A stretch of DNA of 61,393 bases, filler included, from Dugesia japonica (taxonomy: Eukaryota), in the NCBI GenBank assembly GCA_001938525.1. It is 5 parts of 5 records of this genome, joined end to end, with 100 filler letters (N's around TTAATTAATTAA, not from the genome) between each part and the next. Parts side by side here need not be neighbours in the genome. Positions count along the whole stretch, not along the records: positions 37,776 to 52,145 come from MQRL01135452.1; 4 more parts are not named here. One strand, 5' to 3'. This document shows positions 1-61,393 of this stretch, piece after piece (the stretch's first letter is position 1; each line of letters begins with the position of its first letter). The notes under the pieces were generated by a model, which worked only from the letters and a program-made list of their open reading frames with translations, ran no database searches and had not been told where the DNA came from. Made by a program: the position numbers and the translations under genes.

Positions 1-39
1 AAGGGATACAATAAAGAACATAACAATTAATTGACTCAC

Positions 40-3000
40 GTGATATCACCGGGATAAATTTTCAATTTTTCTGTGTTGTGTTCTTTTGTTTCTTTATGTC
101 TCAACATGATTGCGGGTCTTTTACTATCATATTTCAATTGACTTTTGAATGATGCTACATCAGTTATTGGACGTTGCGATCCATCTGTAAGATAAAATCA
201 TCTTTTTAAATTATGGTATGGAACTAATAATCAAATTGAAAAAATTTAATGCATTACAATAATATTAACCGGAACTTCTTTATTAAACAATCATGAAATC
301 AATTAAATCAATTTTGATCTAACTAATAAAAAAATATTTTTTCAACTTGTAAGCGAAAATTCAAAATATTGATTTTGAGAAAAATTATTTTCAAATTTTT
401 AATTTTAATCAACATAAATCTGGACTGTGTTTTGTAGTTATCTATAGAGTTCGTGCCACTAATACTTCTTCCAACTACGATATCAGCCAGACATATACTG
501 ATCGTCCTCTACTGCGCGGCGTTCATTGAAATTTGTATTTCTGGTAATATATGTACCCAATTTGAGGTTTCTCTTTTCTGAATTGTAGTATTAAATAAAT
601 CTCGTATGGTTCTAAGATTTCTTTTACTTAATCTATTTGCACTAGGATAATAGGAATTCGAAAAGAATTTAATATAAAAATCTTCAAATAAATCTGGAAT
701 CCAAAGCTTTCCACCAATCTAGTCTTATCTCTGGACTTCAAATCTCAATATCCACTTCTCAAAATGGATTTTCATATTGTTTTCTCGTCTTGTTTTGGTA
801 ATCTTATAAGAACCTCAATTTTAATAATTTTGACCATCGTCAATAGACTGGATTCGTCTTCATCGAGCAAATTATCACCCTAACCCAATCAAACTGATCA
901 ACCTGAGGAATAAAATATGACTGAAATCACCTAAAAACGACAAGATTGTTTAGATTCGACTTCCCCGAGTAACTTATTAACGAAATTTGCCAAAAACCAG
1001 CCAAAAATATACCTAATTCGACCTCATCAAGCAAATTTGCAACCAANTTCATCTAAAAACCACATAAAAATAGACCGAATCGACAACACCAAGTAAATTA
1101 TCAATCAAAAAAAATTAGCAGCTCAGTCAACGGTGGAAATTCAAGGAGAGATGGTCAGGTTATTTTGCGCCGTTATCTACTTACTAGTTAGATAGTGGCG
1201 CACCAGATCACCCCCACTTACCCCTTGTGTGGAAAATCTATTGTGTAAGTGATTTACTATTTTCAAGCTTTTCAAGCGGCGACAATTTTCACACATATTA
1301 TGTAATCGTATTAATTTCATTGTTGCGATTATTATTTAAGTGGTTAAGTGATTTGCTATTTTTAGTATTTTTTAGGCTTTTTAGGCTTAAAAGAATCTTA
1401 AAGATAACTTATTTTCTAAATCACAACTATTCATTTGAGACATATTTACAATTTATTTAAAAATTAATAACTATAAATATATTTAATGTATAATTTTATT
1501 TTATCTTCAAATATTTTCTTGGAGTTATACTCTTTTCATTAAAAATAATTTTTGTAAAACTAAATTCGATAAAATAATGAAGAAAATCAATAATATTCCT
1601 AAAGGAATAAGAAATATTCATAGAATTAATAAAAATTAATAAATTGAATAAAAACCTATAAATAGAAAACTAAATTGGAATTATGAAAACTGTATAATTA
1701 ATAATAAATAAATTGACCTTTTTCATTAATTTCCACCATATAATACTCGTCAGTTTTTCCTGGGAGATAAAATGATTTGAGACATTGCTCCACCGCATTC
1801 TGTGACGACATTGCTTTGTTAAAATTGAAACAACGATAGCTTTTACGCTTCAGGCTACTATTTCCATCGAAAACTTTCACGTACTCTAAATCAACCAATA
1901 ACTAATTAACTTTGCGATATAACAATTTAATTATTAATTTTATTTTTCTGAAAAAAAACTAGTTTTTTTCATCAATTTTTACAGAGAAATTATATAATAA
2001 TTGTAAATTTTGAAATTGAAAATAATTATTTTGTTTTAATTATAGAACAATTATGAATTTAAAGCATTTATAATAAGCACGATATTTTTACACTGAAAGG
2101 GAAAATCTATTTATAAATTACCAACCCCACAAACAAATTAACTAGAATCAAACAAATAAAATATAATGAGTTATCTTGAGTATTGATTAGGTTGAAAATT
2201 TCCATTTTCCTCTACAAATATTAGAGAAATATGTCAAGTTAGTAATAATCTACTTACTAATAACTATATAGCATGTCTTTATCACCCGTCATTTATTGGT
2301 TATTAGAATAATATTTATTTTGTAAAGAAAATGTCAAGAACTCGTTGGAATTTACTAACAACACTATTAAGAAATGAGACATAATGAAAAATGATATGGG
2401 CAAATATAAACATAGGAAAAGATGGGAAAATTTGTGATGTAATTTAATTTCAAACATTTATTTTTGCGATGAAGAATCCTTCAAATATTATTATTATAAA
2501 ATGAAGATCAAGTATTAGTAACATTTTTGAACCGAAACTTGTCAGATAGATAATACTTCAGTGATCAGATGTTCCACATTTAAAACTGTATAAGGCATGT
2601 TGTTGCTAGACGAAATCACCAAAGAGAGTGCCGCCTGCATACATATCACTTACATACAATGTTCCCTATAAGCTATGCGCATGCGCGGCCACGCAAATTT
2701 AGGAAAATTTCCACGCAAAAACAATATTTGTCGCGCACAGAATACAATCTGATAAAAATGTAATATTAACTCATTTTACTATTTTATTTAAGTTTTATTT
2801 TTTCTAAAAAATGATGTGCCAATTAAATTTGATCTTATTATAGATTATAATTATCAAAAATTCTTTCAGTTGATTAGGAGGTAGCACTTTATATTCAAGT
2901 ACTTAGGTTTGAATAAATTTGTTATTTCAGTGTCTGGTCTATATGTAATGTCAATAGGTATTAAATTTTGAGAGCCCAAATTTTCCCAAACTTTAAAAAA

Positions 3001-6000
3001 ATGCCCAAGTAACATTTTTTTTCACGCATTGCCGTTAAAAATTAGTGGGAACATTTGCTTGCATACATGCTTTTGTTATTATTGCACGTGTGATAAATGC
3101 TTGTTTAATTTTAGAGATAATATATTTTCCTCCAACGGAGGAACACTCGCTAAATATTGCTTTTTATTTTTATTTATAGTATTCAAATCACGTGTATTAA
3201 AATATGCGGGATCAACAGGTATTAAACATGACACGATAAACATGCCGAGTAAACACCTTAGTAAACCAGAGAAATTATATTACTGGGTATTGTAGATCAG
3301 ATGTCGTCAGGAAATTAGCTAAAAGGAATAAAAAATCTTTTAACTTATTTTGAGTTTCCCTTTGACGATCTAATGATAAAAACTCTACAAAGGCAAATAA
3401 TTCTAAGAGAAATTGAAAGGACGTATACGGATAGCCTCAAATATGCAAGATTTCAGGTACGAAGTGGTGGATTCTTTCCTGCCATAATAATATGTAAGGT
3501 TATATCTAATTAAATACGAGTCAGACTCAGTCAACACTGTTCATGTTATAAGTACTAACCTAACATATAAATGAGAGGTAATGTTTATTAGATAATCTCG
3601 ATAAATTTTCAAATTTTCGGAATTATTTCCTTATATTGTAATAAATATTATTGAGGAATACGCGGCTAATGATTATTATTTTCGTCTTTAGAGATATCCA
3701 TCTTATACAAACCAAAAATTAAAATGTATTAATATAAAATAATTCTTTAAGCAAATACTTCTAATGAAAAAATGGATTATGAGAAAATCACAACTTTTAC
3801 AAAAACAGTACTGAAAATAAAAATGTCAAAAAATAATATTAATTTTAGATTCTTTGTAAAATTTTCGTTACCATTAATTTAATACAATATGAATAAATCC
3901 AAAAATTTTAACATTTTAAAAATTCAGCACTCTACAGTTGATTTATTCATTTGAAGTTATACGTAAAAATTAATGGCAATTTACAATTTTTTTAAAATAA
4001 TAATTTATTTAATTGTTTAAATTTAATAATTAAATCATATATTAAATTATTTCCATTTAATCATTAGATCATATAAGCATTTATTTATTTAGTAATCATT
4101 TGAATCTATTGATAGTTTCAAACAGAGATTCCTAATCTAAGACCCATATTTATTTTTAAGCAGCTCTCGTTTCTTTACACCTTACAAAATTTATACGAAA
4201 CCAAAACAACATAGTTGACCTTTCACGCAGAAAAATAATATTAAAAAATTATTTCTTAAAAACAAGCGAAAACATCACATTAAGTGAAATATGTGCATAT
4301 GTTACATCGATATTATATACATATACTCATATGTATTTGTATGGAAAAGTATAAAATAATAAACGTAATGCTTTAAATAAATTAATGCCTATTTAAATTT
4401 TTATTTTATATTANNNNNNNNNNNNNNNNNNNNNNNNNNNNNNNNNNNNNNNNNNNNNNNNNNNNNNNNNNNNNNNNNNNNNNNNNNNNNNNNNNNNNNN
4501 NNNNNNNNNNNNNNNNNNNNNNNNNNNNNNNNNNNNNNNNNNNNNNNNNNNNNNNNNNNNNNNATTTTTATTTTCTATTTTTCTATTTTTTAATTTTTTC
4601 TAAATATATTTTTATTTTATATTTTTATTTTTTATTTTTATTTTATATTTATATTTTAAATTTTTATTTTCTATTTTTATTTTCTATTTTTATTTTCTAT
4701 TTTTATTTTCTTTTTTTTTTATTTACAGCACAAACAAGGTATGAATTCTAGATGCAAAATTATTACATAAAAATTTATTCAATGGATCTAAGGCTTCCAA
4801 TACCGGAACAGTTTTCCAGGACCGGGATGGCGGCGCTGAAAATTTACAGTCCCGGGATCCCGGTTCTGGCGCATGTATTAACGGATTTTCGATAATTAAA
4901 AAAACAAATAAAATACCAACTCAAAAATATATTTTTAATTCATAATTTATGAGTAAGGATAATCAAGTGACGCTTCTTAGTTATTCATTCAAATTCTCTG
5001 ACTGAAAGTAAGATCTTAAAAAGCTTAATATGTCCAAGCTCTCGTCGTTCAATGATGTTCGGATTTTAGTCTCAATTTTGCCACATCCAGAAAAAAACCC
5101 GTTCAGATTCCACACTGGCAGGCGGAATTGAATTTAAATCGTTGTAGCACCTTTCAAGGTTCGGTTCCCACTTTGCCTCAATTTTGAAATTTATCAGCTC
5201 TTTATTTACAATAATACTAATATCTTTCATCGAGCATGCTTTTGATGTGATTTTAGCATTGATTTCGTTTTTAATAGCTCGATCAAGTTTTTCTTGTAGA
5301 GAAAGTGGCGATTCGACTTCCTCAGCGGCTTCAATTTCTTCCTCCGGAACAATTTTACAATAGTTCTAACTTTTCGGATTAATGGATGTAAGTTATCCGC
5401 CAGCTCCAGCGCGTCTGCTTCACTAACAATTTGAAATCCTTGCCTTCATCTTCATCGTCTGATTAGCTGTCAGCTCTATCTACAGCTATTTCCTTCGATG
5501 CAGATTTGGGTTTCTTGTAGAGGACATCTAAGACTGCTAAATGCATAGCATGGGCTAAACAAAGTTGTTGCAAGCAAGCAATTTTCCCACTTTTTCCATA
5601 AGAGGGCCACCGTCCGTCGTAATACACACAATATCCTTGTGTAAATCTAATCCAAACAACTTTAATCTTTCCTCTCTGCTGGCAATGATTCATGCACTCG
5701 GGCCAATCCCAAGTTCCAAAACTGATTTTGATGTGCGCATTCACGTTTAGGTAACGACGATTTTTAATCGAAGTCCATTCGTCNAAAGTAAGACTGAAAC
5801 GTTTACCTTCAGTCTTTAATTTTTGAAATTCAGTCTTATACTTTTGTCGAATACTATTACCATATTTTATGACTAGGTCTCGTATTGTCACAGAAGATTT
5901 TGGAACATGAAACCCACGAGCCAAGAGCGATTTGCATAACTCGATTGACGTGATGAAAATGCTGAATGGGAGACCATCACTTGCTGTCATACGGGCCAGT

Positions 6001-7428
6001 ACTGCTTCCAGATATTTGTCACAAAATGCGAGATACTTTTGGATTGAGCCATAACTTGTTGGATTTCCCAGATTGCTTTGCTTTGCTGGTGGTTCTACAT
6101 TTGCTGATAGGGGTCTCTTTAACTTTATATTGGAGTGCATTGATGACAAGTGCTTATGGAGACCACTTGTGGATTTTCCAGCCATCTTCAATATCTTGTG
6201 ACATATTTTACATTTGCCAAATTCTCCTGATGTTTCACGTAAAAAATTCTCCGAAATTGGCGTTTTTTCAATCGTAGTTTGGCTGCACTCATGAAAAATT
6301 AACTTTTTGTTTTCTGACATGGCTGTAAAACATTAAATTTAAAATTAAAATTAAATTTAAAATTAAAATTAACATTAAAATTAAAAGAAAAGTATTTTCA
6401 TTCAATTAACATCAATAATTACATCATCAATTATTAATAATAATGTAAAAATATCAAAAAAATAATAACTTAAATTGACTTTAAACTTTGGTACACAAAA
6501 TTTATAGAAATATTTTAATTAACAAAAAATTAATTTGAGTAGATCAATATTTACAATTAGGTTGACAAGTCAAAATGAGCATTTTATTTTTGTAAAAAAA
6601 AGTAAGATAAAAGAATAAAGTAGATCTTTCGTGAAAAGTTTACAAAATATTGGTGAGATTCTAGTTAGTTTAATATTTAAAGTAGTAAAACTATTCATAA
6701 ATAAGAAGCAGATGGCAAATATTTTTTTAAGGTTTTCTTTTACAACGATATTTTAGTAACTGCAAACAGAGGAAAACTTACACCTATAATATTTCTTGAA
6801 CCAATTTTAAATTCTTTGTTCAATTGTCGTTGTGTTTATTTTGAGCAATTGGATGATAATAAAGAAAAATCGATACCAGTACCGGAATACCGGGATTGTG
6901 TAAATCTCAGCACCGGGATTATGGTGACAGGAAAATGTCCGGGATCCCAGTATTGAAGCCTTAAATGGATCCAAGAGAAACTTTTTTCACCTGACTCTTC
7001 ATATATTTCGAATTTCCCTACCGACTATTTTACTTAAAATGATTGGTAACCTACAGTTTAAATAATAAAGTGGCTTTTGAGTGTCGATGGGCAAATGAAA
7101 TTGGGAAAACGTCAAATAAATAAATAAATATATATATAGCTACTTATTTCTTAAAAACCAAAAATTCTCTAACTAGTATTTTGTTCAGTATTAATACAAG
7201 AAACTAAATTAGAAACACCCTTGCTATGTTAAACATTACCAAATATCACTCACATTTACTTAAACTTTCTATTTAGTAGGTATCGAAATAATATTTTAGT
7301 GTATTGAAATGATTTATACTTACCATCTGATGACTCTTTTTCGGATTGTTCCTTTGGCGATCTTTTTTCAACAAAACTGTCTTCTTTGCTTTCTTCGTCA
7401 CTGGACCATGTGCCAGGAGCAAAGCGAG
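40..7428 (-). CDS. DGKQ: Partial host gene, diacylglycerol kinase theta-like; exons 7428-7324, 1885-1718, 184-40
   Basis: Three AG/GT-bounded exons join in compatible phase: ...KESSD-EYVKVFDGNSSLKRKSYR...YYMVEINEK-DGSQRP...KRPAIMLRHK...LKIYPGDIT. The VKVFDGN and KIYPG blocks resemble the region after the C1 domains of DGK-theta/C. elegans DGK-1. Confidence 0.6.
430..830 (-). pseudogene. LTR-retrotransposon integrase remnant
   Basis: Minus-strand pieces SYYPSANRLVKR and WVHILPEIQISMN resemble the rve integrase core; frames are broken. Confidence 0.5.
845..1110. repeat. Degenerate ~60-65 bp tandem repeat
   Basis: Recurring units such as ATTCGACYTC..C(G/A)AG(C/T)AAATT...AAAAAT; related sequence occurs in the opposite orientation at ~13740-13830. 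Confidence 0.5.
2657..3057. mobile_element. Non-autonomous hAT-like MITE
   Basis: Termini CAATGTTCCC...GGGAACATTTG, flanked by a near-identical 8-bp TSD: CTTACATA (2649-2656) and CTTGCATA (3058-3065). Confidence 0.65.
4789..6963 (-). mobile_element. hAT DNA transposon, internally deleted, with TIRs and perfect 8-bp TSD
   Basis: TIRs TAAGGCTT(C)CAATAC / GTATTGAAGCCTTA; TSD AATGGATC at 4781-4788 and 6964-6971; CCGGGAT-rich subterminal repeats. Confidence 0.92.
4990..6320 (-). pseudogene. hAT transposase (BED finger), frameshifted and deleted
   Basis: BED finger CKICHK...LHKHLSSMH, SLTxDEWTS, CLAHAMHL and C-terminal dimerisation motif IPPASVESERV; too short for a full transposase. Confidence 0.9.
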
Positions 7429-8789
7429 CTAAAAATATTTAAAATACTTCATAAAATTTATATAAGAATTTTAGTAAGAATAAGTATTAAAAAATGTATA
7501 AATCATTTTTCATGGCAACGATATTATGAGTTAAATTAGGTAAGCTAAAATAAAAATCAATTTAACCTTAAAAATAATCGAATTCATTTATTACAAATAA
7601 ATCCAAGAATTTAAGATAATAATTCAATATTTTGATCAAACTTTTCTAAGACTAACTAACAACAGAAAAAGTTGAGATTTGTTTACTGTAATAATATTTC
7701 TCTTTATTTTAAATAATTTACATATTTTGGCAATTATTTCACAAAAATTTATTTAACTGAAAAATAATCGATTTACAATTTTCATTTAAAAATCAATTTC
7801 AATAGTTTTCAATTCTCATTGATTTTTAACTGAAGTATTTTTTTATTTTCATTCCTGTAATCTATATCATATTTTAAGTAAAGGAAACAAAATTATACTT
7901 TTTCATTGGTTGAAAAATATACCAGGTGAAAATAAAGTCACAAAAATATTTTCAAAAAATCAAAAATATTTAAATTCTACCACTATGTGGTTAATTTCGA
8001 TTATATTAATTAAATTAAATACACACTGATTTGAATGATCTAAAGAAATACATCAAGTAACAATGTGAAAATTAGACGTCGATTTCTTCATTTGTTAATA
8101 AGCGAGTAAAACTTTGGGTATACGTTGTCATGAAAGAGTACTTTTCTGCTTATAATATGTATAAAACAATATTTTTGCTTTTACTTCTATCAAATAAAAT
8201 TATTAAATTTAGTTTAATTCAACATGACACGCGAAATAGCAAAGTAAAACAAAAATATAAGCATTTATTATTATTATTATTATTAGTTAAATTCAAAACC
8301 TCACAACTTTCCATAAATTGTATTTATTATTACAAATGTTTTTGATTAAGATAAAATTTATGTCAAGAATAATTCATAGTATTCAAACAAATAATCTGAG
8401 AAATGTTTCAATAAAATATTTTACAAATATAGATTGTTTTAATTTTATGAAATATTCTACTTTACATAATAATTTCTTAAAATAAATTAAAAAAATTGAT
8501 TTAATTTTATGAAATATTTTATTTTACATGTTTTAAAAATAAATTTTAATATTATAAATATAAAAATTAAAGAAAGATTTTTCAGATATTTAAATTTATG
8601 AATGATTCTTACAATTATTATTATTAATTAATACATTTTTAAAAATCTGTAATTAACGGCTATTCAAATAAAATTACATCAAGATATTCAAATATAAAAT
8701 TCAATAAAAATTAAAGAAAAAAACAAATATAGTAATTAAATTACATTTTAATTAATGAGAAATAGACTCAAATCATGCAAAATATACTA

Positions 8790-8945
8790 CAATCAAACCC
8801 GCTTAAGTAGATACCGATTAAATGGATAACCCAGTTAAGTGGAAATAAAACGGATAGTCCTTATTTTTCTCGTAAAAATAACGAAAGTTACCACTACTTA
8901 AACGAATGATAATTAAGTTAATAAACCCGCTTAACTGGATAATAT
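8790..8945. mobile_element. pogo/Tigger-like terminal fragment
   Basis: TA followed by CAATCAAACCCGCTTAAGT, with repeated CCGCTTAAxTGGATA subterminal motifs. Confidence 0.4.
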
Positions 8946-10165
8946 TTCAAAACAGTTTCTAATCTGAAAATTTTTGTCTTGTCGTTAGGGGGGTGTGCAT
9001 TCNNNNNNNNNNNNNNNNNNNNNNNNNNNNNNNNNNNNNNNNNNNNNNNNNNNNNNNNNNNNNNNNNNNNNNNNNNNNNNNNNNNNNNNNNNNNNNNNNN
9101 NNNNNNNNNNNNNNNNNTTTTTCGATTTTTCCTCGTCTAGAAATTACCAATGATAATTAATGAGAGTATATATTAAAAACAATTGAATGTATTTAATTAA
9201 AAATGTTGATTTTTTATCGTGTTACGTAGATTAACTTTATAATTTGTTGAGATTTCGACTGATCAAAAATATTTTTGACTATTGTGACTTTTTGATCAAA
9301 TTTTGGACTATTTCGACTTCATAAATTTTAAAATAAGATACTTTTACGTAGTAAAAGGTATTTTTACATATTATTAAAATGTTTTTATTGATTTAAAGTA
9401 ATGCAATTTACTTTATTGACAAAAATTGCTCTAATAATTATATTTATAATATAGCTATAATTGTTATAACATATGTCAATATATCAATACCGTAAATCAA
9501 ATTCAATATAAAAAGGAAATATGAAAATTGATATCGTTGATTATTTAAAATAATAATTCAACATTATATCCGTTTCCGAGATGTTGTTAAATTTATTAAT
9601 TTAATAAATTGTCGAAATCAAGAAAAGAATTTTTTGTCAAAAGGAACTGTACAGGTTTATACAAATATTTAAACATTATTCGAATGACAAATAAATATTA
9701 ATAATAATATTTATGGAATGGATATTATATGACACTAAGTAAATTATTTATGTATAAATTTTGCCTCAATATTTCAATAAAATAATTAAAGAAACTTAAT
9801 TATCCTAATCAACATATAAAATCAAATGTAAAGAAGTTATATATTGCATACCTTTCAAAATAAATTTTCTTAGAATTTATATATAACTTTACTAGTGAAG
9901 TAATTTACTATCAAACAGTAATAATTTTTCATTTTGAATCAACATGTTCTTGTCATTCAGTTTGTACCATGATTTCTTATTGGATTTATTAACAATTTTA
10001 GGTTTCAATACATTTGGCATTTATTTATAAATACATAAATGTTGATAACATATAGAACACCTAATTAAAATTTGCACTAGCAAATTAATGAATGGCATAT
10101 CCACTTTCTAGTTGGTAATTGTTCTAGACAAACTCGGTTATCACTAATTTATTACTAATATTTAA

Positions 10166-10229
<64 letters not shown>

Positions 10230-10279
10230 NNNNNNNNNNNNNNNNNNNNNNNNNNNNNNNNNNNNNNNNNNNNNNNNNN

Positions 10280-10346
<67 letters not shown>
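10166..10346. repeat. (TTA)n microsatellite spanning a gap
   Basis: Seen directly. Confidence 0.95.
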
Positions 10347-10347
<1 letters not shown>

Positions 10348-10349
10348 CA

Positions 10350-11290
10350 GTTACTGAGGTTACTAAGGTTATTGATATGAAATTTCGACCGGAGAAATGT
10401 GCTTAAATTCTATATCCAAATATTAACATGTCTAGTGTTGTAAGTATTTATAACATAAAAATTAAAAAACTACTTAGTAATGAATTTTATTATTATCTTG
10501 GTGTTCCTGTTGGAGATCGTAATGATCAAACACAGTTTAAAAATTGATAACTGATGCTGATAAACTGGCATATTGTGAATTGTTTGATGGGCCGAAATTT
10601 TACATTCTCGTCTTGTTGTTCCTTTTAGAAAACGTGAAACCAAAACAAGTGCATTATCCATTCGTTTTGGTAACAGTAACTGTAGTTTTAATTTTATACA
10701 GAGCACGCACAAAAACACTTTCAATAAACGCTCGACCTAAACACATTACTTTGAATAAGAGACTATATCGTCGAAGTGATTCTCACAATGAAACAATTTT
10801 AAATGTCCTAAAAAGTTGTGAGATTAAGAAATCTTTAGTTGCAAAACGTCATAATGCATGCATTGAAATAATTATTCCATACAAAAAATACCCTGACTTA
10901 ATAATTGTAATTGATCGTACGTGTTCTTCGGTTCCAAATTCATTAGAACGCTTTCATATTATGATCACTAATTCGGAAAAGAAAAGAGTATTTCTGGGTG
11001 ACTCAGTTGAAGGCTTGTTAAAAGTATATGAAGGGTATAAAATGAAATATGATTATTTTAAAAACAAAATACAATAAGAAAAACCCGGTTATTATGTAGA
11101 ATAGTACACCTGTGTAATAGGATCTTTAGAAACTATTCCAACTAAGATTTACAAAATCATTCTGAAAATTAGTGTACCAAAGAGCTCAATAAATAAATTT
11201 TTAATAAAATGTGTTATTTCCAATATACTATATTCTGTGCGTATTTGGCAAATTCATATATCAGGAACAAACAAGAATTTTTAAAGTTCT
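10350..11290 (+). mobile_element. 3' remnant of a REL-endonuclease non-LTR retrotransposon (R2/NeSL/R4-like)
   Basis: MKFRPEKC (end of RT); ORF 10544-11077 contains ETILNVLKSC...KRHN (degenerate CCHC plus RHN) followed by a degenerate restriction-like endonuclease region. Confidence 0.7.
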
Positions 11291-12155
11291 ATTGAATAAA
11301 TTTTACAAAATTTGACTATTAATTATAATTTAAAATTTACACGTTAAAAAATACAATAAATAAAAATTGTTGTTTAAATATTTAATTAGTTCAAATATTT
11401 CTGAATTAAAATGCATGCAATGTGTTCAAATACAAAACCAGATAAATCAATATGTAGAAATGAATTTTTCAAGTGATGCAAGGGTTTTACATATTAAAAG
11501 AATTATTAAATAACTTTCATAATTATTTAAACACAAAAATGAGAGAAGCAGAAAATAATGAAGTAGAATTAATTCTTTTAAATGTAAATCAAATTTCATT
11601 ATAATAATCTGAAAACGTATCAATTATTGGTGGATCATAATTAAAACTTACATTTACTTCTAAATCAATAATTAATTCTACAACGAAGATAATAAATGTT
11701 TCTATTGGGAAATATTAGAATCTTTAAAATTGAACGATCCCAATCCGAGTAAAACTCCACTAATTCTAACATTTTATAAATAAACAATTATAAATATATC
11801 TAACTGAATTGATGAATGACCTAAGTTCTATAGGAAATAGTAAATATCCAATTTCATTAGATTATATTAATAAGTTTGATAAACAGAATTACCTCCAGTA
11901 GAAAGATTATACAATGAAATATTTAAAGATGAATGTTTTACTGTTAGCAGAATTGATAAAATTTTAAAAAATGTTGTTTAGAAATTTATGAAATATACAT
12001 ATAGCGACCCAGGTTTAGCATGGCTCTCCAATTTAAAATACAGTGGAACACATTTCAAATATTTTAAAGAAGAAACATGACAAGTTATTATTTTTTGAAG
12101 AAGTTATCACTGAAAGACTTGAAAGTTTTCATAAGTCATCGATTAAATATTGGTT

Positions 12156-12932
12156 TTAAAGTTGATCACTCAAATTTTCTATGATCCCTATAATGAAATC
12201 TTTATCAACCATATTGTTTCTGGCATACATAGGCTTTTCTGCAAATACTAGTTTTGAATACTGGCCATACATTGAAAAACTTTTTCTATCATTATATATG
12301 GCTTGACAACTAAACCGTTTAAAAGAACCATTAAAGGATTTAATGGGTGGATTTGTAGATGGCGCGTGTCGAAAAGATCTTTCATACCAGTGTTTATTAC
12401 TTTTAATTGTCAATCTTTCAAAGTTCGTAAAAAAAGTAGCGCATTGTTTGATTTTTGATATTTTTCATACAATTTTTTGTACATAATAAAAAATATTTCT
12501 TCTGTTGGAGCCCTTTGAATAATATCAATTTCATGAAGAATCATGTTCGAATAGTTTTTTGTTGTAGCAGAGTCCTTTTGTATCTCCCTTAACATGAAAC
12601 CAATAATGCAATCTTGTACCATCTCTAAATGTCTTCTTCATTAGAGAATCTAACTGGTGCAAGATCCGCTGTAAAAGTTTGTAAATTAAAACAAACTTTT
12701 TCTAACAAACAAAAATCAATAAATTTCTTTTAAGTTTCTTCAAATACAAATGACAAAAAATCTTATGAAAAGTTCTGTTGGCATCAGAACATCCAAATAC
12801 TTCTAGTGGGAAATCGGAGTCCATTATCTTATATGTTCCATCTATATGATAATTCTTTGCTATTGACACTTTCTTAATTGTTGCTTTTGTGGTTAATAAC
12901 AAATAACATTTGTTTTCATTTAGACGATACAA
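12156..12932 (-). pseudogene. MULE/Mutator transposase remnant
   Basis: HIDGTYK..FPLEVFGCSDANRTFH and STNPPIKSFNGSFK in broken frames. Confidence 0.75.
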
Positions 12933-13089
12933 TATATTGTCATCAATTAATTTAGCGTAAAGCTGATTAAATTAGCATGCATTTAATTAATATTTCTTTA
13001 TTAAATTTGAAAATGTCTTTAAAACAGAAAAATTATTTTGATTTTTTATGAATTTTAAAATTTTAAAATTTCTAAATTTATTTTTCATT

Positions 13090-13130
13090 TTATCTGATGA
13101 TGACGGTTGATCCGTCGAAATATATCATAA
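13090..13130 (+). ncRNA. Minimal type I hammerhead ribozyme (Penelope pLTR-type)
   Basis: TTAT-CTGATGA-T-GACGG/TTGAT/CCGTC-GAAA-TATA-TC-ATAA: both core boxes, 5-bp stem II, palindromic short stem III, NUH cleavage triplet, 4-bp stem I. Confidence 0.75.
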
Positions 13131-13364
13131 TAAAGTTTTATTTATTTATTTATTAGCGTTATTTATTTTTTATCAAAAATTTTCCATCGTTTAATACGCT
13201 TATTATTATTTTCGTTAATGGAAGTACGTTACTAAGTAACCATAATAGGCTATTTAAGATTCATTAAAGCCAAGTAACTGAAAAAGTCGATTAACTGTGA
13301 TCGTTCTAGATTAAATTAATTTTTTTTACCAACAGAGGAGGAAGGGGTTACGAAAACTCAGTAG

Positions 13365-14850
13365 ATAGATAGTGGCACTCGTAGCCAGCACACATGCAGT
13401 ACCCTCCAGAATAAGTGATGTAATGAAACTTAATCCGAATGCATTCAGATGGGAGTTTTAAAAAATGACATCATATTAGGTAATATTAAGAAATGGGATT
13501 AAGTAGCTATAGATTTGCCTGTGTATTTAGTTAGGAAATTTGTTTGCACACAAATTATGTCATAAGATTAATTTCATCCGTGAAATTTTACTTAATAGGA
13601 TTAAGTGGCTATTTATTTCCCTGTGGTTTTAGCTGGGAAAATTTTTCAAGCTAATTAGGCGGCAAAGTGGCTATGTATTTTCCTATGGCTTTAGTTGGGA
13701 ATATTTTTGAGGTTTTTTTAGCAGTAATATTTTTTTAGGCTTTTTAGTTGGGAATTTATTCTGTGAGGTTGAATGTGGTCAATTTTTGGTTGGTTCAGGT
13801 GAATTTGGTTGGAAATTCACTCGGAAATTTTTCTATAAATAATATTAATGAATTTGTGAAATTTTTTGAACATTTTCTAACTAATGATAATAAAATTGAA
13901 AACGTTATAAAAACCTTGCTAAAGTAGTTAAAATGTTAGAAGGGCTGGATTCGGACTTCCATGCTACCTTAAATTTTTTATAATCTGGCTATTTTAAGAA
14001 ATTTAATAAAAATTTAAGCTCAAAAGCTCCCACAACCAACACTCTCTAGGAAACCCTTACTCAATTTTTTCAGTGTTTCAATAAGTTTGTTTTATCTGAT
14101 CTTAATTCTAAGACTCTCAGATCCACTGTTATCATCGGAAATAGAACTCTGCCGAACTTTAATATAAAAAACCAGTAGGCTGTGATAATATAACTATCGG
14201 GAACAAGTCATTCAAAAATTTTACCATCAACATCTCAAATAGTGAATCTACTAAGACTACTAGAGACTTTAATTATGGAATTAACAAAATGAATAATTGC
14301 TGAACATCTGATAACAGTGACAGCAGGGTTGAGTGGGTATTCCGAAAATTGGGTTAACATTAGACCAAAAGGGTCTAAAGGTTTGACAAACGGATTAGAT
14401 AATATTAGTAGTATTTTATACATTCCTTCTGCAGCTCACTCTGATTATCTCTATAGCTCTCGTAAAAAGGGTGGAGTGGGTCTCACATTGGCTCGAGTTG
14501 TGGCCAGCAATGATCTTATTCATACTGCCAGTAAATATCTCAAACACCCTAAAAACTGCTCTATTAATGAGACGCTTGATTGGCTTCATATCAATATCGC
14601 CAACTCTTACTACAAGTACTGGTGATCCAAAATCCAAACAGCGATTGCGCACCTCAAAAATACCTTTTAATATTGAGATAAGGATCCAGCGCAATGAACT
14701 TAGAACCTGTATCCACATTGTTGATAAAATCTCGCGGGGCAACCATCTTATTTCTTTCATTGAGAAAAGATATGTTAATAAGCTTCTTCATTCTCTGTTG
14801 AGCTGATCACACACTAGAAAATGGAACGCTTTTACTAAGCCTGGCACACT
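13365..14850 (+). mobile_element. Degraded non-LTR retrotransposon with repeat-rich 5' region
   Basis: YLYSSRKKGGVGL (RT thumb motif) in ORF 14317-14625; 5' part has ~60-bp subrepeats and starts with TAGATAGTGGC, also found at 1189 and 29995. Confidence 0.5.
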
Positions 14851-15439
14851 TTCTTTATCGACTACTGTGCAATTTCATAAAATATTTATCGACTACTATG
14901 AAATTTCAGATAATTTTTATCAACTACTATAAAATTTCAGATTAAATCTCACGAGTTTCAGTAAATTTTCTCCTTACTTAATTTTGTCCTTACTTATCAT
15001 TTTTCTAACTTAAAGCAAAGAAACTTACTGAGAATGAAGCGAAACCTAGTTTGGATCAGAAATAATTGAATACTTGCTTGCTTGTCTATGTTTTGGTGTA
15101 AGTGTTGAAAATATCAACAAATCCTAATGTAGTGTATTGAATATATCTAATTTAATGGTCTTATATTCGATGATAAACTAATATTTTTATTATAAAACCC
15201 ATATTTAACTATTTATTTGAAAGATTTTTTTCGAAAATTAATGTTTTCACATAAATTCAAGTCGATGTATCTTTACTGATAATTATTTGAAAATTATTAA
15301 ATCCATCATACTTAATCTATTCAATCTATATGGGTTATTTCTAATTGTTTAGAAATTATTTCAATGAATCAATGCTTAATAAACATTTTCTATTATAAAT
15401 TAAATTTTAATTAGATTTTTTACGCTAAAAACTCGTCAA

Positions 15440-17592
15440 ATTCCTTTTACAAAATTCAATGGATGATAAAGAAGTTAAAAATGAAATTAAAATACGACAT
15501 ATAGCTGTTGAAAAAATGAAAAAAATTATATTTAAAATTGATGAATTGAAAAAGGAAATGGAACCAGAATATGGAATATCAGCGTTGAAGAAAAAATTAC
15601 ATATTGCAACAGTAGCGCGTGAAATTCCAAATTCAAATAATAGATTTAATAAACCAAGATTCAATGGAAATTTAAATGAAAGTAAAAGTTATGAGCAGAA
15701 AATTGATTCTAAGATATATCGACGAAATATCGGAAATTTTATGAGAAGAAATTATGAACCAAATGTTCAGACTTTAAGAGTGAGAAAATGATGGGCATGT
15801 AGAGAAGGTCACATACTCTCACCATGTCCTAATGTTAAATTTTCGCATTGTAAGAATCCTGGACATCTCAGATTTCAATGCCATGAAATTTATCCTTTGA
15901 GAGCAGAAAGAAGACAAATGTATAACAAGCCACGAAGATTTCAAATAAATGCCTATGATGATAATGATACCTGTCCCAGTGATGGAGTAGATCAAGTATA
16001 TAATTCGGAAAATGTCAAAGCTCTGATGAGGGAAGATGCAGATGGAGCAATAAATCTAGGTTAGATAATAATGTTTTGAGTACTAATGTATGTGATATGA
16101 ATGCTTGTGAATGTTTGTTTTATTTAAGTAATGAAAATTATAAAAAATTGAATGATTTTATTTTGCTTGAATGAATGTAAATATTTGTTGATTGATGATT
16201 TATTTAATAAAACTTTAGAATATAAAAATTAATATTTTATAGATAACATTTTAATTTCTATGACGTTTCAGTTTTAAATAAGGATTCAAATTGTTAGGTA
16301 AGTCTTCAATTGGTAATTGGTTATTCAAATCAGAACTAATATTTTTAGACATTTTTTTTTCTACTTCAACTCTAAATTTAATAAGAGAAATGATAATTGA
16401 ATAGTAGCTTAAAAATCTTTATCCAGAATTAACTCAATTTGTATTGGCTCAAAATTATTAAATAATAATTATTTTCTCATACAAATAATGTAAATTTAAT
16501 AAATAATTATGAAGATAAGATTGTGTATCATAAAATGTCAGGAAAATCATGTTTAAAGTTAAAATTAAATAACGAATTAAATGTTAATTGTCTACTTGAT
16601 ACTGGTGCTAAGATTAATAAATAATGATAATTAAATAATAATTAATAATAATAATTAATAAAACTAAAAGTGAATATATTAATGTTACTTGTGCTAATGA
16701 AAGTCAACTAAAAATAATAGGAATTATTATATTAAAAATTACACTTAATAATCATACAGAATATATTAAGTTTTATGTTGCAGAAAATATTTCTCCCAAT
16801 GTTATTGAAGGAATTGATTTTTTATCTAAATTTAGTATAAAATTAAAAATGCTAAATCATATTAATAAAGAAATATTGGAAATAAAAACTATGAACTTTA
16901 AAAATTAGGTGAATAAAAATATTAATGATATAATTAAACGATTTTCAGACATTTTTATGAAAGATAAATTGGATGTAGGTAAGACAACACTATTAAAACA
17001 CGAAATTGTTACCCACGATGGTCTAGTTGCAGTAAATCCTAGGCTACAGCCTATTCATTTAGGAGATAAAATTAATAAGGCTATTTTAGAAATGGAAGAA
17101 AAAGATGTAATTAAACAATGGGATTCTGAGTGGAATAGTTCATTAGTTTGTGTTTGGAAGAAATAGAAAAAAGACATTAGAATTTGCTTGGATTTTAGAT
17201 TATTGAATAATATAACGGAGAGACCATTGTTCCCAATACCAAATATAGGAGAAATGCTTGATATTTTCAATGGATCAAAATATTTTACAGCGGTAGATTT
17301 CAGTAATGAATATTACCAGGTAGAATTAGAGGAAAGTTCAAAATACAAAACGGCCTTTTCTGCAAGGTTTGTTCCATTTTGCTTCAACCAAATGCCATTT
17401 AGAATAGTTGCAGCACCAGCAAAATTTCAAAAATTAATGAAAAAAGTATTAGGACCCTTAAATTGGAAAGAAAATATTGTTTATCTTAATGATATACTGA
17501 TATTTTTTTAAAACTGAGAAAGAGCATATAAAAAGATTGGAAAATGTTTTTAATAAAATCAAAAATTCAAGTTTGAAATTAAGTTCTGATAA

Positions 17593-17595
<3 letters not shown>
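15440..17595 (+). mobile_element. Ty3/Gypsy LTR retrotransposon remnant (gag, protease, RT)
   Basis: CCHC remnant CKNPGHLRFQC, protease LLDTGA (~16594), RT motifs DFRLLN, YFTAVDF..YYQV, FNQMPF, VYLNDILIF. Confidence 0.9.
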
Positions 17596-17630
<35 letters not shown>

Positions 17631-17669
17631 GGGTCATGGGTGATATGGCTCAAAAAATATATCACGCAC

Positions 17670-17769
17670 NNNNNNNNNNNNNNNNNNNNNNNNNNNNNNN
17701 NNNNNNNNNNNNNTTAATTAATTAANNNNNNNNNNNNNNNNNNNNNNNNNNNNNNNNNNNNNNNNNNNN
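17670..17769. other. Artificial contig linker N44-TTAATTAATTAA-N44 (also 27974-28073, 37676-37775, 52146-52245)
   Basis: Identical 100-bp spacer with stops in all six frames, present four times. Confidence 0.95.

Positions 17770-17831
<62 letters not shown>
17770..17831. repeat. (TTA)n microsatellite
   Basis: Seen directly. Confidence 0.95.
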
Positions 17832-17833
<2 letters not shown>

Positions 17834-18084
17834 AATAATAATACACACTTAAAATATAAGAAAATTTTAATTATTTCATTAACTTATCCTCTTTATAATA
17901 AAATTTATAATTTAGATTTGTAGGAGTTCTATCAACAGATTTTCAAACAGAAATTTTCATTAATATATAAATAATACTTTTGCAAGAACTTCTTCTGATC
18001 GAAGTTTCCACAAATTTTTCCAAATAAAATGATTTCGATATAATTCTTTCCATGTTTTCTCCTGTGATTTAATTATAATTCGTA

Positions 18085-18395
18085 TTAAGAACAAAATTTT
18101 ATTACATCAGAATGCCGAGCAAAAGTATTCATTAGAAAATTTTCATTGATTAAATCATTGTTTATTTCATTGAATTTATGAAAATACATGGATGCTGACC
18201 TGAAATTTAAAATCCCGCTAAAATCTCTTAGAAACAACCTTTTCCAAGTCGTATTTTCTAAAGATTTATTTATACAATACCAAGTCCAAGAAACCTGTGA
18301 ACATCTACATAAATCTTTGGCATCTAAATATTCCATAATAACTAAAAGCAAATCGTTAGACAAAGCACTATGTCTAAATTTCTCTATCATTAGAT
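18085..18395 (-). CDS. F-box domain protein exon (host; may be partial or a pseudogene)
   Basis: LSNDLLLVIMEYLDAKDLCRCSQVSWTW...WKRLF fits the F-box consensus; AG acceptor at 18397-18396. Confidence 0.75.
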
Positions 18396-19386
18396 CTATT
18401 AATAAAGAAATAAATATAATTCAGCTAAAAAGAACAATTATGTTAAGAACAAAAAGGTTAAAAATTAGTTATTTTAAATTTTACTGAAAATTACTAAAAC
18501 ATTAAATTTAATTTAGCGGATGTCCTTGAAAACAATAAATTAGATTAACAAAATAATAGTCAAACAAATATAAAAGAAAATTTTTCAGATACAAAAAAAG
18601 TAATTTTGTGTATAGTTTACAAAGAATTAATTTATCATTTAATATGAAATTTTTATTAGTACAATATTAATAAAAAAGGCAAAATTTAACTAAATTTCAC
18701 AGCATCTCATATTATCTTAATATTACGTCAATTTAGTTCCAATATTTGTTCTGTTTCTTAATAAAACTTGTGCACTTTTTTGTATTATAATTAGGGATGT
18801 GACCCTGAACCTTTATGATATAATATACATGCCTTATATATCTTATATACAATGACAACTTCTTATATATATTATAATTTGTTTCATCAAATTTGATTGC
18901 AAATTTTGAACCATTTTTGGCATTTTAATTAATTGCTTTAATTTATTGATTATTACTAGTTTCTGAAATTCCTTTGGGCACATCTTTGTCAGTAAATTGA
19001 ATAACTTGTATTTTGTCTCAAAACTGTTTTCAACGAAGAAATTTCAAAGTTTTAATAGAAGCTGAAAATATTAGATTTTTTAAGTTTATAAGAAGCTCAT
19101 ATTTTTATTTTTATCAGAAAGTCATGACAACCTCTCAAAATTATTCCTTAGGTTAATTAGAATACGAAATCCACTACTTTTAAGAAGGTAATAATATACA
19201 AAAAGTAGCCTGTGCATTGAAGGTTACAAAAAAATGCTTAGGGAATGTAACAAATCGAAAGGAAAATTCCTATTAACTTCTGGTTAAGATAAAACAAAGT
19301 ATGTTGGATTTGGAAGCAAAGTGATAGGATTAATAAATAAAATCAATAATTTTATCAAAAGAAATATCTGTATTGTTTAACATATA

Positions 19387-19743
19387 TCAAACATAAAGAC
19401 ATAAGATACCACATATATTTGTATTATTAGGTTGTACTTGTATTTTGTTATAAAAATAATCTTTTTTTAAAAAAGCTTCTAATTCATCTGTTGGTTTAAT
19501 TCCATATGAATCAAAGTAAAACAATCGATCTTTAAAACAAACCCAGTGAGTTCCGTTTTTATTTGAGTTTTGATAATTAATAATAACGTTGTGTTTCTTT
19601 GTTGTCTTTATTTCATAAAGCTCATCATTCATTAATATTTTAACAGGTAGATTTAATTTAATTGAATTATCTTTTAAATCAAAATTTGTTTTAGTATTAA
19701 TTCCAAATGTTTTTAAGAAATCAAGTATCGAATAGCTAATCAT
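19387..19743 (-). CDS. Adenain-like cysteine protease (element B)
   Basis: IINYQ..NGTHWV..FYFDSYG..QVQ..ICGILC, with catalytic H, D and C. Confidence 0.9.
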   Translation of the reverse strand: MISYSILDFLKTFGINTKTNFDLKDNSIKLNLPVKILMNDELYEIKTTKKHNVIINYQNSNKNGTHWVCFKDRLFYFDSYGIKPTDELEAFLKKDYFYNKIQVQPNNTNICGILCLYV

Positions 19744-19799
19744 TTTATTTTATTAAACCGGTTTTAAATGTTTATCATCCATATATTTAAACAACATAT

Positions 19800-20072
19800 T
19801 CAATCGGGGGATATGTTTGAGACATTTACTATTAACCATAATAATTCTTCATCATCTTTATATTTATTAATATATTCTATTATATTTTTATTCTTTAGTT
19901 TTACGAAGTGGTCTATTATATGATCACACCCAAATTTTAAAATAGATTTAAATGCTTTTTCATTTCCTATAAAATAATGATAACCTTCTTTATCATTGAG
20001 AGCATATTTTGTAACAAACTTAGCAAATCTTTTATTATCTGCTTGTTTTTTTACTATCTGTTTGTTTTTCAA
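19800..20072 (-). CDS. Hypothetical protein specific to element B
   Basis: 90-aa ORF between penton and protease, with no counterpart at this position in element A. Confidence 0.45.
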   Translation of the reverse strand: MKNKQIVKKQADNKRFAKFVTKYALNDKEGYHYFIGNEKAFKSILKFGCDHIIDHFVKLKNKNIIEYINKYKDDEELLWLIVNVSNISPD

Positions 20073-20289
20073 TAGTATTTATTTTTTGTGATGTTGTTAA
20101 AATACTGTAGTCATCTGTAGTTGTCTGTAGCGGACCAAAGTTGTTCATATATGATTCTTTTCTGTCGGAAGTAACTACAGTTGTCTGAAAAGTCTGTAGT
20201 TGTTCGCGGATGGTCGTGGGTTATTGTAGTTGACTATAGTTAGACTTTGGACTGTTTGTAGACTTCCATAGTTGACTAAAGTTGGACTT

Positions 20290-20991
20290 TAAACTATCTG
20301 TAGACGTACTAAAGGTTTCTCCGTTAAAATCAATTAAATTATTAAATTCATCAACAACAGAAATCCTAATTGATTCAATTAACCTTTTAGTTACAGGAAT
20401 ATAAATAGGGTTAGACNNNNNNNNNNNNNNNNNNNNNNNNNNNNNNNNNNNNNNNNNNNNNNNNNNNNNNNNNNNNNNNNNNNNNNNNNNATTAACATAA
20501 CTACCTTTAATTAAATCGCAAGTAATATTTATCGTTGTAATATTTATTATTTGAATATTATTTGCGCTAGTATATTTCCCTCTCGTATTATAAATACCCG
20601 GATTAAAAGAATTGTATGAAAGAAAAAGGTATTTTCAATGATTAGTATTTGATCTTTTGGAACAGTTAATTCACATTTAGATGTAGATAAATCAACTTTG
20701 ATTTCCATTTTAAATAATTTAAGCTTTTCAATTAATTCTTTAATTTCATAGGCTCTGGGAATAATTGTGATTACTTTATCATTTAATTGAAATTTATTAT
20801 TTGAATTATTAATATTGAAAATAGTATTATAACAACTAAACCATAATAATCCTAATTCGTAATTAAAATCTTTATTTAATTCTATAGGTGTGGGAAAATA
20901 TATTTTAAATTCGGATGTTTTTGATTGAGCTGATATGGTTGTTGAAAACTTTGAACTTTGAATTAAGTAGCTTTTCCATTTCCTTTTCCAT
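20290..20991 (-). pseudogene. Minor capsid protein (penton), frameshifted, with a gap (element B)
   Basis: FPTPIELNKDFNYELGLLWFS, PRAYEI, TINITCDLIKG, NPIYIPV..IRISVVDEFNNLIDFNGE; homologous to 44804-45544. Confidence 0.85.
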
Positions 20992-21004
20992 TTTATTTAA
21001 AAAA

Positions 21005-21770
21005 TTAAAAATTTTTATTTTCTTTATAAGATAATTATATTTATCTGTTGAAATCAAATGATTAGTTCTCAATTTACTAAGAATACTTTTAATTTGTTGA
21101 TCAACATTATTATGTCCAGCTTTCTGAGCGGAAAATAATTTGTTTAATTCAATAAATAGATTAATAGAATTCGACGCTTCGCGTCTAGACATCTTCGATG
21201 GCGTATCTTCGTCGTCTTTATCATCACTTATTATTATACCATCTCCTTCTTGAATTATTGGTCCATCATTAGATAAAGCATATTGTTTCAAACTTTTTAT
21301 ATAATTTCCCGAAGATGATTTACATAATTATAATAAATTTAAATATTTTTAAATTTCCTCTTTATTACCAGAGTTTTTACCTAAAATTAAATTTTCTAAT
21401 TCATTTGTAAATATTTCTAAATTATGTGTTTTAGAATATAAATATAATGTTCCATTTTTTTATAAAGCATAAAGGAATAATCATTAATAGTTATAATTCT
21501 ATATTCTAAATTATTTATTTTTTCTTTTGTAAATATAGGACAAATNNNNNNNNNNNNNNNNNNNNNNNNNNNNNNNNNNNNNNNNNNNNNNNNNNNNNNN
21601 NNNNNNNNNNNNNNNNNNNNNNNNNNNNNNNNNNNNNNNNNNNNNNNNNNNNNNNGTTGTTTAATATTTTCAATTGAGGCCAGTTGAGTTGTTAATAATG
21701 TTTTATCTATTCTTTCTAAAGCTTTTAAAGTAGAAGTTTGTTGTTGAGTTAAAACATCATTTAAAATTGT
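21005..21770 (-). pseudogene. Conserved Polinton protein with C-terminal KAGHNN motif (element B)
   Basis: LFSAQKAGHNNV..IKSILSKL and upstream FTNELENLILG lie in one frame; homologous to 43635-44721. Confidence 0.7.
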
Positions 21771-21783
21771 TAATTCAGTTTTG

Positions 21784-22002
21784 TCATATTCCTCCAGCTA
21801 TACCGGTGGCTCCAGATAATCCAGCAATTATTCCGGGAATTAATTCCAATAAAAGTAATATTCCTCCTTCTTTAGCTTCTTCATTTTTAATTGCTTCTTT
21901 AACTTTCTTACCAATCCAATACTTTTTATTATCTACTGAAACAGATTTAGATTTATTAGAATCAATTAATTTTTTTATTTCCGTTTCAGTTATATTAGTC
22001 AT
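21784..22002 (-). CDS. pX-like protein, truncated (element B)
   Basis: YWIGK...KEGGILLLLELIPGIIAGLSGATG; homolog of 43074-43619. Confidence 0.75.
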   Translation of the reverse strand: MTNITETEIKKLIDSNKSKSVSVDNKKYWIGKKVKEAIKNEEAKEGGILLLLELIPGIIAGLSGATGIAGGI

Positions 22003-22021
22003 TATTTTTTAAAATTATAAA

Positions 22022-22793
22022 ATGTCCAGTCTACCAATTTGGAATAAAAATAAAATTATTTAATAATAAAGTTTTACCAAATAATTTTAGATTGTTAATC
22101 ATTGGTTCTTCTGGTTGCGGGAAGAATGTATTATTAATGAAGATGTTATTAGCTGACGATTTCATGGATTATAACAATTTAATATTTTATTCTACNNCTA
22201 TAAATCAAATTGAATTACAAATATTAAAAGAAGGTTTAGAGAATAATTTAACTAAGAAAGCTATTTTAAATATTTTTAATAATCAAGATAGAATACCAGA
22301 TGAAGTAAATACTTCGTATAGTATTGTTGAATGGTATAAAGAAAATATTATTAATTCTGATATAGTAGATAAAAATCAATATATATTAATAGATGAGGAA
22401 AATAAAATTGATGTTACATTTTCTAATAAACCTGAAGATATTATTTATTGTGATAAAAAGAATTAAGTTATATTCGATGACGTAGTAAATATAAAAAATC
22501 AAGATATTCAGACATCTTATTTTACTAGAGGGAGACATAATAATTGTAAAGTTATTTATATATCCCAAACTTATTACGGTTTAGATAAAAACTCAATTAG
22601 AAATAATTCTAATTGTTTTATATTTTTCAAATTAAATAAAAGAGATAAAGATATGGTTTATCATGATTTAATTAGTAATATAGAGCCAGATAAAATGGCG
22701 TTTGATAATTTTATTGTAAATCACTGGAAAGATAAATATAATTATTTCTATTTAGATAGAGAAAAAGAAGAAATTATTCATGATTTGTTATAA
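22022..22793 (+). pseudogene. FtsK/A32-like packaging ATPase (element B, inverted)
   Basis: Walker A IIGSSGCGK, Walker B VIFDD, RGRHNN..YISQ, IRNNSN; 5' frameshift and stop at 22464-22466. Confidence 0.92.
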
Positions 22794-22814
22794 AAAAAAT
22801 TATTTATATTTTCA

Positions 22815-24734
22815 TTAAAAAGATGTTTTTAGTAATTCGTTATTATAAAACCTTCTTAATATATCTTCATTACTTTAATCAGTTATTCCATAAGTAATTG
22901 GTTTAGTATGATAAACTTTAGTTATTATAAAAATTTCATTAGTAAATTTTTTTGTAAATCCTTTTTCAAATTTATTTTTATAATTGAATATTTTTACTCT
23001 ATCTCCTATTTGAAACTTTTGTCTTTTAATTATATTATCATTCTCATGATTGTGTTTATTAATTATATCTTTAATTTTATCAGGATTTTCTGANGCTTCT
23101 TTTNNGGATAACTTAATANTACTATGAATAGAATTATTATATTCATTAACTATTTTATCTAATAATTCTTTATNCCATTCCTGTTTCCCAATTGACGTAA
23201 AATATTTAAACATTTTATTTTTCAAAGTTCTTATTAATCTTTCAGCAAATACAGATTTACCTTCATTCTCTGTATGATATAATTTAATATTATTTTTATT
23301 AAGAAATTTATCAAAGTATTTTGATTTTATTGCTGATTCTTTATCAAACCAAATATAATCAGGTATTCTATNNNNNNNNNNNNNNNNNNNNNNNNNNNNN
23401 NNNNNNNNNNNNNNNNNNNNNTATATTATCATTCTCATGATTGTGTTTATTAATTATATCTTTAATTTTATCAGGATTTTCTGAAGCTTCTTTTGTGGAT
23501 AACTTAATACTACTATGAATAGAATTATTATATTCATTAACTATTTTATCTAATAATTCTTTATTCCATTCCTGTTTCCCAATTGACGTAAAATATTTAA
23601 ACATTTTATTTTTCAAAGTTCTTATTAATCTTTCAGCAAATACAGATTTACCTTCATTCTCTGTATGATATAATTTAATATTATTTTTATTAAGAAATTT
23701 ATCAAAGTATTTTGATTTTATTGCTGATTCTTTATCAAACCAAATATAATCAGGTATTCTATTATTTTCTTCAAATATATTTTCATAAGCTTCTCTTAAA
23801 GATTCTTGAGTTTTATTTATCATAGGAATACAAAAAGCATATCTTGTATATAAATCAATACATACTACAAAATAACGAAACTTTTCCCGATTGGATGATT
23901 TTTAACAATATCTGCAATATCACATCCCCATGTGTGATCTGTATTATATATTTGTACTTTTAAAAATCTTTTTGTTTTTCTGTACTCATAATGTAACTCA
24001 TTAGCATAATTTATTTGGTCATCTCGTGGTTCAATAATTTAAGTATTATCTTCAATTTCTTTGCGTTCTTGCGCCGGCTGTTCAATAATTTTTTGATTAG
24101 CGACCTGATGATCTAAACGCTTTTGCGTTGCTATATTTTTAGTTTGTCTTTCTAATCCGCCTCTAACTAATATTTTTCCTTTCATAGCTAATTTAACTAA
24201 AGCTTTTTGAATCTTTTCTTTAAACGAAGGACTTTCGATATTATTTAAATCATGATTTAAATTTATGTCAGCAATATGTCTATCTCTTAAATCTTTTGAT
24301 TTATAAGCAATATCGTGTTTTAATGCAGCAGCGTCAACTTTATTTATTGGTTCTTCTCCCGGTAAAGGATTATTATTTTCATCTAATCTAATATCCAATC
24401 TTGTATTTGGTCCAGTATAATTATGTCTAAATAAATGTCTTTCACCAGGATATTTTTTAAATGTAAACGGTTTTATTAATAATGAAGTAACTTTAGAAGA
24501 TTGAATATCCCTGTCAGTTTTATCCCACGGGAATTTATTAATAATATTATCAGGCTTTGCCTTAGAACTATGTTCGTCTTTTAATTTAGTCATCATAGAT
24601 AGCCTTTTTATAATTATTTTTCCAACAGGGGAATTAAGATTTTTAATATGTTTATCTGTTCTTTCGTGTCTAGCTTTATGTTTAAGTAAAGTAGAAGAAT
24701 TACATACATTACAATACCAACTTGGTTCAATCAT
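22815..24734 (-). pseudogene. Zinc finger-PLA2-integrase (element B)
   Basis: CNVC..H..H finger; HNYTGP..VDAAALKHDIAY PLA2; one in-frame TAA (24041-24039), then ELHYEYRK..WGCD, a frameshift, then IDLYTRYAF, FAERLIRTLK, FQIGDRV. Partly duplicated across the N gap. Confidence 0.88.
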
Positions 24735-24765
24735 TTTTATTTACTTACTTATTTATTTATAAAGA

Positions 24766-25134
24766 TTAAGCGTCTCCTTTAACATTTTCTATTATTCCTA
24801 TTTTTCCTTCACTTAATCGCATTTCAATTTTCTTTTCTTCAAGAATTAAACAATATAATTTAGCTTTGAAGCCCGGATCTTTGGTACAATGTAAGGTTAC
24901 TTCAACAGTAATAATAGCCAGTATTATTTCAATTTTATAATATAATCGAGAATTACAAATATCTAAAGGATTCGATGATTGTAATGATTGAAAAACAANA
25001 TCTCCTGATTTATTTAAGTTAGAAATAGAACCAGATGTCGGAGAAATCTTTAATATATCATTTTTCTTAATATCGTGTTTAAATTCTTTATTATAATTTA
25101 AATTAAGTTTAGATTTCTGTTCAGATGTCGTCAT
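24766..25134 (-). pseudogene. Major capsid protein with large in-frame internal deletion (element B)
   Basis: N-terminal KNDILKISPTSGSISNLN..NPLDI and C-terminal VTLHCTKD..LYCLILEEK..ENVKG match the two ends of the 442-aa MCP at 39481. Confidence 0.85.
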
Positions 25135-25880
25135 TTTCTTAAGCTTATTATAATATTTATTTGAAAACGTATTAGCTAATTAAATTAATTAAAATATTAT
25201 ATGGCTACTACAAATAGAATCCCTCGCGGGAGACTCTAAATATAGTAACATATATTATTTTCATTATTTATTTAAAATAGTGCAATTTATTTTAACAGTT
25301 CCTAAATCCTTGCTCTTCTTTGCCTAAACCGGGAATTCTTACATTCTCCCAAACATAACTAAAACTGCTATAGCCGTATTTTGTCCGCAAATATTCATTA
25401 TTCTAGTTAAATTGTTTCATGTAATCATAATTTGGCATATTATGATAAAGAGATTGTGATTTAATCTGATTCATATTTTGATTAATACTATTAGTTTTGT
25501 TACATTTACTGCATATATATATATGAATAATGTTTATAAGAAGGTTTATGTTTAAAATATTTTAAATTTTTTTTCTTTTTACATTGTTTACATATTCTTG
25601 TATCTTTATTTTCGCATTCAAAAAATTTTCTATATTGGTTAAAATATCTAAATTTTTCGGCGGTTTAGTCTACGCCACATAATGAACATTTTATTAATTT
25701 ATTAAATAAATCGTCTTTAAATTGATGTTCTTCAAAAGGTAATATATTATTAATAGCTGTCCATTCGTCTAAATGAGAAATCGGGTTTACTGCCATTTTT
25801 GAAAACCAAAATAAAATTAATGCAAATATTCCCAAGCGAAAATATAGAAATTTGGAAAATTATTTCAAAAGACAAAATCT

Positions 25881-26083
25881 TCACACAAGGTGGCCCGCGT
25901 CTTGGAACCACCTACTTTTAAAAATGAAAAAACATAGAGAAACTAATTAATCGCATTGTTGACAAAAACACTTTTAAGAATAAAAAAAAACTCCCATTTA
26001 CTTCACAAAAGTCGGAGAAACATGGGGGATAAATTTTTTCATTTTTAAAAGTAGGTGGTCCAAACGGGGGCCACCTTGTGTGA
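25881..26083. mobile_element. MITE with ~50-bp terminal inverted repeats
   Basis: TCACACAAGGTGGCCC..ACCACCTACTTTTAAAAATGAAAAA and its reverse complement at 26035-26083. Confidence 0.75.
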
Positions 26084-26199
26084 TCTGTCTTATTTTCGGT
26101 GTATATAACCTCGTAAAAAGACATCCAAAATTAAAAATAGGATCGTGTCTTATTGATACGAAAATTCTTTAATGCATTTTTTGAAATATTTCTAGTTTG

Positions 26200-26720
26200 C
26201 GTAGCCCTACCTTTAGTATGTCCCACGCTTTGGTTATATTCTTTATATGAACTTGTTTACCTTTTTTTGTTCGCCTATTCCGAATTCTTTCCATGTTACT
26301 CTTGTGAAATTCTTTATTACTTTGATGTTTTAAAATTTATTTACTAAAAATTAACATTCCTTAAATATTTTCTATTTTCACAAACTTCAGCAAAATTGCT
26401 TTCATATATGCTCCTTTGCTCTACAAGTCGAATATAAAAATTTTTCCAATGAATTTCTTTGTAGTTAGTTTTTCATTTAAGTAAACGTTATCAATTAAGT
26501 ATTCCACATTTTTCAAGTACGTCTCAATAGTTTTACCACTGTTCATGGGGACCGTTAGCTTTATTCAGGATCTGGGCATGAGTCTTCAGTAAGATTTTGC
26601 CCAGCATACATTCATGCTTGTTCTTGTTTGCGACATATTTTATTTTGAAATAAACTTTGCATTGCTTGATGAATATTTTCAGATCATCACATCGGCAAAA
26701 TATTTCGGAAACACACAAGT
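26200..26720 (-). pseudogene. Gypsy gag N-terminal remnant
   Basis: FCRCDDLKIFIKQCKVYF resembles FCRGNDLEKFIKRCKIYF in the gag at ~57050-57110. Confidence 0.55.
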
Positions 26721-26853
26721 TGTTTAATTATCCACAAGTTTTATTTTAAAACAAAAAAACTTAAATTAATTTGTTTATTCAAACAAAATACATGTTTCAT
26801 ATTAAGTTAATGACTTGAAAATTAACTTTAATCCATAAAATATATTTTTTTAA

Positions 26854-26945
26854 ATTTCATTGAAATAAAAGCTTTGATCAAAATATTTTTGTTTTTAATA
26901 TCACAAACTAAAATAATTTGATCGAAGCTTTTATTTTAATGAAAT
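26854..26945. repeat. Short inverted repeat (foldback or mini-MITE)
   Basis: ATTTCATTGAAATAAAAGCTTTGATCAAA ... TTTGATCGAAGCTTTTATTTTAATGAAAT. Confidence 0.65.
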
Positions 26946-27679
26946 CTCAAAAACGATCAATGGTTACGTCCAACAATTATTCTCGCAATAATTTTAATTG
27001 GAATAAATATTTTTTCAAATAATTTTGAATGCCAATTTATAAATCTATTTATTCCAAAAACAATCTATGTTTTAATTTTAATAAGTTATTTTTAAATTAT
27101 TAACAATAAAATTATGTTCATAAAATTCTTAATTTTAATATTGTAAATTTTAAAAATGGAAGTCATGACCTATCAAAAACTTAAAGCTCTGTATTTTTCT
27201 TCTGGTGCAGAAGTTTTATATTTTGAGATAAACCTTTCCTTTACATATCTTAAAGTAGCCTACATTTTATTATCACGTTTACTGCATCAAAATAAGTCAA
27301 TTTGATGTTTTATTCATCATCAAATTCTTTTTGTAACTCATTTGCTTTAGAAAAGTATATGCCAACACCGTTAATACACTTGAAGTGATCTTTGGATTAA
27401 GTTACACATGAATGTTTTCTAAATTGTGGCGTAAAGGTGACTTTATTATTAGTTACTGATTTGGTTTGTTCAAATGAAGGAATTTATGACGGCGAATTTA
27501 TCAATAGTCCAGAACTTTAAGAATATCTATAAAAGAATATCTATCTATTTTCAATTTAAAATTTATATTATTATTATTAACAATCATGTTTTCCATATAT
27601 TGCATTGGCTTTTCATTGAAATTATATTACCTTTCAGTTATCAGTGAATAAACTAGTTACCCTGGACAGAATTGGTTTT

Positions 27680-27973
27680 TGTATCATTATACTTTACGAA
27701 TTTAGACCTTGTCATAATGCAACAGAAATAACTGAAAATGTAAACAAAGCTTGTGGACATAGTACTGTTCCGAAGTGAAAATGAGTCTTTTAAAGATAAA
27801 AATAAAAATGGGCTGACCTTCTGCTGTTATGGCAATGTTTTCAAACAAATATTTCAGGAATACCCAAGGCAATGTGTATCAGCAAAGATGCAAGTTTTGC
27901 AATAAACTGCTTTCAAACATCTGAATCTGATATACCAAGTCAATAAACTGGATAAACGGTTGTCGCATGATTT
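27680..27973 (+). pseudogene. Mariner transposase N-terminal remnant
   Basis: IILYEFRPCHNATEITENVNKACG resembles the mariner HTH (LYEF..G..A.E...NIN.AFG). Confidence 0.6.
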
Positions 27974-28073
27974 NNNNNNNNNNNNNNNNNNNNNNNNNNN
28001 NNNNNNNNNNNNNNNNNTTAATTAATTAANNNNNNNNNNNNNNNNNNNNNNNNNNNNNNNNNNNNNNNNNNNN

Positions 28074-28215
28074 TTATAATATTTATAATATTTATAATAT
28101 TTATAATATTTATAATATTTATAATATTTATAATATAATATTTATAATTCATTTAATTTATAATTCATTATAATTATAATTATAATTATCATTATAATTA
28201 TAATATTTATAATTC
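28074..28215. repeat. (TTATAATAT)n 9-bp minisatellite
   Basis: Seen directly. Confidence 0.9.
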
Positions 28216-28221
28216 ATTAAG

Positions 28222-28401
28222 GTTTGTTGGCTATCCTGGTAATTATCGATATTTCTTTGGTTTACGAAATGAAGATTGTCAAAATGGGGGATGTCTTATC
28301 GAATTGGCAATGCAACTTGCTATTATAATGATAGGAAAACAAATAATTAGTAATATTCAAGAAGTAATAGTCCCGTAAGTGAATAATATTATTGAATATA
28401 A

Positions 28402-28468
<67 letters not shown>

Positions 28469-28518
28469 NNNNNNNNNNNNNNNNNNNNNNNNNNNNNNNN
28501 NNNNNNNNNNNNNNNNNN

Positions 28519-28585
<67 letters not shown>

Positions 28586-31500
28586 TATGTTAATGATATA
28601 TTAATACCCATTTATCAAGACAAATATAAGTGATATGAAGTAATTCTAAACAATGAAACTGTGTTAAATATATGTTAAATCAATTCGGATTATAACATTT
28701 TAATTTAATAATTGATTAAAACATACCAAATAATTTTTATTTTAAATAATAAAAAAATATTAGCAGTTCATAGTAATATTTTTGATGAAGTTTGCAGATG
28801 ATCATGTAATGAATACATTTGAAAAGCATTACATAATCGTGTTTCCCAACGTATGGTTTGGGCCACACAAATGGGCAATTCAAATTTTTTAGAGGCTTAG
28901 GTGGACAGAGAATAAAAAAGGTCGGGATATATATTTTACGCTAATCAAGAATATTGTAGTTAAAATCGCTAAAATTTATCACTGATGAAATAAAATGAGA
29001 AAAATAATAATAATAAAACTAAGTTTTTAAAACAAACAAGTACTCACAAGTAAGTACGTAGTAAAGCGACAAATGTGATAGCAATTATGTATTAATTTCC
29101 TTCCGGTAATATTAATAATGGTATTTTTACCGATGGATGTTAGTATCTTCTCGAATTATTACTATTATTAAAATCTTCTCCAAAGAAACATGGTTTCCTT
29201 TTGAATGCTAATTATTAGTTTCTTATCTTATTGTTAATATTGGTTTCCTCTGGGAGAGTAATTAATGGTATTGTCTCAGATGATTATTAACGTTTTACTC
29301 TCGAATGATTATTAGTATCATCTCAATTAGGTAAATACTAGCACTTTAAACGATCTCTTTTTTTAAAACCCAGGGTGCCTTTGTTCTGTTACTATCTATG
29401 TAAGTATCTATGCACTTTGAATGTGCACCTGCAAATTTTGATGCTATTTTACTTTTAATGTGCCAAACATGCTAATGACTATTCACAAAAAACTCTTTTA
29501 ACACTCAAAAGCATGCAATTGTTAATGATTTCTGTTTTTTCAAATTGAAACCGTTGCTAACAAGGTTGGACCATAATTCTGTTTAAACATTATTTAAAGA
29601 ACTTGGAGCAAAAATTACTTCATTCTCGGCATAAAAGGACTAGCGCTCATCTCTATCTGATGAATTATCGCGCATTTTCGGAAAAATTCTTTCAATTCTT
29701 CTATTTATTCTCTGATTGAGTGAAACTTGGTATCAATGGATACATTAGATACGATAGATAAATGAATACGATGAATAGAAAAAGAATCTTTTATGAACAA
29801 TTATTCGAATAAAAATTATTTTCGTTATGTTTTCCATTAAAACATATTAAGAAAAAATATGTCATATAAACATCACAAAACAATACAAAATTTATTATCT
29901 TATCTATAAAAAAATTCAAAAAGTGTTAGAACATTATTAATTAATATTAATAGAATCTTATTCATAATTTAACTTTAAATAGTATAAGAGTAGGTAGATA
30001 GTGGCACTTCAGCCCACCCCTCCTCCCCCGGGCTGGGAAAATTTTGGATGAAGATTTTTTACTTTTTTAAAATCTTTTTATACTTTGTACTTTTTTGTAA
30101 AAACCTTTTAAAATCGCTTTTTGTGATCATTATTTGTTTTAATTACATTAAATTTGGTATTGTTGGAATTGGAATGAGATGAAGAACTTGATTATTGCGT
30201 TAAAACTTTTGTGGTACGTCAACGCCAAGGATTATTTTAAATTAAAATCTTTTAAATTTTTAAATTTTCTTTTTTCGAGTCGAAACCAATTCAATTCTTG
30301 CTAAAATCAAAAGTACCTATACATGATCTAAAGGACTACTATCGAAAAATGCTTAATTTCATAGATAAGGATTGTAGCGCATCAGTCCACCTCTCCTAGC
30401 TATCGAAGTATAGGTGGTAGGAAATTCAAATTTAAATATAGACATGCAGAATTTAATTATAAGAAATACTGTCATCTCCAAATTTTCGGTTTGTGTGTCA
30501 GCGGCATACATATTTCCTTTTAAAGATTTAAAAACGGTCTGTACCCTCCATTTCTAAAAATGGCGACATAAAACCTATACGCAAAAGGTAGAAAATTTTA
30601 TTTTCTACATTTGTTTTATCCCTTGTCTTCAGAAACAATACTTAGTTTTTGAGATATTTGACATTTTAAGAATTTTGACTTTAGGGGTGGCTTTCAATTT
30701 TTCTACTTGAAAATGATACCATTGACCTTAGAATTAAACACTGTTTATACATTATAGACACTCCAACCATTCAAGGTTTTCAACTATTCGAATAACGAAT
30801 AGAAAAAATTTTAAAATATTCGATTATTCGAATATTTGAATAATTTACTAAAACTTTAAAAAACATTATCTAAATTAAATATTATAGTAATAAAATTATT
30901 AAAAAACTGTTTAATATTTTATTGCTTTTGTTATAGAGATATCTGCAAATGCGAACGTCAAAACTGATTATACTGATTTGTATCAGTTAGTGATAATTCA
31001 GTGATACGAAGGATAGTTGTATGTGAAACGGGAAGTTTTAATAAAAGCTATAAATGTAAATATTAAATAAAGGAAGATCACACAAGACTATTAGTTATTT
31101 ACATATTTTATTTATTATTTTTAAACATATTTTAAAAATAGAACCGAATTGAAATCTTCTAAATTTAACTTTGATCTCCTTTTAGATTTCATTGCACCTG
31201 CTGTTGAAAACACTGTTTCAGATGTTGTTGAGGTAGGTCGTATAGTAATCAATGCGTTATGTAAGATATCCAGCGTTGCCGACCGTTTTTTGAATTAAAT
31301 CCAATTGACGAAATTCTTTTTTCAATTCATTATATTTATTATTTGTTTTATCTTTAACATTATATTTTTTTGTAATGGAACTTATTGCATTTTGCAATTC
31401 TTCTTGTAGTCCAGCTTGTGGTGATAATTCTATTTCATCATCAGTTGTAGATGATGTGGAAACATCATCATTACTTTCTTAAATAAATATTTTTGGATAT

Positions 31501-34500
31501 ATTTGTTCCATAATTTTTTCAGCAAATGAAATTGCTGCATTATTTGAGGAATATTGAAAATAATCGTTGGAACTTGGTACATTTCCACCATTTAGATAAA
31601 TTATAAGTGTCATTAAAACGCGGTCTCTTCTTTCATTCATTCGTCTTTTAATAGTATGTAGCAGCATCTCTGCGATTTTAGTTTGGATAGGTTGCAGCTT
31701 TTCAAACAAAAATTTGTAAACTCTCTCAACTGTTATGAGATCTGCATCATTTTTGCTCAATTCACTAACGGCAGTTTCAATTGGTGAAAGAACATCAACA
31801 AGTTTTGTAGTACGAAAATATCATTTTCTGAAATTGTCTCTAAATTCAATTCCACTGATGATTTATTGATACATTCTGATAAAATTAAAAATCGTTGAAT
31901 CATTACAATCATAGAATTTCATTTTGTTTTGATGTCCAATTTTAACTTCAGTTTTTCCACATATTTTAACTATATTTTGTTGCAAAGAAGAGTGCTTTAA
32001 AGATGATTTTGTAAACGTTCTTATAAAATCTCTTAACCTGTTAATAATTTGACCCAAATCAATACTCAATGCTATAACATCTTCATTTTCTTTAACAAAC
32101 TCCAAATTGTTATCCGAATACAGATCTTCTCTGAAATCTTCTACATCATCTTCAATTTCATCAACAACAAATTTTTCGATATCGTCCGAATATTTATTAT
32201 TAAAATAAATTGTTACCAAAATGCATCAGTTGGATTGAAGACTTGAGTTGGAATGATGTTTATTATGGGAAAACATATATTATTCACTTATTGAAAAATG
32301 CCCATATGGTATACTTTGATTTTTGTCAATTCATAGTCTCTTATCATTCTTATTTGATAAAGCCAATTTCGGCCCCTTTATACTAAAGATCTGATGGTTT
32401 TTAGATCTTATACGAAATTATTCTACTGAGACCAATTTATTCTCATTATAACAGTCAATGTATGCCTGATTCTGTATCGCTAAGCAGCTTATAACACTTT
32501 ATTCTAAAAAAATATCTATTCCTGATATTTCTTCCCTTTAATTTCATCTTTGAACTTGCCAATGACTGAATTGAGCTGGTTACTGTAAAGGGGATGATCT
32601 GCGCTATGATTAAAGGTATCTAATAACAGATCCTTTACCATCAATCCGGTTGAACATCCAACTTTAAATATACCAGCATATAGCTCAATTGATTCTTACA
32701 TCCAGTTATTTAGCGCTTTAATGCTTTGTTACCACAATACATTGCTGTCTGTAGTATATGCAGCTTCTTTGTATGTCTAATTTATTTGATAATCAATAGT
32801 GTATTTAATTTAGAATAGGCTTCCACATTGTTTTTCCGCTGATTTTCACTTATATTTTCCACTGACCACTTTATTACTTGGTTTGAAGTTTTGACATTAG
32901 CATTTTCTTGTCACTGTCTGAATTCATCATCTTGCGTTTCGGGAGCTGTTGTATGGTGCCTAACCACCCGAATTATTTAGCACATCAATTTCTTGCTTGA
33001 TTATGTTCACCGTAATTTATTGAAATTCTTCGACATCAGCTGCTGCCCGCATGCTCTCATTTTGATCATTTTATTTAAGTATTATCTTTGAAGCAACATG
33101 TAGAAAACCTCTAAATAAACTACGTTGCGAATGAATTCTTAGTCGTCTTTGAGCAACTCGCCTCGCTTATGGAATTGTGCAATTTTCACTTTAATATTGT
33201 TAACGTTGCAACAACATGAAAAAGCGACATAAAGTTGTCTGAATACGAAATGATGCAGGTCAATTTCCAATGTTTTATATGCTGGGAATTGTTCATGGTA
33301 ATACAGAATGTCGAAGTCACCAAAAATCTACATCTTCGCAAGACAAATAGTAAGGTAGTGTCGGAGGGTGCAAGAATAATTCGAGGAGCAATGACTACAT
33401 TACCTAATTACACTCATAAATAACTCGGGCAGTGATTGTATTTCGAGAAAGATACTCAACTATCAATCGTGTACAGTTGTATAATCCTTTCTTTGTATTG
33501 AAATTTCTCAACAGCATAATAATTAAGCAACATTTTGTGTGGAGGATCTGTTGGATATAGTCAACTCGTTGAGAAATTGGACAGAGAAATTAATACTATC
33601 GGTCAAAACTTCAGAGATGGCTGAGTCGTCACTGTAGTAAATTTTAGGCTCACCTGGAAGGAGGCGAATGATTTTGTGATTCATTTCAAGAGCTTGTGTA
33701 TTAGTTGCATCGACGATTACTCTGTTTGAGAACTGCTCATTACTGAGGTTTCCTGGATTTTCGGCAAAACTAGCGCCGATTAAACTGACATTCGCAATCA
33801 ATAATGGAGAAAATTGGATGAGCTTCGGGTTGCAAAGCGTAGTAAATTTAAGAAGAATTTATTCGCTGACATCAAGAAGCCAGTTGTTATGCTCTTGTTG
33901 ATCTTTGCGTCGTATGTTAGCTAATAATGTCAACAATCGGAAGTGGCGGAATAACTTGATACAGCAATCAATGATGTCAGCTTGGGTGCCGCGTAGAACG
34001 GCATTGAAAGTCTAACAAAAGTAGTCTGCAACAATAAGCACCTTGCCATCGAATGCCTGATTGTTATGCATTATCTCGCGAAGCAAGCAATCGATGCATC
34101 TAAAACATTTTTAAGCTATATTATGACTTTATCAATAATGATAAGGGTTGCATTACTCAAAACTGAAACACCAATTGATGCCAAATACATCAATGAAAAG
34201 GAAATGTCCAGAAAAAGAACGGGGAGTTTGAAACTACTATGAACTGTTCTGTCTACTTTCAAAAGAGTCGCTTTAATGCCGGTTGTCGCAAATGGAAGCA
34301 AAATTAGATTTCAGCCACGCATGAATGACAAAAGCGTCGTATACCTGGGTGGTCGAGAAAGAAGCAGTAGGCTTGTTGTTCGTCAAAATCAAGAGTATTC
34401 CTCCTCAAAAACCTGTCTCTGTCTGACGTTCAGTCTATCGATATTGATATATCTAAACATATATATATATATATATATATATGGTTGCACATAAACATGG

Positions 34501-36930
34501 AGAGATTTTTAATTTATATCAGAATATCAGATTGAAGAAGCATACCAGAAGATGTTTACCAATAAAAATAATGAGATTGGATACCTGCTTGAAATTAATC
34601 TTGAAATACCTATCGAAATTCAATTACCTTTGGCTCTTGAACACAAATGTCCAACTGGATCAAAAGTTAAGAAGTTACTTAAATCTCATGAACCAAAACG
34701 ACATTATATCGTATATTGGCGATTATCGGAAATTGTTGTATAAATCTAGATATTAAATAATAAGATATTTAACAAGTTAAAATTATATTTCATAAAATAG
34801 CAATATTAAAACNNNNNNNNNNNNNNNNNNNNNNNNNNNNNNNNNNNNNNNNNNNNNNNNNNATAATTTGAATTTAGATATATTTAAATATTATCATAAT
34901 TTAAATATATCACAGAAACATATATTAATATCGAGGTTCATGTGACTGCATAACTTAGAATAATTCAGTTGAAACAAATGAAAATATTTGCCCATTATAT
35001 TAATACGAATTCTGCAAGAAGAGCAGAATCAAAATCCAAGTTTGAAAAGGATTTCTACAAACTATTAAACAATGTTCTATATTGCCAGACAGAAGAGAAT
35101 TTGAAGAATCGAATGGATCTCCGACTATGTGACAATGAAAAGAAATTTGTAACTTACGCCAGCAAAGTTGCATTTAAGAAAACAATGGATATCGCAAAAA
35201 GACTCAAAGCTGTTCAACTATTGTTGACTTTCTTCATTATAAGAAAAATGAATTTGTGACGAGTTTCTTTTAGTATGACCGATGGCTCATTGAGTATGTG
35301 TCTGGAACTAAATCAATAAAGAAGGGGAGCTGAGGTATTGGTCACTTTACAAAGCATTCCGCTAAATGATAGAATGAAGCAACAATCCAGAGCACTGTAG
35401 AGAAATTGAGATATTACAACTGGCTTCTGATCAAATAACTCAAGAGATTTGCTTTACTCCTTAAGCTTCGCCTACCCTTTCCTAGACGGAAGCGTTCAAT
35501 TAGAGTAATCAAATATGAATAAAAGCTTAGTTCGCTTATTTATGTTTATTGTTTGGTCTTGAATTATTTCTGGATTTTAGCCTGTAATTTTATTGATATT
35601 CAATAAAAGTTTGTTAAGTATTCAAACTATGGGTTAAGTCATCGGTACCCGTGAAAAGTTTTAAAAAGATAATGATAGCCATGAGATAATCTGGTAATTA
35701 CATCGATTAACTGTGAAATAAGTAGAAGCATATGTTTTAAGCGCCCAGCCAGTACAGTATAAAAGTCGGCGGAAAGAGTTTAGAGAGTCGGCCGAACAAT
35801 TCCATTGGCAAATGCGACTTTGGGAGAATCAATCAGAAACCTTTGTGGAGTGGTTGCAACCATCCCATGAATGTGAAGACCATCAAGTACCAAATATCAT
35901 AAAGCTGAGAGCATACATTCTTGCTGAACACCTCATTATGGATATAAGGATACAGCACGGAAAATGAACTAGTATTATATTGAAATTACATGCTGCTAAT
36001 ATAATTTGTTGCTTTGTCTTATCAATAAAATATTTTTGTAATGAAAACCTCTAAATAATCGGTTTATTTCTAGTGTACGGTAGGCATTTTTTCTCCGTCG
36101 TGATCCGATGTCATAGATTGTTGCGAGTACTACTGGTAAATCGATACCTTTACCAGCAACGGGTGAAGCGCTTAAAACTGATGTATCTACGAAAAATCGC
36201 CCTCCTAAATGCAATCAAACCTACTCGTAAATGACAGTTATTTATTGTCTCACGAGGCTAGATGGAACTCAAACATAAGACAAAGATAACTTTGTTGTCA
36301 AAGCATAGTAAATTGGATCAACAACTAATGAGAGTGAATAATGAGATGAAATAGACTAAGGAAAAAATATAGAAATGAAAACACGAATTAAAGAAATCCG
36401 AGCATACAGTTGAACTATGATTTTCAAGTCACCGGCTCTACTCCAGAAATTCAGATCAGGAACAGTGGAAATAACTTTGCTCGGGTTCCAATTTACCTTA
36501 AAATGCAAACTAAAATTAAGCTGCCTAGATAGAACTCCAACAATAATAATGAAAGTTACAAAAATATTTTTGAATTTTGTAATTCCTATTATTTAAATCA
36601 TTTTTTATATTTATTGTTTTCAAAAAACATTAAAAAATATTTGTAGAAACGTAAAGTGAGATTAATTTTAACAAATCTTTTAAAAATAAAAACTATCCAA
36701 ATCATTTTCTACTTTGCCAATTTAAATTTCTTAAGCTATTTATATTTAATTTTTTTAAACTTTAAATTAAATTAATTTCAGAAAACTCCAAACCTGGTAT
36801 TACAGGTTTTCTCGTGGCTTGGAAGAACAAGTGAAACGCGATTCAAGTAGTGATACTGAACTTATTCTTTACAAAGAAGATAATAAACTTATCCCTTATG
36901 AAGGACTATTAGAAGAGTATTTAGAAATGG
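28222..36930 (+). CDS. Partial host anoctamin/TMEM16 gene; exons 28222-28374 and 36782-36930
   Basis: FVGYPGNY...[34 protein letters not shown] joins in phase to KLQTWY...[12 protein letters not shown]; canonical AG/GT sites; ~8.4-kb intron filled with TEs. Confidence 0.92.
28398..28584. repeat. (TAA)n microsatellite spanning a gap
   Basis: Seen directly. Confidence 0.95.
30772..32280 (-). mobile_element. Truncated hAT transposon (3' half of transposase plus one terminus)
   Basis: [30 protein letters not shown] (hATC dimerisation domain); terminus CAAGGTTTTCAAC with TATTCGAATA subterminal palindromes. Confidence 0.8.
33200..34330 (-). pseudogene. Helitron PIF1 helicase remnant
   Basis: [63 protein letters not shown]. 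Confidence 0.88.
34550..35260 (+). pseudogene. Polinton PolB palm-region remnant (third element)
   Basis: [19 protein letters not shown]; [30 protein letters not shown] (motif B). Confidence 0.8.
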
Positions 36931-37775
36931 GTTAGAATATAATTAATTAATTAATTTAGTTCATAAATCTGTTAATGTTATTAAAAAACAGATCAAATTT
37001 CTTCATATAACAACTTCATTCGTTCAAAAGCATTTTGATCAATTTATTGTAAAACTTTTAAAAATTTTACATTTAAATATGATGAAAATAAGGCGAAAAT
37101 TTCTTTTAGTTACATGAAATTGAATATAATTGATCTGGTTGTAGTTAGTTAGTAATAATAGGTATTCTCATAACGACCATTAACGTGTAAAGCCTTGATA
37201 AAGATCTTTCTAGTTATAATACTATTCATATTACTATTCATCTCACTGGTAACCTTATAAATAGGGACGTGCTTTCCTGGCGTTAAGATATTATTGAAAT
37301 TAATAATAATAGTAATAACAATAATAGTAATAATTATAACATGGTTGTAATTTCAAGTGTTGTCTAAGACTTTTGTGTGGTGAAATATAATGTTAGTGTA
37401 ATGGATTATGCTTAATATCTTGGCCTAAATATTTTTTGTGTTGTTGAAGAATTTTTTTGGATGAAATATATTTTTAGTGGGATGGATTATAAGTTTAACT
37501 TGCTGGTTAGACTTTTTATGTGATGACTTAGAAATTTCATTATCTTCCACGAAATGTTTGAAAGTTATTGAAAACTTCTATGTTATGGATTATAATTTAT
37601 ATGTTGGCTTAAAATATTTACATGTAAGTGTTAATTTTACTGTGATGAATGAAATGCTTTGTGCGATGAACAATANNNNNNNNNNNNNNNNNNNNNNNNN
37701 NNNNNNNNNNNNNNNNNNNTTAATTAATTAANNNNNNNNNNNNNNNNNNNNNNNNNNNNNNNNNNNNNNNNNNNN

Positions 37776-37898
37776 AAAATGCGCATGGAGAATGAGATTT
37801 TCCAGCCAATTATTAAAGGTAAAAATAAGGTTTTTTTCGAGCAGCTTGCAAGAAAAAGATTGCGATTGGCAATGGAAAATGGATAATGGTAATGAAAA
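37776..37898 (+). repeat. Left terminal inverted repeat (outer end lost in the gap)
   Basis: Near-exact reverse complement of 51997-52121. Confidence 0.95.
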
Positions 37899-38101
37899 TT
37901 GCACTCCAAATCGATCATGATAAGGCAGAAATTTGAAGTTAAATGATAAAATCTTATTGAAAATCTTACTGAAAAAAATAAAAAAAAAGAGCAAAAAGTG
38001 GTCCAAATTTAACATGACTTGACAAAATTTAACACAACTAAATTATTTTTAACAGGACTTAACAAAGTTGATATTTTTTATCTTAAATTTTATCATAGTA
38101 A

Positions 38102-38693
38102 AATGACTGAAGAAAAAATAAATAGTATTGTTAATGATGATAATTTGAGTTCCCAAGAACAAGTTATTTTAAGAAAGTATCTTGAGATTTTATCAGATAA
38201 ACCAGCAGCTAAAGTTAAAGAATCATCTACTATAATTGGTGTTAATGTTTTAACATTGAAAAAAATTTTATATAAAAAAGGTTTTATTAAAAAAAAGCCG
38301 AAGGAAAAATGTATTACTATTAACCGATATAGATATGATAGTATTGATGATGTATTAATTCCTGATAAAGATGGTGTTTTTTACCAAAAAAATAATAAAT
38401 CACTTTTAGAATATAAACCAAAGAAGGAAAACATTACTCAAGAAGAAAAATTAAAAAATAAAACTACTAAAGTAAAAAGAAATATTAAGGAAGCCTTACA
38501 AAATAAAGTTCGATATCCAAATCTTGAATTCAAGTATTATAAAAATATGTTTCCTGTACAAGAAATAAAAGCTGGAGCTATTTATGATGAAGAAGAAGAT
38601 TATGTTAATGATGCTAATGATATAAATGATATAAATGATGGTAATGATGATGAAGATATAAAAGATTTACATAATGGTGTTCCAATACCTTAA
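38102..38693 (+). CDS. Hypothetical Lys-rich protein with acidic tail
   Basis: Open frame 38019-38693; probable start at AAAATG 38102. Confidence 0.65.
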
Positions 38694-38822
38694 AATGATG
38701 AACAAAGTTTACCTAAACCTTTTATTAAGAAAAAATGTAAAAAAATGAGATGTAATAGAAATCAAATAGATTTATCATCAAATGTTGGAGATGAGCCATC
38801 CTAATTTATTTGTATATAAAAA

Positions 38823-39212
38823 ATGACCGACTCTTTCATACAAACAATTAAACAAGATAAAATTTTTTGGAAAATAACAAAAGAAGAATTAATGAATACT
38901 GTTGATAAATTACTATTTTGTGAAACAAAAGATGAATTAATACTTTTGGATACTATTAAAAATTTAAATCTTTCTAATAGATTATATAAAGAAGCATATG
39001 AACGAAAATCAAATATTAAAAATATAAACTTTAATTATGAAGATGAAATGGAAAGTATTAAAGAACTTTCAAATTTAAAAATACAAAATAATAAAATCAA
39101 TTGTAATGAAAAGATTAAAAGAATTAAGGAAAATGAAAAGAATAGAATTAAAGAGGAAATTAGAATTAAAAAGAAAAGGATCTCCCAATTAATTGCTAAA
39201 AAAAATATTTAA
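38823..39212 (+). CDS. Hypothetical protein with basic coiled-coil C-terminus
   Basis: 129-aa ORF preceded by TATAAAAA. Confidence 0.65.
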   Translation: MTDSFIQTIKQDKIFWKITKEELMNTVDKLLFCETKDELILLDTIKNLNLSNRLYKEAYERKSNIKNINFNYEDEMESIKELSNLKIQNNKINCNEKIKRIKENEKNRIKEEIRIKKKRISQLIAKKNI

Positions 39213-39215
39213 TAA

Positions 39216-39479
39216 ATGATTGAAATAATATCTTCTGCAAGTAGTATACCAACTAATCAAAGTGAGGATACGAAAAGATTAATTAGTGGAAAAAATAAAT
39301 ATGATAATACTATTGATGAAATGAGTGATGAACTATTGCAATCATCTGATTGGTGGATGAAATTTTACAAATATCTATGTATTATTATAATTGTAATTTT
39401 TATAGTTTATATAATTTGTGATATATATTTTAATCATTACGCACAAATAGTTACTCGACTCAAAAAAATAATTAAATAA
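39216..39479 (+). CDS. Small single-pass membrane protein
   Basis: Hydrophobic run YLCIIIIVIFIVYIICDIYF; tightly packed between its neighbours. Confidence 0.7.
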   Translation: MIEIISSASSIPTNQSEDTKRLISGKNKYDNTIDEMSDELLQSSDWWMKFYKYLCIIIIVIFIVYIICDIYFNHYAQIVTRLKKIIK

Positions 39480-39480
39480 A

Positions 39481-40809
39481 ATGGACCTTGATTTCAATAT
39501 TAATTTTTCTCATCTACAAACTAAAAATGATTTATTAAAAATTTCCCCTACTTCGGGATCAATTAATAATTTAAATAATAATTGGGATATTATATTTCAA
39601 TCCATACAAAATACTAATCCTCTTGATATTGGAAATTCTAAATTATACTTTAAAATAAGTTTCAAAAATTCAGTTGCAACAACAACACTTGAAAATGGTT
39701 TCTTTCCAGCTTTATTTTCTCAAATAAGATTAAAAATAGGTTCGAGTAATATTGAATCAATTACTAATCCTGATGTCTCATCTACAATGTTTAATTTAAT
39801 TTTAATAGATAATTCTGCCGTTAAATCTTATAATGCTTATGGCTGGATTCCAAATAGTAAAGATGAGATCGAAAGCGGTAAAAATAAAAGTTTTATTAAA
39901 CGAAAAGAATTATATTCCAATGGCTATGAAGGATATTATCCCTTAAAAAACTTGTTTGGATTTTTAATGAATTATAATAGATTATTATTTAATACATTTA
40001 TTCAATTAGATTGTAATAGAGTTAAAGAAGTCAACAGTAAAATATTTCATGGAACAACTGAAGATAAAGTTGAAATCCAAATTGATACTTTAGTATTACA
40101 TATTCCAGAATGGAAATTATCACCAAAATTTGAATTGAATTATTTAGAAAGATTAGCAACTAATAAAAGTATTCAATGTTCATTTCTTGAAAGAGAAGCA
40201 GGTAATTGTTCAATAACAACAGGAACTAGTTTTTCAATTAAATTAGGCAATTTACCTTATCGACCTAGATTTGTAATTATTGGATTTAAAAATAAGGATC
40301 CTAGTTACAAGGAAAATAATAATTTATTTACATTAGGAATTACAGATAAATATTTAAAAAGTATTCATTTACAATTAAATAATATTTATTATCCAAATAC
40401 TAGAGTTGAATTTGATACTAATAATAATCAAGAAATGTTTCCATATCAAATGTTTTGTGACATGTGTAAATCATTCAATACTAATCCTCAATTAAGTATT
40501 AAAGATTGGTCAACTTTCTATCCAATATTTTGTTTCGATTGTTCTGCACAAGATGATAAATTAGATATTAATAATGTTGATGTTACTTGCCACTTAACTA
40601 AAGACTCTACTTTAACTGGAAATTTATATTGGTTAATATTACAAGAGAAACATGTCGAACTTAAAATCTCAAATGGTAAAGTAATGTTTGTAGAAAATAT
40701 TAAAGGAACAGATGTTAAAAAGATGGCTATCCAGCTAGCTGGCGACTCTAATATTGGTTTACCATTAAATATGATGATGAATGATGTAAATAAACAAGCT
40801 AAAAAATAA
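39481..40809 (+). CDS. Major capsid protein (double jelly-roll, hexon-like), intact
   Basis: 442 aa with LFSQIRLKIG..IE, PLKNLFGF, PRFVIIGF, LNNIYYP and PIFCFDCSAQ, typical of Polinton MCP. Confidence 0.88.
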   Translation: MDLDFNINFSHLQTKNDLLKISPTSGSINNLNNNWDIIFQSIQNTNPLDIGNSKLYFKISFKNSVATTTLENGFFPALFSQIRLKIGSSNIESITNPDVSSTMFNLILIDNSAVKSYNAYGWIPNSKDEIESGKNKSFIKRKELYSNGYEGYYPLKNLFGFLMNYNRLLFNTFIQLDCNRVKEVNSKIFHGTTEDKVEIQIDTLVLHIPEWKLSPKFELNYLERLATNKSIQCSFLEREAGNCSITTGTSFSIKLGNLPYRPRFVIIGFKNKDPSYKENNNLFTLGITDKYLKSIHLQLNNIYYPNTRVEFDTNNNQEMFPYQMFCDMCKSFNTNPQLSIKDWSTFYPIFCFDCSAQDDKLDINNVDVTCHLTKDSTLTGNLYWLILQEKHVELKISNGKVMFVENIKGTDVKKMAIQLAGDSNIGLPLNMMMNDVNKQAKK

Positions 40810-40818
40810 CTATAAAAA

Positions 40819-42167
40819 ATGTCTAAGAATTGGGAAAATATTCCTGGAAGCACTAAAAGAATTTATAGGAAAAAAATTTAAATACAGTTCCCCAGAAAGC
40901 TGGAGTTAACCGGAAAATAGGAAACGATGTTAAATACGGAAGTGATTTACAATCTTCAAAACTAACTTCAACATTAATGAAACCTTTTACCACTGAAAAA
41001 TATCCTGGAGAAAGACACTTATTTGGTCACAACTATACTGGTCCAGGAACAAGATTAGATTTAAGATTTGATGAAAATTTAAATCCTAAAGAAGGTGAAG
41101 AACCTAAAAATAAAGTTGATGCCAGTGCTTTATAACATGAAATTGCATACATTTCCGAAGATATAAGAGATAGACATTTGGCTGATGTTAATTTAATACA
41201 TGATTTAAATAATATTCAAAATCCAACAACTGCTGAAAAGATACAAATAACATTAGTTAAATTGGCTATGAAAGGTAAAATTATGGTTGGTTCTGGAGTT
41301 CAGGATACTAAAAAAGTAATTTCAGATGAATTATTTAAAGAGGAAATTAGAGCTACCGAATTACATAGAGATTAAAAGAAACCAAAGTTTTATAGGAAAG
41401 TTGTAATTTTAGATAAGGATGAAACATGGTCGGCAGATTTAATTTTTTTAACTTATGGAGCAATGGGTGAAAAATCAAAAAATGTTTTTTTAACTGTTAT
41501 AGATTTATTTACAAGATTTGCATTTGTTAAATTCTGTAGAAATAAAACTGGACCGGCAATTACTGAGACTTTTCAATTAATATTTAACAATTCAGGTAGA
41601 ATGCCAAATAATTTATGGGTAGATCATGGGAAAGAATTTTATAATAAAACATTCAAGAAATTTTGTTTAGATAATGATATTAACATATATTCAACTGATA
41701 ATGAAGGTAAAACTGTTTTTATAGAAAGATTTAATAGAACATTTAAAAATAAATTATTTAAACAATTCACTAAACAAGGACATCAAAAATGGACAAGGAA
41801 ATTAATTCAAGATATTGTTTATGATTATAATAATAATGTTCATTCTTCAATTAATACAACTCCAGTAAAAGCATCGGAAAATCCTAATATTATTAGAGAT
41901 TTAATTAATCAAGATAATTTTAAATATGCCAGTAAACTGGAAAAGCTAGGGAAACAAAAATTTGATATTGGAGACAGAGTTAGAATTGTAAGAATAAAGA
42001 AAAGATATGAAAAGGGGTATACAGCAAAATGGTCAGAGGAAATTTTTATTGTTAATAAAGTATATCACACTAAACCTTATAATTATGGATTGACTAGTTT
42101 AACAGGAGATAAAGTCACTGGGAAATTTTATGATAATGAGTTACAGAAAACTTTGTTATCCAGCTAG
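40819..42167 (+). pseudogene. PLA2-integrase fusion (parvovirus VP1u-type phospholipase A2 plus rve integrase)
   Basis: After a 5' frameshift (~40875) a single frame reads HNYTGPGT..VDASAL*HEIAY..MVGSG..ELHRD*KK..WSADL..LWVDHGKEF..IERFNRTFK..FDIGDRVRI; stops at 41133 and 41373; DDE triad intact. Confidence 0.88.
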
Positions 42168-42182
42168 CTTCAGTCCAACAAG

Positions 42183-43028
42183 TTGGAAACTGGGGAACAA
42201 GCTAAATTATTCCTAAAGAAAATGTATGAACAACCAATTTGGATAGATAATACTAGTATATTTAATCATGAAACTTTTCCATCACAATTTAGGTGCTTAA
42301 TTATTGGTTCATCTGGTTGTAGTAAAAATGTACTGTTACTTAGAATGTTACTTACTCCAGGATTTATAGATTATAATAATTTAATATTATTTTCAACAAC
42401 AATTAATCAATTCGAAATTCAATTAATATATCATGGATTTAATCAGGGACTTTCTAAGGAAGATTTATTGTTAATATTTACTAGAGACATGCAAAAGAAG
42501 ATTCGAGAATCTGGAACTAATGGTAATAAATTAACCCCACAAGAAATTATTTTTTAGTTTATCCAGAATAAATTTCATAAAGCTAATGATGATGATGATG
42601 AAGCTGGACAAATAGAAATGACAATTTCAAATAAAGCTTCAGAAATAATTCCATGTGATAAATTACCCTCCAACAAGAAAAACTTAATTATATTCGATGA
42701 TGTAGTAAATGAAAAGAATCAACAAATTCAAAAAAGTTATTTCACAAGAGGGAGACATAATAATTGCAATGTGATTTATATATCACAAACATATTATGAC
42801 TTGGATAAAAATTCAATTAGAAATAACAGTAACTGTTTTATATTTTTTAAATTAGGAAAAAGAGATATGGATAATGTATATCATGATCTTTTCAGTAACA
42901 TATTTAATAATAAAGAAGAATATACATTTGAAAGTAATCACCATTGGAAAACTAAATATAATTATTTTTATCTTGATAGAGAAAATGAAATATTGATGGA
43001 TAAATTGTTTGAGTCTCCTACCAGTTAA
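42183..43028 (+). pseudogene. FtsK/A32-like packaging ATPase with one in-frame TAG
   Basis: IIGSSGCSK (G>S in Walker A), LIIFDD, RGRHNN..YISQTY; ORFs 42183 and 42618 share a frame, with a stop at 42555. Confidence 0.93.
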
Positions 43029-43073
43029 CTCCAGTTGAACTGAGGCTAACCATTAAAAATATTATATAATAAA

Positions 43074-43619
43074 ATGTCTGAAACTAACATCAATAATACT
43101 AACATAACCGAACAAGGTTTAATTGAATTGATAAATAGTAACAAGTGTAGATCAATAAAAATAAATGGTAAAAATTATTGGATAGGGAAACAAGCTAAAA
43201 ATAAAATCCAGCAGAGACTTGAAAAAGAAGGAGGTATTATTCCTTTACTTGCTTTAATACCTGGAATAGGTGCAGCAGGAACTGCAGCTGCTGGTGTTGC
43301 AGGCGCAGCCGCTGGAATTGCAAAGGCAGTTACAAATGCACGTGAAGCATCTAATGAAAAAAAGAAAGGTGAATTATTGGATCAGCAGTTAATTGGACAA
43401 CTCCAGCAAGCTGGAAAAACTGTTTCTCCAGCTAATCCTGGAGAAGGTTTATATTTAAATCCTTATCAGGGTTCAGCTATTCATAAATATTTAAAATTAA
43501 TTGGTGAAGATGAATTTATAAAGTTTGCTGCTAAATCAAATAAATGGAAAAAAGGTTTACGTGTAGAAAAACATGGAGATGGTTTATATTTAAATCCTTG
43601 GCCACATAAGTCAACTTAA
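43074..43619 (+). CDS. Adenovirus pX-like virion protein
   Basis: KEGG-IIPLLALIPGIGAAG..AAGIAKAV amphipathic segment; two GxGLYLNP repeats. Confidence 0.7.
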   Translation: MSETNINNTNITEQGLIELINSNKCRSIKINGKNYWIGKQAKNKIQQRLEKEGGIIPLLALIPGIGAAGTAAAGVAGAAAGIAKAVTNAREASNEKKKGELLDQQLIGQLQQAGKTVSPANPGEGLYLNPYQGSAIHKYLKLIGEDEFIKFAAKSNKWKKGLRVEKHGDGLYLNPWPHKST

Positions 43620-43634
43620 TTTTTTTTATATAAA

Positions 43635-44721
43635 ATGGAAAATAATGATTGCATTGAAGCAAGAATAAAAATATTAAAACAACAAGTAGTTGGTAGAAAA
43701 AAATATAATAATTTAATTCTTGACCAGCTAGCTCCAGCAAGCTGGGGTCAAGTTAATTATTTTAATATGGATAATAAATTACTTTCTGGAATTAACTTGA
43801 ATAAATTAGATCTTAAATTAGACCCTAAATTAGATCCTAAATTAGATCTAAAATTAGATCCTAAAATAGATTCTAAAATAGATACTAAAATAGATTCTAA
43901 AATAGATTCTAAAATAGATTCTAAAATAGATTCTAAAATAGATTCTAAAATAGATACTAAAATAGATACTAAAATAGATACTAAATTAGATTCTCAGGAT
44001 GTTAAACCAGCTAAGCCTAAGAAAGTTGCACGGAAAGAACCATTTCAAGTTAAAATAAAACTTTCTACTAAAAATAAAATAATGGATCGATTAATCCCTC
44101 AATTTTCAGGTGAATCTTTTGATCATTTTACAATTGATAAAACTGATATTTATTTAATAAAAGTTAATGATGTTAAAATGTTTCATGTTCCTGATTTTGA
44201 AGAAACTGGAGGAAAAGAATATATTCCATTTAGTAATGAAACTTTAAATTTAATGTTTGGACATGGAAGTAGTGATGAAGAATCTGTAAAAAGTTACTTA
44301 AATGATTTTGGTTTAAAATTTGATAGAAGAAACACATATTAGAAATTGTGATGAGATACAACCCACGAAACCTCAACCAACTGAAATAAAAAGTCTAGAA
44401 AGTGTTTATGATCCTGGAATTCCAAAAACAAAACTTCCTAACAAGGAAGATTTTAAACATAAGCCAGATCCATTAAATACTAAAGAAAAAGTATATACTG
44501 GAAATTCTATTCCAGTTAACTGGCCTCACCAGCTAGCTCCAGATTTCTGGGGACTTAAATTATTTGAAGATTTAACTAGAATAATTTCAGGTATAAAAGC
44601 GGGGCATGATAATTTAAATGTTGAATTAAAAACTGTACTTGATAAATTATTAAAATTAAAAATGATTACAAAAGTAAAATATAATAAATATCTTAAAAAA
44701 TATCTAAAAAAAATATCTTAA
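43635..44721 (+). pseudogene. Conserved Polinton protein (KAGHDN C-terminal motif), probably one gene split by a frameshift near 44320
   Basis: Overlapping ORFs 43635-44342 and 44320-44721; the homologous parts lie in one frame in element B. Confidence 0.7.
43803..43994 (+). repeat. Coding 12-bp tandem repeat, 16 x K(L/I)D(L/P/S/T)
   Basis: AAA(T/A)TAGAT(T/C/A)CT-type units. Confidence 0.95.
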
Positions 44722-44803
44722 AAAATATTTAAAAAAATATCTTAAAAAAAATATCTATCTCAAATTTAAGGTAATATAAATAACCTCACTTCGTTCGGTT
44801 TTA

Positions 44804-45544
44804 ATGTCACATCAATTTCAATTCATTGGAAGTGAAGATAAATTAGAATTAAATATTTCTCCAAGGATAGAATTAGAAGATGAATGGGAAGTTGGTTTAA
44901 TTTGGTTTTCTACTTCAAATATGATGATTAATATTTATGGAGATGGGAATGGTAAATTAGCTAATAATAAATATAAAATTAATAATATTGAAAAAACCTT
45001 ATCACCAGGAGCTTATGAAATTGATCAAATAGCTAGTAAATTAAAACTAGATAAAATAAATTTAACTTGGGATCTTTCAACAACTAAAGGAATGATTAGT
45101 TTATTTGTTCCTCCCAGCAAGGATAAAACTCCAGCTAATCAGGAAGTTGTTCAGCCTATCCAACAAGTTGGAAAACTATCGTTTGATGGAAATTCATTCT
45201 TTCATAAAATGTTAAAATTTAATCCTGGTGAATATTTAATTCAGGTTAAAGAAAATATTACTAAAATAAATATTTATGATATTTCAACAATTAATATAAT
45301 ATGTAATCTTGCTCAAGGAAATTATTTAGGAAATCGTGAAAGTAATTTACTTCATACTTTACCTATGGGAACTGTTCCTTATGGCTATAGAATAACTGAA
45401 AGACCTCCAAATCCAATATATTCAGAATTAACTGTAAGATTTATAGATAGAATTAAAATAAATATTGTCGATGATAATTTTAACACTATAGATTTCGATG
45501 GAGAAAAAATTAGTATTTTATTACATGTTAGGAAAACAAAATAA
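44804..45544 (+). CDS. Minor capsid protein (penton), intact
   Basis: PRIEL..WEVGL, PGAYEI, INIICNL, PYGYRITERPPNPIY, IVDDNFNTIDFDGE..LHVRK. Confidence 0.88.
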   Translation: MSHQFQFIGSEDKLELNISPRIELEDEWEVGLIWFSTSNMMINIYGDGNGKLANNKYKINNIEKTLSPGAYEIDQIASKLKLDKINLTWDLSTTKGMISLFVPPSKDKTPANQEVVQPIQQVGKLSFDGNSFFHKMLKFNPGEYLIQVKENITKINIYDISTINIICNLAQGNYLGNRESNLLHTLPMGTVPYGYRITERPPNPIYSELTVRFIDRIKINIVDDNFNTIDFDGEKISILLHVRKTK

Positions 45545-45558
45545 TTTTTATAATAAAA

Positions 45559-46062
45559 ATGACTGATGTTCAACAACAAGTTGGTGATAGAGATTGGAAT
45601 ATATTAGATTTTTTAAAAACATTTGGAATATCAACAATGACTAATTTTGATTTATTGTTAATAGCTGATTTCTTAAAGATGGATATAAAAGTTGTAATGA
45701 GTAATGAGTTTCCTACTCAGTTACCTGAGAGAAATTCATCCTAGATAATTAATTATGAAACATCAAAAGAAAAAGAAACTCACTGGGTTGCATTTTATTT
45801 TAATCCAGTGAATAAAAAGGGTTATTATTTTGATTCTTATGGTTTACCTCCAATAGATTGTATTCAAGACTTGAGTTTTGATATATTTTATGATGATGAA
45901 CAAGTCCAGCCTTGGGGAACAAGAATATGTGGAATTTTATGTATTTACTTTTTGTATAAAATTAATAAAGATCCTGATAGCTTGGAAAACCAGCTTCCAG
46001 TTAACTGGGCTGGAATAATCCAAGAGCTAAAGTCAACTTTTTCTCCATTATTAAATGGCTAA
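45559..46062 (+). pseudogene. Adenain-like cysteine protease with one in-frame TAG
   Basis: THWVAF, YFDSYG, QVQ..ICGILC; stop at 45742. Confidence 0.92.
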
Positions 46063-46378
46063 CTGGATTATGAATAATTTAGGTCAATCTTTACAGTTGG
46101 TGGGTGATACTAAATTATTAGAAATAGCTAGTCAAACAATTGAAGCAAAAATAAAAATATATTCACGTGAAGAAGAAATTAAAAATATAAAGTATAATGA
46201 TAAAAAATATGTTGATGAAAAAATTAAAAACCAACTAGCTGGGGTTGATGATAATTTTAAAACATTAAGAGAAAAAATTAATAAGCAACAAGTTACAATT
46301 GATACAATATTAGAAAGAAATGAAATTCATTTAAGTGAAAGTAAAAAACAATTTATAAAAATAAAACAAAGATGTTAA
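46055..46378 (+). CDS. Hypothetical coiled-coil protein (possibly one gene with 46372-46929)
   Basis: ORF overlaps both neighbours. Confidence 0.55.
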   Translation: MANWIMNNLGQSLQLVGDTKLLEIASQTIEAKIKIYSREEEIKNIKYNDKKYVDEKIKNQLAGVDDNFKTLREKINKQQVTIDTILERNEIHLSESKKQFIKIKQRC

Positions 46379-46929
46379 ATGACTTGGAAGTAGTTAATAT
46401 TCTAATACAGAATAATTTATTTAAGAATAAAAAATTGCATAGTAAAGAATTAAATCAGTTAACTGGAGATTTGACTAAAGAATTATACCAGTTAACTGGA
46501 GATTTGAGAAAGCAAGTTAACAACTTAACAAGTGTTTGTGGAAAAGATAAAATGAACAAGTTACAAAATCAAGTAGATAAATTAATACATGATTTTAATT
46601 TTCGTGTTCAATCAGAAAATGATCCTTTACCTAAATTAAAAACAAGGTTTGAGGGAATAAAACCAGTATTATTTCAAAGAGATGCTGTTGAAAAAGCAAT
46701 TAAAGAATTGGAAAAAGAAAGACAAGAAAATAAACTTTATTCAAAAGATAAATTAAAATTTGTTATTAAAACTATTGATAATTATTTTCCCTATTATCCT
46801 AGTTTGATAGAAAAAGGAAATGTTGTTTTTAGTTTAACAACAAAAGTACTTATAAATAATTTACCATGTATTAGTGTGTGTAAATTTAAAAACTTGGTTA
46901 TTGATGGAAAAGGTAAAATTATAGGATAA
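46372..46929 (+). CDS. Hypothetical coiled-coil protein
   Basis: 185-aa ORF with an 11-aa duplication KEL(N/Y)QLTGDL. Confidence 0.6.
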   Translation: MLNDLEVVNILIQNNLFKNKKLHSKELNQLTGDLTKELYQLTGDLRKQVNNLTSVCGKDKMNKLQNQVDKLIHDFNFRVQSENDPLPKLKTRFEGIKPVLFQRDAVEKAIKELEKERQENKLYSKDKLKFVIKTIDNYFPYYPSLIEKGNVVFSLTTKVLINNLPCISVCKFKNLVIDGKGKIIG

Positions 46930-46933
46930 ACAT

Positions 46934-47284
46934 GTGGAAAATATAGATATATACAATCTCTTGGATAAATTAGAATTAAAATTTGAAAGAATTGATTTTC
47001 AAATTTATGAATTAAATTTTGAAATTGAATGTTTTAATCCATTTAAAACATTAATATTCGTTGAAGTTTTAATTATTATTGAATTAGTTAAAGATCCTAA
47101 AGTAGTGTATAAAACTTTTAAATTTAAAAATGATGCGTATAAAAAAAATAAATATTTAATTAATTCAAAGGAAATTCTAGAGAAAATCCAGGTTGGGGTT
47201 AATTGGAAACCTTTTTCAATACACATGCCAAAAGATATTTTTTTAAAAGAATTGAAAATTATAAATTCTAGAGAATCTGAATAA
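46934..47284 (+). CDS. Hypothetical protein
   Basis: 116-aa ORF (GTG start in the track), co-oriented and tightly packed. Confidence 0.5.
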   Translation: MENIDIYNLLDKLELKFERIDFQIYELNFEIECFNPFKTLIFVEVLIIIELVKDPKVVYKTFKFKNDAYKKNKYLINSKEILEKIQVGVNWKPFSIHMPKDIFLKELKIINSRESE

Positions 47285-47317
47285 GTTCCATTAAATGGAA
47301 ATAATTTTTTTATAAAA

Positions 47318-47985
47318 ATGTCTATCGAAAATATTTATCCCAAGTTAGATTTAGATGATGAGCTAACTACAAGTAGTACGAAGACATAGAAGATTTAAAA
47401 AATAAATTAAATAAAACAAGGATATTAGATTTTGAAAGTGACTTATTATGGATCGATGAAAAATTAAAGCATTATAATAAATTATTAAAAAGATGGAATC
47501 GATTTGATAATGGAGTGAGATTTACAGATGTTGGAATATCTACAATTATAGGAATAGCTTCAGGATCAATTATTTTATTAACAACTCTAAGTTTTGCAGT
47601 TCCTGTTTTAGTCACAGGTATAATAACAGGAATACCAATAATTTATTCCTTGTCTCATGGAACTTTAAGATTAACAGTAATTAAAAAATGATGTGTAAAA
47701 TATCTAGCAAAAATAAAATTATTGGAAGAAACTAAAAGTAAATTATTTGCATATCATGTAAAGGCTTTGGAGGATAATGTTTTAACTAATGTAGAAATAA
47801 AATTTTCAAAGGATTTAATAAATAATTTAAAGAATCCATTTAATAAATTTTCCAGCTCGCTGGATGTTGATAAATTCGATACTCACACTCCAGCTAGTTC
47901 AAATGTTCAAAATTTTAACTTGGATGAATTAAAAAAACTGTTGAATAAAACAATCCAACAGATTTCCATGAAGACGAAAGTTTAA
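47318..47985 (+). pseudogene. Membrane protein with Gly-rich hydrophobic hairpin, disrupted
   Basis: MSIENIYPKL, a frameshift, then VGISTIIGIASGSIILLTTLSFAVPVLVTGIITGIPII, TGA at 47689, then SKLF..KALED. Confidence 0.7.
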
Positions 47986-48103
47986 ATTGTTCCAGCTTAG
48001 CTGGCCTTTAGAAAATATCTATAAGTAAATATCTATAAAAGTATATAACATAAAAAGTTTAAAAAAAAAATAATCACTTAACTCAAATTACTTCTATATA
48101 AAA

Positions 48104-51100
48104 ATGTCCAACATTACTTTTGAAAATTATCTTGAACAAGATTCAGCTCCTTATTATTGTCCATACTGTGAAAGGAGATTTAAAACTTTATACATTTGGG
48201 GAAGTCATTTAAATGGTGCTCCACATAAAAAGAAATTTTTAAAATAGAAAATAAAGATATATGGCTTTGTAAACATTGTGGTGTTGAATGTGGAAATTCA
48301 TTTAATTATAAAAGACATATTGAAAGAATGGCTAGAATTAGAGCAATAAAGGAAGGCCAGGGTGGAGATGAGATAACAGAAACATTTAAAGAAGAAATGA
48401 AAATTTTATATTCTAATTATTTATCTGAGCCCAGTTGGACAATTAAAACATGCTTAGATGCATGGGTAAAATTGAAAATGGAATTACCTGAAGGAGAAAT
48501 TTCACCTGATTATGTTGCAGTAGATGGTGAAACTATTAGTGAGTTTGAAGAACGAATTAATTTTAATGAATTAGATAAATATAAAACCACTGTAAAAAAT
48601 ATTTTAAATTTATATTTAAATAGATTCGATAAATGTATGTTCTGGATGGTTTTTAATGTTAAATTCACTAAAGATTATCACCCTGTAAACTCAGGGTCTG
48701 TTGTTCACACTTCAGTGGATATTAGAAAATTTAAAATCCTAGCTAGAGGAATAACTATAGAATCACAAATTCCAGAAGTTATTTCAGACTGTTTTCAAAA
48801 GGTATTAGAAGAAATGTATGATAATGAAGGAGATGGTTCAGGTTGGTGTATTAAAGAAATAGTTTCATTTACTCTTAATATGAGTAAGTATGAAACTTTA
48901 GCAGGACAAGGATATGAACAACTTCCACTAGAATGGAATTGTGTTCGTGGAATTGTTAATATTAAAAATCCAGAAGATGATTATAATTGTTTTGATTATT
49001 GTCTTCAGGCACACTTGAACCAAAACCTTACAGATGAAATTAATATGTATAAACCTGCTGGATTTAATTTTAAATATAATATGGATACAACTAAAGGTAT
49101 GAATGTAAATGATATAAATAAATTTTGTAAATTAAACGGTTGGAAAATAAATTTATTTGAGGTTAAGAATAGTAATTCCAATCGATGTAAAATTCAAAAA
49201 ATAATTTACATGCACAATAATACATCTCCTAAAAGTACAGATAGGGAATGTAATTTATTAATATATAAAGGACATTACATTTTAATTAAGGATTTAAGAA
49301 AAATATATTGTAAAAATAATAATTATAATGAGATATGCTTAAATTGTATGATTTCATTAAGTAATTTAAAAGCCGTACATAATCATCAAAAATCATGTTT
49401 AGAAAACCCCTCATCACAAATCTTATTTTATCCAGAGGATAATTTTAAATTTAATAATTATCAGATGAAGCATTACATTCCATTTACAATTTACTATGAT
49501 ATTGAAACTTATAATAAAACTAATTCCATTACCCCAAAATCAAAATTATCATGCTTAAGCATTTGTCTTTATATTAAAAGTGAATATGATAATTTACTCC
49601 CATCAAGTTTAAAAACATTTCCCAAGGAAACTTGTTTATCAGATTTTATTAATTATTTGAAGAAAATTAATGATCATATTAATTTAATAATTAATACCCA
49701 ATTAAAAGAATTAGACAAAGCCACAGTTCCATTAATAGAAGAACATGGAATAAAGGAATGTTACTACTGTAAAATTAAATTTAATAATAACGATTTTAAT
49801 AAGGATTTTATTATAACTTCATATAATGAATTCACAGCATGTTTCAGAGGATATTCACATAAATCCTGTAATAAAAAATCATTATTAAAAACAAATTTCT
49901 TTATTCCAGTAATTGCACATAATGGTTCTCATTTTGATAATCATTTTGTTTTCAAGGAAATGTGCAAATTATATCCTAAATCATTAGATAAACTAATCCC
50001 AAATATAATGATGATTATGTAGCTTTTAATTTTGGCAAATTAAGATTTATAGATTCATTAAATCTTTGCCCTGGAACATCAATAGCTAAAATGGGTGAGA
50101 CATTAAGTAAAATTAATAAACACCCAATCTTGGATTCACAGGAGTTATGTCCAAGAAAAAATTATTTTCCATATTCACTTGCTCAGGGTAATTCCCATAG
50201 TGAAGTACTGGATAAATTTAAACAATGGAATCCTAATAAAAAAGATTTCTTCAATCAATTAAATCAACAGGAAATGTCAGAAAGTGAATATAAACAATTC
50301 CTATTAGACTTTGAAGATTTCCGGGTTGAGGACAATCCATTGTTTAAATATAATCTTCATTACATGAAATTGGATGTTTTGATCCTTGCCGATTTCATGG
50401 AGAATCTTAGGAAATTATCCTTAAGAGAAAATGAGATAGATCCATTTTATTGTTACAGTGCTCCAGGACTAACTTGGCAAACTGGCATGAAAAAAACTGG
50501 GATTAATTTAAAATATCCAAGAAAAATAGATTATGACATGCATTTGATGATCCAGCAAGGAATTAGAGGAGGCCAATACTCTGTTTTAGGAAACAGACAC
50601 ATTTTAGCTGGAAAAGAAAACACTATAAAATATCTCGATGAGAATAGTTTATATTCTTTTTGTATGACATTAAAATTACCCTGGGGTTTAATGTCATGGG
50701 GAGAACCAAATTATATAAAAACAAATAATGAATATGAAATAAATTCTGATGGGGAGAAAATATTTACTGATTATATTTACAAAGTGGATTTAAAATATCC
50801 AGATAAAATAAAAGAAAAATCAAAATATTATCCCTTTGCTTTAGAAAAGAAAGCAATAACATATGAACAATTATCCTCCTATCAAAAGAACTTACTTGAT
50901 AAAGCTGGTAAGAAACAAAGTAAGTTTGAAAAATTAATCATGGACCAGGAAGATAAAATAGAATATGTCTGTTTAGGAAACAATGTTAGATTTTTACTTG
51001 GAGCAGGGAATGGGACTTATTAAAGTCCACAGTAAAATAACTGTTCCAACAAAGGAATGGTTGAAGCCCTACATTGAATCAAATATTAAAAAGAGAAATG

Positions 51101-51894
51101 ATTCAAAATTAATTAAAGATGCATTTGGAGATGCATTTTACAAATTATTAAATAATGCATTCTTCGGAAAAACTATGGAGAATGTATTTCATCGAGAAAA
51201 CATTGGGTTGGCAAACACAAATAAAAAATTTTTAACAATGCTTGCTGATGTAAATTTCAAAGAGGCAATTTACATAAATAAAAATGTGGCACTAATTAAA
51301 AGACATAAAAATAATGTCAAGTTTTTAAAGTTCCCATTTATAGGGTTCTTTGTTTTAGAGTATGCTAAAATCACAATGTACAAATTCGTTTATAATGATT
51401 TGGAAAAACATTGTTCTGGTCATTATAAATTACATTATACAGATACTGATTCTCTAGTTTTGGAATTCATTCACCCAGGACAAACTTGGGAGGAATTTAA
51501 ACCTAGAGTGGAACATTTATTTCAAGATAAGTTGGGACAAATGAAAGATGAGTTTCCAAATCATCTAATCACAGAATTTTTCTTTATTAAATCAAAATCT
51601 TATTGCATGATTAAAGAAGATTTATTACAAAATCCTGAGCATGCTGCACAACTTCACATGGCTCACAAGGGATTAAAATATAGTAATAAATTAACTTCTG
51701 ATCAATACAAATCAGTCTTGTATGGTGATAAAACTATATATGGAACTAATTATTCCATACAATCAAAGTTGCATAACGTAACTTTTAATAAACAAATTAA
51801 AATAGGATTGACTCCATTTGATGACAAAACATTCATTTGTTCAGATGGAATAACAACTCTTCCATATGGATATCCTAATATTTATTCACAGTAA
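48104..51894 (+). pseudogene. polB: Protein-primed family B DNA polymerase, three frameshifts (~48240, ~50005, ~50985)
   Basis: Exo motifs YDIET, AHNGSHFD, RFIDS; DVLILAD; GIRGG; YLDENSLY; KLLNNAFFGKTMEN; YTDTDS; N-terminal zinc fingers. Confidence 0.96.
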
Positions 51895-51996
51895 CAGAGA
51901 TTAGTTTCTATATTAAAATATTAAAATAATAGTTAGGGCAACCTTTTTAATTTATCGTTGCCATCCTGATTTTTCAGCTAGCTGGCCAACTTACAT

Positions 51997-52145
51997 TTTT
52001 CATTACCATTATCCATTTTCCATTGCCAATCGCAATCTCTTTCTTGCAAGCTGCTCGAAAAAAAACCTTATTTTTTACCTTTAATAATTGGCTGGAAAAT
52101 CTCATTCTCCATGCGCATTTTTCATGAATCATGCGCATTTTTTTA
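51997..52145 (-). repeat. Right terminal inverted repeat
   Basis: Reverse complement of 37776-37898, followed by a duplicated CATGCGCATTTTT unit running into the gap. Confidence 0.95.
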
Positions 52146-52809
52146 NNNNNNNNNNNNNNNNNNNNNNNNNNNNNNNNNNNNNNNNNNNNTTAATTAATTA
52201 ANNNNNNNNNNNNNNNNNNNNNNNNNNNNNNNNNNNNNNNNNNNNTCTTGACGTTTTCTTTTTTTCTTAATAATACAAAACTATCCAAAAATTGAATTTC
52301 AATCAAGGCGTGTAATCCAGCTTCAAGTATATTCTTCAACTAATGTCGATAGAGTAATATCTCATTATTTGAAATCTCTTGAAAAGCGTCCATGAACACA
52401 TCGAGATTGTGAAAACTCTTCAGATTATCTGCTTTGTTGGCTTTGCATTCGCTTAGGAAATCAATATAATTCAAGCTTACGTAATTATTCACAGTATTCT
52501 ATTTTAGAAAGGAAAGAATTTTCGGAATTTCGGATTTAACAATTTTTTCTTCAATCTCTTCATTGTCTCGAACACAAATATCAATATTTTTAAACATTTC
52601 TTCTTGTTTCAAAGATAACGGATTTATTTTGTCCATATTTTAAAAATAATGATTTTTTTCGAAAATCATGAATTTATATAATTGTTGGTGTGTAAGCGTG
52701 ATTGTATGTAAGAATANNNNNNNNNNNNNNNNNNNNNNNNNNNNNNNNNNNNNNNNNNNNNNNNNNNNNNNNNNNNNNNNNNTACTATATGCAATTTAAC
52801 TAAAATCAT

Positions 52810-53352
52810 TTGTTTTTCCAAATGTGTTTCAAAGTAATAGAAAAATTAATAGATGTCGAATGCGTTCATCAAAATGAAGACAATCATCAAAATGAAAAAT
52901 TTGAGTCAATTTTAGAATATGATGAAAAAGAATGGCCTACAACCGTAGATGACGAGAAAAAATATTTTCAAGCTAATGGTAACTTTTTTTTTATTAATTA
53001 AATATTAAAAAATGATTGATTTAGAAAATATTGAATCTGATGACCAATTAATGGAGGAATCAGTGTTGTCGAATGGTATAGACCTGCTAGAAAAATCATC
53101 AAATACATTTAATAAAGGTTTGACTTAATTTAATTTAAAATTAATTATTATTTTGTTTTAGATTTGTTCATAGATTTACTTGTACTTACATATCCTTCTT
53201 TAAAAGAAAAGATAGTTTATTTTGCACCAGAATTGACTTGGTTCAAAATAAAGACGTTGACAAGAATTGACATAGAAAATGTTATAAAAATCTATGAAGA
53301 ATATAATAAAGATAATAATTGCGAAAATTGCTCGGAAAATAAGAAAATTTAG
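52810..53352 (+). CDS. 3' exons of an unidentified acidic protein gene with short introns
   Basis: Apparent GT-AG introns at ~52979-53024 and ~53118-53161 link the open frames. Confidence 0.4.
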
Positions 53353-53715
53353 AAAAGAAAATTTTTTGAATCAATTTATCATGACAGTCATAAAAGAAAA
53401 TGTTAAGTTTATAAGTTTAATTTTATAATATAAATAAATTTAATCAGTCCATTTTGTTTTTCTTTATTTTAACTCTTTATTTCTTTAACTCATCGTTATG
53501 ACTTATACTTAGGACTCATTGTTTTTGTTTCAGGCATCAATGAGTCATACTTATGACTAATCGTGTTTGTTATAAATGTTCTTTGTCTAGGAGGGACGAG
53601 TCACCCAGATCTAGAAAAACGATGACTCATCATTATGACTCATACTTATGCCTCATCGTCTTTGTTATAAATGTTCTTTTTCTAGGGGGGGGTGATCCAG
53701 TGCGCCGCTACCTAC

Positions 53716-56700
53716 CTACTCTTCAAAATGATCTTGATTCTTGTTTCTTGTTTCAACTTTCACTAAGACCTCATCACCAATCTCGAATCGTCTTTTAGTC
53801 AATATCTCTTTATCTTGTTCTTTGTGCTCTCTTTGAGAATTTGGTTTGCACCATTTTTCTCTGCTTATTCTCTTCCCAAATACGACTTCACGAGGGATTC
53901 TCCCGATGGTTTTCTGTTTTGTAGCATTCAAAGTAAATTCTATCTTCGGCAATTCATCCGCCTAATCTGAGGTTTTCCTTTCTTTACGTGTCACATTTAT
54001 AATATCCCGCATAGTTCTAAACTGTCTCTCCATTTTCCCTTTGTGTTATGATGATATGGACTCAACAACATGAGAGTAATTCAACTTTCATTGATTTACA
54101 CTCAAACGCTTTTCCATAATCAACTCTAAATTCTCTCGTACACCCGAACTTTAAACTCCACTTCTCCAATTTTGCTTTCCGTGTGGTATTTTCATCTTGT
54201 CTTCCCATTGCTATCAAAGATACATACTTACTGCAATGATCTATTATACCGAGAAAATATCTTTTTCGACCTCTTGTCTCCTGCAGTGGTCCACACATAA
54301 CTCAAAAATGTCGGCTGGCTGAGTCTTTTCGTTTCTTCCTTCGTTTTGTGTTGTCAACACTATAGCTTTCTGGCATGTTATACAACCTCTTGTACTCCAC
54401 AAATGTCTTGCTTTCTATTTATGATTCATATACGCTGGCATTGTTTCTGATCCAGCAAGACACAGATGGCGTATCCTCATTACAACCTCTTCTAATTTAT
54501 CATCAATTATCCATGTTCTTTCATCATTTTCTCCAAAATAGCGTAGTTTCTCTTGAATATCTACTTAATTTAACATCCTTGTTTTTAATTTTCACTTTTT
54601 GGGATCTTTATGTGACATAATACATTCTGTACATGTATTGCATTTACTCGTTGAAAACCTATTCGCATTTGTTTGAAGTGATCCTTTTCTATATTCCGAT
54701 TTAATATCTAAACTGCTCAAAAAATAATTCCAAATTTGAAACTGTGATGTGATCGGTTTCTTCATAGTTAGACTTATGGTCTGTTTTAAGGATAAATTTC
54801 TTCCCGTATAAGCAATGTGGGAAATGAATACAAAATTAGTAAATTGAAGTAAAAAGCAGTAAAAGTACTTTCGTGTAGTACAATATTCTTTCTTATGACT
54901 CGTCATTGCGTGTGACCCATATGCAATTACTCTTCCTTGTTCATTGTTGTCCCTTTAAAATAGTACTGCATCAATCGTATCGAAACTCGCATCTATCTCC
55001 AAAACAAATTCTCTATTTATATCTTGAAAACATAATATTGGAGACATCATAAGTTCTTCTTTCATTCCATTAAAAACTTCTTATTCATTCGCCTATACAA
55101 TCCATTTGTTACTTGGTCGACTACACAGTTGTTCCAGCAATCTACCTTTTTTCGAATAATTTTTAATAAATTTGCGATAGTAATTGAAAATTCCCAAAAC
55201 GCCTCTCATCTTCTGAACACATTTTAATTTGCCTAAATTCTCGATTTCTTTCTATTTTAGAATGAATCTTTTGTGTCACCTTCTTTACTGATAACGTGTC
55301 CCAGAAATTTGATCTCGTTTCATAGGAATTGAAATTACTATGGATTAACTCTTAGACCAGCATTATAAATTTTTGCCAATACTTTATTGACTATTTAATA
55401 GTGTTGCTACTTTGTTTTAGTAAATATGATAATATCATCTAAATAATCATCACCATATTCATGATACCATTATCATATAGATTCTTGATGACCTCTTCAA
55501 TTTTTTCCTCTAGAGTCATTGGTTGGCGATACAATTTTTTGTTAATTGTACCTCCTTTAGTGATTATTTGATGCTTTATTAAGTGTGTGCATTCAACGTC
55601 CCATTTTCCCTCCATAAATGCATCCTCATTATTCTAAATAATCACAGTCAATCTATGATCTTTGTTAATTTCTAGAATATCTATTGCATGTCTCAATCGT
55701 TTGTCCGTCTGTATTTGCCTTCTAAATTGTGACTCGATGTTGCAAACAAATTGTTCTCGTTGATTATTGGTGTCTATCCTGCACTTTCTTTGCAGATGAT
55801 ACGAAACAAATATTCTAAAATTCCACTAAACCAATTAGATTTGGTATTAGTTTCTCTACTATTATAAATGTTACTTCCTTGCACACCTCTGCAATTACAA
55901 CTTCCACACAAATCTTTTAAATTGTCAAATTTTAATGTTCTGTTTCTTTTCAATTGTTCCTAACTCTTTTGCTATGTTAACTTTTGTATCATTGAAATTT
56001 CCTCTTTTTAAGAATCTGTAAACCTTTTCTCCAACTTTACTCATCTCATCCAATTTCTTGGCCTTCTGAGAATAATCAAACAGTATTTCGTTTAATGAAT
56101 GGTTACGACCAACGTCTCTACTGGTGGAGCTCTGTCTTTTGGGTATTCTCTTGTCGATTTTTTTTTCTATTATGCTTCCAGAAAATGTCTTGTCATATTC
56201 ATAATCATCTTCTTCTCGAATGGCATGGATTGGTTTGGTCCAACTCCAATCTTTTGTTTGTTGTACGCTTTTAAAATTGTATCTTCTTTCTTTTAGTCTT
56301 GGTTTGTTAATGTTCAAATAATCTTCTTCCGCTCTGTGACTCGGTGTTTTACATCTACAGCATACAATTTCTGTGCACATGCTTCTGATGTGACCAATCT
56401 TACCACACCCAAAACATTTTGGTGGTTTCTTGTTTGGAAAATTTCTACTTAAATGTTCTTTCTTGTGGCAAGTCCAACATTTCACATGAAAACTTTTCAG
56501 ATACCATTTTTGTGTGCCCATAACTATGGCATGTCCAACATTCTGGTTCTATTCTTTTCGTAACTCTCTCGATATTTGTCTTATGTCTTCAGTTCGTTCT
56601 CCGCGTATTACAACAGCGTAACTCTTTATTAAGTCAGTAGATTTTCGTCTTTCTCTTCTTTCAACTAGTGATAGTTTTTCTTTTATATCTTCTATTTTCT

Positions 56701-57143
56701 ACAATTTTCGCAATGTAATCTCTTTTTCTGCTTGTGTAATATCTGCACAAATTATTAGCATTTTTGATATAATTTTTTCTTTCATCAGGTCTTCATTTGC
56801 TAAAACTTTATCGTCCAAATCTTCCACTTTTTTAAAGAACACCTCAAGGTCTTAACCACCACGTCAATAGTTTACAAGATTTTATAAATTTTTTTTTACA
56901 TCTTTCTTGCTCTTAAAAGCTAATCGTTATCTCTCTCGATATCCATCCGCTTTCTTCAATATTTTCACACATGCTTCCATTAAATCTTCATCAAGCACAC
57001 ACATTATTAAACGCTTCTGGTCTTTCTTAATAGCGATGCTCTTCGCCCCAAAGTATATTTTACACCGTTTAATAAACTTTTCTAGATCATTGCCTCTGCA
57101 AAATCTTTCTGTGATTGCATCGATGTTTTCTTTGCCACCATGT
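53716..57143 (-). mobile_element. Degraded Ty3/Gypsy retrotransposon (gag-pol)
   Basis: Three CCHC-type knuckles in 55925-56521 (e.g. CFGCGKIGHIRSMC); YLDDIII; RNase H region; integrase IIDHCSKY, VDYGKAF, FEIGDEVLV. Confidence 0.9.
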
Positions 57144-57479
57144 TAGACGAGTTTGAAGTACTCATTGGATAATTATTGTCAAAACTCGTTTCCATAAAAG
57201 ATTTATTCACAAAACAAAACTATATCCAACACTATTTGTTTTTTTAAACAAATTAAAATTCTATGTTTTAATTGGTGATCATTTTTCAAATATTAAAATT
57301 TTAAATAAAATTTTTACTTTATTATTAAATCGTCATTTAAAAGTAAAAACAAAATACTCATTCGTTATTAAATTTTCCTATTAAATAAATAACAAAATAA
57401 GCATTTGTTATTAAATCTTCATAAAAAATATTTTTTAATAAAAAGATTTTCTGAAAAATTATCTCTAACCACACAAAAA

Positions 57480-58870
57480 TTTCGACTCGCTTTTTAAAAC
57501 ATACTCACAGCATTTTGTCACTAATTGTTTGATGTTTCTCAAAAGCTATTTCCTTTCTAAATCCATTTAAACAGTTTGAGCACTATATTGATTAGATTCT
57601 GGTGCATGATTATTTACCATCTCTATTCAGTAATCTGTCTAAATTCATTGAGCTGTGCAATGGTACTTGGTGTCATTTTCTACTAACAACAAATAAATTT
57701 TCTCTCCATCAACCACCTTAGACCTGTGAATGATATCTAAATTTGGATGTTTAAAAACTTCTTTATCTTCATCTTTTGTATCATTTGAACTCCATGAAAA
57801 GACATTGATTGAAAGTCCTGGATTTTTCTTTCAAATTTTTGAATATTATTCAATTTTATTGGCATTACTGATTCTTCAAACATCAACTCAGACATATATC
57901 TTTCATATACAAACGGTTTATTTCGACATTTTAAGAATAGCTAAAATGCTATAAATAAAGCATTTATTATCTTTTTTCCTGATATTAACAATAGCTTTGT
58001 TCTTCTCTAGATTCGCTTGTATTGGTATATAGCTATGTCTTGACCGTCTACCTATATTTTTAATCTTGGTGATTTTGAAATTCACTTTCAAAATACTGCT
58101 CATTATCCAACTGGAATCGAACTCATTCCTTATAGCGATTTGTTTCGTTTAATTAATTTTTTCCCTCTTAAAAAGAATTGTGACTTAGTTAAATAGCTCT
58201 CTTTGAGATTTTGCAAATTTTTATCTCACCATCCCTTACGAACTCAACATTGATCCCAAATTGAATATTCACTTCTTTCAACTCTTCTATTTTATGATAA
58301 CAGTTGGACAAAATCAAATTTTCTGGTAACATTATTTGATTTGTGTTCTAACTTCAAATATTAATTTTTATGATTTGGTGATAACTATAAAAATCTCTTT
58401 TAATAACAACATCTTCATCAACAAAAACTGAATTTCATACTCCACCAACTTGTATATTTTCTTTTGATTCGACGAATTCTTGTAATATAATGTCTTCTTC
58501 ATCTAATTCATCAATGGCTTTTGAAACTTTTTCAATTTTCCTCTGGTTCATTTTTGACTGCTTCCATCTTAATTATTTCTTNTTCATCGTCTTCAATTAA
58601 AATAATCTCTATCGATTCATCATTGATATTAACAACTTTCAGCTCATCATTGATGATAATAACTTCCGGTTCATCATTGATAGTAATAACGTCTTGTTCT
58701 TCCAACTTAATTTTCTTATTCGGTACGTCTAACTGACTTTTTAACTCCCTGTTTAGAATGGAATTTAATAATTTTTCTTATTCTTAGTTAAACTTGAAAG
58801 GTGGGCTCTATTTTTATAATCACCGAATCTTAATGTTGTACAATTAGGACAGATAAAGTACTTTTTCTCA
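57480..58870 (-). pseudogene. Polinton PolB N-terminal remnant (fourth element)
   Basis: SYIPIQANLEKNKAIVNIRKKDNKCFIYSILA and YCSNCLNGF..EKH, homologous to the N-terminal region of PolB at 48900-49400. Confidence 0.8.
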
Positions 58871-59544
58871 TAAAACTATTGGCTATAGTATCTTTCTATG
58901 ATAGTTTGTCAGTGACTAATGTGACTCGCACTTGTGCAATAGATTTTGTAAAAATTGCGATGACCTAAAATAATAATTATTTGTAGTATTATAAAGCTAA
59001 CATAAATGATCATTCACAATCATGCGAGATTCTTCGCTTCCTAGTAATTCCGCATAATTTGAATGCTAAATTAATTAATTAACTAATTATTAAAAACAAA
59101 TTTACTTTATTCAATTGTTTTATCGGTTTATTATTGTAATCTAAAAAATAATAATAATAAATTAAAAATATTAAATTTACTTTTAACTCGCTAGTACACA
59201 TTTTTTAAATAAGTTTTGAGAGTTGTAAGAAAAGAAGTAAAATTTTTCTTTTATCTAGGTTTAAAAACTTACTAATCAGATGCGAGTATAAAATTCTTTT
59301 TTAAATTAAAATACCACAACGTAATATGTTTAGGTATTTTTAATTAATTTTTGAATATTACACACATATTATGTTGTGATATTTTAAAATAATTTGAAAT
59401 ATTTGCCAGTCGAAATATCGCATACTTTATCAAATAGTTTACAATAAAACAAATGAACAAAGACTTGTCAACGAAAAAATATCTTTCATACATAAATTAC
59501 ATGCAACTAAACTTTTCTTTCAACTAGAATGTTGTTTTTTCCAT

Positions 59545-59831
59545 CATAATAAACAGTGATGTCCACATGTTGTTGTAAATGGATATTGATGTCGAATTTT
59601 ATTTTACACCATTGGTTTTGATAATTTCGAAAAATGCGACACTAACATTGACGGACAATAAAATTCTAATGGATCAAATACTAGTATTTGTACTGGTTTA
59701 TCTATCCAATGTTATCCACCTAGATTTGATGTATTAGTATTGACGAATAAAACTTGATTTATTGGAATATAATTTTGAAGCTTATCTAGTGCATAAACAC
59801 ATTCATGATAGTTCAAGCCTCTTTGATACAA
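59545..59831 (-). pseudogene. Adenain-like protease remnant
   Basis: VYALDKL..LFVNTNTSNLGG*HWI..VFDPL..HQYPFTTTCGHHCLL in one frame with internal stops. Confidence 0.85.
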
Positions 59832-59924
59832 TCTTATCAATCAGAAAATAACTAGTTTACTAAAAATTAAATAATATAATATCACTTACTTCATAACAAT
59901 TGATTTGAGTACACATTCAATTGT

Positions 59925-60170
59925 TTACACTAATATTGTTCTGTTTGCATTAATTTGAATTTCCTATTCAAATACTCCATAAATGATAACTTATGCGGGT
60001 GATGATCAGATTTAGCAAATTTGATATCAAATTTCTAATTTCCTTGTTGAGTCAATTGATTGTGATGAATATTGAAACCTGGAGCAAAACCAAATGTAAA
60101 AAATGGATATTTAGTTTTAAAGTCATCAAGTGTTATTCCACAATTTAGATTATTATCCAAATATCACATA
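59925..60170 (-). pseudogene. Polinton major capsid C-terminal remnant (different subtype)
   Basis: GITLDDFKTKYPFFTFGFAP..QGN*KFDIKFA..VIIYGVFE*EIQINANR. Confidence 0.75.
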
Positions 60171-60496
60171 TTTCAAATAATAGATTGAACAAATGATGTG
60201 GAAACTAAATTTATTTGACAATCTATATAAATCGTGTTTTGAAGCTCAATAATGAATTGTGACAAGTATACAATTATATTCTTCAGAGCAGAAAAATGTA
60301 GAATAATGAAGTGCAAAAAACAATTAGAACTAAAAGATTTGATCCCGAATGATATTAAAACTATACGACTACAATTATTAATAATTGTCGTAAATATGGA
60401 AGATGCAATAAATTTATATAAATTAGTAAGAATAGTCAATTGTTGGATCGAATCAGTGATTTTTGTTAAATGTGATCCTTTACGTGTAAATGTAAA

Positions 60497-61393
60497 AATC
60501 ACAGTTTACATTAAGGTGTCAAAGTTCATACCTTAAAAAAGTCATTTAAATAACAATAAAAATAGTGATATGTTTTTTGAATATTTACACATCAATAAAA
60601 AATAATGGAAAAATTTTTCGTTGTTTAGATTGAGGTGTGAAAAAAACCATTATTTACAATTAGATGTGAAAATTCACACCTATAAAAACATTATAAGAAT
60701 ATTAATAAAAAATAATGTGTGAAAATTTACATGCCGATAAAAAAAACCATTGTTTACAATTAGGTGTGAAAATTCACACCTATAAAACACATCAAAGGTA
60801 TGAAATTCATATCTATAAAAATATTTTAATAATAATAAAAATAATAATGTGTGAAAATTTACAACTTGTAAATTACAGTCAATAAAAAATTATTATTTGC
60901 ATTTTTGTGTGAATATTGGCTTCAAAGGTGTTAAAATTTGTTTACATTACATTCTTTACATAATCGCCACGCTTTTAATTTTTAATAATAAAAATAATGT
61001 ATGATTTATTTCATGTTAATTAAAACAAAAAATATGTTTTATAATATAATATTTGAGGCTCATCATATTTTGATGGAAAAATTTTATACGCCATAAAAAA
61101 TTTTAGATTTGGATGTGAAAGTGGTGTGAAATTTCACACATTCACAAAAACAGAAATTAAATTTACATTAAGATGTGAAAGTTCACACCTTAAAAAGTAC
61201 ATTTAAATAACCACAATGATATGTTTTTTAATATTCATGCATCAATACAAATAATCAAGGTGTTAAAGTTCAAGCCAAAAGTGTGAAAATTCACACCCAT
61301 AAAAAAAGCATTTTAATACTAATAATAAATAATGTGTAAAAATTTACATGCAATTAGGTGTGAAAATTCACACCTATAAAAATCTTTTTAATA
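60497..61393. repeat. Irregular tandem array built on the palindrome AGGTGTGAA-AA-TTCACACCT
   Basis: More than 12 degenerate GTGTGAAAATT(C/T)ACA copies separated by AT-rich spacers. Confidence 0.85.

What the first reader, a model, noticed from the sequence alone, without database searches (positions are those of the whole stretch)
37776..52145. Near-complete virus-like Polinton with full morphogenesis module, all genes on one strand
Seen: TIRs of at least 120 bp, intact MCP and penton, ATPase, protease, PLA2-integrase, pPolB and several orphan ORFs, all co-oriented with minimal spacers. About a dozen stops or frameshifts hit PolB, ATPase, protease and PLA2, so this copy looks dead but reconstructable. 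The PolB is of the GIRGG / KxxNNxxFGKTMEN type. Inference: an endogenous adintovirus-like lineage that may be undescribed in this host.
Basis: partly seen in the sequence, partly recalled or inferred. Interest (0 to 1): 0.78.

Follow-up and report, generated by a model that had tools for sequence, protein, structure and literature searches.

The report
Dead Polinton with phospholipase-integrase fusion
This is a broken copy of a known kind of virus-like jumping element (a Polinton) with a full set of capsid genes; its family joins a predicted membrane-piercing enzyme to the integrase in one protein, which would likely be packed into particles and cut apart by the element's own protease.

Summary
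Observation largely confirmed. 37776-52145 is a 14.4 kb Polinton filling one contig between two scaffold gaps, so true ends and target-site duplication are unseen. TIR arms match at 124 of 128 columns; all genes are on +. MCP and penton fold like double and single jelly-roll capsid proteins. The host holds many diverged relatives, and a second decayed copy lies at 19.4-25.2 kb. Co-orientation is not a family trait. The notable feature is the PLA2-integrase fusion: whole and unbroken in 3 database proteins and 4 of 22 metagenome loci. GG or GxG sites flank the PLA2 domain (junction: 16 of 17 sequences; none in 1,882 integrase residues), the pattern that mavirus protease cuts. Likely a virion-packaged polyprotein releasing PLA2 and integrase (inferred, untested). 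Five paper searches found no description of the fusion, though large Atlas clusters share the architecture. Host unidentified; Repbase not searchable. The scan had not noted this before. New variant of a known kind; interest 0.42.

The parts
37776..37901 (+). Left terminal inverted repeat, inner part only (cut by a scaffold gap)
   Evidence: 124 of 128 columns match the right arm
38103..38693 (+). orfA, orphan, acidic tail; the frame continues past the stop, which may be a lesion
   Evidence: no Pfam or PHROG hit
38823..39212 (+). orfB, orphan, basic and predicted helical
   Evidence: no significant family
39216..39479 (+). orfC, 87 aa with one hydrophobic stretch, likely a membrane protein
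   Evidence: sequence; no significant family
39481..40809 (+). Major capsid protein, double jelly-roll; open frame, 442 aa
   Evidence: PF21738 E 4e-18; model pLDDT 67 matches iridovirus, PBCV-1, mavirus and Sputnik capsids, best E 1e-13
40819..42167 (+). PLA2-integrase fusion gene, broken by one frame switch and two stops; predicted protease site after the PLA2 domain; no chromodomain
42222..43028 (+). A32-like packaging ATPase, one internal stop, altered Walker A motif
   Evidence: Pox_A32 E 3e-8 when read with X at the stop; compared with the second copy
43074..43619 (+). pX-like core protein as a separate gene, with a GG site before the hydrophobic helix and two GxG repeats
   Evidence: Adeno_PX E 0.013, below cut-off; matches in copy 2, L002, L004, L007; motifs
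43635..44721 (+). orfD/E, likely one frame-shifted gene with a 12-bp tandem repeat (43802-43994)
   Evidence: C-terminal part matches copy 2 and L007
44804..45544 (+). Penton (minor capsid protein), single jelly-roll; open frame, 246 aa
   Evidence: 607 relatives at E<=0.001; model pLDDT 91; best matches mavirus penton E 2e-8, adenovirus penton base, Sputnik penton
45559..46062 (+). Adenovirus-type maturation cysteine protease, one internal stop
   Evidence: Peptidase_C5 E 3.5e-7 with X at the stop
46055..47284 (+). orfF, orfG, orfH: orphans; G and H may be one shifted gene
47318..47985 (+). orfI, protein with a long hydrophobic segment, broken by a frame switch and a stop; many relatives in the host
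   Evidence: match in L011; depth peak
48104..51894 (+). Protein-primed DNA polymerase B in four pieces: zinc fingers, OTU-like Cys and His, exonuclease, degenerate HNH insert, polymerase motifs
51994..52145 (-). Right terminal inverted repeat, inner part only (cut by a scaffold gap)

Best explanation
This is a broken Polinton (class Polintoviricetes) with capsid, penton, packaging ATPase, protease, polymerase and a PLA2-integrase fusion gene, likely integrated and dead, whose active ancestors would likely have packed the fusion protein into particles and cut it with their own protease. Shown: the gene set, the two jelly-roll folds (as predicted models), the lesions, the same DNA in runs of three studies, many diverged relatives in the host, and the unbroken one-chain PLA2-integrase in relatives with glycine-pair sites on both sides of the PLA2 domain. 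Inferred cycle: the polymerase copies the element from its inverted repeats by protein priming; the ATPase fills a capsid of MCP and penton; the zinc finger-PLA2-integrase precursor and pX are packed with the DNA; the protease cuts at the GG or GxG sites; freed PLA2 helps the particle through a membrane and freed integrase inserts the DNA into the next genome. In the described PLA2X protein pX fills the slot behind PLA2; here the integrase fills it and pX is a separate gene. This copy then decayed by roughly 0.6-0.9% substitutions per site. Confidence: Polinton identity 0.97, dead endogenous copy 0.9, fusion real in the family 0.95, packaging and cleavage 0.55.
For: Folds. Fusion: 3 of 4 hits among 71 candidates carry PF08398 and PF00665 in one chain; whole unbroken ORFs in L002, L004, L005, L007 of 22 loci; no stop between the PLA2 core and the first integrase motif in 8 of 10 loci where both were read; both window copies keep the two domains in one frame, with their stops at different places. 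Sites: GG or GxG right after PLA2 in 16 of 17 sequences found by the script, GG before PLA2 in 13 of 19 (one more by eye), 0 such motifs in 1,882 residues of the integrase part of 7 fusions. The classical PLA2X proteins in L019-L021 show the same kind of sites. Precedent: mavirus protease cuts GG|X and GX|G, integrase is found in mavirus particles, and a predicted hydrolase is processed there (PMC6048507, passages); Polinton PLA2 was proposed to be packed and to aid entry (PMC4642659, passage). Real DNA: contigs with 0 or 1 differences and no gaps span both main PolB shifts (X3) and the PLA2 shift (X2). Decay: 5-6 stops imply 0.6-0.9% per site, in line with 2 mismatches in 126 between the repeat arms. 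The two window copies diverged under purifying selection (dN/dS 0.22, 0.29, 0.50).
Against: No cleavage, packaging or PLA2 activity was tested; the motif sequences are kin (about 45-75% identical), so the counts are not independent. L010 lacks the junction motif; 3 of 4 database fusions have a Met between the domains, so separate initiation is not excluded there. The N-side site is GS in this copy and absent in copy 2. Both ends are scaffold gaps, so integration at this place is not shown. The MCP model is only moderately confident (pLDDT 67, TM about 0.5). Atlas scores (0.82-0.85) are leads only. The RNA lay had no positive control.
Confidence: 0.8

Rival explanations
1. The fusion is real but works as one uncut protein, or only saves genome space: the glycine site is a leftover of the PLA2X ancestor, and integrase acts inside the cell without a particle stage.
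For: The same sites exist in ordinary PLA2X proteins (L019-L021), so they may simply be inherited; no activity was tested; some fusions have a Met in the linker.
Against: The site is kept in two alternative forms (GG and GxG) while the linker behind it varies in length and sequence (14-62 residues to the first integrase motif); none of 9 metagenome loci scored has a Met in the linker.
Confidence: 0.3
2. The element is a member of a Polinton family already catalogued for this host (for example in Repbase), so nothing about the lineage is new.
For: The family is abundant in the host (6,400-6,941 contigs laid per DNA run), the host has many public RNA runs, and abundant Polintons of well-studied invertebrates are catalogued (recalled; Hydra and Nematostella labels in PMC4642659).
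Against: No named protein is close: MCP relatives are unnamed at 43-51%, PolB is a long branch with 39% at best. These collections do not hold Repbase, so this is weak.
Confidence: 0.35
3. The contig is an assembly mosaic of many copies, a contaminant, or a free viral genome placed here by scaffolding.
For: It is bounded by gaps on both sides; no listed contig spans the whole stretch or shows a host junction.
Against: Contigs of up to 1,860 bases match with 0 or 1 differences in runs of 2014, 2015 and 2025 from three studies of one organism; a dozen lesions cannot belong to a replicating virus; G+C (25.7%) equals the flanks (26.5%).
Confidence: 0.06
4. The stops are not lesions but recoding or a changed genetic code.
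For: All five firm internal stops lie in frame with the rest of their genes.
Against: All three stop codons are involved, TAA and TAG also end the genes, frameshifts are present as well, and relatives are open at these places.
Confidence: 0.01

Closest known systems
Polintons / Mavericks, class Polintoviricetes, likely group 2 (Alpha adintoviruses of Starrett et al., PMC8502044)
   Same: pPolB, rve integrase, A32 ATPase, adenovirus-type protease, double jelly-roll MCP, penton, TIRs, about 15 kb; a parvovirus-like PLA2, common in group 2 and typical of Alpha virion modules.
   Different: PLA2 is joined to the integrase rather than to pX (no PLA2X); pX is a separate gene; the integrase has no chromodomain; the HNH insert of PolB has lost its catalytic motif; sequence identity to any relative is at most 51% (MCP).
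Spodoptera frugiperda Mavericks 1 and 2 (PMC5803895; listed under Alpha PolB in PMC8502044 Fig. S2)
   Same: PolB with an endonuclease VII-like insert, PLA2-bearing protein, integrase, protease, ATPase.
   Different: There PLA2 (CAP) and integrase are separate ORFs and the integrase has a chromodomain; no sequence comparison was possible.
Mavirus (virophage)
   Same: Packs an rve integrase and a protease-processed predicted hydrolase; protease cuts GG|X and GX|G; best structural match for the penton.
   Different: Integrase and hydrolase are separate genes; capsid only 8-9% identical; depends on a giant virus in a protist (recalled).
ESM Atlas clusters of rve + Phospholip_A2_4 proteins (184, 111 and 72 members)
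   Same: Same two domains in one chain, assigned mostly to Preplasmiviricota where a taxon is known.
   Different: Two of the three clusters also carry a chromodomain; automatic names only, scores under 0.9; no paper found that describes them.
Retroviral Gag-Pol (analogy only, recalled)
   Same: Integrase reaches the particle as part of a precursor that the viral protease cuts.
   Different: Unrelated structural partner, DNA genome, cysteine protease; the likeness is inferred, not shown.

Membership tests
Polintoviricetes (Polinton/Maverick) | [quoted passage not shown] | tested here: met
   33 relatives at E<=0.001 among 2,360 candidates; exonuclease and polymerase motifs aligned; gene in pieces
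Polintoviricetes (Polinton/Maverick) | Retrovirus-like (rve) integrase | tested here: met
   PF00665 E 3e-9, above cut-off; three acidic catalytic positions present
Polintoviricetes (Polinton/Maverick) | [quoted passage not shown] | tested here: met
   PF21738; Foldseek matches to solved DJR capsids, E 1e-13
Polintoviricetes (Polinton/Maverick) | Single jelly-roll penton | tested here: met
   pLDDT 91 model; mavirus, adenovirus and Sputnik pentons fill the top ranks
Polintoviricetes (Polinton/Maverick) | A32-like ATPase and adenovirus-type cysteine protease | tested here: met
   Pox_A32 and Peptidase_C5 above cut-off; both genes broken
Polintoviricetes (Polinton/Maverick) | Terminal inverted repeats | tested here: met
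   124 of 128 columns
Polintoviricetes (Polinton/Maverick) | Terminal bases and 5-6 bp target-site duplication (recalled) | not testable with these tools
   Both ends run into scaffold gaps; no junction listed; no genome held
Adintovirus (Starrett 2021, Buck 2024) | OTU-like domain in the PolB N-terminal half | tested here: inconclusive
   A Cys and a His are invariant in 8 of 8 aligned PolBs where an OTU domain is expected; the domain label is from PMC11161782 passages and recall, not from a profile or fold search
Adintovirus (Starrett 2021, Buck 2024) | Integrase with C-terminal chromodomain | tested here: not met
   No chromo hit in the window integrase or in P0098-P0100; all end at the same place
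Adintovirus, Alpha virion module | PLA2X: PLA2 followed by a pX-like domain | tested here: not met
   PLA2 is followed by integrase; pX-like gene separate
Adintovirus, Alpha or Beta | Hexon and PolB cluster with the Mayetiola or Terrapene references | not testable with these tools
   Reference sequences not readable in the supplement; no close adintovirus capsid in BFVD. Indirect signs conflict: HNH-bearing PolB and PLA2 point to Alpha/group 2, but PF03175 hits none of the window pieces and 3 of 33 relatives
pPolB2 class (Jeong et al. 2023) | HNH (endonuclease VII) insert in pPolB and placement in the pPolB2 clade | tested here: inconclusive
   20 of 33 relatives carry PF02945; the window keeps the cysteine frame but not the catalytic motif; no labelled references for a tree

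The most novel reading that the evidence does not exclude
A widespread, undescribed Polinton lineage loads its integrase into particles as a zinc finger-PLA2-integrase polyprotein matured by the capsid protease, a Gag-Pol-like solution in a DNA virus. Integration would then be tied to a particle stage, which is direct genetic evidence that these elements spread as viruses, and this host would carry a large, recently active family of them.
Probability: 0.4. Interest if true: 0.65.

Novelty: new variant of a known kind. Interest (0 to 1): 0.42.

Why it matters
A dead Polinton with capsid genes is ordinary. What matters is the fusion. Particles of animal Polintons have not been observed (abstract of PMC8097293 in the listing), and how their integrase reaches the next nucleus is not settled. 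A precursor that ties integrase to a membrane-lytic structural protein, with predicted protease sites at the joints, gives a cheap biochemical test (does the protease cut there?) and a marker (a cleaved integrase N-terminus) to look for natural particles.

Tried and rejected
No whole genome is held, so copy number, junctions and host genes could not be read. The look-up of contigs that encode a given protein was closed, so the contexts of P0001-P0100 are unknown. MCP profile in viral contigs: 76 pattern matches, none confirmed. PLA2-integrase in viral contigs: 1 locus of 419 matches, a parvovirus VP1. Sequence search of solved structures: nothing for MCP, one weak hit for the penton profile. 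Pfam and PHROGs name none of the orphan ORFs. The Atlas held neither the penton nor P0055. No RNA holder was listed for the stretch; raw RNA reads of 4 runs gave 25-41 laid reads out of 10.5-13.6 million read, 85-100% of them short partial matches, without a positive control, and no small-RNA run was laid. Summed contig depth (up to about 27,000 against 4-8 for exact contigs) is not a copy number. The PolB tree (31 of 34 sequences; 3 short matches left out) puts the window on a long branch whose place is unsure; the PLA2 tree (18 rows; 8 short or duplicate loci left out, L008 and L013 not caught by the anchor) has little support. My early reading of the PolB as Beta-type was dropped. Host guesses used in two paper searches identified nothing. 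Earlier scan notes: nothing relevant. A changed genetic code was rejected. No complex prediction was run: a protease with its substrate is a poor case for it.
Full report
Setting. The window is 26% G+C eukaryotic DNA full of transposon remnants and scaffold gaps. No genome is held. The finding fills exactly one contig, 37776-52145, between two 100-base gap linkers (N44-TTAATTAATTAA-N44) of a kind seen four times in the window. The host is not identified; all 24 listed runs carry one organism label, and the DNA runs assemble to 680-930 million letters. [quoted passage not shown]

Observation. The inner parts of two inverted repeats match at 124 of 128 columns. The true ends and any target-site duplication lie in the gaps. 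Genes cover 92% of the contig, all on +, with spacers of -26 to 129 bases and no minus-strand ORF of 100 residues or more; the strand skew agrees. Order: orfA, orfB, orfC, MCP, PLA2-integrase, ATPase, pX-like, orfD/E, penton, protease, orfF-H, orfI, PolB. Pfam names MCP, integrase, ATPase and protease above cut-off, and PLA2 and pX below it.

Capsid proteins. The MCP has 6 relatives among 3,164 candidates, five at 43-51% and all unnamed. Its model (7 sequences, pLDDT 67) matches solved double jelly-roll capsids of an iridovirus, PBCV-1, mavirus and Sputnik (best E 1e-13, TM about 0.5); in BFVD nothing is closer than about 15%. The 246-residue ORF without a family hit has 607 relatives; with 111 of the 150 listed ones as alignment it folds at pLDDT 91 and its best matches are the mavirus, adenovirus and Sputnik pentons (best E 2e-8).

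Polymerase. The middle piece finds 33 relatives among 2,360 longer candidates, at most 39% identical; 20 of 33 carry an endonuclease VII (HNH) domain and 3 of 33 PF03175. Against 7 of them the window keeps a Cys and His where an OTU protease is expected, the exonuclease motifs and the cysteine frame of the HNH insert, but not its catalytic motif. It forms a long branch. Indirect signs point to group 2 (Alpha): Spodoptera Mavericks have an endonuclease VII insert and a PLA2 protein (PMC5803895, section 12 and passages) and are listed under Alpha PolB (PMC8502044, Fig. S2 text); HNH-bearing pPolB2 lies within group 2 (10.1101/2023.08.22.554363, section 8 and passages). The scarce PF03175 hits point the other way, and no labelled reference could be compared; the slides and sequence files of the PMC8502044 supplement were unreadable or cut, and bioRxiv supplements are closed, so they may bear on this and on the fusion.

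Is it dead, and is it real? Six lesions are shown by unbroken homologues, four more by frame and start context, three are possible; the Walker A motif and the PLA2 catalytic pair also differ from relatives. Contigs from runs of three studies (2014, 2015, 2025) match this copy with 0 or 1 differences over up to 1,860 bases and span both main PolB shifts and the PLA2 shift without gaps (one run may be the source of the assembly; only 32 pieces were shown and the stops at 41133, 41373, 42555 and 45742 are not among those spanned). Five to six stops imply 0.6-0.9% substitutions per site, close to the divergence of the repeat arms, so decay looks neutral and fairly recent (inference). Four RNA runs give only 25-41 partial reads each (no positive control). 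Each DNA run lays 6,400-6,941 contigs at 85% or more, most of them under 95% alike and piled on MCP, PLA2-integrase, ATPase and protease: the host holds many diverged relatives, though depth is no copy number.

Second copy. At 19.4-25.2 kb lies a more decayed relative, mostly on the minus strand, 40-73% identical in its core proteins, with an internally deleted MCP and an inverted ATPase. dN/dS between the two is 0.22-0.50, so they are separate subfamilies that diverged while active. With L007 (MCP on the opposite strand) and L002/L004 (pX before ATPase), this shows that the one-strand layout is not a family feature.

The fusion. Read with X at its stops, the PLA2 part finds 4 proteins among 71 candidates; 3 carry PLA2 and rve in one chain. 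A metagenome scan gives 22 loci; L002, L004, L005 and L007 hold the whole unbroken ORF, usually zinc finger-PLA2-integrase, and 8 of 10 loci where both domains were read have no stop between them. Both window copies keep the domains in frame, with stops at different places. L019-L021 hold the classical PLA2X (PLA2 then pX) described for Alpha adintoviruses (PMC8502044, part 2 of 6 and passages). The Atlas lists three clusters of 184, 111 and 72 proteins with both domains (scores 0.82-0.85, a lead only), so the architecture is widespread. Directly after PLA2 there is GG or GxG in 16 of 17 sequences found by the script (L010 lacks it; L011, missed by the script, has it); before PLA2, GG in 13 of 19, GS in 3, none in 3 (one of these has GG further on); the integrase part of 7 fusions has no such motif in 1,882 residues. 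These sequences are kin, so the counts are not independent, and 3 of 4 database fusions have a Met in the linker.

Mechanism. Mavirus protease cuts GG|X and GX|G, and mavirus particles contain integrase and a processed predicted hydrolase (PMC6048507, passages). Polinton PLA2 was proposed to be packed and to aid entry (PMC4642659, passage). The simplest reading is that the integrase took the place of pX behind PLA2, rides into the particle on that precursor and is freed at maturation. Packing, cutting and enzyme activity are all inferred (0.55). Replication by protein priming and the OTU role follow PMC11161782 (passages).

Literature. Searches, and term look-ups in PMC3671162, PMC11131425, PMC11071296, 10.64898/2026.06.19.733378 and 10.64898/2026.10.13.758929, all passages only, found PLA2 in Polintons but no PLA2-integrase fusion. 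The library lacks most subscription papers and Repbase reports. PMC8532177 (passages) shows piRNA control of Polintons in one invertebrate; it is not shown to be this host. The scan's earlier notes held nothing related.

Verdict. A Polintoviricetes member by every testable defining gene; it fails two adintovirus hallmarks (chromodomain, PLA2X) in a way shared by its relatives. The dead copy is ordinary; the polyprotein is a testable, apparently undescribed variant. Interest 0.42.

Noticed in passing
window 19375-25200: Second, more decayed Polinton of the same family, mostly on the minus strand: MCP with an internal deletion of about 280 codons, zinc finger-PLA2-integrase, pX-like, orfD/E, penton, protease; its integrase end is tandemly duplicated across a gap (23030-23823).
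   Followed up: partly
window 21999-22793: The ATPase gene of the second copy is inverted relative to its neighbours, with both breakpoints between genes; a true inversion or an assembly turn.
   Followed up: partly
window 34954-35259: Isolated fragment of a Polinton-type PolB (36% identical to the finding's last piece), from a third element.
   Followed up: no
window 38103-48104: A short AT motif precedes gene starts in the element: AAA directly before ATG in 10 of 14 starts against 25 of 332 other ATGs, TATA within 12 bases in 7 of 14 against 31 of 332 (two starts were chosen with this context in view). It recalls late promoters of large DNA viruses (recalled).
   Followed up: partly
window 43802-43994: In-frame 12-bp tandem repeat, 16 copies, giving a four-residue charged repeat in orfD.
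   Followed up: no
window 40710-40809: The MCP has a tail of about 30 residues absent from its relatives and poorly predicted; may be a lesion or a real extension.
   Followed up: no
window 5463-6332, 17167-17511, 53700-56550: Other transposon remnants: a BED-finger transposase fragment, a reverse transcriptase fragment, and a decayed LTR retrotransposon (zinc knuckle, RNase H) on the minus strand right of the finding; the window looks like a transposon graveyard.
   Followed up: no
window 18085-18420: F-box domain fragment on the minus strand (E 2e-9), the only host-like coding piece found.
   Followed up: no
L019, L020, L021: Classical PLA2X proteins (PLA2 then pX) next to a penton, with a PLA2 domain close to that of the integrase fusions; a possible sister of the fused form.
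   Followed up: partly
L007:157-6645: Longest metagenome relative: PLA2-integrase, MCP on the opposite strand, pX-like, ATPase, orfE-like, penton; same gene set, different order.
   Followed up: partly
L001:2798-5095: A parvovirus VP1 capsid gene with its PLA2 domain in a viral contig, caught by the PLA2 pattern.
   Followed up: no

Follow-up and report, generated by a model that had tools for sequence, protein, structure and literature searches.

Two decayed Dugesia japonica Polintons point to a widespread PLA2-integrase fusion gene with candidate protease sites on either side of the PLA2

The window analyzed here is a stretch of 61,393 nucleotides, AT-rich at ~25% GC, from the Dugesia japonica assembly GCA_001938525.1. 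Four identical spacers of the form N44-12nt-N44 (17670-17769, 27974-28073, 37676-37775 and 52146-52245) interrupt it, and the window is thus a concatenation of contigs. Two of these carry the decayed Polintons that are the subject of this report, elements A and B (Table 1). Genomic linkage of A and B is rejected, as they lie on separate contigs with artificial joins, and long inverted repeats between contigs of the window are artefacts of the same joining. A third Polinton remnant and other mobile-element remains lie elsewhere in the window.

Table 1. Features of the window discussed in the text (arrows mark predicted scissile bonds)
Feature	Position	Strand	Basis or remark
Element A, decayed Polinton/Maverick	37776-52145	+	Gene set; own contig between two spacers
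A left terminal inverted repeat	37776-37901		blastn against right repeat; cut by contig end
A right terminal inverted repeat	51994-52121		blastn against left repeat
A major capsid protein	39481-40809	+	PF21738 E 4.4e-18, above cutoff; open frame
A precursor gene, probable original start	40819-40881	+	ATG now out of the PLA2's frame
A upstream (leader/PLA2) site, incomplete GG motif	40935-40946	+	Relatives carry GG here
A parvovirus-type PLA2 module	40944-41300	+	PF08398; Ca-binding loop 41034-41048
A PLA2/integrase junction motif MVGSG (x-x-G-x-G)	41283-41297	+	Predicted cut Gx↓G
A rve integrase	41358-42167	+	PF00665; ELH 41358-41366; TAA 41373-41375; natural end TAG 42165-42167
A A32-like packaging ATPase	42168-43028	+	PF04665, above cutoff; one internal stop (42555)
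A pX-like core protein	43074-43619	+	PF05829 E 0.012, below cutoff
A probable penton	44804-45544	+	Size, position, homolog in B
A adenain-type (C5) cysteine protease	45559-46062	+	PF00770 E 3.5e-7, above cutoff; one internal stop (45742)
A protein-primed family B polymerase	48229-51894	+	Atlas 0.98; three overlapping frames
Contig with element B	17770-27973	-	Decayed further than A
B finger, PLA2, junction and linker to TAA 24041-24039	24042-24734	-	One frame
B rest of linker and integrase	22818-24038	-	ELH 23999-23991
Third Polinton remnant	35032-35217	+	37% identity to A's polymerase over 62 aa; another contig
Mobile-element remains	5466-6332 (-), 17167-17508 (+), 54595-54954 (-), 55928-56548 (-)		BED finger, reverse transcriptase, weak RNase H, weak zinc-knuckle

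Several features by which Polintons are recognized are found in element A: terminal inverted repeats (128 nt, 96.9% by blastn), an rve integrase (PF00665, broken by a stop), a polymerase, a double jelly-roll capsid protein, a packaging ATPase and a C5 protease. The ends of the element coincide with contig joins. The polymerase matches a DNA polymerase cluster in the Atlas, 20% of whose members carry PF03175, and has no match of value in Pfam, PDB or PHROGs; GxG occurs in it nine times. At the start of its frame (48229-48400, +) a C2H2-like finger is followed by GG↓D, resembling the finger-GG↓D-PLA2 arrangement of the fusion family described below, and is a possible removable packaging tag. The pX-like core protein carries four GG/GxG motifs, and the frame at 44804-45544, which has no family match in searches that included Pfam, is presumably the penton. 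A 12-nt tandem repeat (43778-44029, +) codes for a four-residue repeat in an uncharacterized ORF. Decay is evident throughout: single stops break the ATPase, the protease and one uncharacterized ORF, the polymerase is spread over three frames, and the breaks include TAG and TGA codons and frame changes, while the genes that remain open terminate in TAA.

Between the capsid and ATPase genes lies a frame (40869-42164) in which both a parvovirus-type PLA2 (PF08398, E 1.9e-7) and an rve integrase (PF00665, E 7.7e-9) are matched above cutoff, bearing out an earlier note on this DNA that had placed the two in one frame. The same note held that the TAA separating them falls inside a conserved integrase block, and the codon does stand directly after ELH, within the integrase N-terminal block. 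Its account of the breaks was incomplete, having overlooked a second TAA (41133-41135) within the PLA2 and a 5' frameshift, the latter deduced from the position of the ATG at 40819 in another frame. That frame stops at 40879-40881 and encodes a segment without cysteines, whose first residues appear, by eye, to resemble those of an intact relative, P0003. Because the second TAA lies inside the PLA2 and the catalytic dyad is altered, the PLA2 of A is dead. The integrase catalytic motifs are taken to be those at 41427-41438, 41616-41630 and 41724-41738, and the first Met after the fusion-breaking stop lies past the first of them.

Element B retains the gene order of A except for an inverted ATPase (21999-22793, +); its capsid gene is internally deleted, and its contig holds no match to A's polymerase. 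Near the end of the contig an F-box ORF (18088-18420, -; PF00646, E 1.7e-9) could be either a host gene or element cargo. As previously proposed, the PLA2 of B reads in frame into the start of the integrase, with finger, PLA2 (PF08398, E 8.1e-10), junction motif LVRGG (24170-24156), stop and ELH all in one frame, and no Met between stop and ELH. The His-Asp dyad is intact (24317-24303), also as proposed; the Ca-binding loop is of a variant found in 3 of 70 relatives. What we take to be a C2H2-like finger (24713-24666, -) is present as claimed; it is not special to B, since CxxC occurs in 14 of 26 long-leader relatives. The reading frame of B's integrase changes near 23900-23870, and the gene extends across an N gap (23372-23421), around which a 300-nt duplication of 98% identity (23031-23330 and 23422-23721) is probably an assembly artefact. 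Neither the A nor the B integrase has a chromodomain match in Pfam.

The PLA2 regions of A and B share 77% DNA identity over 341-348 nt and 71% protein identity. The two elements are thus kin and cannot serve as independent witnesses of a fusion, and a shared frame in two kindred copies is weak evidence alone, being expected by chance one time in three. The matter is settled by intact relatives. One, P0003, is a protein of 463 aa in which finger, PLA2 and integrase follow one another without a stop; over the PLA2 region of A it is 76% identical. It was recovered in a search with the PLA2 of A, as was a second uninterrupted PLA2-integrase, P0005. The alignments of the two proteins continue past the stops of A and B, which lie at different positions, upholding the proposal that an ancestral fusion decayed independently in the two elements.

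A word search with A's PLA2 as single query gave just 5 matches among 43 candidates, so profile searches were needed. By profile search and inspection, the order PLA2-then-integrase is present in 23 proteins among the 150 best-scoring of 12,235 representatives (50% clustering), a share inflated because fusions score twice; the remaining 127 lack it, and most related integrases are unfused. PF08398 is matched in 22 of the 23, above its cutoff in 19. A profile built from 18 fusions gave 1,413 matches, and both PF08398 and PF00665 are found in 119 of the 120 best, a set enriched for fusions by construction; some of these 120 lie on megabase contigs or represent clusters of up to 365 members, and none bears an informative name. 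The 143 fusion proteins gathered, none with an X or a stop, fall into 70 clusters at 70% identity and 25 at 50%, so that the database search proposed in the earlier note finds uninterrupted fusions to be common. In the ESM Atlas, clusters with both domains have 184, 111 and 72 members (scores <0.9); the largest is automatically named PLA2/integrase, and the recorded taxa of the clusters are mostly Preplasmiviricota.

Of the 59 linkers from junction motif to ELH that could be scored (11 of 70 rows could not), 45 contain no Met, and some are just 4-10 residues long. Given also where the next Met falls after the stops of A and B, a separate integrase start is unlikely in their lineage. That the PLA2-integrase fusion is real is, in our judgment, virtually certain.

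Fused and separate forms of the PLA2 both exist. Of the best 120 matches to a PLA2-centered profile, in which part of the integrase columns remained, 53 include a complete integrase, 9 match it partially, 10 extend no further than ELH, and 48 show no integrase; 14 of these 48 are Lottia gene models, and others may be truncated. In three Lottia gigantea models (P0301, P0310 and P0319), broken or spliced, the PLA2 continues past the junction as far as the N-terminal motif of the integrase, placing the fusion in a named mollusc genome. Some fused relatives carry a chromodomain. DUF5679 (PF18930; P0175, P0204, P0231 and relatives) often serves as a cysteine-rich leader of the fusion, with GG behind it, and this position suggests a role for an uncharacterized domain. 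In P0078 the order is reversed, integrase-chromodomain-GxG-PLA2, and the protein ends two residues into the junction motif. In three further proteins (P0013, P0099 and P0111) a protease is fused to the integrase and GxG precedes the latter, and P0111 has an N-terminal finger as well; PF00770 is below cutoff in P0013 and P0099 and absent in P0111, whose protease is presumed from its catalytic motifs.

In a FastTree phylogeny the integrase of A falls in a clade of seven rows, all fused, with support of 99. Fused integrases are otherwise scattered over the tree in both N-terminal subtypes, requiring 12 changes of state, at least 6 of them forced, and a single clade of all fused integrases is rejected on a 42-row tree (p-AU 1.7e-28). 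Because the 25 unfused rows of that tree were hand-picked once the earlier phylogeny was in view, and might include broken fusions, repeated gain and repeated loss are indistinguishable.

Structural models are consistent with two folded domains. The model of P0003 has a mean pLDDT of 89, with the upstream GG in a disordered stretch (residues 29-45); the junction GxG comes after the final helix of the PLA2, where confidence falls to 66, P4-P3 being helical. The matches listed by fold searches with the full-length model were all of integrase type, the foamy virus intasome at E 1.9e-15, and the PLA2 of B was therefore folded alone, giving a PLA2-like fold at pLDDT 84.6 in which helix 96-118 runs through the junction motif. 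Densovirus VP1 domains dominate its fold search, the best at E 1.3e-3 to 2.3e-3, with no viral match reaching E 0.001; the top PDB match is a rice PLA2 (Z 7.1, rmsd 3.9, 89 aligned), a Z within the tool's common range. PDB sequence searches gave weak matches to foamy virus integrase (E 0.017) and to AAV capsids (E 0.8-1.9). The models suggest that the junction motif sits at an accessible domain boundary, as in mavirus-type substrates, and that in B a helix may reach into it. The His-Asp dyad, altered in A, is intact in B, as it is in 69 of 70 relatives, and the PLA2 domain of the family is predicted to be an active phospholipase.

A conserved glycine motif stands at the junction of the two domains. 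In 64 of the 70 clusters it is present (GxG in 60, GG in 4), while shuffles average 6.6 and never exceed 15, a comparison that overstates significance because the 70 rows are kin and not independent samples. In the integrase body the motif occurs in at most 1 of 70 rows per 10-residue bin. A second GG/GxG lies ahead of the PLA2 in 24 of 26 leaders of at least 45 residues, in all 14 leaders with CxxC, and in 14 of 33 short-leader forms, several others of which start with Met at that spot (11 of the 70 rows were left unscored). Furthermore, GxG occurs within 30 aa before ELH in all three protease-integrase fusions versus 5 of 103 other integrases, the background being ~6% and ELH positions being set by a profile anchor in 135 of 153 rows. 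The predicted cut at the junction falls a median of 12 aa before ELH (n=59), and unfused ELH-type integrases begin a median of 14 aa before it (n=65). At the other side, seven stand-alone PLA2s (P0318, P0321, P0326, P0334, P0363, P0365 and P0366) end 1-5 residues from the junction Gly, as judged on the sequences themselves, the automatic count often having taken an earlier Gly, and with truncation at contig ends a possibility. The second site, the shared motif in protease-integrase fusions and the matching integrase starts are apparently new here. In many relatives, a single open frame holds both folds and two positionally fixed glycine motifs.

The earlier note had read the linkers of A and B as matches to the adenovirus protease consensus (M/I/L)xGx↓G, whose other form is (M/I/L)xGG↓x. 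The glycine part of that reading holds, with G at P2 and G at P1 or P1' at both junctions and in 64 of 70 relatives; the P4 part does not. M, I or L occupies P4 in 6 of 64 junction motifs and K or R in 42, with P3 hydrophobic, and even when N and Q are admitted, following the available text of PMC6048507, the total is 9 of 64. The upstream site is similar, with K, R or H at P4 in 24 of 41 and M, I or L in 3 of 41. The match of A to the adenovirus consensus is a minority state in its family, and to judge from these residues the adenain-type protease of Polintons seems to prefer a basic P4.

Taken together, A and B are best viewed as dead copies of a widespread Polinton precursor gene, their stops being the result of decay. 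The precursor would consist of an optional zinc-finger or basic leader, GG, a PLA2 of ~115-120 aa, GxG, an rve integrase and an optional chromodomain. From its place between the capsid and ATPase genes it would be made late, with the virion proteins, and packed into the particle, where the adenain-type protease of the element may cut it at GG↓x and Gx↓G. The freed PLA2 could then help the particle cross the endosomal membrane, the freed integrase would travel with the genome, and a single gene would supply both in equal amounts. Cleavage, packaging and PLA2-aided escape are what we infer from sequence patterns, and the proposal as a whole, with dual delivery, is probable, if well short of secure. 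Several observations weigh against cleavage: B has no upstream GG before its PLA2, the junction motif is missing from the scored window in 6 of 70 rows, and GxG also occurs at other sites, such as the PLA2 Ca loop and the nine places in A's polymerase.

One alternative is that the fusion remains uncut, the glycines capping the last PLA2 helix and starting a flexible linker, with the PLA2 acting as both entry enzyme and packaging tether in one chain. Part of the junction motif may indeed be a helix cap, because a weak alignment (E 0.89) pairs one junction Gly with a Gly of AAV VP1u and stand-alone PLA2s retain the first junction Gly with nothing behind it to release; the helix extending into the motif in the B model and the mostly unmet adenovirus P4 rule (6 of 64) point the same way. 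Left unexplained by an uncut chain are the upstream GG in a disordered stretch, the GxG of protease-integrase fusions that have no PLA2, the GxG ahead of the PLA2 in the reversed P0078, and the basic P4 at both sites (42 of 64 and 24 of 41), and we consider it unlikely.

Less likely again is cleavage at the same glycines by another diglycine-reading protease, either the vOTU of the polymerase or a host SUMO/ubiquitin deconjugase. The junction of B ends in RGG, resembling a ubiquitin tail, and P4 is unlike that of adenain. In addition, Polinton polymerases carry a vOTU protease predicted to be active (PMC11161782, in the text available). Against such an enzyme, Gx↓G, the commoner form at the junction (60 of 64), is a demonstrated specificity of the mavirus capsid protease according to the available text of PMC6048507, and A's pX-like core protein, of the expected substrate class, carries the same motifs.

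It is very improbable that PLA2 and integrase are separate neighbors sharing a frame by chance, the fused database proteins being products of decay or gene calling. Stand-alone forms do exist, and 48 of the best 120 PLA2 matches are without integrase sequence. Chance does not account for 143 open fusions down to <50% identity, for some linkers of just 4-10 aa, for the lack of Met in 45 of 59, for clusters of up to 365 members among the best 120 fusion-profile matches, or for stops that differ in position between A and B, that of A lying within the integrase N-terminal block; for the A/B lineage, P0003 and P0005 refute it. Programmed read-through of the TAA codons, or a host code in which TAA is sense, merits almost no credence and is rejected, for although both fusion-breaking stops and the stop in A's PLA2 are TAA in DNA of ~25% GC, their positions are not common to A and B, A has TAG, TGA and frame-changing breaks elsewhere and open genes that end in TAA, and the relatives have no stop.

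The fusion bears on annotation, as many Polinton genes annotated as integrase carry an overlooked PLA2. If the preferred reading, a precursor cut by the element's own protease, is correct, it has further consequences. In the available text of the literature searched, the Polinton protease is assumed to act in virion maturation and no substrate is named; the precursor gives exact candidate peptides, and the predicted basic-P4 specificity would set this enzyme apart from adenain. How an integrase reaches a newly infected nucleus is a further problem to which the precursor offers a possible route. It can also be argued that fusion-bearing Polintons make particles, because there is otherwise little reason for an integrase to be linked to an entry enzyme. 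A broader scheme, which we put forward as possible rather than probable, is a modular, protease-punctuated precursor system for non-capsid virion cargo in Polintons, in which the integrase has time and again been fused with, or separated from, a PLA2 or the protease itself, zinc-finger leaders are removable genome-binding packaging tags, and the protease has a basic-P4 specificity. Such a system, if true, would amount to a DNA-virus counterpart of the retroviral Pol strategy and supply the first defined substrates of the Polinton protease.

No published description of the fusion was found in the literature searched. Neither a PLA2-integrase fusion nor a Polinton protease site is described in the available text of PMC8502044, 10.64898/2026.06.19.733378, PMC3671162, PMC5803895, 10.1101/2025.02.07.637071, 10.1101/2023.08.22.554363 and PMC6048507, nor in that of PMC12220804, 10.64898/2026.10.13.758929, PMC11161782, PMC8097293, PMC11131425, PMC4028283, 10.1101/2024.03.25.586562 and PMC11296320. 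The precursor thus appears to have gone undiscussed even though automatic annotation names its architecture.

One close known system is PLA2X, a PLA2 like that of parvovirus VP1, located in the virion module of animal Polintons, proposed to be membrane-active and, as the earlier note had stated, published as a separate gene (Starrett et al. 2021, PMC8502044, in the text available). Adintoviruses are animal-tropic and have an OTU-bearing PolB and a chromodomain integrase. In them the PLA2 of PLA2X is followed by a C-terminal pX-like domain; in the fusion that position belongs to the integrase, and the pX-like match in A is on an ORF separate from that of the integrase, so that the PLA2 protein of A lacks the domain. 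A protein of the PLA2X layout, P0007, has GxG and GG motifs between its modules. The words 'cleav' and 'fused' are absent from the main text of PMC8502044, and PLA2X and Integrase stand as separate labels in its Fig. S2, maps that could still show a fused gene. A PLA2 domain is also encoded by the Sf Maverick CAP (Geisler 2018, PMC5803895) and by entomopoxvirus-associated PLVs (PMC11296320), on ORFs apart from INT and with no fusion or processing mentioned in the available text of either.

For the motif itself, mavirus is a better precedent than the adenain consensus. Its related C5 protease cleaves both GG↓X and GX↓G sites, its integrase MV02 is packaged, and within virions the lipase-like MV13 occurs split near GK↓G, while two GxG stay uncut (Born et al. 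2018, PMC6048507, available text). In mavirus, however, the integrase and the lipase come from separate genes, the latter being an alpha/beta hydrolase rather than a PLA2, and the main substrate is the capsid C-terminus (PMC6048507, same text). The capsid protein of A has no GG/GxG-type motif of that kind. Another multidomain Polinton protein, TP-vOTU-pPolB, is predicted to process itself (Krupovic et al. 2024, PMC11161782); it joins a polymerase to a vOTU protease, and the available text of that paper makes no mention of a phospholipase or PLA2. In parvoviruses PLA2 mediates endosomal escape (PMC8502044, available text).

The PLA2 of the family described here has the PF08398 match, Ca loop and His-Asp dyad of the parvovirus VP1 unique region. 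The parvovirus PLA2 is the N-terminus of a capsid protein, and parvoviruses are not known to encode a protease. In retroviruses and LTR retrotransposons the integrase is freed from the packaged Pol precursor by the element's own protease; the integrase fold is the same, but here the virus is a DNA virus, the protease a cysteine rather than an aspartic enzyme, and the partner of the integrase an entry enzyme rather than a reverse transcriptase. Because its parts, the mavirus processing logic and the two-domain annotation were already known, the PLA2-integrase precursor counts as a variant rather than a novel type of system.
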